This document shows positions 1 to 23,040 of a DNA stretch of 23,040 nt, piece after piece. The notes beneath the pieces were generated by a model. The model was given only the letters and a program-made list of their open reading frames with translations, had not been told where the DNA came from and made no database searches. The translations under genes were made by a program, and so were the position numbers. Within the stretch, counting starts at the first letter, position 1. Every line of letters begins with the position of its first letter. Origin of the DNA: Candidatus Wirthbacteria bacterium CG2_30_54_11 (GTDB taxonomy: Bacteria; Patescibacteriota; CG2-30-54-11); NCBI GenBank assembly GCA_001873755.1, contig MNZT01000096.1, forward strand, positions 1 to 23,040. The letters are read 5' to 3'.

Positions 1-51
1 ACTTAAGCCTCCATTAAGATAGTAACCGGCCCACTCTTCTTTGTCATATCG

Positions 52-60
52 GTTAACGAG
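52..60. promoter_or_regulatory. Candidate cis-element GTTAACGAG. The 10-mer GGTTAACGAG at 51-60 is the exact reverse complement of CTCGTTAACC at 4883-4892.
   Basis: Read directly. The 10-nt sequence is shared between the leader of the first gene and the repeat array upstream of the HMG-CoA synthase gene. Its core is the palindrome GTTAAC. Confidence 0.4.
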
Positions 61-129
61 GCTCTACATTTCCAAGGGTAATTCCTGGAACAAGTCCGTA
101 CCTGTTATCGAAGATAGAGTGGGCTAACT

Positions 130-201
130 AGGAGAAGAAGAGATATTTGCATTCCCGGAAGGTCACTAAAAGTGCCTTTGACAAACTTCGCTTCTTCTCC
201 T
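130..201 (+). promoter_or_regulatory. Long-range inverted repeat or possible leader RNA stem. The purine tract aGGAGAAGAAG (130-140) is perfectly complementary to the pyrimidine tract CTTCTTCTCCt (191-201).
   Basis: The 11-bp perfect complement was read directly. A second 9-bp pair is GCCCACTCT (29-37) with AGAGTGGGC (116-124). The region is non-coding, with no ORF of 60 aa or more in any frame, and is visibly AT-richer than the genes. Confidence 0.35.
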
Positions 202-291
202 TCTCCTAGCTTATCACTTCCAGCCCGTTTCCTTTATATGACATTTCTTCTGGTTACCCAGCAAATCAGTCACTATTAGTCGGAGCGACAT

Positions 292-1350
292 ATGGCCAAG
301 GTTTTGATGAAAGGCAATGAAGCGCTGGCCGAGGCTGCCATCCGGGCCGGGGTGGATGGCTTTTTTGCCTATCCGATCACTCCGCAGAATGAGATCGGGG
401 AATATATGTCATCCCATCTGACCCGCGCCGGCGGGGTTTTTGTCCAGGCGGAGAGCGAGATCGGGGCGATCAACATGGTCTACGGTGCGGCTTCGACCGG
501 CCGGAGGGCCATGACCTCATCTTCCAGTCCCGGCATCAGTCTGAAACAGGAAGGCATCTCCACTCTGTGCACGGCAGAGCTGCCCTGTGTCATCGTCAAT
601 ATGACGCGTGGCGGACCCGGCATCGGGAATATCGCTCCGGCCCAGTCTGACTATTTCCAGTCGACCAAGGGCGGTGGCCACGGCGATTACCATACTATTG
701 TTCTGGCACCATCGACTTTGCAGGAAATGGTCGATCAGGTGTACCTGGCCTTTGATCTGTCCGAGAAGTGGCGCAATCCCGTGCTCCTGCTGGGGGACGG
801 CGTCATGGGGCAGATGATGGAGCCGGTTGATTTCCGGGACCGGGAGAGACCGGAACGGCGGTCGGAGTTTGCTCCCTGGGCGCTGCGGGGGACCGAAGGC
901 GGGAGGAAACCGCGCCTGGTCAAATCTCTGTATCTGGTCGGTGACACGCTCTACGACTACAACATGAAGCAAAAAGAAAAATGGGATCGGATCATAGTCG
1001 AAGAATGCCGGCTGGAAGCCGTCGAGGTCGAGGACGCAGACTACGTGATCGCAGCATTTGGTTCGGTCGGGCGCATCGCCCGCAGTGCGCTCAAACTCGC
1101 GAGAGCGCAGGGTATCAAACTTGGCCTGGTGCGTCCCATCAGCCTCTGGCCGTTCCCCTATGAAGGGGTCAGGGCAGCGACTGCCCAGGCCAAAGGGATC
1201 CTCACCGTGGAGATGAATCTGGGCCAGATGGTGGAGGATATCCGTCTCTCGGTCGAGGGTTCTGTCCCGGTCAAGTTTTTCGGCAGTCCGGGCGGGCGCG
1301 TCCCCACCCCGGAAGAAATCGTCGCAGAGCTGAGAAAATCATTTATCTGA
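292..1350 (+). CDS. 2-oxoacid:ferredoxin oxidoreductase, alpha subunit (Kor/Vor/Por family; substrate not assignable)
   Basis: 352-aa ORF. The N-terminus MKGNEALAEAAIRAGVDGFFAYPITPQNEI and the internal GGPGIGNIAPAQSDY are typical of OFOR alpha subunits. GGAG at 282-285 lies 6 nt before the ATG. Beta and gamma subunits lie downstream. Confidence 0.9.
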   Translation: MAKVLMKGNEALAEAAIRAGVDGFFAYPITPQNEIGEYMSSHLTRAGGVFVQAESEIGAINMVYGAASTGRRAMTSSSSPGISLKQEGISTLCTAELPCVIVNMTRGGPGIGNIAPAQSDYFQSTKGGGHGDYHTIVLAPSTLQEMVDQVYLAFDLSEKWRNPVLLLGDGVMGQMMEPVDFRDRERPERRSEFAPWALRGTEGGRKPRLVKSLYLVGDTLYDYNMKQKEKWDRIIVEECRLEAVEVEDADYVIAAFGSVGRIARSALKLARAQGIKLGLVRPISLWPFPYEGVRAATAQAKGILTVEMNLGQMVEDIRLSVEGSVPVKFFGSPGGRVPTPEEIVAELRKSFI

Positions 1351-1358
1351 GATATTCC

Positions 1359-1988
1359 ATGTTTCGATCGATTCCAAAGTCGAACTGGTTCCTCCTGGTC
1401 ATCCTGGCTTTGAGCGGCAATGCCATGAGCATAGTTAATCGCCTGGATATCCCCGGAGAGATCCATCGGCTGGAAACAAGCCTGGATCGGGCCATACCGC
1501 TGGTATTGCCATTCATGATCCCATACCTCCTGTATTTTTTCTTCGTATTCGGCACAATAGGTTATATCTTTTTTCGTCATCCCGGAGTTTTTCCTGTATT
1601 CGCCTGGTCTATGATCGTGATTGGTCTGGCGACGGCGGTAATCAATGTGACTTACCAGTCCTACGCGCCGAGAGCGTTGGTGGAGGGGAGCGATATTTTT
1701 TCCATACTCCTTCGATGGCACTACGGCTTAAATCGACCCCTGACCGCGTTCCCGAGCCTGCATGTCTCCGACTCGGTCTGCGTCTCTTATTACCTGGGCC
1801 GCGTCCGAGTGCAGCAGGTCTGGCTGTGGCTGACCTGCGCCTTCCTGATCAGTATTTCGACCCTGCTCGTCAAGGAACACTATATCGCTGATGTCATCGG
1901 CGGTTTGGTATTGGGAGTAGTAGTATCTACGCTTCTGCCCAGGCTGCTGTCCGGGCGGCAGCGCGTCCGGATCGGCAGTATCCAGTAA
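1359..1988 (+). CDS. PAP2-superfamily integral membrane protein (sphingomyelin-synthase / IPC-synthase-like PAP2_C/PAP2_3 type)
   Basis: 209-aa hydrophobic ORF with about 5-6 predicted TM segments. PAP2-like motifs are NRP...PSLH (for PSGH) and [10 protein letters not shown] (HxxxD, resembling the HYTxDV motif of SMS-type enzymes). Confidence 0.65.
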
Positions 1989-2008
1989 TTGTAACATCAG
2001 GGGGCGCC

Positions 2009-2746
2009 ATGACCATACGAGCCAAGAGATCAGAGGTACTGTCCGCGGGGATTACCCATTACTGCCCGGGGTGCGGGCATGGCATCATCCACCGACTGGT
2101 GGCCGAGTCAATCGAAGAGCTTGGGATCCGTGACCGGACCATCGGGGTGGCCCCGGTCGGTTGTTCCATCCTGTGCTACAACTACCTCTTGGTTGATTTT
2201 GTTGAGGCGTTGCATGGGCGCGCACCAGCCGTGGCGACCGGAGTGAAGCGCATGGAGCCGGAAAAGGTGGTATTCACCTATCAGGGGGACGGCGACCTCA
2301 TCTCCATCGGGTCCAATGAGATCCTCCATGCGGCCAACCGGGGAGAGGATATCACGGTCATCTTCGTGAACAATGCGATTTACGGCATGACCGGAGGGCA
2401 GATGGCGCCGACCTCTATCCCTGGTCAGGTGACCACCACTTCGCCACTTGGACGCGGGAAGAATCATGAGGGCTCACCGATCCGGGTGGTTGAACTCCTG
2501 AACGCCCTGGATGCGCCGGCCTACCTCACCCGGGTCGCAGTGAATTCGCCGAAGCATGTGCTACAGGCCAAGAAGGCGATCAAGACTTCCTTTCAAGCGC
2601 AGCTGGACGGCAAAGGTTTTTCCCTGGTCGAGGTGGTGTCGAACTGCCCCACGAACTGGAAGAAGACACCCCTGGATGCCAATCAGTGGATCGAAGATGA
2701 GATGCTCAAGTATTTTCCCCTGGGCGAAGTACGTAATCGTTTGTAA
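2009..2746 (+). CDS. 2-oxoacid:ferredoxin oxidoreductase, beta subunit (TPP-binding)
   Basis: 245 aa. It has the Cys ligands YCPGCGHG and PVGCS for the [4Fe-4S] cluster and the TPP motif GDGD-x25-NN ([41 protein letters not shown]). Confidence 0.9.
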
Positions 2747-2763
2747 CGTCAAAAGGACAGCAT

Positions 2764-3306
2764 ATGAACACAATGTCTTTCCGTTTTGCGGGGTTTGGCG
2801 GGCAGGGTGTGCTGCTCATGGGCATGATGCTGACCTATGCCGGGATGGAAGAGGGCAAGCATGTTACCTGGCTCCCGTCCTATGGGGCCGAGATGCGTGG
2901 CGGTACGGCTAATTGCACGGTGGTGGTTTCGGATGATGAGGTCGCTTCCCCGGTCGCCGAATCCCCAGATGTCGTGGTCGTCATGAATGAGCCTTCGCTG
3001 GAGAAATTCGAACCGTTGGTCAGGCCGGGAGGATGGCTGTTCATCAATTCCTCGCTGGTCAAAAAGGCTGTGAAGAGGACCGATGTGCAAGTGGTTTCAA
3101 TCGATGCGACGAATATCGCCTATGAGTTGAAAAATGCCAGGACCGCCAATATGGTCATGCTGGGGGCCGTGGTCGGCAGGACCGGAACAGTCCAACTTTC
3201 TGTGGTCGAATCGTCGCTCCTCCCTGTTCTGGGTACGAGCAAGAAAGCGCTGGTAGAGATCAATATACAAGCCTTGCGTCGCGGTAGAGAGATAGCGAAA
3301 GGGTAG
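2764..3306 (+). CDS. 2-oxoacid:ferredoxin oxidoreductase, gamma subunit
   Basis: 180 aa. FAGFGGQGVLLMGMML...YGAEMRGGTANCTVVVSD is the characteristic OFOR gamma-domain signature. AAGGA lies upstream of the ATG. Confidence 0.88.
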   Translation: MNTMSFRFAGFGGQGVLLMGMMLTYAGMEEGKHVTWLPSYGAEMRGGTANCTVVVSDDEVASPVAESPDVVVVMNEPSLEKFEPLVRPGGWLFINSSLVKKAVKRTDVQVVSIDATNIAYELKNARTANMVMLGAVVGRTGTVQLSVVESSLLPVLGTSKKALVEINIQALRRGREIAKG

Positions 3307-3307
3307 C

Positions 3308-4168
3308 ATGTTTTTCCTAAGTGTTCTGGCAGGTCTCGGGGTCGCGCTGGGATGGGGAATCGCAGATTTCGCACAGAAGAAACTGGTCATGGAGAACGGG
3401 GCCTATAGCATGATCCTGCCTCTTCAGGTAGCAACGACGGCCCTGGTCGGTGGTGTATGGGTATTGTTCCGCTTTCCTGTGCAGGTTTCGTTTACCGCAT
3501 TTTGCTGGATGCTGGCGGGCACCTGCCTGCTTACTGCTGCCTGGTTCCTATTCTTTCGGGCGCTTTCGATAGGGAATGTATCGGTCCTCTGCGCGTTGTA
3601 TGCATTTTATACGGTCATCCCTTTTTTTTGGCAGACAGTGGTGGAAAAAATCCAGTTAAATATTGTACAGTTTATAGGAATGGGTGTTGTGTTAATTGCT
3701 GGAATACTGATTTCTGTGGACTCCCGGAGTCTGAAGCAGGGGTTCAAAGCATCTCTTTCCAAAGGGGTAAAAGAAATTACCGCTGCACTTGTGATGTCGG
3801 GGTTTGGTTTTTTAATGATCGATCATGCAGTTCAGGAGATCGGATGGAAGTCTGGATATATTGTTCAGCAGATGCTTTCACTACTCGAGGTAGTCGTCAT
3901 TCTGCTTCTTCTGGGAAAGTTCAGGGAGTCACGTCTACCGGTGTCCTGGGGCTGGTTTAGTACGGTGGTTTTGGCCAATATAATTGCATTTGGAAGTTTC
4001 AATGCAGGCATGGAGATCGGATATGTGAGTGTGGTGGGGATCGTCGGCACTTTTTCCGTAGCGATCACGGCGCTGCTGGCCTGGCCGCTGCTGAAGGAAC
4101 GACTCGCTTTCAATCAATATCTGGGCATCGCGTTCGGCATCGTCGGCATCATCAGTCTCAGTCTTTGA
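3308..4168 (+). CDS. DMT-superfamily (EamA-like) transporter, about 10 TM
   Basis: 286-aa highly hydrophobic ORF with two similar halves, each ending in a small-residue-rich helix (GVVLIAGILISV and GIAFGIVGIISLSL). The start lies 1 nt after the gamma-subunit stop. Confidence 0.7.
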   Translation: MFFLSVLAGLGVALGWGIADFAQKKLVMENGAYSMILPLQVATTALVGGVWVLFRFPVQVSFTAFCWMLAGTCLLTAAWFLFFRALSIGNVSVLCALYAFYTVIPFFWQTVVEKIQLNIVQFIGMGVVLIAGILISVDSRSLKQGFKASLSKGVKEITAALVMSGFGFLMIDHAVQEIGWKSGYIVQQMLSLLEVVVILLLLGKFRESRLPVSWGWFSTVVLANIIAFGSFNAGMEIGYVSVVGIVGTFSVAITALLAWPLLKERLAFNQYLGIAFGIVGIISLSL

Positions 4169-4194
4169 ATAAACTCACCAGTTACCAGTGACTA

Positions 4195-4833
4195 ATGACA
4201 AACATTCCTTCGACTGAACAGTGCTATGGACTCTGGGATACCTATCATGTTCCAGACAATGTACGCGGACATCTCTCGCTTGTGAGGGACGTGGCCTTGC
4301 TTCTTGGGTGTGAACTGCAGAAGTCAGGGCAGACAGTTTTGCTGGAGTTGACCGAAGCAGGAGCTTTACTTCATGATGTGCTCAGATTCGTGGGTACGCA
4401 TCAGATCAATCTGCGATATTTCCAAGCACCCCCGACCAAGGAGGATTTTGAAGAATGGAGACGGCTGGATCAGAAATACCCAGGACTGAATCATGCCTGG
4501 GCAGCCGGAGCAGAGCTGCGTGAACTGGGATACGACGAAGCTCTCAGCCGGGTAGTGGAACGGCATGACTATGCCAAGGTCGTTGACCCGGATGATGGTC
4601 CGACCACCTGGGAAGAAAAACTGGTTTTTTATGCGGACAAGCGGGTCCTGCACCGTGAGCTGGTTTCACTTGAGAAGCGGTTCTCCGACAGTGAGGTCCG
4701 GTATCCGGAATTCGTCAATGTGCCGGGCGAGGAATTGAAAAGGGCAGCGATATATGAGCTGGAACGGGAGATATTTTCATACGTAGCGTTTCCACCGGAG
4801 GATGTGGGGGGTATACTGCATACATCTGGTTAA
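4195..4833 (+). CDS. HD-domain metal-dependent phosphohydrolase (YqeK/COG1713-like)
   Basis: 212 aa. The H...HD...H...HD...D pattern is present (RGHLSLV, ALLHDVLR, NHAWAAG, VERHDYAK, FYADKRV). Confidence 0.7.
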   Translation: MTNIPSTEQCYGLWDTYHVPDNVRGHLSLVRDVALLLGCELQKSGQTVLLELTEAGALLHDVLRFVGTHQINLRYFQAPPTKEDFEEWRRLDQKYPGLNHAWAAGAELRELGYDEALSRVVERHDYAKVVDPDDGPTTWEEKLVFYADKRVLHRELVSLEKRFSDSEVRYPEFVNVPGEELKRAAIYELEREIFSYVAFPPEDVGGILHTSG

Positions 4834-4910
4834 CGGGTTTGCGGGTTAACGGGTTCACGAGTTCTGGGGATCAACCCGTTAACTCGTTAACCCATTAACT
4901 CGTTAACGTA
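4828..4910. repeat. Dense GTTAAC-cored repeat array, probably an operator or attenuator. It consists of two 16-bp tandem units (4828-4843, 4844-4859), an 11-bp perfect inverted repeat (4845-4855 / 4873-4883) and an 8-bp tandem (C/T)C(G/A)TTAAC x4 (4875-4906), which equals a 16-bp tandem TTAACTCGTTAAC x2 at 4879 and 4895.
   Basis: Read directly. GTTAAC occurs at 4829, 4845, 4878, 4886 and 4902, with ATTAAC at 4894, all within an 89-bp gap. The first copy contains the TAA stop of the HD gene. The array ends 12 nt before the ATG at 4923 (SD GAGG at 4914-4917). Confidence 0.8.
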
Positions 4911-4922
4911 TATGAGGTCCTC

Positions 4923-5963
4923 ATGGTCGGTATCATAGGCTACGGCGCATACATCCCGAAGTATCGTATCAAGGCAGAGGAGATCGCGGCGATCTGGGGG
5001 CAGGATCCCAGGCGCATCATCGAAGGCCTTCGCATTCAGGAGAAGTCTGTGCCCGGACTGGACGAAGACAGCGCGACCATGGGTATCGAGGCCAGCCGCA
5101 ATGCACTCGCCGTGGCCGGGATCGATGCTTCGACCATAGGAGCGGTTTACAGCGGTTCCGAGTCCAAGGTCTATGCGGTCAAGCCCAATGCCACCATGAT
5201 CGGAGACGCACTTGGCATCGGCCATAAATATAAGGCGGCAGATGTCGAGTTTGCCTGCAAGGCCGGTACCGCGACCATGCAGATGGTCGTTGCCGAGGTG
5301 GAGAGCGGGATGATCGACTGCGGTTTGGCGGTTGGCATGGATACGGCACAAGGGCGACCGGGCGATGCACTTGAGTACAGCGCGGCGGCTGGCGGGGCAG
5401 CGTTCCTCATCGGCAGCGACGAAAAAAAGATCCTGGCAAAACTTGAGGCTACCTGTTCGTCCTCGTCAGACACTCCTGACTTCTGGCGCCGTCAGAAGGA
5501 GGAATATCCGGTACATCGGGAGCGCTTTTCCGGCAAACCGAGCTACGAGGCGCAGATCGCCCTGTCCGTCGGCATGCTGCTTGAGCGCTTGAAGCTCAAG
5601 CCTGCGGATTTTGACCGGGCGGTGTTCCACACGCCCAACGGGAAATTTCCCCTGGCCATCGGAAAAAAGCTGGGTTTTACCATGAAACAGATGGAGGCCG
5701 GCTACATCGTCCCGGTGGTGGGCAATACCTATTCCGGCGCTTCGCTTCTGGGACTGGCGGCGACGCTGGATGCTGCCGGTTCTGGTGAACGCATTCTGGT
5801 CGCTTCGTATGGCTCGGGCGCCGGTAGTGATGCTTTCAGCTTTGTGACCACTCCCCAGCTGAAAAAGCGCCGGGACCGGGCGCCTCAGGTCCGAAACTAT
5901 ATCGATCACAAACAGTATCTGTCCTACGGCCAATATATCAGACACACAGGACATCTGGGATGA
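4923..5963 (+). CDS. Hydroxymethylglutaryl-CoA synthase, archaeal type (about 350 aa, UPF0219 family)
   Basis: 346 aa. The N-terminus is MVGIIGYGAYIPKYRIKAEEIA. The catalytic triad context is intact by eye: GSE(80)SKVYAVKP, EFAC(112)KAGT and VFH(236)TPNGKFP. Thiolase-like and DUF35 partners lie downstream. Confidence 0.85.
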   Translation: MVGIIGYGAYIPKYRIKAEEIAAIWGQDPRRIIEGLRIQEKSVPGLDEDSATMGIEASRNALAVAGIDASTIGAVYSGSESKVYAVKPNATMIGDALGIGHKYKAADVEFACKAGTATMQMVVAEVESGMIDCGLAVGMDTAQGRPGDALEYSAAAGGAAFLIGSDEKKILAKLEATCSSSSDTPDFWRRQKEEYPVHRERFSGKPSYEAQIALSVGMLLERLKLKPADFDRAVFHTPNGKFPLAIGKKLGFTMKQMEAGYIVPVVGNTYSGASLLGLAATLDAAGSGERILVASYGSGAGSDAFSFVTTPQLKKRRDRAPQVRNYIDHKQYLSYGQYIRHTGHLG

Positions 5964-6877
5964 CCACCCGCACCCTGCCGAAACATTTCCAGCTCCTCCC
6001 GAACGAGCAGCTGGTGGAAATTGTCCACCCCCACTGGTTCGCTTTTTATCGCACCTATGCCGTCTGGGCTTTGATCATAGCTGCGGGCGTAGTGCTGTTT
6101 TCGTGCCGAGAGGTGGTGGCATCAGTATTTCCATCTTCCCATCTCGATCTCCCGTTCAGTATTATCAACGGCCTCCTTTCGACCAACGGGTCTCTTCAGA
6201 TCAGCTACGATCTGCTGTCCAGATCGGCTCTCGACGGCCTGATCCTGGTGACCGCCTGGTGGTATGTACTGATCTTGATGGGAGCGTTCGTGGCTCTGGC
6301 CAAGGTAAACGGAGGATGGATGCTCGTTTTCCTCGCGATCGGCAGTCTGAGCACTGCCGCCGGGGTGCTCACCGGCTTCCCGACCTGGACTCCACTGTTC
6401 GGAGCAGCGCTGTGTTTCGCAGGTATGGTGATGACTGACCGGTACCGCCGGTCTCACTATTTCATCATCACCGATCTCAGGCTCATTCTGTATGTAGATT
6501 TTTTCCACCTGCAGGAACGAGACCTTCTCCTGAGCAGACTGAGCGATCTCGCTATCGACCAGACGCTGGTCGGACGGCTGTTTGATTTCGGGACCTTGAT
6601 CCCGATTTCCCTTTCTGGTTTCGGCATGGGAGCAGATATGTCCATGGTGGGCGTGGGAGCGCAGGCAGGTCCGCTGTCTGTGACGGGAGCTCTGGGGACC
6701 AGTGTCGGAGTCCCTCGTGCGAGAAGCCCTCATGTATTGTTCGGGGTGCCTGATCCACATGCCGTTCATGCCATACTGGAAAAGCTGATTTATACCAATT
6801 CCGAGGTCAAGCATCTACAGACCATCACCGACGAGTTGAAGAATATGAAATTTCTAACGACAAATGAATCCAAATAG
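5960..6877 (+). CDS. Membrane protein with bacterial PH domain (bPH_2 / YdbS-YdbT-like, DUF304)
   Basis: 305 aa. It has an LLPNEQLVEIVHPHW entry motif, then about 4 TM helices, then YFIITDLRLILY...LSDLAIDQTLVGRLFDFGTLI...FGVPDPHAVHAILEKLI, typical of bPH_2. The ATGA overlap with the HMGCS stop suggests translational coupling. Confidence 0.6.
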   Translation: MTTRTLPKHFQLLPNEQLVEIVHPHWFAFYRTYAVWALIIAAGVVLFSCREVVASVFPSSHLDLPFSIINGLLSTNGSLQISYDLLSRSALDGLILVTAWWYVLILMGAFVALAKVNGGWMLVFLAIGSLSTAAGVLTGFPTWTPLFGAALCFAGMVMTDRYRRSHYFIITDLRLILYVDFFHLQERDLLLSRLSDLAIDQTLVGRLFDFGTLIPISLSGFGMGADMSMVGVGAQAGPLSVTGALGTSVGVPRARSPHVLFGVPDPHAVHAILEKLIYTNSEVKHLQTITDELKNMKFLTTNESK

Positions 6878-6906
6878 CTGTTTTTTCACCAACAGGGAGT
6901 GATACC

Positions 6907-8058
6907 ATGGATGTCAGAGTAGCCGCCACCGGCGGAGTCAGATATGGAGAGCTGTGGACCCTGGGTATCGGGGATCTCATGCGCGCAGCCGCAGCAGATG
7001 TCCTGAAGAATTTTGATGGGGATATGAAGGATATCGATACGCTCGTCCTTTCGAACTGCTTTGCCGGGAGGGCTCTGGGTATCCACACCCTGATTCCCCT
7101 GGCGTACGATGAGCTTGGTTTCCGCGGGCGGATCTTTGAGGTGACCGGCTCGGATGCCACGGGCGGATTTGCCGTGCAGCGGGCAGCCATACTGATCGAG
7201 AGTGGAGTCGCGCAGCGGGTCCTGGTACTGGGGGTCGAAAAGATCGGCGATCTGCTCGCCTCTCAGGTGCAGTCGGCGCTTTCTTCCCTCCTGGGCTCGG
7301 AGCAAGTGTTCCAGGGGCAGACCCTCGCTTCTGACTATGCGCTCATGGCTCGGCAGTACATGGAAACGTACGGGGTGACACTTCGGGACCTCGCACTCAT
7401 CAGTGTGAAAAATCATGCGAACGCCTCACTCAATCCCATGGCCCAGTTTCCTTTTCCTTTGACCGTGGAGCAGGCGGCAGAAAGCCAGGAGATCGCAAGT
7501 CCGCTGAGGGCTCTGGATGCTGCCTCGATCTGTGATGGAGCTTCAGCCCTGATCCTCGAAAAGCCGGGGAAGAATTCCTCGCCGGTCAGCATCGTCGGAC
7601 TGGGCGAAGGGCGCGACCTCCCGGGGCTTCATGACCGGAAAGATCTCACCTCTCTGGCCGCGACCCGGGAAGCGGCACAAATGGCGTACGAGGCCGCAGG
7701 GGTGAGTCCACAGGAGATCGATGTCGCGGAAGTACATGATGTCTATTCCATAGCCGAGCTGATGGCTATCGAGGATCTTGGTTTTGCCAGACCCGGTCAG
7801 GCCAAAACCTGGGTGCGCAAAGGCAGGACGGCCCTCGGGGGCGATCTGCCGGTCAACCCTTCGGGCGGATTGAAAGCGTGCGGTCATGCACCCGGTGCCA
7901 CTGGCGTCAGGCAGGCGGCAGAGATAGCTGTCCAACTAAGCGCTTCAGCCGGCAAGCGGCAGGTGGCAGACGCTTCTGTCGGTCTCAGTCACTCAGTCGG
8001 TGGCAATGGCAGTCAGTGTGCGGTCACCATATTTCGTACTATAGCCATACGAGGATAA
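6907..8058 (+). CDS. Thiolase-superfamily protein (SCP-x / archaeal acetoacetyl-CoA thiolase-like) lacking the nucleophilic Cys (Asp83)
   Basis: 383 aa. LGVEKIGD, NPSGGLKACGHAPGATG and HSVGGNGSQCAVTIF match thiolase C-terminal signatures. The expected xxACASGG segment reads TGSD(83)ATGG (GAT at 7153-7155). Confidence 0.8.
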   Translation: MDVRVAATGGVRYGELWTLGIGDLMRAAAADVLKNFDGDMKDIDTLVLSNCFAGRALGIHTLIPLAYDELGFRGRIFEVTGSDATGGFAVQRAAILIESGVAQRVLVLGVEKIGDLLASQVQSALSSLLGSEQVFQGQTLASDYALMARQYMETYGVTLRDLALISVKNHANASLNPMAQFPFPLTVEQAAESQEIASPLRALDAASICDGASALILEKPGKNSSPVSIVGLGEGRDLPGLHDRKDLTSLAATREAAQMAYEAAGVSPQEIDVAEVHDVYSIAELMAIEDLGFARPGQAKTWVRKGRTALGGDLPVNPSGGLKACGHAPGATGVRQAAEIAVQLSASAGKRQVADASVGLSHSVGGNGSQCAVTIFRTIAIRG

Positions 8059-8060
8059 CC

Positions 8061-8519
8061 ATGAGAGATAATGTCCCTGATTCCTGGCGTCGTCAGAGCG
8101 ATCATGTGATCCCGGTCTCGAGTCACTGCCGCCACTGCCGGGAGACGTTCATCCACGAACGGCATGCCTGTCCCCGTTGCGGGCGGGGCACTATGACGGT
8201 CAAGCCTGCGAGTACGGCGGGGGTCGTCGAATCCTGGACCGAGATTTTTGATCCGCCGGAGGAATTTCACCGGATGCGGCCGTATATCATAGGACTCATC
8301 CGGCTTGATGACGGGGCCCGGCTTTCAGCTCCGATCGTTGACGTCGAGAGCGGGATGCTCGTGAAGGGCATGAGAGTGGAAGCCGTGGTGAGAAAAGTGT
8401 ATGTGCAGGGACAGGATGGTCTGATAGAATATGGGACAAAATATCGGCCTTCCATGAAAGTTATCAAAGAATCAAAGCCGCCCTCTGGGGCGAGCCTCGC
8501 TAAAAGCGGGAAGCAATAA
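8061..8519 (+). CDS. DUF35 protein (Zn-ribbon plus OB-fold; thiolase/HMGCS scaffold family)
   Basis: 152 aa. The Zn-ribbon is C-x2-C-x11-C-x2-C (CRHCRETFIHERHACPRCG), followed by an OB-fold-like YIIGLIRLDDGARLSAPIVDV...GMRVEAV. The ATG lies 2 nt after the thiolase stop, with GAGGA upstream. Confidence 0.8.
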   Translation: MRDNVPDSWRRQSDHVIPVSSHCRHCRETFIHERHACPRCGRGTMTVKPASTAGVVESWTEIFDPPEEFHRMRPYIIGLIRLDDGARLSAPIVDVESGMLVKGMRVEAVVRKVYVQGQDGLIEYGTKYRPSMKVIKESKPPSGASLAKSGKQ

Positions 8520-8523
8520 ATCA

Positions 8524-9402
8524 ATGGTCAAAAAGACGGATACGAAGATCATATCGATCAAAAAGGCGGTCTCCTGGATCAAGGACGGGATGACGGTTGC
8601 TCTGGGTGAATTTTCCTACCAGAATCTGCCGATGGAAGTGGTCAGGGAGATCATCCGTACACGGAAAAAGGATCTGACGATCATCTCCGGCCCTACTTCC
8701 GGTCTGGCCACTGATATGCTGATTTCCGCCGGATGCGTGAGTCGGGTGGTGACCGCCGGGGTCGGGTTTGAGGATGTTGCCGGAATCGCCCCGGGTTTCC
8801 GCTCGGCCTGTGAGAGGGGGACGCTAGAGGTCTGGGAGTGTGATGAGTGCATGTGGCAGGCAGGTCTGGAGGCCGCTGCCCGGGGACAGCCGTTCGCACT
8901 CTGGCAGGGGGGCATCGGCTCTGATATTCCTTCCTTGAATCCTTCTATTCATCTCGTCGTGGTCAGCCCCGCAGGCGAGGTAAAACGGGTCAGATCCCTT
9001 GGGAATGCGGCCCGGAGGGCCAAAGCTACCGGGGGCCAGATCTTTCTTCAGATACCGCCGATAGTACCGGATATCACGTTCATCCACGCGGCTACTGCCG
9101 ATGAGCTCGGGTTTGTCCAATATCCACAGAAGCGGTATCTGGGCAGAGTATTCAATGAAAAACTGCTCAGCGAAGCGACCCGGGGGCCGGTGATCGCGAC
9201 GGTAGAGAAGATAGTTTCTCATGAGCAGATCATGAAGCATCCGGAGCTGACGGTCATTCGGAACGCCTGGGTGGCCCAGGCGCCCCGGGGCGCCTGGCCG
9301 GGAGGCTGCAACGGGGTCTATCCGCCTGACCTGAAGGCGTACCGGGCGTATGTGCGCAGTGGCGGTGATGTACATTTATTCCTGGGAGAGGGAACAGTAT
9401 GA
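8524..9402 (+). CDS. Family-I CoA-transferase alpha-subunit-like protein (GctA/AibA-like), pair 1
   Basis: 292 aa. IISIKKAVSWIKDGMTVALGEFSYQNLPMEVVREIIRTRKKDLTIIS is the typical N-terminal fold of glutaconate/3-oxoacid CoA-transferase A subunits. Confidence 0.75.
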   Translation: MVKKTDTKIISIKKAVSWIKDGMTVALGEFSYQNLPMEVVREIIRTRKKDLTIISGPTSGLATDMLISAGCVSRVVTAGVGFEDVAGIAPGFRSACERGTLEVWECDECMWQAGLEAAARGQPFALWQGGIGSDIPSLNPSIHLVVVSPAGEVKRVRSLGNAARRAKATGGQIFLQIPPIVPDITFIHAATADELGFVQYPQKRYLGRVFNEKLLSEATRGPVIATVEKIVSHEQIMKHPELTVIRNAWVAQAPRGAWPGGCNGVYPPDLKAYRAYVRSGGDVHLFLGEGTV

Positions 9403-10043
9403 CGCAGGTTTCCATGATCAAGGTCAACAAGAAGGCCAAAAAAGTATACCGGCAGGAAGTTCTCCATCGCGGACTTTTTGGGGTGCTTCTGGTCGTGGCG
9501 CTGGCCGTCGGGGTTGTCGCGGGCGGGTTTTTCTTTCCTGCGGTTCGCACGGCCAGCAGCCTGGAGCCGGATACTCCTGGAGACAGGTCCGCGATATCCG
9601 CGGCAGAACGATCTGCCGATCAGCAGAGCGATGAAACTGAAGCCACTTTTTTGTCCGTCGATGCTTCTCCGCCTCCGGCGGCAGAGGCTCCGGTTCCTGC
9701 CCCGGTAGAAGAACAGCCGGCCACCACGATCACTGAAACTACCGACCCGGCTGATATCAGCATGATCATTCTCAACGGTTCCGGGATCGACGGTGAAGCC
9801 GGCAGATTTGCCGAATACGCAGAAGGTAAAGGTGTATCCGTGGTCGGAACCGCGAACGCCAGGCAGTGGGACCATGAAGAGACAGAGATCTATTTTTCGG
9901 AAGATAATGCGGAAAAAGCAAAACTGGTCATGGAGCTGCTGGGCAAGCAATATCCCTGGATCATGTATACAGAAGCGCTCGACGGCAGGGATGCCGACAT
10001 AGTGATTGTCCTTGGTACTACTTCTCCTTTGCAGGGTTCCTGA
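9399..10043 (+). CDS. Membrane-anchored LytR_C-domain protein
   Basis: 214 aa. It has an N-terminal basic stretch and one TM helix (GLFGVLLVVALAVGVVAGGFFF), a Pro/Ala/Glu-rich linker, and a C-terminal ISMIILNGSGIDGEAGRFAEYAEGKGVSVV...DADIVIVLG (LytR_C signature). ATGA overlaps the upstream stop and TGATG overlaps the downstream start. Confidence 0.7.
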   Translation: MTQVSMIKVNKKAKKVYRQEVLHRGLFGVLLVVALAVGVVAGGFFFPAVRTASSLEPDTPGDRSAISAAERSADQQSDETEATFLSVDASPPPAAEAPVPAPVEEQPATTITETTDPADISMIILNGSGIDGEAGRFAEYAEGKGVSVVGTANARQWDHEETEIYFSEDNAEKAKLVMELLGKQYPWIMYTEALDGRDADIVIVLGTTSPLQGS

Positions 10044-10849
10044 TGAGCAAGAATTATTCTACAGCGCAACTGATGACCTGCGTGATCGCCCGGGATCTCT
10101 CTGACAGCGACCGGGTGGCTTTTGGCCTGCATGCCGGTATTGGCCTGGGTGCAGCTCTGCTCGCCCAGAAGCTGCACGCTCCGCATCTGCAGATACGGCA
10201 TGGTCTGCACGAATCCCTGAAGCCTGCTCTCAGCCCCTCGGCGTGGACGGCAGAGAAAAGGACGGAGAGCCGGGTATCCTATTTTGAATCTCATGATGAA
10301 ATGCTGCTCTGGGGCAACCCGACCGGTAGTCAGACCTTTTCCAGCGTCTTTTTCATCAGTGGTCTGCAGATCGACCGGTACGGCGCGACCAATCTGGTGG
10401 GCATCAGGAACCAAGCTTCGAAACCACACATCTGGCTGGTCCGGGGACCCGGCAGCATCGGTACTCCGTCGGCAGCCTGGTTCTGTGCCAAATACTATCT
10501 GTTCTCTTTTTGCCACGATCTCCGCACATTTGTGCCCAAGGTAGACGTAGTGTCTGTGCCCGGTACTGATCGTCTGCGCGCTCTGGGTTACCCAAAGAAA
10601 TTTCCCCGTCTGTGCATCACTCCCCTGGGGGTTTTCGGCTGGGACAATGCCGAAGGAACCATGAAGATCATATCGCTTCATCCCGGAGTTACGATTGACG
10701 AAGTTCAGGAACGGACAGGATTTGAGCTCGTCCGTCCGGATCGGGTGAGAACCACAGAGATTCCTTCATCGGCTGAGCAGAAGGCACTTAAGGAGATTGA
10801 TCCCAAAGGTGAGATTTTTAAGCTCGATAGCACAATGCTGAGGGATTGA
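10043..10849 (+). CDS. Family-I CoA-transferase beta-subunit-like protein (GctB/AibB-like), pair 1
   Basis: 268 aa. STAQLMTCVIARDLSDSDRVAFGLHAGIGLGAALLAQKLHAP, FFISGLQIDRYGATNL and VDVVSVPG align by eye with GctB. The canonical Glu register (Ala of the 'AP' dipeptide +8) is Gly54, with Glu57 three residues later. Confidence 0.7.
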   Translation: MSKNYSTAQLMTCVIARDLSDSDRVAFGLHAGIGLGAALLAQKLHAPHLQIRHGLHESLKPALSPSAWTAEKRTESRVSYFESHDEMLLWGNPTGSQTFSSVFFISGLQIDRYGATNLVGIRNQASKPHIWLVRGPGSIGTPSAAWFCAKYYLFSFCHDLRTFVPKVDVVSVPGTDRLRALGYPKKFPRLCITPLGVFGWDNAEGTMKIISLHPGVTIDEVQERTGFELVRPDRVRTTEIPSSAEQKALKEIDPKGEIFKLDSTMLRD

Positions 10850-10851
10850 CC

Positions 10852-11601
10852 ATGACTACCATCATCACCTTGAAAGATATAGCTGATCTGATACCGGCCG
10901 GATCCCGTCTGATATGCGGTGGTTTTCAGGCCAACCGGGCTCCGGTCGGTCTCGTGCAGGCTTTGCTCGACGGCCCACCCGGTCAGTTCGCGCTTACCGC
11001 ACTGCCCAACCCGGTGCCGACCGACATGCTGCTTCGTGGTGACAGATTGTCTCTGCTTGATACAAGTTTCAATGGACTGGAGCTTTCGGACGGCTTCCAC
11101 TCCTCAGCCGGCTTTCGCCACGCCATAGAATGTACGAACATCGGTTGGAAAGAGAGCGATGTGTACGAGATCATCCAGGGAATGCGTGCGGCGGCCATGG
11201 GGCTGCCCTTCATACCGGCACCTGAGATAGCGGGTTCTCAGTATACGGAGAGTCAATATCACCGTATTCATCGCGTGGTCGACCCGTTCCATGGCGGGGA
11301 AAGTGTTTTTGCGGTTCCACCCTTGAACCCTGACGTGGCGCTTCTCCATGTGCAAAAGGCTGACCGTAACGGCAACCTCTGGATCGAGGATCCGCTCTAT
11401 GATGAGATCATTCTGCAGGCGAGCCGTCTGACGATCGTGAGCTGCGAAGAACTTGTCGACAGTATCGACCGGCCAACCATCAGTGGACTGTTCGTGGATC
11501 ATGTTCTGGCGATCAAAAACGGGGCGGCGCCGACCGGTTGCCGGGGGTATTACGGACCGGATGAGAAACGCCTGCAAGAGATCCTGGGAGGTACGCGATG
11601 A
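10852..11601 (+). CDS. Family-I CoA-transferase alpha-subunit-like protein (GctA/AibA-like), pair 2
   Basis: 249 aa from the ATG at 10852; the ORF track uses TTG at 10846, which overlaps the upstream stop. ITLKDIADLIPAGSRLICGGFQANRAPVGLVQALL and ALLHVQKADRNGNL are typical alpha-subunit segments. Confidence 0.75.
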   Translation: MTTIITLKDIADLIPAGSRLICGGFQANRAPVGLVQALLDGPPGQFALTALPNPVPTDMLLRGDRLSLLDTSFNGLELSDGFHSSAGFRHAIECTNIGWKESDVYEIIQGMRAAAMGLPFIPAPEIAGSQYTESQYHRIHRVVDPFHGGESVFAVPPLNPDVALLHVQKADRNGNLWIEDPLYDEIILQASRLTIVSCEELVDSIDRPTISGLFVDHVLAIKNGAAPTGCRGYYGPDEKRLQEILGGTR

Positions 11602-12314
11602 ATCCTCGAGACAAGATGATCTCGTATCTGGCCGGTTTGATCCGGGATGGCGACCTCGTCTCCACCGGGGTGGCTTCGCTCATCCCTTTTCTGGCGGTCG
11701 CTCTGGCGAAGCGGACATACGCTCCTGCGAGCAGGTTCATCACCTGCAGCGGAGCGGTGGATCCGGTTTTTGAGCAGGCAGGCCTGTCCTCTGACGACAG
11801 CTCCACTTTTTCGTCCTGGTCTTCCTTCGTTCCTTTGCCTTCACTCTTTGACCTCGGGGTCCGTGGCGGCATCGATGTCATGTTCTTTTCCGGGGCACAG
11901 ATCGACCAGAGTGGCAGGATCAACCTCACTTCGATAGGTGATTATCTCAAACCCAAGGTCAAGTTGCCAGGTCCGGCTGGCTCCACAGTGATGCTCCGCC
12001 GGGTGCAGCGGCCGGTCCTGTTCACGCTGCAGCACACGACGCGGACGCTGGTTGCGGAGGTTGATTTCGTGACCGCAGACGGCTGCGCGACCAGAGACAG
12101 CATCGAGCTGGTGACGGAGCTCGGTGTGCTGACGCTTCGGAAGGATGCTCCGGCAGTGATGACCGCCCGGTTCAGTGATCTGTCAGAACAGGAGATACAG
12201 GAAAGGACCGCTTTCCCTCTTGTTTTTCAGAACCGAGAGGCGAGGGAGCAGGATATTCACACCAATACTGCTATACTGAACGAGCTGGACCCTGAGGGCC
12301 GCAGGTATCATTGA
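11598..12314 (+). CDS. Family-I CoA-transferase beta-subunit-like protein (GctB/AibB-like), pair 2, with Cys in place of the catalytic Glu
   Basis: 238 aa. MISYLAGLIRDGDLVSTGVASLIPFLAVALAKRTYAPASRFITC(50)SGAVD corresponds to (V/S)E(S/N)G in bona fide transferases. FFSGAQIDQSGRINLTSIGDY is the conserved beta-subunit segment. ATGA overlaps the upstream stop. Confidence 0.75.
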   Translation: MNPRDKMISYLAGLIRDGDLVSTGVASLIPFLAVALAKRTYAPASRFITCSGAVDPVFEQAGLSSDDSSTFSSWSSFVPLPSLFDLGVRGGIDVMFFSGAQIDQSGRINLTSIGDYLKPKVKLPGPAGSTVMLRRVQRPVLFTLQHTTRTLVAEVDFVTADGCATRDSIELVTELGVLTLRKDAPAVMTARFSDLSEQEIQERTAFPLVFQNREAREQDIHTNTAILNELDPEGRRYH

Positions 12315-12343
12315 GGACAAGTTTCCTAGAGGGGAGTCGTACG

Positions 12344-13894
12344 ATGAGATCAACGGTGAAACCATTCAAAAAGATTCTGATCATCAACCGCGGCGAAATC
12401 GCTGTGCGGGCCATCCGGGCCTGCCGGGAGCTCGGGATCTCGGTCGGGGTCATCTATAGCCGCGCTGATGTTCACTCCCTGCCGGTCAAGCTGGCGGATG
12501 AGGCTTTTTTCATGGAGGGCGAGAGCGACATCAGCGCCTATCTCGACCAGCAGAAGATCGTCGATGTCGCCAGGACTCATCGGTATGATGCGGTCTATCC
12601 CGGGTATGGCTTTCTGGCTGAGAATTCTTCTTTTGCTGCTCTGTGTGCGGAGCGGGGGATCGCCTTCATCGGACCGTCTGCTGCGGTGCTTCATTCACTG
12701 GGAGACAAAGTCGAGGCTAAACGAATCGCCCGTAAAGTCGGTGCGCCGCTCGTGCCAGGAGAGGACAGGGAGGTTCCCGATGACAAGGATGCCAGGGATA
12801 GCGCCCGGAAGATCGGATATCCGATTGTCGTAAAAGCCTCCGGCGGCGGTGGTGGGCGCGGGATTCGAGTGGTGATGAAGGAGGCTTTTCTTCTGAAAAG
12901 CGTGAAGGAAGCCCAGAGAGAAGCCAAACTGGCTTTTCATAATCCCGGCGTCTATATCGAAAAATTCATCGAAAATCCGCGTCATGTGGAATTCCAAATT
13001 CTGGGTGATCGCTACGGCAACGTCATCCATCTGGGCGAACGTGACTGCTCGGTTCAGCGCCGTCACCAGAAGCTGATCGAGGAAGCACCGTCTACCGTAC
13101 TGACCGAGGAAATGCGGCAGAAGATAGGAGCGTATGCCATCGCCATGGCTCGTGAAGTCGGACTGGTCGGCGTAGCCACGGTGGAATTCCTCGTGGATCG
13201 TCAGCAGAATTACTTTTTCATCGAGGTCAATCCGCGTATCCAGGTGGAGCACGGAGTGACCGAACTCATCTGCGGCATCGATCTGGTGAAGTGGCAGATC
13301 AGGGTCGCGCAGGGCGAGAAGCTTTCCCTTCGTCAGAAGGATATCGTGCTCCGAGGCCACGCCATCGAGTGCCGCATCAATTCAGAAGATCCCTTATCCG
13401 AATTTGCGGTCTCCACGGGCGTGATCGAACAGTACCTGCCGCCCGGAGGGACAGGTGTTCGGGTCTGCGGCGGGATCTTTGTCGGTCAGGAAGTATCCTC
13501 CCAGTTCGATACGCTCCTTTTGAAACTGATGGTCTGGGACGAAACGAGAGCAAAGGCGATCGAACGCATGAGGCGAGCCCTGGGAGAATGCATCATCGAA
13601 GGGGTCAAGACGACGCTGCCGTTCCATCGGACGGTCATGGACAACCGGAATTTTCAGAAAGGCGACGTGGATACGGATTTCATCCCCAAGAACAAGATCA
13701 GTCTCCAGATCAGGAAGAACGCCGAAAAGATGAGGCAGCCCAGCCTGCTGAACGACCAGGTCGAATCCATCCGGTATCGGGAGATCGCGCTCATCGCCGC
13801 GTCGGTCTACAAAAACCTGAAACGAGAAATGGGTACCGCGGGCAATGGCGGGTCGAACGCCTGGGTCACCTCGGCGCGTAAGGATCAAATGTAG
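12344..13894 (+). CDS. accC: Biotin carboxylase (ATP-grasp) subunit of an acyl-CoA carboxylase, long archaeal-like form
   Basis: 516 aa from the ATG at 12344, with GGGGAG 7 nt upstream; the track's TTG at 12311 is less likely. FKKILIINRGEIAVRAIRACRELGI, GYPIVVKASGGGGGRGIRVV and FIEVNPRIQVEHGVTE are canonical biotin-carboxylase motifs. A roughly 65-aa C-terminal extension lies beyond the usual AccC end. Confidence 0.9.
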   Translation: MRSTVKPFKKILIINRGEIAVRAIRACRELGISVGVIYSRADVHSLPVKLADEAFFMEGESDISAYLDQQKIVDVARTHRYDAVYPGYGFLAENSSFAALCAERGIAFIGPSAAVLHSLGDKVEAKRIARKVGAPLVPGEDREVPDDKDARDSARKIGYPIVVKASGGGGGRGIRVVMKEAFLLKSVKEAQREAKLAFHNPGVYIEKFIENPRHVEFQILGDRYGNVIHLGERDCSVQRRHQKLIEEAPSTVLTEEMRQKIGAYAIAMAREVGLVGVATVEFLVDRQQNYFFIEVNPRIQVEHGVTELICGIDLVKWQIRVAQGEKLSLRQKDIVLRGHAIECRINSEDPLSEFAVSTGVIEQYLPPGGTGVRVCGGIFVGQEVSSQFDTLLLKLMVWDETRAKAIERMRRALGECIIEGVKTTLPFHRTVMDNRNFQKGDVDTDFIPKNKISLQIRKNAEKMRQPSLLNDQVESIRYREIALIAASVYKNLKREMGTAGNGGSNAWVTSARKDQM

Positions 13895-13901
13895 GTACAG
13901 C

Positions 13902-14543
13902 ATGACCACTGAAGCCAAGTCAAATCGTCGGATCGCGATTCTCGGTGGAGCTTACAATCCTCCGACTATTGCCTATGAAAAAATTGTGAGAGCTGTGCTC
14001 CAGAAGGATGCGGCGCAGGAAGTGTGGCTGATGCCCTATCAGGAGCGCGCATTTGGTAAATTCATGGCCGCCACCGCACAGCAGCGGTTCCGCATGGCTG
14101 AGCTCCTGGCTGGTCAGATCGGCGACCGGGTCAGGGCGTCTGAGGCCGAGATCGCAAGACAAGGGAAAAGCTACACCATCGATACGGTGCGTGAGCTGAA
14201 GAGACTGTATCCGGACTGCGAGTTCTGCTGGATCATCGGTACTGACCTCCTCTATGAGCTTTCGGACTGGAAAGATATCGAGGCACTTACCACGGAAGTC
14301 ACTTTTCTGGGCGTGCTCAGGCCGGGCTACCCGGTCAATGCACAGCTGGTGGACCGTTACCGCGTGCAGCTGCTGCTGGGACCCCGCCTCATGCCGGACG
14401 TATCCGCTTCTCTCGTGCGCCAGAGACTCGCTGCAGGCAAGAACATGCAGGGGCTGGTTCCCGAAGTGATTGAGCGTTATATTGAAGCAGAAAGACTGTA
14501 TCAACCCCAGACAGATCCTACCAGTGTTCAAAAGGAGGAGTGA
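13902..14543 (+). CDS. NadD-like nucleotidyltransferase (nicotinate-nucleotide adenylyltransferase family) with a degenerate (H/T)xGH motif
   Basis: 213 aa. RIAILGGAYNPPTIAYEKI aligns with the NadD motif GGTFDPPHxGH, giving HxGH -> TIAY. SYTIDTV, IIGTDLLYELSDW and the ISxTxxR-like VSASLVRQR are retained. Confidence 0.65.
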   Translation: MTTEAKSNRRIAILGGAYNPPTIAYEKIVRAVLQKDAAQEVWLMPYQERAFGKFMAATAQQRFRMAELLAGQIGDRVRASEAEIARQGKSYTIDTVRELKRLYPDCEFCWIIGTDLLYELSDWKDIEALTTEVTFLGVLRPGYPVNAQLVDRYRVQLLLGPRLMPDVSASLVRQRLAAGKNMQGLVPEVIERYIEAERLYQPQTDPTSVQKEE

Positions 14544-16075
14544 TGAAAGATAAGATCGAGATCCTGAAAAAACGTCGGGTGGCGCTCTCTGACAGCAAAC
14601 GGACAGAATCCCAGCACGAGAAAGGCAGATTGACCGCGCGTGAACGCATCCTCATGCTGGTGGACAAGGAGAGCTTTGTAGAACTGGACCCCTATGTGCA
14701 GCTGCGGAGCCACAATTTCAACCTGCAGGAAAAGAAGACCGACGGGGATGGGGTTGTGACCGGCTACGGCAGGGTCAACGGCCGCAAGGTCGCCATCTAT
14801 GCCCAGGATGCGACGGCCATGGGCGGCAGCCTCGGGGAGATGCATGCGGCCAAAATCGCCCAGGTCCAGGATATGGCAATCAGCTGTGGCTGTCCTATCA
14901 TCGGCATCATCGACAGCGGCGGCGCCCGCATCCAGGAGGGAGTCAACAGCCTCGACGGCTATGCCGAGGTGTTCAACCGCAATGTCCGCTCCAGCGGCGT
15001 GGTCCCTCAGATCGCCGTCATCGTCGGCCCTTCGGCCGGCGGCGCCTGCTATTCCCCGGCGCTTATGGACTTCATCTTCATGGTGAAGGATCTGAGTTAT
15101 ATGTTCATCACCGGTCCCCAGGTGATCAAACTGGTCACCAGTGAGGAGATCGATTTCGAGGGACTCGGCGGCGCCATGGTGCACAACCAGAAGAGCGGGG
15201 TGGCGCATTTCGCCATGGCCAACGAAGAAGGCTGCTTCCATTTCGTGAAAAAGCTTCTCCGCTATCTGCCATCCAACAATCTGGAAGACCCGCCCCGGGT
15301 GCCGAGCGAAGATCCCGCTGACCGGTTGTGCGACCGGATACTGGATCTCGTACCGGCCGACTCTACCAAGTCCTACGAGATGAAGGATGTCATCGAGGAG
15401 ATCGTCGACCGGGATTCTTTCTTCGGTCTGCAGAAGTTCTATGCCCGGAACGTGATCATCGGGCTTGCCCGGCTGGATGGATTTCCGGTCGGCATCGTAG
15501 CCAATCAGCCCAAGATCCTCGCCGGCTGCCTCGATATCGACGCCTCGGACAAGATCGCCCGGTTCGTCACCTTCTGCGATGCGTTCAATATCCCAGTGGT
15601 CAACCTAGTTGATGTTCCCGGGTATCTTCCGGGCGTCAATCAAGAGCATCAGGGCATCATCCGCCACGGGGCCAAAATTCTCTATGCGTACGCCGCATCT
15701 ACCATTCCCAAGATATCGGTAGTTCTGCGCAAGTCGTACGGCGGGGCCTACATCGCGCTCTCGTCGAAGAAGATGGGCTACGATCAGGTCATCGCCTGGC
15801 CGACGGCGGAGCTCGCGGTCATGGGAGCGGAGCAGGCAGTCGATATCGTGTACGGCCGCGAGCTGAGCGAGAAGAAGAGCAAACGGCTCAGAGCCAGAAA
15901 GATCGAGGAATACCGTGAAAAATTCATGAATCCCTATACTGCTGCCCAGATGGGTCAGGTCGATATGATCATCGACCCGAGGGAGACCAGAAAGACCCTG
16001 ATCTCCAGCCTTTCCTTCCTCCGCACCAAACGCGTCCCCAAGGTCAGCCGCAAACACGGTTCCATGCCGGTCTAG
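14543..16075 (+). CDS. Acyl-CoA carboxylase carboxyltransferase subunit (PccB / MmdA / MccB family; substrate not assignable by eye)
   Basis: 510 aa from the ATG at 14543, with TGATG overlap and AAGGAGGAG upstream. QHEKGRLTARERILMLVDKESFVELD, IIDSGGARIQEG and AYAASTIPKISVVLRKSYGGAYIAL are hallmark carboxyltransferase segments. Confidence 0.88.
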   Translation: MKDKIEILKKRRVALSDSKRTESQHEKGRLTARERILMLVDKESFVELDPYVQLRSHNFNLQEKKTDGDGVVTGYGRVNGRKVAIYAQDATAMGGSLGEMHAAKIAQVQDMAISCGCPIIGIIDSGGARIQEGVNSLDGYAEVFNRNVRSSGVVPQIAVIVGPSAGGACYSPALMDFIFMVKDLSYMFITGPQVIKLVTSEEIDFEGLGGAMVHNQKSGVAHFAMANEEGCFHFVKKLLRYLPSNNLEDPPRVPSEDPADRLCDRILDLVPADSTKSYEMKDVIEEIVDRDSFFGLQKFYARNVIIGLARLDGFPVGIVANQPKILAGCLDIDASDKIARFVTFCDAFNIPVVNLVDVPGYLPGVNQEHQGIIRHGAKILYAYAASTIPKISVVLRKSYGGAYIALSSKKMGYDQVIAWPTAELAVMGAEQAVDIVYGRELSEKKSKRLRARKIEEYREKFMNPYTAAQMGQVDMIIDPRETRKTLISSLSFLRTKRVPKVSRKHGSMPV

Positions 16076-16087
16076 TACAGGTGGTCT

Positions 16088-16501
16088 ATGGCTTCGGACA
16101 GAACTACCAAGATCAATATCATCTTGAAAGAAACCAAGCATACGATCCGTTTTGTGGAAAACGGGCCGCAAGAGCTACTGGTGGGTATCGATGGTGCGAC
16201 CGTGCCGGTGGACCTGGACCGCATGGTCTCATCTCAGGATATTGAGAACCGATTTGAGCATGATGACGAGTTCGAGGAGGAGGGAAGTGAATCGAAAGTG
16301 ATATCCCCGATCCCCGGAGTGGTCACCAGTATATTTGTGAAAGAGGGAGACGAGGTTCAGTCAGGGCAGCCCCTGTGCATGATCCTGGCCATGAAGATGG
16401 AAAATGAAATTACAAGTCCGAGGACCGGGGCGATCAGGCAGGTCGGTATCCAGTCAGGACAATCAGTCATGAGCGGTCATATACTTTTCGAATTTGTCTA
16501 G
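16088..16501 (+). CDS. Biotin carboxyl carrier protein (biotinyl domain)
   Basis: 137 aa. The C-terminal biotinyl domain carries the attachment motif in PLCMILAMKMENEITSP (AMKM). An acidic linker (EHDDEFEEEGSES) precedes it. Confidence 0.85.
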   Translation: MASDRTTKINIILKETKHTIRFVENGPQELLVGIDGATVPVDLDRMVSSQDIENRFEHDDEFEEEGSESKVISPIPGVVTSIFVKEGDEVQSGQPLCMILAMKMENEITSPRTGAIRQVGIQSGQSVMSGHILFEFV

Positions 16502-16510
16502 GAAATACTC

Positions 16511-17095
16511 ATGAGAGAACTTGATGCTGTCGCATCTTCCCGCCGTCTGGTAATCGTCAGGGTTTTCAGCATGGCTGCCTGTCTCGCCCTGACGGCTTTT
16601 GGCGCTCAGATACGGATTCCGCTCTGGTTCACCCCGGTGCCGGTGACCGGTCAGGTGTTCGGGGTGATCTGTACAGGATTGTTGCTTGATGCCAGGGCTG
16701 CAGTCAGCGTTCAATTTGCGTATGTATTTTTGGGAGTACTCGGTATCCCCTGGTTTACCAACGGCGGCGGGGGGGCAGGTTATCTGCTCGGACCGACCGG
16801 GGGCTATCTGGTTGGATTCATGGTTGCTGCCGGCGTTATCGCAGTGCTTCGCCAGAGAATATCTGGCATCACAGCTTCTCTGACCGGGGTCGCGGTCATT
16901 TATCTTGCCGGCACTATCTGGCTGGCGGTGTACCTCAATACGATTTCGCATATGCCTTTGTCGACGGCGCTGCCCAAAGCGTTCTGGCTGGGAGTCGCGC
17001 CGTTCTGGCTGGGCGATGTCGTAAAAGCAGTCTTGGCGACCCTGGTCTCGTCCCGCTTCAGCTCTCCATCAGGCCGAGCAGACAGGACTCAATGA
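16511..17095 (+). CDS. bioY: Biotin transporter BioY (ECF-type S component)
   Basis: 194 aa, about 6 [29 protein letters not shown] and [12 protein letters not shown] match the conserved BioY signatures (PVPiTlQ, GPTGGYL). Confidence 0.85.
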
Positions 17096-18377
17096 GTTCA
17101 GGAGTATTGTCCCTGATGACATAGAGCGGTATTCCTTCTGACTCTGCCAGCCGGATGGAAGGGCCGCGGTTGCGGTAGAATTTTTTCTGGGCGAATACCA
17201 TATCCGCATCCTGTATGCGGGGCGCGATCCGGATATTCAGTCCGAGTCTCTGTCCTATAGCCTCGATGTGTTTACGGCTCACGCCGAGAGGGTAAATGGT
17301 ATAGAGGTGCGGTTCTGGAGCGGGAACTCCTTTGCTCCACAGATCGTGATCGTCGCGCGGCGCTATCAGCGGGGTATAGGATTCCCTGACGACGGTTCCG
17401 TCTGCTTTTCTCAATCTTTTTTCCCGGGCCGGCTCTGTTCCCCGCAGCAGCAGATCGACCGCCGCGGCGACCTCGGGATGGATGAGCAGATCGTCCCTGT
17501 CCAGAATCTCGATGACGATATCAAAGGTGGGCGGGGCTTTGCGTTCGAGGACTGACTTCTGGGTGCCGCGTCTCTTCGCTTCCTCGTCTCCGAGCGTGAC
17601 GCTCTGGATGCCGCCGACGAGGTCATTCAGGGTAGGGTTCTGTATGAGGTTTTCGAGTGTATTGCCGTGCGCAGTGGCGATGAGCTGGACGCCTCGTTCG
17701 GCGATGGTGCGGGCAGCTTCGGCTTCGTCAGTCGTGCCTATCTCGTCGATCACGATCACCTGCGGCATATGGTTTTCGACCGCTTCGATCATGATATGGT
17801 GCTGCTCTCTGGGATGGGTCACCTGCATGCGGCGGGCGCTGCCGATAGCGGGGTGAGGGATGTCGCCGTCTCCGGCGATCTCATTGGAGGTGTCGACGAT
17901 GACGACCCTTTTGTGCAGGTCGTCAGACAGGATGCGGGCGGTTTCTCTCAGGATGGTGGTTTTGCCCACCCCGGGCCGGCCGAGGATCAGGATGCTTTGG
18001 CCTGACTCGATGAGGTCGCGGATGATCTCGGCGGTGCCGAACACCGCTCTGCCGACCCGGCAGGTCAGCCCGATCACCTGGCCGCTGCGGTTCCTGAGGG
18101 CAGAGATGCGGTGGAGTGTCCGTTCGATACCGGCGCGGTTGTCGCCCCCGAATTCACCGAGATGTGTAGTCACATGAGAAATATCGGCAGGACTGACCAC
18201 AGTTTTGCCCAGGGCTGTTTCCCGGCCATCACAGCGGATGGTGGGGGTACGGCCCAGGTCCAGAATGACCTCGACGAGCTGATCGTGTCCTTTGATCTTC
18301 TGGAGGGCGGTGCGGATGCGGAGCGGCAGTATGGCCACGAAGAGCTTCAGGTCTGCCGAGGCGGTGCTTTTGGGCAT
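17058..18377 (-). CDS. SpoIIIAA / Ycf45-like AAA+ ATPase
   Basis: 439 aa. It has Walker [14 protein letters not shown], Walker [10 protein letters not shown] and the family-typical [26 protein letters not shown]-terminal alpha/beta domain of about 90 aa has unclear function. The 3' end overlaps bioY convergently by 38 bp. Confidence 0.75.
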
Positions 18378-18382
18378 ATGGC

Positions 18383-18904
18383 TTACCGTTCATAGACGAA
18401 TATGGGAAGGCGGTCAGTGTCAGGACGGTCTTCCGCCACGGGCGACCAGCCTGCCACCGGGAAACTGTAGGAGACAATCCTGGTCCCTTTGTTCAGCTCT
18501 GTTTCAAACTTGGGGCGCAACCGTTCGAGCGCATAGGGGTTCAGGAAGCAGAAGATGACATTGGCATCACGGAGGTCTGCTTTATAAAAGTCGGCCATAC
18601 GGATAGAAACCCGTTTTGCCTGGCCGCTCAGTAGTGTTTTCAGTCTGCATATCAGCACATGGACCGGCGAAAGTTCGTATCCGATGAGGGCTGAAGCTTT
18701 GGAGAATCTGGCGGCACCGAGCAGCAGCCGTCCGTCGCCGGCGCCCAGGTCGTAGACTGTATCGGTTGGCGATATTCTGCCGAGATCTACCATACGGCGG
18801 ACATCGCCGGCTTTGGTGGGGACAGGCGGGGCAGCGACGATGCTGCTGTAGACGAGCGGGAGGAAGAGCACACAGAAAATGATGAGCAGGACGAGTTCGG
18901 GCAT
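18383..18904 (-). CDS. TM-anchored class I (7-beta-strand) SAM-dependent methyltransferase, resembling the FAM173/ATPSCKMT-like protein-lysine methyltransferase family
   Basis: 173 aa from the ATG at 18904 ([19 protein letters not shown] is the TM helix; the track's 18970 start overlaps the upstream gene). SAM motif I is [16 protein letters not shown], followed by post-I IGYELSP and VIFCFLNP...[14 protein letters not shown]. Confidence 0.6.
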
Positions 18905-18932
18905 GGTCGGTATCCTCGAAAGAGGGGAAAGA

Positions 18933-20486
18933 TCAGTCAGGAATCCAAAGGTGCTGAGGCCAGGAATCATCAGAAGTGGAAGCTTCTTTGTGATAATTGG
19001 AGGTGATGGCCTGGCACAGTCCCTCGTTCATGCGACCTGCATCAGGTCGGGCCTGCGAGTTTTCAGTCTGACAAGAGTCGGAGAGCAGGATCAGCTTGAT
19101 GGTCTTGTCCTGTAACCGGAAGAGGATGGGAGAAGGATCGAAGAGACCATGTTCGATGAGCTGCATGAGTCCGAATGGATCCATCAGGTACTCAGTTTTC
19201 TCGGTCAGGGGCGCCCAGGACGGATCATCGCTGAGGAAAGGGCCATGGGAAGACTCGATCCGGTCAAGGAGCAGGCGATAAGCCGGGAGATCCTGCTGCA
19301 TGGTGGTGAAGTGGTGGGAAAGCGTTATCTGGGAGCCCAGGTACAAATATACCATACAGACAGTCATCAGGCCGAAGGCGAGTAACCGGTAGTGCTTCCG
19401 AGGGATCAGTGGGATCCGGGGCAGGGCTGAAGAGAGGTGTATACCCGAAAGGCGACTGAGGAGTGAGAGGCTGAGGAGAGAGGCAAAAGTGGTTTCGATA
19501 CTATGGTTTGTGGACGAGCCTGCTTTGCCCATATATACCGCAGACACCAGCAAAGAAAAAACAGGATAGAGGAGGCAAAAGGCGGTGACCGGGTCACGGC
19601 GGAGATAGAGAGCGACGGTTTTTTGTTTCAGCGCGCAATACCAGATGAAAAGTGGCAACAGTGGCACGGCGGATGTCAGGAGATACAGAAAACCATAAAT
19701 GGTCAGATCCCAGTGGCGGGTGTGAAGCGCATTTGCCGCGATCGTATGATCCACGAACCTGCCGCCGGTCATCTGGTTCAGGATCAGGAACGTACCGCAG
19801 GAAAAAATCATGAACACCAGACCGGGCAGATACCAGTTTTTCGGTCGCCGCCGGGAAATGAACTCCACGGTCATGAGCAGGAGCGGGGCGAGGAAAAACG
19901 TCTGTTTGGTGAATAAAGCAGCCACCAGACAGAGCATGCCGAGGCATTTGCCGGTCAGGCGAGAGGAGGTGAGGTAGAAGGTGATCCCCAGTGCTGTCCA
20001 CATGAGTGCCAGGATATCGACCCGGCTCAACAAACCCCAGAGAAGGAAAGGATATGAGGAGAGGAATCCGAGGAGTGAGAGCCAGGCGTACAGCGAACGT
20101 CCGGTCAGTCGCCTGATGAAGGTAAAAGTTGCCCCGAGCGTAACGGTCAAAGCAGCCAGGCTGATCAGGCGACCGGAGATGAAAGGATTGAGGTCAGGAA
20201 ACAACTCCAGACCCAGGGCGTGCAGTACGAAGAAGACCGGGGGGTAGGGCGTATGGATGTAAGGCGCCTGGGAAAATGGTGGGTACAAGGCACGCAGGTC
20301 ATGCGTATGCTTTAGTATCCGGGAGAGATATGCTATATGACCTTCACCATATTCCAGGCTGAAGGGATAGGTGATGAAATCCCAGCAACTCGTGAGGTAG
20401 CCCAGCAGGCACAGAGAGGTGATCGCCATGAGGGCATACTGCGAGAGGCGGGCAGGAGAGCGGAGAATACGACGAAAATCTGGCAT
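18933..20486 (-). CDS. GT-C-fold membrane glycosyltransferase (ArnT/PMT_2-like) with a C-terminal soluble domain
   Basis: 517 aa. It has about 11 TM helices, an acidic first extracytoplasmic loop (FSLEYGEGHIAYLSRIL) and a non-hydrophobic C-terminal region of about 110 aa. Confidence 0.55.
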   Translation of the reverse strand: MPDFRRILRSPARLSQYALMAITSLCLLGYLTSCWDFITYPFSLEYGEGHIAYLSRILKHTHDLRALYPPFSQAPYIHTPYPPVFFVLHALGLELFPDLNPFISGRLISLAALTVTLGATFTFIRRLTGRSLYAWLSLLGFLSSYPFLLWGLLSRVDILALMWTALGITFYLTSSRLTGKCLGMLCLVAALFTKQTFFLAPLLLMTVEFISRRRPKNWYLPGLVFMIFSCGTFLILNQMTGGRFVDHTIAANALHTRHWDLTIYGFLYLLTSAVPLLPLFIWYCALKQKTVALYLRRDPVTAFCLLYPVFSLLVSAVYMGKAGSSTNHSIETTFASLLSLSLLSRLSGIHLSSALPRIPLIPRKHYRLLAFGLMTVCMVYLYLGSQITLSHHFTTMQQDLPAYRLLLDRIESSHGPFLSDDPSWAPLTEKTEYLMDPFGLMQLIEHGLFDPSPILFRLQDKTIKLILLSDSCQTENSQARPDAGRMNEGLCQAITSNYHKEASTSDDSWPQHLWIPD

Positions 20487-20541
20487 TTTGCTTGGCTAAT
20501 GAACTGGGATCGGGCAGGAGCCATAGTAAACCAGGGCGACT

Positions 20542-22227
20542 ATGGAATCAAGGCAGAACTGCAGGATGTTTTGCAGATGGGGGATGATGAGCGATAATGC
20601 GCGTATGCTCAACCTGAAGAAAAACTGGCCGTACATCCTCTTCTCAGGGATATTTCTGTTAACAGGGCTGTTTTACCTGCAGTTCGTCCACGTCAGGCCA
20701 ATATTTGACGGGGAAGTCTATCTGCGCGCCGTGGTCGATCTCATGCGTCAGGACTGGGACCTGATGGACCTCAATATTTTCAACCATCCGTCCATGGCGT
20801 ACATAGTCCTTTTCGCCCCGATCCGCCTGGTGAAAACACAGGTTGTCGAGGCGGTCAATCTGATCAATATCGCTCTGGCGCTGATGGGCGGTATTTTCTT
20901 TTATTTACTCGTCCGCGCTCTTTTTTTCCGGAGAGGGCACCAGGTGGAACACGCCCTGCTTACTCTGCTCCTCTGTCTGAATCCGCTTTTTGTTGCCTGT
21001 ATTTTCAATTTCAACCTAGATTTTCCAGTGACGATTTTTTCGGTTATCGCACTCTGCGCAATGGTCAGGCGTCAACGTCTCCTTTTTTTGCTGGCGGGCA
21101 TTTTCCTGGTTTTTTCCAAAGAAACAGGTATCCTAATTTATCTGCTCCTGGCGTTTTCTTTTGGCATCATGCGTGTGATCGAGGCGGCGAGGATACCGCA
21201 GCCCGCATCGGGAGGCAGGCTGAGGACCTGGCTTTGTATGCAGGTATCGTCCCCGAAATTATGGTTGCGGCAGCTCTGGAATGTGGTTTTTTATCTGTGT
21301 CCCATCTTTCTGCTGGAGTTGTATGTCTACTATCGTACGAGAGCCGGTTCGGGACAGGTTTTCTGGGAGGGGAATGGTCTCACTGGAAGCGGTTCGGTTT
21401 TCGTTTTCAACATCTTTGCCGAACTGCCGGCCAAGGTCACCCGGCTGGTTCAATTCTTCATTCTCAACAGTTCCTGGATACTGACCTTGAGTATTCTGAT
21501 CGGAGCAGGAGCTTTTGTACTGAGAACCCTGCGGCGCAGACGAACTGGTCGCATCTTGGCCGGGAGAAGTGACCTGTGGGCGATAGGCCTGGTGTTCCTC
21601 GGATATGTCTATGTCCTGACCAGCTTTGTCACCTTTTCCAATCCGCGGTATGTTCTGCCGGCGCTGCCTCTGCTGATCCTGTTGTTTTATCGTGCGCTCC
21701 TGGAGTTGATCCGGTCGTCTCAGGTGCGGGTTATTGTCATCTTCGTCATAGCTGTTTTCGCCGTAGTGCAGGTGTACCGTACCGTGGACCCGGTCTCCAT
21801 GCAGCTGTTGGGGACCGTGCAGGTCGGAGAACATGAGATGCTGGCCATGAACTCGTTCACGCATGAATTCGCCGGCCTCGCAGGGCGCGACCAGATCATC
21901 TACAACCTGGAGTACCGGTACCTGGGTGAGCTTGCCGATAGGATAGCTGACTTTGCCTATCACCAGGACGCCACCGTCGTCTTCAATGCCGATGCCGAAT
22001 CCTACCTTTTTGTCTCTGATACTGCGCCTGAGCGGGCGTATATCCAGTACCTGCCTCTCGTGGCAGACAGCATCCCGACCAAGCGCATCCTGTATATTAA
22101 TTTTCCCTTCATCGCTCCTATGGAGGCGGAACTTCCGACCGTGGGGCAGTTTTTTGACATCGGAAGCGAAGTGGTATTCGAACGCGACGGGTATGCGCTG
22201 CCGGCCTATGAACTCCTTCGCCGATAG
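20542..22227 (+). CDS. GT-C-fold membrane glycosyltransferase (ArnT/PMT_2-like), divergent paralogue-like partner
   Basis: 561 aa. The start is uncertain (ATG at 20542, 20584, 20587 or 20605). It has multiple TM helices, a first-loop motif RPIFDGEVYLRAVVDLM and a C-terminal soluble domain of about 160 aa. Confidence 0.55.
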   Translation: MESRQNCRMFCRWGMMSDNARMLNLKKNWPYILFSGIFLLTGLFYLQFVHVRPIFDGEVYLRAVVDLMRQDWDLMDLNIFNHPSMAYIVLFAPIRLVKTQVVEAVNLINIALALMGGIFFYLLVRALFFRRGHQVEHALLTLLLCLNPLFVACIFNFNLDFPVTIFSVIALCAMVRRQRLLFLLAGIFLVFSKETGILIYLLLAFSFGIMRVIEAARIPQPASGGRLRTWLCMQVSSPKLWLRQLWNVVFYLCPIFLLELYVYYRTRAGSGQVFWEGNGLTGSGSVFVFNIFAELPAKVTRLVQFFILNSSWILTLSILIGAGAFVLRTLRRRRTGRILAGRSDLWAIGLVFLGYVYVLTSFVTFSNPRYVLPALPLLILLFYRALLELIRSSQVRVIVIFVIAVFAVVQVYRTVDPVSMQLLGTVQVGEHEMLAMNSFTHEFAGLAGRDQIIYNLEYRYLGELADRIADFAYHQDATVVFNADAESYLFVSDTAPERAYIQYLPLVADSIPTKRILYINFPFIAPMEAELPTVGQFFDIGSEVVFERDGYALPAYELLRR

Positions 22228-22356
22228 GCCCTGATTATTTTTTTGCGCCTCCTTATATTCGTGACCGGTTTCTGGTATCATCTGCGCAACCTCTGCTGGC
22301 GATCTTCTGCTCACCGTGCAGGCAAGTCCCAATCCATTTATGCAAAAGGATACGAC

Positions 22357-23040
22357 ATGAGTACGGACGACAGGATCCATGCGATCTTTCCGAGGCTCGA
22401 CGACATACCGGCTGAATTCAGGATGCAGCCGATCAGACAGGAAAATTATCTGGTCAATGGCGAATTGCGATCCTGGCACGGGGCGTCCCTGGATGTGCTT
22501 TCTCCGCTCTATGTGCAGTCACCGGAAGGTCTGCAGAGATTTGTGATCGGGTCCTGTCCGGACCTGGGTGTCAAAGAGGTGGGGGAAGTCGTGGAGGCGG
22601 CCACCGCAGCCTATGACCGGGGACGGGGGGAATGGCCCACCATGCCGGTAGAGGGCAGGATCAGGCAGGTGGAGAATTTTGTCTATCAGATGAAGTCGAA
22701 ACGCTCTGAGATCATCAATATCCTCATGTGGTCCATAGGCAAAACCCTGCCGGACTGCGAAAAGGAATTTGACCGCACCGTCCAGTATGTGAATGACACC
22801 ATCGACGCGCTGAAGGATGTCGATCGGGTCGCGTCGAAATTCCGTATAGAAGAAGGGGTGATAGGCCAGATACGGCAGGCCCCGCTCGGGGTCGTGCTTT
22901 GCATGGGTCCTTTCAATTATCCGCTGAATGAGACATTTTCCCTGTTCATACCTGCGCTCATCATGGGCAATACCATCATCCTGCGCGCCCCTCATCAGGG
23001 TTCTCTCGTCCTTTATCCACTGCTGGAGTTATTTGCCTCC
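22357..23040 (+). CDS. Aldehyde dehydrogenase family protein, GapN-like (non-phosphorylating, NAD(P)-dependent); 5' partial that runs off the window
   Basis: I translated it myself; it is not in the ORF track because no stop falls within the window. From the ATG at 22357 (AAGGA upstream) there are 228 codons with no stop. YLVNGELRSW and PLGVVLCMGPFNYPLNETFSLFIPALIMGNTIILRAP match the ALDH/GapN signature SPFNYPVNL...APALIAGN. Confidence 0.8.
   Translation, partial: MSTDDRIHAIFPRLDDIPAEFRMQPIRQENYLVNGELRSWHGASLDVLSPLYVQSPEGLQRFVIGSCPDLGVKEVGEVVEAATAAYDRGRGEWPTMPVEGRIRQVENFVYQMKSKRSEIINILMWSIGKTLPDCEKEFDRTVQYVNDTIDALKDVDRVASKFRIEEGVIGQIRQAPLGVVLCMGPFNYPLNETFSLFIPALIMGNTIILRAPHQGSLVLYPLLELFAS

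Follow-up and report, generated by a model that had tools for sequence, protein, structure and literature searches.

What brings an archaeal-type HMG-CoA synthase (HMGCS), two pairs of CoA-transferase-like proteins and a biotin-dependent carboxylase together in one gene run of Candidatus Wirthbacteria bacterium CG2_30_54_11? The answer given in a preliminary description of this DNA, that the genes serve a single network of branched five-carbon acyl-CoAs, is partly supported. Within the window (the whole stretch of 23,040 nt analysed), positions 4923-16501 are indeed filled by thirteen co-directional, closely packed open reading frames (ORFs), all on the + strand, neighbours overlapping or lying no more than 29 nt apart, as part of a longer co-directional run of about 20 genes (292-17095). 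Ten of the thirteen belong to the families named before (Pfam, NCBIfam and PDB comparisons) and BioY does follow the carrier protein directly, but three interleaved ORFs, encoding a membrane protein, a LytR_C protein and NadD, had been left unnamed. The run consists of two joined units, unit 1 (4923-12314) and unit 2 (12344-17095). Myxobacteria possess an 'alternative isovaleryl-CoA biosynthesis' (AIB) route, which yields a branched five-carbon acyl-CoA from acetyl-CoA. We consider it probable that unit 1 is the Wirthbacteria version of an AIB-type operon and that unit 2 is a separate acetyl/propionyl-CoA-type carboxylase, joined to it in this lineage specifically. The features are as follows.

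292-1350, + strand: 2-oxoacid:ferredoxin oxidoreductase (OFOR) alpha, VorB-like, context and not core (Pfam POR_N, PFOR_II)
1359-1988, + strand: PAP2 lipid phosphatase-family membrane protein, between OFOR alpha and beta (Pfam PAP2_3, PAP2)
2009-3306, + strand: OFOR beta (2009-2746) and gamma (2764-3306) (Pfam TPP_enzyme_C, POR; NCBIfam)
4923-5963, + strand: archaeal-type HMGCS with intact catalytic tetrad (NCBIfam, alignment to 6esq_I)
5960-6877, + strand: 305-aa multi-pass membrane protein, between the HMGCS and thiolase-like genes (hydrophobic segments in translation)
6907-8058, + strand: thiolase-like protein without both thiolase cysteines (Pfam Thiolase_C_1, Thiolase_N)
8061-8519, + strand: DUF35 protein, zinc ribbon and OB fold (Pfam OB_ChsH2_C, weak zf-ChsH2)
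8524-9402, + strand: pair 1 alpha, Gct-like CoA-transferase-fold subunit (Pfam CoA_trans)
9399-10043, + strand: LytR_C protein with N-terminal hydrophobic segment, splitting pair 1 alpha and beta (Pfam LytR_C)
10043-10849, + strand: pair 1 beta, Gct-like subunit, Gly54 in place of the catalytic Glu (PDB matches, MSAs, AF2 model)
10852-11601, + strand: AibA-like subunit, putative 3-methylglutaconyl-CoA decarboxylase (PDB match 5mzw_A); its start agrees with database protein P0001
11598-12314, + strand: AibB-like subunit, putative 3-methylglutaconyl-CoA decarboxylase (PDB match 5mzw_D, MSA)
12344-13894, + strand: biotin carboxylase (BC), AccC-type, stand-alone (Pfam Biotin_carb_N, CPSase_L_D2, Biotin_carb_C); the start called in contig L001 is likewise 12344
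13902-14543, + strand: NadD, nicotinate-nucleotide adenylyltransferase, between BC and CT (TIGR00482, 138.7 bits, cut-off 112.45)
14543-16075, + strand: carboxyltransferase (CT), PccB/AccD5/MmdA type, acetyl/propionyl-CoA class (Pfam Carboxyl_trans, 611 bits)
16088-16501, + strand: biotin carboxyl carrier protein (BCCP) (Pfam Biotin_lipoyl, AMKM motif in translation)
16511-17095, + strand: BioY biotin transporter component (Pfam BioY, 127 bits)

Two AibAB/GctAB-like pairs had been proposed, and one of them holds up as AibAB-like. The subunits encoded at 10852-12314 match the solved Myxococcus chains 5mzw_A (E 1.9e-46, 162 bits) and 5mzw_D (E 5.2e-37, 131 bits) with two to three times their scores to glutaconate CoA-transferase (71 bits to GctA, 55 bits to GctB). 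Both an alignment without gaps in the region and the MSA equate Cys50 of the AibB-like protein with Cys56B and Asp66 with Glu72B, residues whose roles are described for Myxococcus AibB (PMC7756340); like that protein, it carries the hallmark cysteine in place of the transferase glutamate. The comparison makes a convincing case that this pair comprises close relatives of the AibA/AibB decarboxylase.

The other pair (8524-9402 and 10043-10849; pair 1) is not AibAB. Its alpha subunit lies at roughly the same distance from AibA, IpdA and GctA, and its beta subunit matches IpdB (1e-12), GctB (4.5e-11) and AibB (3e-8). In the beta subunit an invariant Arg52-His53 directly precedes Gly54 (MSAs), within a motif, I-R-H-G-L, that does not vary in a 16-sequence alignment and that places Gly at the position of the GctB glutamate, as is also the case in IpdB (PMC5380842). 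In the same alignment 55 of the 268 positions are invariant, including Arg52-His53-Gly54 and RGPGSxGT. The AF2 model (pLDDT 78) resembles AibB, IpdB and GctB with TM 0.74-0.79 and is disordered just past the RHG motif. By sequence, pair 1 is a clade distinct from AibAB and from true transferases, and, for want of the catalytic glutamate, it cannot function as a transferase.

The triad upstream is archaeal in type, as had been described. HMGCS exceeds the cut-offs of two NCBIfam equivalogs (NF003274, 497 bits against 244; TIGR00748, 458 bits against 353) and aligns with 6esq_I without gaps (386 bits), its E80/C112/H236/N268 corresponding to E82/C114/H238/N270, the catalytic tetrad E-C-H-N as defined in PMC12960953. 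DUF35, with its true start at about 8061, has CxxC...CxxC in translation. However, the loss of the thiolase nucleophile means that the triad cannot be assumed to work like the solved, channeling archaeal complex. Asp83 stands at the position of Cys85 in the 6esq_A thiolase (alignment and MSA), and HDVY is found where HDCF is expected. Given both replacements, it is doubtful that the thiolase-like protein would form acetoacetyl-CoA in the canonical manner. Asp occupies the nucleophile position in 41 of the 120 closest homologues, including the protein of the Archaeoglobus fulgidus triad, whose HMGCS-thiolase-DUF35 operon has no carboxylase nearby. Woesearchaeota loci with the Asp variant have additional Cys-thiolases upstream, whereas the Wirthbacteria window holds no thiolase besides the 6907-8058 protein and no Cys-thiolase of any kind.

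The linkage of the triad to AibAB, noted beforehand, holds well beyond this bacterium. When genomes were scanned with AibA, at least 22 of 80 loci had an archaeal-type HMGCS (45-53% identity), a thiolase and DUF35 immediately ahead of AibA-AibB; these loci belong to Acidobacteriota, Gemmatimonadota, one Woesearchaeota archaeon and some Myxococcota MAGs. A zinc-ADH (AibC-like) gene usually comes next and a TetR gene sometimes lies upstream; the module genes are translationally coupled in one locus (L006), and AibA and AibB are fused in another (L092). In bacteria of different phyla as well as in DPANN archaea, triad, pair 1 and AibAB remain neighbours. In metagenome contigs whose pair 1 beta homologue reaches 41% identity or more, AibA is the next gene in 40/40, pair 1 alpha lies immediately upstream in 39/40, HMGCS upstream in 21/21 and an AibC-like gene downstream in 23/27, and the pair 1 clade always sits between DUF35 and AibA (40/40), many of these contigs being near-duplicates, so that 40/40 counts contigs and not independent lineages. 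Homologues below 41% identity keep none of these associations with pair 1 alpha, AibA, HMGCS or AibC-like genes. Pair 1 is found solely within the AIB-like operon type, yet it is not required everywhere, since operons without it are also common.

The AibA/AibB homology and the conserved linkage to the HMGCS triad make conversion of HMG-CoA into a branched five-carbon acyl-CoA the best reading of the core. HMG-CoA would be supplied by HMGCS with its thiolase-like partner and DUF35. Its dehydration to 3-methylglutaconyl-CoA, which LiuC carries out in Myxococcus, is covered by no other operon gene and would most economically be assigned to pair 1. We tentatively propose pair 1 for this dehydratase role on just these grounds: one step lacks an enzyme, one enzyme lacks a step, and its distant relative IpdAB performs hydration and retro-aldol chemistry. 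The AibA/AibB orthologue would then decarboxylate 3-methylglutaconyl-CoA to 3-methylcrotonyl-CoA, if flux runs in this direction. No gene of the window accounts for the last step, reduction to isovaleryl-CoA, which would fall to AibC elsewhere and to a FabK-like protein in Woesearchaeota. Family searches of the window agreed with the preliminary description in finding no hydratase, HMG-CoA reductase, HMG-CoA lyase or acyl-CoA dehydrogenase, and found no enoyl reductase, AibC or FabK-like reductase, or crotonase-type dehydratase either. Since both reductase and crotonase-type dehydratase are missing, the pathway encoded here would stop at 3-methylcrotonyl-CoA at best. What sets the Wirthbacteria version apart from myxobacterial AIB is its archaeal-type enzymes and one additional enzyme pair, pair 1.

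Unit 2 had been likened to 3-methylcrotonyl-CoA carboxylase (MCC), a biotin enzyme acting on the same C5/C6 intermediates; we reject its assignment as an MCC. CT scores 555-631 bits against PccB-type chains (PccB 1vrg, 631; acetyl-CoA carboxylase beta 7w5u, 600) but only 188-239 bits against MCC beta, 207 against GCC beta and 108 against GcdA, and BC (NF006367, 600.7, cut-off 597) and BCCP are separate proteins. The enzyme probably makes malonyl- or methylmalonyl-CoA. Nor is it a conserved part of the cluster: the order BC-NadD-CT-BCCP-BioY after AibB recurs in relatives at 52-72% identity (with NadD in place in L003, L090 and L098), but carboxylase genes after AibB are absent in every other lineage examined that carries the module, so that the two adjoin only in the Wirthbacteria lineage. 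A functional tie is still conceivable, because the carboxylase stands where AibC is found in other loci and one Woesearchaeota locus (L093) has BC and biotin ligase beside an Asp-variant module. Of the three findings that the preliminary description had named as speaking against its reading, one was made, CT falling among acetyl/propionyl-CoA carboxylases, whereas neither pair groups with true transferases and linkage of the core is conserved.

OFOR alpha exceeds the cut-off of the VorB subfamily for branched-chain 2-oxoacids (NF005507, 520 bits against 399), and the proposed link to such acids may hold, although conservation does not extend to Woesearchaeota L013, where the module-adjacent OFOR is POR-type. 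No delta ferredoxin gene was found upstream of the OFOR genes. The 305-aa membrane protein has no Pfam or NCBIfam match; a 307-aa ORF, also without family match, occupies its position in a relative's contig (L176), the likeness being one of position. The LytR_C insertion is kept in L003, L090 and L098 and is absent from the operon in the other phyla examined.

It is possible to read all thirteen genes as one network interconverting acetyl-CoA/HMG-CoA and 3-methylglutaconyl-, 3-methylcrotonyl- and isovaleryl-CoA, with the biotin enzyme as MCC and OFOR linking isovaleryl-CoA to leucine. The tight co-directional packing, with no terminator-like site in any intergenic gap, would agree with this, as would the VorB score and an AibB-BC-NadD-CT-BCCP order kept down to relatives at 52-55% identity. 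However, if a decarboxylase and an ATP-driven carboxylase both worked on one substrate pair, the result would be a futile cycle, and the CT scores, BC and BCCP that are separate, unlike in MCC alpha, the lack of carboxylase linkage in all other module-carrying phyla, the POR-type OFOR in Woesearchaeota and the missing isovaleryl-CoA-forming reductase make such a network highly improbable. That the locus is instead a mosaic of housekeeping genes brought together in a compact genome, with the triad for mevalonate only, four ordinary CoA-transferase subunits and a carboxylase for fatty-acid synthesis, appears highly improbable too: unrelated genes (PAP2, membrane protein, LytR_C, NadD) are interleaved throughout and the carboxylase linkage is lineage-specific, but both beta subunits lack the glutamate on which family-I transferases depend for catalysis, and triad, pair 1 and AibAB stay linked from bacterial phyla to DPANN archaea.

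A scenario that would account for the carboxylase joining the operon is that the thiolase-like protein, having lost both cysteines, makes acetoacetyl-CoA (or HMG-CoA) by decarboxylative condensation of malonyl-CoA from the adjacent carboxylase. The window lacks a Cys-thiolase, every contig of the Wirthbacteria lineage has an acetyl/propionyl-CoA-type carboxylase immediately after the module, and the L093 locus offers a parallel. We know of no enzyme of this kind, however, and regard the scenario as improbable, as the correlation comes from two lineages only, the A. fulgidus Asp-variant operon has no carboxylase nearby and the Cys-thiolases upstream in Woesearchaeota could supply acetoacetyl-CoA. 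Work on one archaeal thiolase revealed neither malonyl-CoA-dependent activity nor decarboxylating ketothiolases (bioRxiv 10.1101/2024.07.05.601840). Pair 1 could also be non-catalytic, a degenerate AibAB-like duplicate that serves as scaffold or in regulation, with dehydration left to an unlinked crotonase as in Myxococcus. Operons without pair 1 must use an unlinked dehydratase, and the model is disordered right where the RHG motif ends, but the invariant positions argue for a constrained active site and the strict operon position is held at 41-50% identity; we find this role unlikely.

An AIB-type operon with an adjoining carboxylase is the reading that we retain. The AIB operon type, described only in myxobacteria, is in fact widespread, and in Wirthbacteria its product may provide branched starter units for lipids or, via the VorB-like OFOR, leucine.

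The core of the cluster at 4923-16501, in which a triad of HMG-CoA synthase (HMGCS), thiolase-like protein and DUF35 is joined to AibA/AibB-like proteins, is probably a previously undescribed variant of the myxobacterial alternative isovaleryl-CoA biosynthesis (AIB) pathway. The preliminary description had the cluster interconvert acetyl-CoA/HMG-CoA with branched C5 acyl-CoAs, a view that is supported in part, for an AIB-type core but not for its proposed methylcrotonyl-CoA carboxylase. Proteins of the window are 100% identical to those of a contig from Candidatus Wirthbacteria bacterium CG2_30_54_11. The host lineage is a sibling of the Candidate Phyla Radiation (CPR), and the ORF listing, with Pfam and NCBIfam scans, places the cluster in one co-directional gene string on the + strand (292-17095), in which neighbouring ORFs within 4923-16501 either overlap or lie no more than 29 nt apart.

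Genes of the co-directional string in the window
292-1350, +, 2-oxoacid:ferredoxin oxidoreductase (OFOR) alpha
1359-1988, +, PAP2
2009-2746, +, OFOR beta
2764-3306, +, OFOR gamma
3308-4168, +, EamA
4195-4833, +, HD-domain protein
4923-5963, +, HMGCS
5960-6877, +, 305-aa membrane protein of no family
6907-8058, +, thiolase-like protein
8061-8519, +, DUF35
8524-9402, +, Gct-like alpha (pair 1)
9399-10043, +, LytR_C protein
10043-10849, +, Gct-like beta (pair 1)
10852-11601, +, AibA-like (pair 2)
11598-12314, +, AibB-like (pair 2)
12344-13894, +, biotin carboxylase (BC)
13902-14543, +, NadD
14543-16075, +, carboxyltransferase (CT)
16088-16501, +, biotin carboxyl carrier protein (BCCP)
16511-17095, +, BioY

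The cluster does comprise thirteen ORFs, as originally counted, but three of the thirteen (membrane protein, LytR_C protein and NadD) are unrelated insertions, which lie between HMGCS and the thiolase-like gene, between the two pair 1 genes, and between BC and CT. Such insertions, coding for membrane proteins or for proteins unrelated to the enzyme whose subunit genes they separate, are kept in relatives at 55-80% identity, whereas the operon of other phyla lacks them. A PAP2 gene (1359-1988) likewise separates OFOR alpha from beta, and in the relative L090 an EamA-like gene (4375-5256) lies between AibA and AibB. A scan of the window for promoters and terminators gave neither a terminator in an intergenic gap nor a promoter of convincing quality, and so no mark of an operon boundary, such as one between AibB and BC. 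Convergent with bioY, and overlapping its 3' end by 38 nt, is a SpoIIIAA-like ATPase gene (17058-18377, minus) that occupies the same position in L090; three large ORFs further on (18933-20486 minus, 20542-22227 plus, 22519-22995 minus) matched nothing in Pfam or NCBIfam.

The identity of pair 2 rests on similarity and on the active-site column. Its products of 249 and 238 aa match Myxococcus xanthus AibA/AibB (5mzw) with E-values of 1.9e-46 and 5.2e-37, and glutaconate CoA-transferase more weakly (7.6e-19 and 8.4e-14), the bit scores being 162 for AibA versus 71 for GctA and 131 for AibB versus 55 for GctB. The hallmark of AibA/AibB is that Cys56B, hydrogen-bonded to Glu72B, replaces the catalytic glutamate of the transferases (PMC7756340). 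Cys50 of the AibB-like protein falls in the Cys56B column in a gap-free phmmer alignment, with which an L-INS-i alignment including GctB agrees, and Asp66, a conservative change, takes the Glu72B position in the gap-free alignment. Several substitutions of Cys56B retain activity (PMC7756340), and the AibB homologue of the metagenome contig L006 carries Ala there. The sequence thus makes a convincing case that 10852-12314 encodes AibA/AibB homologues forming a putative decarboxylase of 3-methylglutaconyl-CoA to 3,3-dimethylacrylyl-CoA, and the earlier suspicion that the Gct-like pairs are AibAB-like is borne out for this pair by the scores and by the cysteine at the glutamate position.

The triad resembles the thiolase/HMGCS/DUF35 complex of Methanothermococcus thermolithotrophicus (PDB 6esq), with the same three proteins encoded side by side. 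HMGCS passes two NCBIfam equivalog cut-offs and aligns gap-free to 6esq_I (386 bits), and the E-C-H-N catalytic tetrad, as defined in PMC12960953, is intact (E80, C112, H236 and N268, corresponding to E82, C114, H238 and N270). DUF35, whose start lies 3 nt past the thiolase stop, has the Pfam OB_ChsH2_C domain, an OB fold, and a CxxC...CxxC zinc ribbon, as in the complex. Unlike the complex, the window has a membrane-protein gene between HMGCS and the thiolase-like gene, and the thiolase-like protein lacks the catalytic cysteine of the CxS motif: Asp83 (GSDATGG) stands in the Cys85 column of 6esq_A, and HDVY replaces HDCF, with His kept, Cys changed to Val and Phe to Tyr, while the GH motif is kept as CGHA. 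The same Asp occurs in the thiolase of an 80%-identity relative and in the module thiolases of Woesearchaeota. Of the 120 database proteins closest to the thiolase-like protein, 41 have it, among them an Archaeoglobus fulgidus protein whose gene lies in an HMGCS-thiolase-DUF35 operon (L094/L095, 6973-9528). This spread marks the substitution as a trait of the family, not as decay. The A. fulgidus protein and 40 close homologues (P0251-P0360; Archaeoglobales, Syntrophoarchaeum and Thermoplasmatota) combine Asp for the catalytic Cys with HDSF for HDCF. The Woesearchaeota loci have additional Cys-thiolases upstream, of which the window has none, and soil-bacterial operons retain the thiolase cysteine. 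In two metagenome versions of the eight-gene operon, L099 and L114, the tblastn alignment has Ala, rather than Cys or Asp, at the nucleophile column, which may stem from the alignment or be a further variant. No description of the Asp variant was found in the literature searched, and the presence of a Cys-less 'thiolase' in the A. fulgidus triad raises the question of how the acetoacetyl-CoA for HMG-CoA is made there.

The distribution of the module was traced with an AibA alignment in a genome scan that returned 80 loci. When the high-GC loci were clustered by greedily chosen longest ORFs, many of the ORFs were antisense, and the clusters were informative only in showing that zinc-ADH (AibC-like) and TetR genes recur; window proteins were mapped onto the loci by tblastn instead. 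In classical myxobacteria AibA-AibB is accompanied by a zinc-ADH and an HMGCS of the bacterial type; a metagenome contig with this layout has a TetR gene upstream. In at least 22 of the 80 loci, from Acidobacteriota, Gemmatimonadota, some Myxococcota MAGs and one Woesearchaeota archaeon, an archaeal-type HMGCS (45-53% identity), a thiolase and DUF35 lie directly upstream of AibA-AibB, usually with a zinc-ADH gene next. HMGCS, thiolase, DUF35, AibA and AibB are all translationally coupled in L006, and the 5.87-Mb genome of L092 encodes AibA and AibB fused in one 507-aa protein (10753-12276), in the order TetR-HMGCS-thiolase-DUF35-pair 1-fused AibAB-zinc ADH.

The window shares with the M. xanthus AIB operon (AibR-AibA-AibB-AibC-MvaS, LiuC being unlinked) the AibA/AibB homologues with Cys at the former glutamate position and the direct linkage of HMGCS to AibAB; the zinc-ADH (AibC-like) and TetR genes are shared only by the window's relatives, AibC, FabK-like and TetR genes being absent from the window and all found in relatives from other phyla. 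It differs in that its HMGCS is archaeal-type, with thiolase-like and DUF35 partners, rather than a bacterial MvaS (25-29% identity), in its extra Gct-like pair, in having a carboxylase next instead of AibC or AibR, and in its CPR-sibling host. The AIB route has been called unique to myxobacteria (PMC5389471), and the literature searched describes AibA/AibB only there and in engineered hosts. In the present analysis AibA/AibB occurs together with an HMG-CoA-forming module, usually the archaeal-type triad, across several phyla of bacteria as well as in DPANN archaea and the CPR-sibling lineage.

Pair 1 defines an operon-specific clade that, like the Asp-variant thiolase, was previously unreported. 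Its subunits are about equidistant in sequence from AibAB, IpdAB and GctAB, and an AF2 model of the beta subunit (pLDDT 78) has a similar fold distance to AibB, IpdB and GctB (TM 0.74-0.79); the model confirms the fold only, the segment after the RHG motif being disordered in the monomer. Multiple alignments of the beta subunit reveal an I-R-H-G-L motif, invariant throughout, that puts Gly54 in the glutamate column of GctB, just after Arg52-His53. A pair 1 beta alignment was used for a metagenome scan (80 loci), in which neighbours were scored by homologue identity with a split at 41%. At or above 41%, AibA follows in 40 of 40 contigs (0 of 11 below), HMGCS lies upstream in 21 of 21 (0 of 8 below), a zinc-ADH lies downstream in 23 of 27 (0 of 9 below) and pair 1 alpha precedes beta in 39 of 40 (10 of 11 below), counts that overstate independence because many contigs are near-duplicates. 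The contigs come from at least four distant groups: Acidobacteriota (Polarisedimenticolia among them), Woesearchaeota/Nanoarchaeia, the lineage of Wirthbacteria, and the L092 genome. Annotated examples that confirm the eight-gene form include the L092 genome and two Woesearchaeota genomes. Pair 1-like genes below 41% identity (L151, L157, L163, L165, L170 and L174) adjoin acyl-CoA dehydrogenase genes and have no AibAB or HMGCS neighbour, and in P0239 and P0240, both of the aligned low-identity beta homologues, Met replaces His53; they look like a separate uncharacterised Gct-like subfamily. In a whole-library profile search the operon-linked clade is reduced to a small number of 50%-identity representatives, all above 225 bits, with other subfamilies beginning at 206 bits; the search gave no functional lead.

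What pair 1 does has to be weighed against the characterised enzymes of this fold. Both pairs share the two-subunit family-I CoA-transferase fold of glutaconate CoA-transferase GctAB (PDB 1poi), yet its catalytic Glu54 of the beta subunit is missing in each, replaced by Cys50 in pair 2 and by Gly54 in pair 1. Since this residue is replaced in both pairs, a transferase mechanism is not expected, and the reading of either pair as a true CoA-transferase is rejected. IpdAB, the COCHEA-CoA hydrolase of steroid catabolism (PDB 6con, 6co6), is a distant relative of pair 1: IpdB, which is no transferase, likewise has Gly at the glutamate position (PMC5380842) and is the top PDB sequence match of pair 1 beta. 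Identity is only about 22-24%, however, and the invariant Arg-His ahead of the Gly sets the pair 1 clade apart. Every contig examined has an HMGCS/AibAB operon around pair 1 and no steroid-catabolic neighbours, so that the (KstR2-type) gene context of an IpdAB-type ring-cleaving hydrolase is lacking. HMG-CoA dehydration is the sole AIB step without a gene in the eight-gene operon, and in Myxococcus it is carried out by the unlinked LiuC (PMC5389471). Pair 1, we infer, would take this step. The hydrolytic enoyl-CoA ring opening by IpdAB, a retro-aldol hydrolysis, offers a chemical precedent (PMC5380842). It is possible, if still doubtful, that pair 1 is a CoA-transferase-fold HMG-CoA dehydratase (3-methylglutaconyl-CoA hydratase) acting through its invariant Arg-His, and, as part of the same tentative proposal, that the Cys-less thiolase-like protein of Wirthbacteria and Woesearchaeota may also make the C4 or C6 intermediate differently, possibly fed by the carboxylase.

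The carboxylase itself has the sequence features of a three-subunit acetyl/propionyl-CoA carboxylase, as known from archaea, actinobacteria and Thermotoga: a stand-alone AccC-type BC (NF006367, 600.7 against a cut-off of 597), a CT of the PccB type, 510 aa long, and a small BCCP carrying the biotinyl-lysine motif AMKM. Among PDB chains the CT scores highest with Thermotoga maritima PccB (1vrg, 631 bits) and an acetyl-CoA carboxylase beta chain (600), followed by other PccB/AccD5 chains (555-592), and far lower with the beta subunits of methylcrotonyl-CoA carboxylase (188-239) and geranyl-CoA carboxylase (207) and with GcdA (108). The proposal that the biotin enzyme is a 3-methylcrotonyl-CoA carboxylase fails on this ranking and on the separate BC and BCCP genes, which that enzyme has fused in its alpha subunit. 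Unlike the known three-subunit enzymes, it has NadD between BC and CT, BioY appended and a place in one gene string with an AIB-like module. The order BC-NadD-CT-BCCP-BioY after AibB recurs in relatives at 72%, 55% and 52-57% identity and in no other lineage; at one Woesearchaeota locus (L093) BC and a biotin ligase are divergently placed beside the cluster, on its upstream side. We read the enzyme as a probable neighbouring acetyl/propionyl-CoA carboxylase. A minority possibility is that it feeds malonyl-CoA to the Cys-less thiolase-like protein.

As the preliminary description had noted, a hydratase, HMG-CoA reductase or lyase and acyl-CoA dehydrogenase are missing: Pfam and NCBIfam scans of the window found none of these enzymes, nor a crotonase or an AibC- or FabK-like reductase, and tblastn with AibC, FabK-like, FabA-like, SDR and ACAD queries found no hidden reductase, dehydratase or ACAD. 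The route as encoded in the window would stop at 3-methylcrotonyl-CoA. The upstream OFOR had been proposed to link isovaleryl-CoA to leucine. Its alpha subunit does pass the VorB-subfamily cut-off (NF005507, 520 bits against 399), which would fit a reaction that oxidises 2-oxoisocaproate to isovaleryl-CoA or one that runs the other way; beta and gamma score under their equivalog cut-offs, and no delta (ferredoxin) gene lies upstream in 1-291, which holds only a 35-codon ORF. The linkage, however, is not conserved, since the OFOR that adjoins the module in Woesearchaeota is of the POR type and L093 has none.

In the DPANN genome of L093 (1-20783, Woesearchaeota GCA_019322485.1) the AIB-like module is accompanied by three thiolases, DUF362, a FabA-like dehydratase, a FabK-like reductase, an SDR, an ACAD with ETF alpha/beta, two PlsC-type acyltransferases and a bacterial-type GpsA, and the whole looks like a fatty-acid/ester-lipid island. 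These lipid-gene surroundings suggest that the C5 product serves lipid synthesis in Woesearchaeota; by extension from this locus, we infer that it may do so in Wirthbacteria.

The AIB route has so far been regarded as a purely myxobacterial one (PMC5389471), and the AibA/AibB-containing modules found here cover multiple phyla. Pair 1, an uncharacterised and tightly linked CoA-transferase-fold pair, makes a tangible candidate for an enzyme activity not yet described. If it is indeed the dehydratase, HMGCS-thiolase-DUF35-pair 1 (alpha, beta)-AibA-AibB-reductase would constitute a self-contained route from acetyl-CoA to isovaleryl-CoA, spanning Acidobacteriota, DPANN archaea and a CPR-sibling lineage. 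The operon may account for branched-chain lipid starters, or for leucine, in organisms with small genomes.

Follow-up and report, generated by a model that had tools for sequence, protein, structure and literature searches.

In Candidatus Wirthbacteria CG2_30_54_11, the gene lying between those for HMG-CoA synthase (HMGCS) and a DUF35 protein encodes an intact thiolase-fold subunit of the HMGCS/thiolase/DUF35 complex, under purifying selection, in which the nucleophilic Cys is replaced by Asp. This is not a peculiarity of one gene: Asp has been selected repeatedly, in at least three lineages, which goes beyond what an earlier reading of this DNA from the letters alone (the sequence-only reading) had proposed. 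On the accepted view, archaea and many candidate phyla radiation (CPR) bacteria enter the mevalonate pathway through the three-protein complex, in which a Cys-dependent thiolase passes acetoacetyl-CoA directly to HMGCS. Organisms with an Asp-type subunit may begin the pathway by a non-textbook route: either their HMGCS would be fed otherwise, and the inactive thiolase would be needed as a scaffold, or the thiolase fold would carry out carboxylate C–C chemistry. Either outcome alters pathway reconstruction for Asp-type genomes, and the Asp type reaches a cultured model archaeon, Archaeoglobus fulgidus.

An Asp in place of the nucleophilic Cys

The stretch of DNA that we analyzed (the window) is 23,040 nucleotides long. 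The thiolase-like gene is located at 6907..8058 on its forward strand and codes for 383 amino acids (Pfam Thiolase_C_1, E = 5.7e-43). In phmmer searches against the PDB, the protein matched 6esq_A, the acetoacetyl-CoA thiolase of the HMGCS complex (E = 6.8e-64), and the Pyrococcus furiosus thiolase 7yvy_A (E = 4.6e-65); full-length identity to the M. thermolithotrophicus complex thiolase is 36-40%. An AlphaFold model of the protein (pLDDT 94.8) has 6esq_A as its top Foldseek match, with a TM score of 0.96 and an rmsd of 1.3 Å. The protein scores 300 bits with the equivalog model NF053570, under the cut-off of 600, and 358.6 bits with the subfamily model NF004720, under the cut-off of 420. Automatic annotation labels Asp-type proteins as acetyl-CoA acetyltransferase.

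The phmmer alignments place the segment evtgsDatggfavq of the window protein against veaaCasgslalr of 6esq_A, with Asp83 opposite Cys85, and against ieaaCasggaavq of 7yvy_A. In the AlphaFold model Asp83 forms the N-terminus of a helix (residues 82-99) that follows a strand (residues 75-79), which is the nucleophile elbow. The sequence-only reading had put an Asp at the nucleophile position, and both results bear it out; the reading frame, the GAT codon for residue 83 (7153..7155, forward strand), the SG and GVEK landmarks and the His of GHAPGATG (His327) are also where it had located them. Asp83 thus stands where complex thiolases have the nucleophilic Cys of the CxS motif. The other hallmarks of complex thiolases are present: the GHx His is His327, the HDxF His is His277, aligned to His284 of the archaeal complex thiolase, and the gene has an archaeal-type HMGCS upstream and DUF35 downstream, with one additional membrane-protein ORF within the group.

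A second cysteine is lost as well. The SCP2-type acid/base Cys of the HDCF loop is Val279 in the window protein, where the loop reads HDVY (His277-Asp278-Val279-Tyr280; 7735..7746, forward strand). In a set of 39 Asp-type and 79 Cys-type homologues, 77 of the 79 Cys-type proteins have HDCF, whereas Asp-type proteins have S, V, I or A instead of the Cys, so that the HDCF Cys is almost always lost in step with the nucleophile. By contrast N317 and H327 are invariant in all 39 Asp-type proteins, and His277, Asp278, Asn317 and His327 are kept in nearly all Asp-type sequences. The window segment NPSGGLKACGH (7855..7887, forward strand) retains Asn317 and His327 and is followed by Ala328, a change of GHP to GHA; P328A occurs in 37 of 39 Asp-type homologues versus 0 of 79 Cys-type ones. 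With the conserved His of the HDxF motif mutated (H284A), the archaeal complex no longer makes HMG-CoA (PMC12960953). Because both catalytic Cys residues are replaced (Asp83, Val279), the acetyl-S-enzyme of a ping-pong thiolase is unattainable there; the proposal that the canonical acetyl-S-Cys mechanism does not operate at position 83 stands.

The gene is genuine. Its orthologue in an independent assembly (GCA_964406175.1, locus L003), 80% identical in amino acid sequence, likewise encodes this Asp by GAT, and the codons around it differ synonymously; this confirms the earlier argument that a sequencing error is not involved. Between the two genes dN/dS is 0.084, at a dS of 1.8 that is near saturation. 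That Asp83 is an assembly artefact, or the gene a decaying pseudogene, is scarcely credible: the sole point in its favor is that the genome was assembled from a metagenome, and against it are the shared codon, the dN/dS value, the full-length reading frame with its confident structural model, and the presence of Asp in all nine representatives of the clade described below and in complete A. fulgidus isolate genomes. We reject it on the orthologous codon, the dN/dS and the model.

Upstream, the archaeal-type HMGCS gene (4923..5963, forward strand) scores 496.6 bits with NF003274 (cut-off 244), matches 6esq_I with E = 1.9e-114, and is identical to OIP95995.1 of Ca. Wirthbacteria CG2_30_54_11. 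The sequence-only reading had noted that this neighbor keeps its Glu, Cys and His; we find the full tetrad, E80/C112/H236/N268, aligned to E82/C114/H238/N270 of 6esq_I. Between HMGCS and the thiolase-like gene lies a predicted membrane protein of 305 amino acids with a weak bPH_2 match (5960..6877, forward strand), whose start overlaps the HMGCS stop. Homologs of it occupy the equivalent slot at loci L003, L084 and L085, whereas the archaeal and CPR operons among the matches listed have no ORF between HMGCS and thiolase. The DUF35 gene (8061..8519, forward strand) begins 3 nt past the thiolase-like stop codon and codes for 152 amino acids with a zinc ribbon and an OB fold (Pfam OB_ChsH2_C, 6.3e-14); the zf-ChsH2 match is sub-threshold (E = 0.0058, 16.8 bits, cut-off 23.2) and the translation contains CxxC...CxxC.

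Further downstream on the forward strand are two pairs of genes of the glutaconate-CoA-transferase family. The alpha-like subunit A1 (8524..9402; Pfam CoA_trans, 3.2e-19; PDB matches 5mzw_A, 6con_A and 1poi_A) is co-conserved with the Asp-type triad, having a 55% identical ortholog in the equivalent position at L085. The beta-like subunit B1 (10043..10849; 6con_B, 1e-12; 1poi_B, 4.5e-11) has a 60% identical ortholog there, and has an Arg opposite the catalytic Glu of GctB (iRHGl versus vESGl). The second pair spans 10846..12314 (10846-11601 and 11598-12314; 5mzw_A, 1.9e-46; 5mzw_D, 5.2e-37), where 5mzw is the AibA/AibB 3-methylglutaconyl-CoA decarboxylase of M. xanthus. We considered A1/B1 as a supplier of acetoacetyl-CoA, but this candidate is weakened by the Glu-to-Arg change and by nearest structures that are non-transferases of the IpdAB and 5mzw types. 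The same gene string as the triad also holds accC (12311-13894), an mmdA/pccB-like carboxyltransferase (14540-16075) and BioY. No acetoacetyl-CoA source is evident within the window, and its 23,040 nt contain no MaoC gene.

Recurrence of Asp in HMGCS-linked thiolases

The window protein falls within an all-Asp clade of nine representatives of 50%-identity clusters (83% bootstrap), so that Asp is at the nucleophile column in related genomes too, in 9/9 clade members. The upstream flank can be read in seven members (the window, L003, L084, L085, L087, L088 and L089/L090; the contig of P0127 ends short, and P0147 was left out), every one of which has an intact HMGCS there, and DUF35 is downstream in all eight members looked up. 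The window has each of the features by which we propose to recognize the Asp type–Asp in the nucleophile column, a residue other than Cys at x of HDxF, and adjoining HMGCS and DUF35 genes–and the E-C-H-N tetrad of HMGCS is intact in every Asp-type operon examined. At the His277 position the distant clade members P0131 and P0156 carry Tyr (YDVF, YDIV), and at the His327 position one of the nine carries Asn.

Asp also replaces Cys in HMGCS-thiolase-DUF35 operons of Archaeoglobi, including A. fulgidus, and of Thermoplasmatota. In A. fulgidus (CP006577, P0111) the Asp-type protein is the HMGCS-operon partner, and the genes overlap. Among the loci listed in our genome scan, the nucleophile is Cys in 67 of 84 operon loci, and the methanogen-lineage loci among the matches listed are all Cys-type. 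Hardly any HMGCS-linked thiolases among the matches listed carry an inactivating residue that can be reached from Cys in a single step (Ser, Gly, Tyr, Arg, Phe); the Gly-type locus L079 is a candidate for an intermediate on the way to Asp. We built distance (neighbor-joining, NJ) trees with 100 bootstraps. A first NJ analysis nested the window pair in a bacterial Cys-type clade (98%), and 0 of 100 bootstrap replicates unite any two Asp clades; on this ground we reject a single common origin of all Asp-type proteins. As judged from these trees, the change from Cys to Asp arose independently in at least three lineages. Several other substitutions recur with it: the HDCF Cys is lost, and GHP to GHA, F140L and S206A are found in most. 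M113I/V, F140L, S206A and P328A are convergent changes at otherwise invariant columns close to the active site. The convergent set (Cys to Asp, loss of the HDCF Cys, GHP to GHA, F140L, S206A) amounts to a natural experiment in active-site evolution. In the searchable literature we found no paper on an Asp-type thiolase and no biochemical precedent for one.

Constraint on the Asp-type subunit and its possible roles

To gauge constraint we used an alignment of 150 Cys-type sequences, which by definition all have Cys at the nucleophile column. In this set 85 columns reach an invariance of 95% or more, and the window protein is changed at 20 of them, including E80T, S85T, N363S and Q59I; Cys-type proteins have a median of 0 and a maximum of 9. 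In Cys-type operons the two proteins diverge in parallel: where the HMGCS proteins are 0.90-0.95 identical, the thiolases are 0.938 ± 0.018 identical and never fall below 0.916. The window and L003, by comparison, have identities of 0.910 for HMGCS and 0.796 for the thiolase, and the window and L088 have 0.577 and 0.365. The thiolase of the window clade thus evolves approximately 2.3 times faster than its own HMGCS, and because even a recent pair shows the excess, it is steady and does not date from an ancient burst. Among archaeal Asp-type thiolases the thiolase/HMGCS rate ratio is normal, without acceleration. The alignments point to constraint that is relaxed in the window's Asp clade specifically.

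We lean, tentatively, towards the explanation that the Asp-type subunit has no thiolytic role and serves an active HMGCS as a structural partner that binds CoA. The subunit would be retained chiefly as the half of the complex that provides architecture and CoA binding, the intact HMGCS would be the sole C–C bond-forming step, and acetoacetyl-CoA would come from other enzymes instead of from two acetyl-CoA in the Asp-type subunit. Asp83 would be a carboxylate substitute for the thiolate, satisfying the helix dipole, His327 and the oxyanion-hole surroundings at the nucleophile elbow, and it might hold the acyl arm outside a dead pocket. CoA in 6ESQ is bound at the interface of all three proteins (PMC6392133), and single subunits of the archaeal complex are insoluble or inactive (PMC12960953). 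The main support for a structural partner is the 2.3-fold rate difference; it is also supported by the intact tetrad of an HMGCS that needs its partners, and by the 20 altered columns together with the changes of His277 to Tyr in two clade members and His327 to Asn in one. Judging by gene content, the operons of the relatives L087 and L088, in which genes for an SDR, a MaoC hydratase, an acyl-CoA dehydrogenase and ETF adjoin the triad, could supply acetoacetyl-CoA without a thiolase, and the taxonomic pattern among the matches listed, with Cys in methanogens and Asp in Archaeoglobi and Thermoplasmatota, fits. Several observations stand against it, however. Asp in all nine clade members, its multiple origins, the two base changes that it needs and the rarity of single-step residues look like selection for Asp and not like mere loss. 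His277, Asp278, Asn317 and His327 are kept, and the substitutions of His by Tyr and by Asn would preserve an enolate-stabilizing site. The convergent changes near the active site suggest a pocket that has been remodelled and not abandoned, the archaeal Asp-type proteins are not accelerated, and an acetoacetyl-CoA source for the window is not apparent, since B1 appears to lack the catalytic Glu. Moreover, PMC7137286 reports that haloarchaeal DUF35-dependent thiolases with a 'Ser-His-His' arrangement are active, so Cys is not absolutely required in the family.

Alternatively, the Asp-type subunit may still be an enzyme in which Asp83 replaces the thiolate, a reading that we hold to be possible though less probable than a structural partner. 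As an acyl acceptor, Asp83 would form an acetyl-aspartyl mixed anhydride, in the manner of a CoA-transferase, to be attacked by an acetyl-CoA enolate on His327/Asn317. As a general base, it would work much as in Ltp2 and Sal: a (hydroxy)acyl-CoA, for which HMG-CoA-type substrates are candidates, would be condensed or cleaved by non-covalent aldol- or Claisen-type chemistry. The invariance of Asp in the clade, its convergent gains, the retained His277, Asn317 and His327, and the remodelling of the pocket to smaller residues all favor chemistry at Asp83, as do the archaeal rates, which relative to HMGCS equal those of catalytic Cys-type thiolases, and the overlapping HMGCS-operon genes of A. fulgidus. 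The Tyr at the His277 position in two members resembles that of Ltp2 and Sal and would suit an aldolase-like version, and the haloarchaeal PhaA/BktB proteins, reported as 'Ser-His-His' in PMC7137286, offer a precedent for an oxygen nucleophile. The steady excess divergence of the window clade, with its many changes at invariant residues near the active site, argues the other way. So does the single CoA site that the thiolase shares, because it is difficult to see how two thioesters would condense non-covalently there; a mixed anhydride would be unstable, above all at the growth temperatures of Archaeoglobus, and the literature offered no biochemical precedent. It is doubtful that Asp-type thiolases are catalytically competent, with carboxylate Claisen chemistry having evolved at least three times as a Cys-independent route to acetoacetyl-CoA or an HMG-type ester; if they are, such chemistry operates in the essential mevalonate operon of Archaeoglobus, some Thermoplasmatota and the Wirthbacteria-related clade.

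Two further readings keep the subunit catalytic without relying on Asp83 as a nucleophile or base. It is quite unlikely that the protein is still a thiol-dependent thiolase in which Cys51 or Cys209 carries the acetyl group. Cys51 (TGC, 7057..7059, forward strand), which the sequence-only reading had named as an example of a residue that might align with the nucleophile, instead aligns with the invariant Met of the GNM motif (Met in 149 of 150 Cys-type sequences), and we reject it as the aligned nucleophile. Nevertheless Cys51 is present in 5/9 and Cys209 in 6/9 members of the Asp clade, and the column of Cys209, before DGA, is Ser or Thr in Cys-type proteins. Residue 51 follows strand 45-49, which from the topology of the model should neighbor strand 75-79, and it is 32 residues ahead of Asp83. 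In PhlC, His56 lines the active site 32 residues ahead of Cys88 (PMC6392133), a likeness by spacing alone. Position 51 can also be Thr, Asn or Ala in the clade, though, and position 209 Pro or Ser, and archaeal Asp-type proteins mostly retain Met51 and Ser209. Ketosynthases in which Cys is replaced by Gln (KSQ) suggest another analogy, with the SLP of Trypanosoma brucei as a parallel: the subunit might decarboxylate malonyl-CoA or a related carboxy-acyl-CoA, and might feed a decarboxylative acetoacetyl-CoA route tied to the carboxylase genes 4-8 kb downstream. This we consider very unlikely. In its favor, loss of the acyl-accepting Cys has left the enolate-stabilizing His327 and Asn317 in place, accC, the carboxyltransferase and BioY are in the same gene string, and TbSLP decarboxylates malonyl-CoA, very slowly, according to work cited in PMC12329534. 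But carboxylase neighbors are absent from A. fulgidus and other Asp-type operons, the carboxyltransferase is mmdA/pccB-like and so may serve branched-chain or propionyl-CoA metabolism, and a carboxylate at the nucleophile position would be expected to repel that of malonyl-CoA.

Comparison with known systems

The nearest relative is the thiolase of the M. thermolithotrophicus thiolase/HMGCS/DUF35 complex, reportedly described by Voegeli et al. in 2018 (PDB 6ESQ/6ET9). The window protein shares its fold, its placement between HMGCS and DUF35 genes, the His of HDxF, the Asn of NPSGG and the His of GHx. It differs in having Asp83 where the archaeal protein has Cys85, HDVY for HDCF and GHA for GHP, and in the inserted membrane-protein gene and the 20 of 85 columns changed. 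The Asp-type proteins of Archaeoglobi and Thermoplasmatota share with it the Asp, the loss of the HDCF Cys, F140L, S206A, M113V/I and the intact HMGCS and DUF35 flanks, and those of Archaeoglobi also share GHA. Unlike the window protein they retain E80, S85, N363 and Met51, their origin is independent, and their rate ratio is normal where that of the window clade is accelerated.

The sequence-only reading had offered actinobacterial Ltp2 as an analogy, which does not hold. The steroid side-chain retro-aldolases Ltp2 and Sal and the T. brucei SLP (6OK1, 9MYR, 5AB4-7) do have an SCP2-thiolase-like fold without the nucleophilic Cys, with Gly at this position in Sal, but their defining feature is a catalytic Tyr in YD[H/C][F/Y], where HDxF has its His (PMC12329534). 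The window protein has His277 there, and it is far closer to 6esq_A (E = 6.8e-64) than to Ltp2 (6ok1, E = 8e-25); on the Tyr motif and on similarity we reject its membership of the Ltp2/Sal group. The second catalytic residue is Tyr344 in Ltp2 and Cys304 in Sal, the latter at x of HDxF, which is Val279 here. Ltp2 and Sal act in complex with a DUF35 domain and SLP without one. For Ltp2 and Sal, a MaoC-type hydratase (ChsH2/Shy) carries DUF35 as its C-terminal domain, whereas here DUF35 is a stand-alone protein encoded beside HMGCS.

ST0096 of Sulfolobus tokodaii (4YZO), from the same subfamily (E = 2.5e-55), also lacks Cys at the aligned nucleophile, and the haloarchaeal PhaA/BktB alpha subunits need an OB-fold (DUF35-type) subunit and are reported as active without Cys-His-Cys. 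Both have Ser instead of Asp, however, and neither is partnered with HMGCS. The bacterial Friedel-Crafts acylases PhlC/MucB and PhlA/MucA (5M3K, 9VBO) resemble the window complex in being tripartite, in having the same archaeal-type triad ancestry, and in having one subunit disabled. Their HMGS-like subunit is without E-C-H-N, and their thiolase-like subunit keeps its Cys but is without HDxF. The pattern in the window is the opposite: here it is HMGCS that is intact, and in the thiolase-like subunit the Cys is gone but His277 is kept.

The nucleophile position of the thiolase-like protein

The thiolase-like protein (383 aa; 6907-8058, + strand) matches Pfam Thiolase_C_1 (5.7e-43), as well as Thiolase_C and Thiolase_N, and its residue 83 is Asp (codon GAT, 7153-7155). 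By phmmer searches of all PDB chains we found that its top two matches are 7yvy (4.6e-65), the thiolase of P. furiosus, and 6esq/6et9 (6.8e-64), the acetoacetyl-CoA thiolase of the M. thermolithotrophicus thiolase/HMGCS/DUF35 complex. In both alignments the motif EVTGSDATGG lies on VEAACASG and, counted along the printed alignment, Asp83 corresponds to Cys85 of the 6esq thiolase, the reported active Cys of that subunit (PMC6392133). An AlphaFold model from 51 homologues (pLDDT 94.8) has a strand at residues 75-79 and then a helix at 82-99, which puts Asp83 at the helix N-terminus, in the nucleophile elbow; the top Foldseek match of the model is again the complex thiolase (6esq_A, TM 0.96, rmsd 1.3 A). 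This confirms the sequence-only reading that Asp stands where the acyl-accepting Cys is expected. Cys51 (7057-7059), which that reading had named as an example of a Cys whose alignment to this position would speak against it, falls instead on the invariant Met of the GNM motif when aligned with homologues that have Cys at the nucleophile column (Cys-type). A second change had escaped the sequence-only reading: the Cys of the HDCF loop is the acid/base of SCP2-type thiolases, and here the loop reads HDVY, with its His277 aligned to His284, a residue whose substitution (H284A) leaves the archaeal complex with no HMG-CoA formation (PMC12960953). Asn317 and His327 are kept, the latter being the C-terminal GHAPGATG His whose retention had been read from the sequence. 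We conclude that the protein is unable to form an acetyl-S-enzyme at the canonical site.

The window's HMGCS matches OIP95995.1 of Candidatus Wirthbacteria bacterium CG2_30_54_11 exactly. A second assembly (locus L003, GCA_964406175.1) has the same gene order, HMGCS-membrane protein-thiolase-like-DUF35, with a thiolase-like protein 80% identical to ours. Its motif is EVTGSDAAGG, with Asp likewise encoded by GAT and synonymous changes in adjacent codons, which rules out an artefact, bears out the earlier view that a single sequencing error was unlikely, and answers whether orthologues in related genomes carry Asp. Between the two loci, dN/dS (Nei-Gojobori) is 0.084 for the thiolase-like protein, 0.043 for HMGCS, 0.14 for DUF35 and 0.088 for the membrane protein, values that are rough because dS is 1.5-2.6, near saturation. 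The thiolase-like protein is a conserved, selected subunit adjoining a catalytically intact HMGCS.

Neighboring genes

HMGCS (4923-5963, +) clears the NCBIfam equivalog models (496.6 bits; cut-off 244) and aligns to the HMGCS chain 6esq_I at 1.9e-114, with E80, C112, H236 and N268 on the tetrad E82/C114/H238/N270; the Glu, Cys and His read from the sequence are therefore in place. The E-C-H-N residues are kept in all HMGCS partners examined. After the catalytic Glu, most HMGCS proteins of the bacterial Asp-type clade read GSESKV (window 5160-5165, residues 80-85; L003, L087, L089) and one (L088) has GSESPV. In all other HMGCS proteins examined, those with Cys-type and those with archaeal Asp-type partners alike, the motif is GSESHP. 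This difference may reflect co-variation across the subunit interface or across the shared CoA site.

DUF35 (8061-8519, +) combines an OB fold with a CxxC...CxxC ribbon. A predicted membrane protein of 305 aa with a weak bPH_2 match (5960-6877, +) is encoded between the HMGCS and thiolase-like genes; its start overlaps the HMGCS stop, and it has homologs in the same slot at three related loci (L003, 1549-2472; L084, 898-1944; L085, 237-1163). In archaeal and CPR operons, unlike the window, the HMGCS and thiolase genes directly abut or overlap.

Downstream, the glutaconate-CoA-transferase family is represented by two heterodimer-like pairs, at 8524-9402 and 10043-10849, and at 10846-11601 and 11598-12314. 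In the first pair (A1 and B1), the GctB catalytic Glu aligns to Arg, and the genes are split by an unrelated small gene (9399-10043, +) encoding a protein with a LytR_C domain and a hydrophobic N-terminal stretch; the syntenic slot in L085 (3924-4331) holds a MazG-like gene. The structures closest to the second pair are chains A and D of 5mzw (E 1.9e-46 and 5.2e-37), which we take to be M. xanthus AibA/AibB, the 3-methylglutaconyl-CoA decarboxylase, from an operon that presumably also contains HMGCS. Upstream, at 292-3306 (+), are 2-oxoacid:ferredoxin oxidoreductase subunits, alpha and then beta and gamma, the alpha matching the VorB subfamily at 520 bits (cut-off 399); alpha and beta are separated by a gene for a PAP2-family phosphatase (1359-1988). 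A gene string at 12311-16075 and 16511-17095 (+) encodes, in order, an accC-like biotin carboxylase of 527 aa that starts with TTG, a nadD-like adenylyltransferase whose gene shares about 50 nt with the accC-like 3' end, an mmdA/pccB-like carboxyltransferase and BioY; we recognized no separate biotin-carrier protein gene. Taken with the genes for the VorB-like oxidoreductase and the acyl-CoA carboxylase, the transferase-family pairs suggest an HMG-CoA/isovaleryl-CoA (leucine-related) module. Further along, four ORFs of 517, 561, 195 and 158 aa (18933-20486, -; 20542-22227, +; 18383-18970, -; 22519-22995, -), none of which has a Pfam match at E <= 0.001, lie beside the gene for a SpoIIIAA-like AAA ATPase that ends in a PTPase-like domain (17058-18377).

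Distribution and evolutionary rate of Asp-type proteins

Among the 120 closest database proteins, the nucleophile column holds Asp in 40 and Cys in 79, with one fragment not covering it, and Asp is tightly coupled to other motif changes. Cys-type proteins have HDCF (77 of 79) and GHP (all 79), whereas the 39 Asp-type proteins other than the Wirthbacteria pair have HDSF (37, with HDAF in the other two) and GHA (37); the pair itself (the window protein and its homolog P0001) has HDVY or HDIY, and GHA. In the complete genome of A. fulgidus (CP006577) an Asp-type gene (RVEAADASGG/HDSF/GHAV) sits between HMGCS, which it overlaps, and DUF35. A scan of species-representative genomes found at least 80 loci, nearly all of them HMGCS-thiolase-DUF35 operons. 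Cys/HDCF/GHP occurs in 67 of the 84 sequences tabulated, including every methanogen-lineage locus among the matches listed; the Asp-type operons among these matches are from Archaeoglobales, two uncultured archaea (L044, and L070 with HDVF/GHAI), Thermoplasmatota (L030, L060) and a MAG labelled Halobacteriales (L053).

In neighbor-joining trees (100 bootstrap replicates, motif columns excluded), an Archaeoglobi-type Asp clade has 100% support and two Thermoplasmatota-type Asp clades have 74% and 100%, while the Wirthbacteria pair (100%) is nested in a bacterial/CPR Cys-type clade of 51 taxa (98%). No replicate united any two Asp clades, so Cys gave way to Asp at least three times, and Asp is a recurrent, selected state. 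The step from TGY to GAY takes two substitutions, and single-step residues are nearly absent among operon-linked thiolases. At columns with 95% or more invariance across 150 Cys-type sequences, independent Asp lineages share the changes M113I/V, F140L, S206A, P207S and P328A. One operon-linked Thermoplasmata MAG protein (L079, 4994-6161), which groups with Asp-type L030/L060, has Gly at the nucleophile (EAAGASGG), HDNY and GQPV, the GHx His thus also being lost; it could be a decayed copy or a GGY intermediate on the path from TGY to GAY.

We searched 1.84 billion cluster representatives exhaustively and obtained 8,628 relatives. Among the best 150 of these (P0124-P0273), the column holds Cys in 87, Ser in 16, Asp in 14, Pro in 6, Gly in 6, Glu in 4, Asn in 3, Phe in 2, Ala in 1 and a gap in 11, so Cys-less members (38% of alignable sequences) are common in the broader DUF35-associated family. 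Most Cys-less types in this set, which includes some Glu-type members (for example RVESGEASG/HDSF/GHAI), appear to be uncharacterized. Nine representatives, among them the window protein and P0001, form an all-Asp clade (83% bootstrap), in which P0125 and P0126 are nearest to the window protein (82%). All nine have Asp83 and Asn317; the x of HDxF varies among Val, Ile, Leu and Thr, two members have Tyr in place of His277 and one has Asn in place of His327. The Cys51 column, Met in 149 of 150 Cys-type thiolases, is Cys in five of the nine, and the Cys209 column (7531-7533), Ser or Thr in Cys-type thiolases, is Cys in six. L084 and L085 repeat the order HMGCS-membrane-thiolase(Asp)-DUF35, and L085 continues with A1 and B1 orthologs (55% and 60% identity). 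The order is HMGCS-thiolase(Asp)-DUF35-SDR-MaoC-SDR-acyl-CoA dehydrogenase-ETF beta/alpha in L087, and SDR-HMGCS-thiolase(Asp)-DUF35-MaoC in L088.

In Cys-type operon pairs, thiolase identity follows HMGCS identity nearly one to one; at HMGCS identities of 0.90-0.95 it is 0.938 +/- 0.018 (minimum 0.916). Archaeal Asp-type pairs resemble them (HMGCS 0.880, 0.776 and 0.663; thiolase 0.923, 0.775 and 0.657), but the window's clade does not: HMGCS and thiolase identities are 0.910 and 0.796 to L003, and 0.577 and 0.365 to L088. Near-invariant columns are changed at 20 of 85 in the window protein, against a Cys-type median of 0 (maximum 9) and 5-10 in archaeal Asp-type proteins. The window's bacterial clade is thus under relaxed constraint, still so in the recent pair, and the archaeal Asp-type proteins are not.

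Possible roles and known relatives

The likeliest reading, which we put forward tentatively, is that the thiolase-like protein is retained as a structural and CoA-binding partner of HMGCS. In the solved complex all three proteins together form the CoA site (PMC6392133), and HMGCS alone is inactive in the archaeal complex system (PMC12960953). Asp83 would mimic the thiolate with its carboxylate, and acetoacetyl-CoA would be supplied from elsewhere rather than by this subunit; the SDR, MaoC and ACAD/ETF genes of relatives could yield it from butyryl-CoA or crotonyl-CoA. The main rival, in which Asp83 is catalytic as acyl acceptor or general base, is a possibility we regard with some doubt. It accords with an Asp that is invariant and convergently gained, with His277, Asn317 and His327 being kept or swapped for function-preserving residues, with convergent remodelling of the pocket and with the normal rate of archaeal Asp-type proteins; moreover, the window has no obvious acetoacetyl-CoA source, because in B1 the catalytic Glu of GctB appears to be missing. 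It is mainly the steady rate excess of the thiolase-like protein that leads us to favor the structural partner. A thiol relocated to Cys51 or Cys209 is improbable, and a decarboxylase role, if anything, more so. The window protein itself may be a relaxed scaffold, but the wider pattern, convergent Cys-to-Asp change in an essential operon, in a culturable archaeon among others, is surprising and directly testable.

Fold, similarity and operon position mark the protein as derived from the archaeal-type ACAT that partners HMGCS in the complex, although it lacks the defining Cys and misses the curated score cut-offs. In the searchable literature, which leaves several key primary papers out of reach, we came across no report of an HMGCS partner of the Asp type, and we provisionally regard it as undescribed. 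The interpretation given in the sequence-only reading is borne out in part, but the likeness to Ltp2 that it suggested fails: Ltp2/Sal/SLP aldolases have Tyr at the position of His277, which rules out that identity, and the nucleophile position, Asp in the window protein, is Gly in Sal (PMC12329534). Known Cys-less relatives are ST0096/4YZO, with Ser, and the haloarchaeal 'Ser-His-His' thiolases (PMC7137286). The PhlABC/MucABC acylases are a mirror image of the window: their HMGS is dead and their thiolase-like Cys alive, whereas here HMGCS is intact and the Cys is gone.

Follow-up and report, generated by a model that had tools for sequence, protein, structure and literature searches.

Two CoA-transferase-fold heterodimers without the transferase glutamate in one HMG-CoA operon: an AibA/AibB-type decarboxylase and a candidate HMG-CoA dehydratase

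Family-I CoA-transferases are usually annotated by fold alone. The operon described here encodes two heterodimers of this fold, both labelled glutaconate CoA-transferase in the databases, which raises the question of whether either pair transfers CoA and, if not, which reactions they catalyze. Our analysis indicates that the label is almost certainly wrong for both. The window, i.e., the whole stretch of DNA analysed, comprises positions 1-23,040 of the forward strand of contig MNZT01000096.1 from Candidatus Wirthbacteria bacterium CG2_30_54_11 (GCA_001873755.1). The range 10043-12314, given in the first-pass annotation, contains both β genes, but the α gene of pair 1 lies outside it (8524-9402), separated from its β partner by a LytR_C gene. 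The genes of the operon overlap mostly by 1-4 bp and are arranged as follows.

4923..5963, + strand: archaeal-type HMG-CoA synthase (HMGCS), first committed enzyme of the cluster (Pfam ACP_syn_III_C and Thiolase_N)
6907..8058, + strand: thiolase-like partner of HMGCS and DUF35 (Pfam Thiolase_C_1 and Thiolase_N)
8070..8519, + strand: DUF35/OB-fold zinc-ribbon protein, scaffold of the thiolase/HMGCS complex (Pfam OB_ChsH2_C and zf-ChsH2)
8524..9402, + strand: pair 1 α subunit, 292 residues (Pfam CoA_trans, PF01144, E 3e-19)
9399..10043, + strand: membrane-anchored LytR_C protein between the two pair 1 genes (Pfam LytR_C)
10043..10849, + strand: pair 1 β subunit, 268 residues (PDB sequence matches, AF2 model)
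10846..11601, + strand: pair 2 α subunit, AibA-type (PDB 5mzw_A, Pfam PF01144)
11598..12314, + strand: pair 2 β subunit, AibB-type (PDB 5mzw_D, Pfam PF01144)
12311..16501, + strand: biotin carboxylase (BC), NadD-like protein, carboxyltransferase (CT), and BCCP, co-transcribed, given for context (Pfam and NCBIfam matches)

The HMGCS is 49-54% identical to the HMGCS encoded upstream of pair 1 in related loci. In the thiolase, an aspartate replaces the acyl-accepting cysteine, the GSDATGG column being aligned with AACASGG of the acidobacterial cluster thiolases. This replacement is found in this genome and in DPANN archaea, whereas the acidobacterial operons have the normal cysteine. The LytR_C insertion is lineage-specific: the only related loci that share it are L011, L012, and L097, which are Wirthbacteria-like, and α1 adjoins β1 elsewhere. 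The BC and CT genes also follow AibB in these three loci, but not in Acidobacteriota. The carboxyltransferase best matches the propionyl-/acetyl-CoA type (mmdA family), and a 2-oxoacid:ferredoxin oxidoreductase is encoded upstream in the same strand block. Elsewhere in this genome there is an ACAD-EtfBA operon.

In family-I transferases, a glutamate of the β subunit is the acyl/CoA carrier, as described for GCT (PMC5380842). Both pairs have the CoA_trans α/β fold: PF01144 matches α1, α2, and β2, and β1 is recognized by PDB matches and by AF2/Foldseek. The codons of β1 read P47-H-L-Q-I-R52-H53-G54-L-H-E57 (ggt at 10202-10204, gaa at 10211-10213), and those of β2 read A-P-A-S-R-F-I-T-C50-S-G (tgc at 11745-11747). 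Three alignments, i.e., phmmer against the PDB (pair 2), MAFFT with the PDB sequences of GctB, AibB, and IpdB, and profile-profile hhalign, place the catalytic Glu54 of GctB opposite Gly54 of pair 1, Cys50 of pair 2, and Cys56 of Myxococcus xanthus AibB. The hhalign alignment of the pair 1 and pair 2 families is ungapped at this site. When β1 is aligned to GctB by phmmer, a two-residue gap puts Arg52 opposite the glutamate, and there is still no acidic residue at the position. In accordance, MAFFT, phmmer, and hhalign find the glutamate of the family-I (S/V)E(N/S)G motif in neither β subunit, and the earlier claim that both lack it (Gly54 and Cys50) is borne out by codons and alignments alike. 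The accompanying statement that AibB lacks it as well is correct, as Cys56B replaces the transferase glutamate in the M. xanthus protein (PMC7756340). The first-pass annotation had also considered that Glu57 of pair 1 could come into register through a three-residue insertion. Glu57 is present in just 2 of 118 close homologues, and we reject it as a substitute. A glutamate at position 58 is more frequent in the family (85/118), but neither the archaeal members nor β1 of this genome have it. A canonical fused family-I CoA-transferase with intact ETENG is encoded on another contig of the same genome, indicating that the loss of the glutamate is specific to these two pairs.

Pair 2 is of a known kind. 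Its α subunit matches AibA (PDB 5mzw_A) over residues 9-246 with an E-value of 1.9e-46, and its β subunit matches AibB (PDB 5mzw_D) with an E-value of 5e-37. The PDB entries of the AibB variants C56A/S/V/N differ at exactly the cysteine aligned with Cys50, and a cysteine is invariant at this site in alignment A3. Asp66 of pair 2 β (11793-11795) occupies the position of AibB Glu72B, the acidic partner of Cys56B; the roles of both residues have been described (PMC7756340). In the tree, pair 2 β clades with M. xanthus AibB (SH-aLRT 94). By these sequence comparisons, pair 2 is assigned as an AibA/AibB orthologue of the 3-methylglutaconyl-CoA decarboxylase type. By analogy with the characterized M. 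xanthus enzyme, it would convert 3-methylglutaconyl-CoA to dimethylacrylyl-CoA.

Pair 1 differs from all of these. Its β subunit has no Pfam or NCBIfam match, and its PDB matches are IpdB (E 1e-12), GctB (4.5e-11), and AibB (2e-8). The AF2 model of β1 (pLDDT 85.8) is about equally near the same three proteins (TM 0.73-0.78). The β motif I51-R52-H53-G54-L55 (10193-10207) places Gly54 at the position of the catalytic glutamate; among close homologues, RHGL is invariant (118/118) and Ile51, hence IRHGL, is present in 117 of the 118. A glutamate is found instead in the α subunit, in the motif W104-E105-C106-D107-E108 (Glu108, gag at 8845-8847), which is invariant in all 30 tier-1 sequences. Glu108 aligns with the site at which PDB 6coj_A, the E105A variant, differs from 6co6_A; the title of 6coj is 'IpdAB E105A COCHEA-CoA complex', and on the basis of the entry titles we take IpdA Glu105 to be the residue altered in the catalytic variant. 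The corresponding residue is valine or glycine in AibA and glutamine in GctA, and hhalign of the α1 family against pair 2 α shows a valine there. For α1, the AF2 model (pLDDT 89.8) has IpdA as its nearest structure (TM 0.80-0.82), and homologous structures suggest that Glu108 lies near the RHG loop of the β subunit. The glycine-rich CoA-binding segments GGMQID and RGPGSIG are kept, and 44 β and 42 α positions are invariant in the pair 1 clade. In locus L057, α1 and β1 are naturally fused, which shows that they are parts of a single enzyme. Pair 1 is a family separate from AibAB and is marked by a catalytic signature of its own, WECDE in α and RHGL in β. The suggestion that one or both pairs are decarboxylases or otherwise non-transferase enzymes is supported by the orthology of pair 2 to AibAB and by the IpdAB-style layout of pair 1.

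The pair 1 clade includes Wirthbacteria-like bacteria, DPANN archaea (Woesearchaeota/Nanoarchaeia), Acidobacteriota, and Binatia, with 100% SH-aLRT support and at least 41% identity kept across bacteria and archaea. Its sister clade (tier 2) is not IpdB and is itself uncharacterized. In two Woesearchaeota members, the β motif no longer contains RH and reads INVGN and INAGN, respectively. Among loci with enough flank, α1 is present in 32/32, HMGCS, thiolase, and DUF35 are encoded upstream in 26/27, and AibA/B is encoded downstream in 32/32. The tandem of pair 1 and AibAB had been called unusual; it is the rule for this clade. Metagenome loci found via AibB have the order TetR-HMGCS-THL-DUF35-[A1-B1]-AibAB-AibC, with and without A1-B1 and with no other difference, and a crotonase is encoded in neither version. 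Pair 1 is therefore not indispensable to the gene set.

The operon is proposed to specify a variant AIB route (alternative isovaleryl-CoA biosynthesis), from acetyl-CoA through HMG-CoA and 3-methylglutaconyl-CoA to 3,3-dimethylacrylyl-CoA. The two paralogous heterodimers would catalyze consecutive steps, neither of them a CoA transfer. Pair 2 (10846-12314) would perform the AibA/AibB decarboxylation, and pair 1 would act before it as an HMG-CoA dehydratase (3-methylglutaconyl-CoA hydratase), the step of the crotonase LiuC in Myxococcus. In pair 1, Glu108 of the α subunit could serve as general base or acid in the removal of water from, or its addition to, a β,β-disubstituted acyl-CoA. Arg52 and His53 of the β subunit would hold the free carboxylate, whereas AibB puts that carboxylate in an apolar pocket, driving the loss of CO2. 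The dehydratase role is suggested because HMG-CoA dehydration is the sole pathway step encoded in no version of the operon. Of the pathway enzymes in M. xanthus, it is the dehydratase LiuC whose gene lies apart from the operon (PMC5389471). We put the probability that pair 1 dehydrates HMG-CoA with a CoA-transferase fold, beside pair 2 in the AIB route, at about 0.5.

A crotonase-family gene is absent from 10 of the 12 small carrier genomes. This genome has one crotonase, beside HMG-CoA reductase, and each of eight crotonase-free archaeal carriers has a FabA-like dehydratase, so a dehydratase acting in trans is possible. An AibC-type reductase was not found in this genome; together with the aspartate of the thiolase, this makes both ends of the pathway uncertain in this organism.

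The possible trans dehydratases, available in most carrier genomes, also favour a rival in which pair 1 is catalytic in the same pathway but does something other than dehydration. Candidate roles are E/Z isomerization of 3-methylglutaconyl-CoA, double-bond isomerization of the decarboxylation product, and an accessory or channelling function that passes HMG-CoA from the HMGCS/thiolase/DUF35 complex to AibAB. Such a role fits the strict synteny with this pathway, and an accessory role also fits the finding that operons without pair 1 are complete but for the dehydratase, as it would predict. However, the reconstituted M. xanthus pathway as described needs no extra step of this kind (PMC5389471), and dehydration is the only necessary step for which the operon has no gene. 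Each subunit has more than 40 invariant residues, among them residues at both known catalytic positions of the fold, and this argues for real chemistry. We consider a non-dehydration role unlikely. Less probable again is that pair 1 is a CoA-transferase with a different nucleophile, e.g., Glu108 of the α subunit, that activates acetoacetate, HMG, or 3-methylglutaconate. The retained fold and CoA-binding segments are compatible with it, and the aspartate of the thiolase here and in DPANN archaea could create a need for another source of acetoacetyl-CoA, but acidobacterial operons carry pair 1 despite their normal cysteine, and the genome already has its canonical ETENG transferase. Furthermore, the carrier in family I is the β glutamate (GCT, PMC5380842), and IpdAB, with the same α-Glu/β-Gly layout, gave no CoA transfer when tested with short-chain acyl substrates.

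The loss of the canonical glutamate, the dispensability of pair 1 in some operons, and the two Woesearchaeota members that lost RH could alternatively mean that pair 1 has lost catalysis and is an AibAB paralogue with a structural or regulatory role. Pseudoenzymes normally relax their active-site positions. Pair 1 keeps WECDE and RHGL there, as well as its identity across domains and its invariant positions in both subunits, which makes a dead paralogue very improbable. We give the least credence to a catabolic cluster for leucine/isovalerate breakdown, in which the BC system would be a methylcrotonyl-CoA carboxylase and pair 1 a 3-methylglutaconyl-CoA hydratase working in that direction. The upstream oxidoreductase and the downstream BC/CT/BCCP genes, all in one strand block, and the ACAD-EtfBA operon would suit such a pathway, but the AibAB decarboxylase would reverse what the carboxylase achieves at the cost of ATP, the carboxyltransferase best matches the mmdA family, and HMG-CoA synthase rather than the lyase is encoded. 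In addition, the acidobacterial operon resembles the biosynthetic AIB operon in encoding the AibC reductase and a TetR regulator, and it contains no carboxylase gene.

The pair 1 clade is compact, spans two domains, and has a clear signature. There are roughly even odds that it represents a third non-transferase activity of the fold, an HMG-CoA dehydratase with an α glutamate and a β Arg-His pair, which would be a new reaction type beside the AibAB decarboxylase and the IpdAB hydrolase. The dehydratase would complete a self-contained operon from acetyl-CoA to isovaleryl-CoA and account for a possible supply of iso-branched lipid starters in Acidobacteriota and some DPANN archaea; isovaleryl-CoA synthesis would then be possible in crotonase-free DPANN archaea and CPR-like bacteria. 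Dehydration followed by decarboxylation by paralogous heterodimers would parallel, on a different fold, the ECH1/ECH2 crotonase pair of polyketide β-branching. The dehydratase would also be a component for the engineered conversion of HMG-CoA to prenol or isovalerate that does without a crotonase.

Among known systems, GctAB of Acidaminococcus fermentans (PDB 1POI) is the family prototype and shares fold and subunit organization with both pairs (TM 0.77-0.78), but its catalytic Glu54, in VESG, is missing from both. AibA/AibB of M. xanthus (PDB 5MZW-5N03) has the same heterodimer layout as pair 2, ~35-40% identity over the full length, the cysteine at the glutamate site, an acidic residue at the Glu72B position, and an operon with HMG-CoA synthase. 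Relatives also have the TetR regulator and an AibC of the zinc-ADH type, like the M. xanthus operon, and in many of them AibA and AibB are fused. In contrast to M. xanthus, which uses MvaS and has no extra α/β pair, the present operon has the archaeal-type HMGCS/thiolase/DUF35 module, and the genome lacks AibC and AibR. LiuC and the AUH-type 3-methylglutaconyl-CoA hydratases share the proposed reaction and the AIB pathway position of pair 1, but belong to the crotonase superfamily, whose fold is unrelated; the likeness is functional and not one of family membership. The nearest likeness in layout is IpdAB of Rhodococcus jostii RHA1 and Mycobacterium tuberculosis (PDB 6CO6, 6CO9, 6COJ, 6CON), a CoA-transferase-fold hydrolase of COCHEA-CoA, a β,β-disubstituted enoyl-CoA with a free carboxylate. 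IpdB has Gly57 at the β glutamate site, and in tests with short-chain acyl substrates IpdAB failed to pass CoA from one to another (PMC5380842). Both systems combine a β glycine (Gly54 in pair 1) with an α glutamate (Glu108 and Glu105, respectively). However, they share only 20-26% identity and are not orthologues, RHGL is specific to pair 1 whereas IpdB reads LLTDG, and the proposed hydration/dehydration involves no C-C cleavage. The steroid ring-degradation context (EchA20, IpdC, FadA6, and the KstR2 regulon) is absent at pair 1, where the neighbours are HMGCS, thiolase, DUF35, and AibAB. Pair 1 therefore has an IpdAB-type non-transferase layout, but it is not an IpdAB.

A series of genes runs along the plus strand of the window, most of them overlapping their neighbours:

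4923-5963, +, archaeal-type HMG-CoA synthase (HMGCS)
5960-6877, +, membrane protein
6907-8058, +, thiolase-like protein
8070-8519, +, DUF35 protein
8524-9402, +, alpha1, CoA_trans alpha-type subunit
9399-10043, +, LytR_C membrane protein
10043-10849, +, beta1, beta-type subunit
10846-11601, +, alpha2, second alpha subunit
11598-12314, +, beta2, second beta subunit
12311 onward, +, biotin carboxylase, NadD-like protein, carboxyltransferase (CT), BCCP and BioY

In the window, as in fetched loci L011, L012, and L097, the LytR_C gene (9399-10043) stands between alpha1 and beta1, and stop and start codons overlap at the junctions. The insertion is confined to the Wirthbacteria-like lineage; alpha1 and beta1 are adjacent in all other loci. 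In an Acidobacteriota bin (L057:9104-10546), the two form a single chain with a Pro/Ala-rich linker of ~35 residues, the contig ending at beta1 residue 182, indicating that the alpha1 and beta1 genes make one enzyme (pair 1).

The thiolase directly upstream of DUF35 (6907-8058) has Asp at the acyl-accepting Cys position (GSDATGG), a substitution common to the window and the DPANN archaeal clusters (L013-L018, L024, L032); the thiolases of the acidobacterial versions of the operon keep AACASGG. One or two extra Cys-containing thiolases lie near the cluster in archaeal loci. Biotin carboxylase follows the cluster with CT and BCCP in Wirthbacteria-like loci (window 12311-16501), lies upstream on the opposite strand with biotin ligase in Woesearchaeota (L001:1-1936), and is absent from the Acidobacteriota operons. 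Given this companion and the Cys-less thiolase, malonyl-CoA may be the pathway entry in the lineages that bear biotin carboxylase.

The first-pass annotation placed Gly54 of beta1 and Cys50 of beta2 at the site of the catalytic glutamate. Read directly from the DNA, beta1 is P47-H-L-Q-I-R52-H53-G54-L-H-E57 and beta2 is A-P-A-S-R-F-I-T-C50-S-G (TGC at 11745-11747), as annotated, and neither has an acidic residue at that site in any alignment made. In a MAFFT alignment with the PDB sequences of GctB, AibB, and IpdB, GctB Glu54 corresponds to AibB Cys56, beta2 Cys50, a Gly of IpdB, and beta1 Gly54. Profile-profile alignment of the beta1 and AibB families (hhalign) gives the same register, with no gap at the site. 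Pairwise phmmer of beta1 against GctB opens a 2-residue gap and sets Arg52 opposite GctB Glu54; this register is superseded by MAFFT and hhalign, and it too leaves the site without an acidic residue. The suggestion that Glu57 of beta1 is a shifted catalytic residue fails, as it occurs in 2 of 118 close homologues. R52, H53, G54, and L55 are found in all 118 and I51 in 117, and a Glu at position 58 is present in 85 of the 118, although neither the archaeal members nor the window have it. A canonical fused family-I CoA-transferase on another contig of the same genome (C71:2547-3830, loci L005/L006; 473-aa open frame) keeps the catalytic ETENG intact, and serves as a positive control from within the genome for a working enzyme of this kind. 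Therefore, the glutamate loss is specific to pairs 1 and 2.

For beta2, the loss of the glutamate is unambiguous. In phmmer searches of the PDB, beta2 matches M. xanthus AibB (5mzw_D, E 5e-37), with Cys50 on the AibB cysteine, and alpha2 matches AibA over its whole length (E 1.9e-46). In AibB, Cys56B takes the place that a conserved catalytic glutamate holds in glutaconate CoA-transferases (PMC7756340), so the annotator's point that AibB lacks the glutamate is correct. PDB entries 5n00-5n03, titled C56A, C56S, C56V, and C56N, vary at exactly the residue aligned to beta2 Cys50, and Cys at this site is invariant across our AibB alignment (A3). Glu72B of AibB is the proposed ultimate proton source (PMC7756340); beta2 has Asp66 at this position. 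In the tree, beta2 clusters with M. xanthus AibB. By sequence, pair 2 is an AibA/AibB-type 3-methylglutaconyl-CoA decarboxylase, a type explained by published work.

Beta1 has no match in Pfam or NCBIfam. In the PDB, its top sequence matches are of similar, low strength (IpdB, 1e-12; GctB, 4.5e-11; AibB, 2e-8), and its AF2 model (pLDDT 85.8; alpha1 and beta1 were modelled as single subunits) matches AibB, GctB, and IpdB equally (TM 0.73-0.78). Over 100 homologues with 41-71% identity turn up among 5.8 billion proteins searched; their sources are Woesearchaeota, Nanoarchaeia, Polarisedimenticolia, and other bacteria. When 1.8 billion representatives are searched exhaustively with an HMM, scores fall steeply after ~5 representatives, from at least 233 bits to at most 204 bits, indicating that the pair-1 clade is compact. 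The maximum-likelihood tree recovers this clade with 100% SH-aLRT and places AibB and GctB elsewhere; the position of IpdB in it is unreliable, the sequence being partial and the branch long. The literature searches found no paper on the pair-1 clade or on the two-pair operon.

The sister of the pair-1 clade (support 98%), here tier 2, consists of diverse glutamate-less pairs. Tier 2 (L045-L090) is a large alpha/beta set from Actinomycetota, Pseudomonadota, Rokubacteria, and others, in which the beta glutamate is absent and alpha mostly keeps a WE.DE(G) motif. Thiolase, DUF35, and crotonase genes are often nearby, a Myxococcota pair (L051) has DUF35-HMGCS-thiolase directly upstream, and the set appears uncharacterised. 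Its members (31-38% identity) are not IpdAB orthologues, as they match GctB (~1e-31) better than IpdB (~1e-14). In a further set of metagenome loci, several from hot springs (L149, L156-L173), beta is AibB-like (29-42% identity), alpha scores nearer alpha1 than AibA, and no HMGCS lies nearby.

Two groups can be told apart among 80 loci taken from species-representative genomes. One gene order (HMGCS, thiolase, DUF35, alpha1, beta1, AibA/AibB) is shared by all 37 loci that reach 41% identity to beta1, with AibA and AibB frequently fused. These loci belong to Wirthbacteria-like bacteria, Woesearchaeota/Nanoarchaeia, and Acidobacteriota, plus a single Binatia bin. Where the flank is long enough, alpha1 is present in 32 of 32 loci, HMGCS, thiolase, and DUF35 are upstream in 26 of 27, and AibA/B is downstream in 32 of 32. 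In Woesearchaeota, an NMO/FabK-like reductase and lipid genes come after the operon. A further 80 metagenome loci were collected with an AibB profile. About 34 of them read TetR-HMGCS-thiolase-DUF35-alpha1-beta1-AibAB-AibC, and eight (L120, L121, L126, L133, L134, L138, L141, L143) read TetR-HMGCS-thiolase-DUF35-AibAB(fused)-AibC, so that the pair-1 cassette is the sole difference; neither version contains a crotonase in these loci. MsrAB follows the pair-1-less operon in two loci. The M. xanthus pathway uses MvaS, the dehydratase LiuC, AibA/B, and AibC, with the LiuC gene outside the operon (PMC5389471). HMG-CoA dehydration is the only step without a gene in any operon version, and pair 1 the only enzyme without a step. 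Pair 1 is a non-transferase, constitutes a family of its own, and is associated with this pathway.

The alpha1 model (pLDDT 89.8) is nearest to IpdA (TM 0.80-0.82, E ~1e-22), followed by GctA and AibA (~1e-19). All 30 of the clade members compared carry the motif W104-E105-C106-D107-E108 unchanged. The one difference between PDB chains 6co6_A and 6coj_A, Glu replaced by Ala, falls at the site aligned with alpha1 Glu108, and Foldseek lists 6coj as 'IpdAB E105A COCHEA-CoA complex'; the corresponding residue is Gly or Val in AibA and Gln in GctA. IpdAB has a CoA-transferase fold with Gly57 at the beta-glutamate position, and did not move CoA among the short-chain acyl substrates assayed (PMC5380842); it hydrolyses a ring of COCHEA-CoA, a cyclohexene-carboxyl-CoA (PMC5380842, PMC6678751). 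With Glu108 at the IpdA Glu105 site and a beta Gly at the glutamate site, pair 1 has an IpdAB-type layout.

The most economical reading is that pair 1 converts HMG-CoA to 3-methylglutaconyl-CoA and pair 2 decarboxylates the product; for pair 1, both substrate and chemistry are inferred. Alpha-Glu108 would act as acid/base, on analogy with IpdA Glu105, and beta Arg52/His53 would hold the free carboxylate. Pair 2 would then decarboxylate 3-methylglutaconyl-CoA. AibB is reported to bury the substrate carboxylate in an apolar pocket (PMC7756340), which would favour CO2 loss.

Pair 1 might instead catalyse another, accessory step, which we consider unlikely; the distribution of other dehydratase candidates bears on this. 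Of 12 small carrier genomes, 10 lack a crotonase-family gene (ECH_1); the two with such a gene are those whose beta1 lost Arg-His (INVGN, INAGN). This absence lends weak support to a dehydratase role and is not strong proof of it, because a FabA-like dehydratase is present in each of the eight crotonase-free archaea, and one of the two exceptions, G011, has its crotonase in an ordinary thiolase-crotonase-Hbd cluster. The window's genome (1.44 Mb, 87% complete) has a single crotonase, next to HMG-CoA reductase with a FabG-like gene near (C92:719-3449); no MaoC, FabA-like gene, or AibC-type zinc dehydrogenase reductase is found in it. Two Woesearchaeota loci (L019:743-1597 and L028:9965-10786) are the only clade members without the beta1 Arg-His (KINVGN, VINAGN), and both retain alpha1 WECDE despite that loss. 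The AibB of L019 has Ser in place of Cys, and L028 has no HMGCS, thiolase, or DUF35 within 9 kb upstream.

A CoA-transferase with an alternative nucleophile would keep the fold while dispensing with the glutamate; the IpdAB-type layout is set against it, and we regard it as improbable. A dead paralogue would fit the missing glutamate, but with Arg52 to Leu55 and the alpha1 motif conserved in the close homologues compared, it is quite improbable. Operation of the cluster in the catabolic direction is very improbable, although one point in its favour is an ACAD-EtfB-EtfA operon on another contig (C11, L095:4442-7772), which holds the only acyl-CoA dehydrogenase of the genome. The upstream 2-oxoacid:ferredoxin oxidoreductase need not be invoked as a route from isovaleryl-CoA into leucine synthesis, because LeuA-like and LeuB-like genes are present on another contig.

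In the acidobacterial operon, a TetR regulator comes first and a zinc-ADH-type gene last, mirroring aibR and aibC of the M. xanthus alternative isovaleryl-CoA biosynthesis operon (PMC5389471). Pair 1 itself resembles IpdAB in catalytic layout, with a beta Gly and an alpha Glu, but the two are not orthologous.
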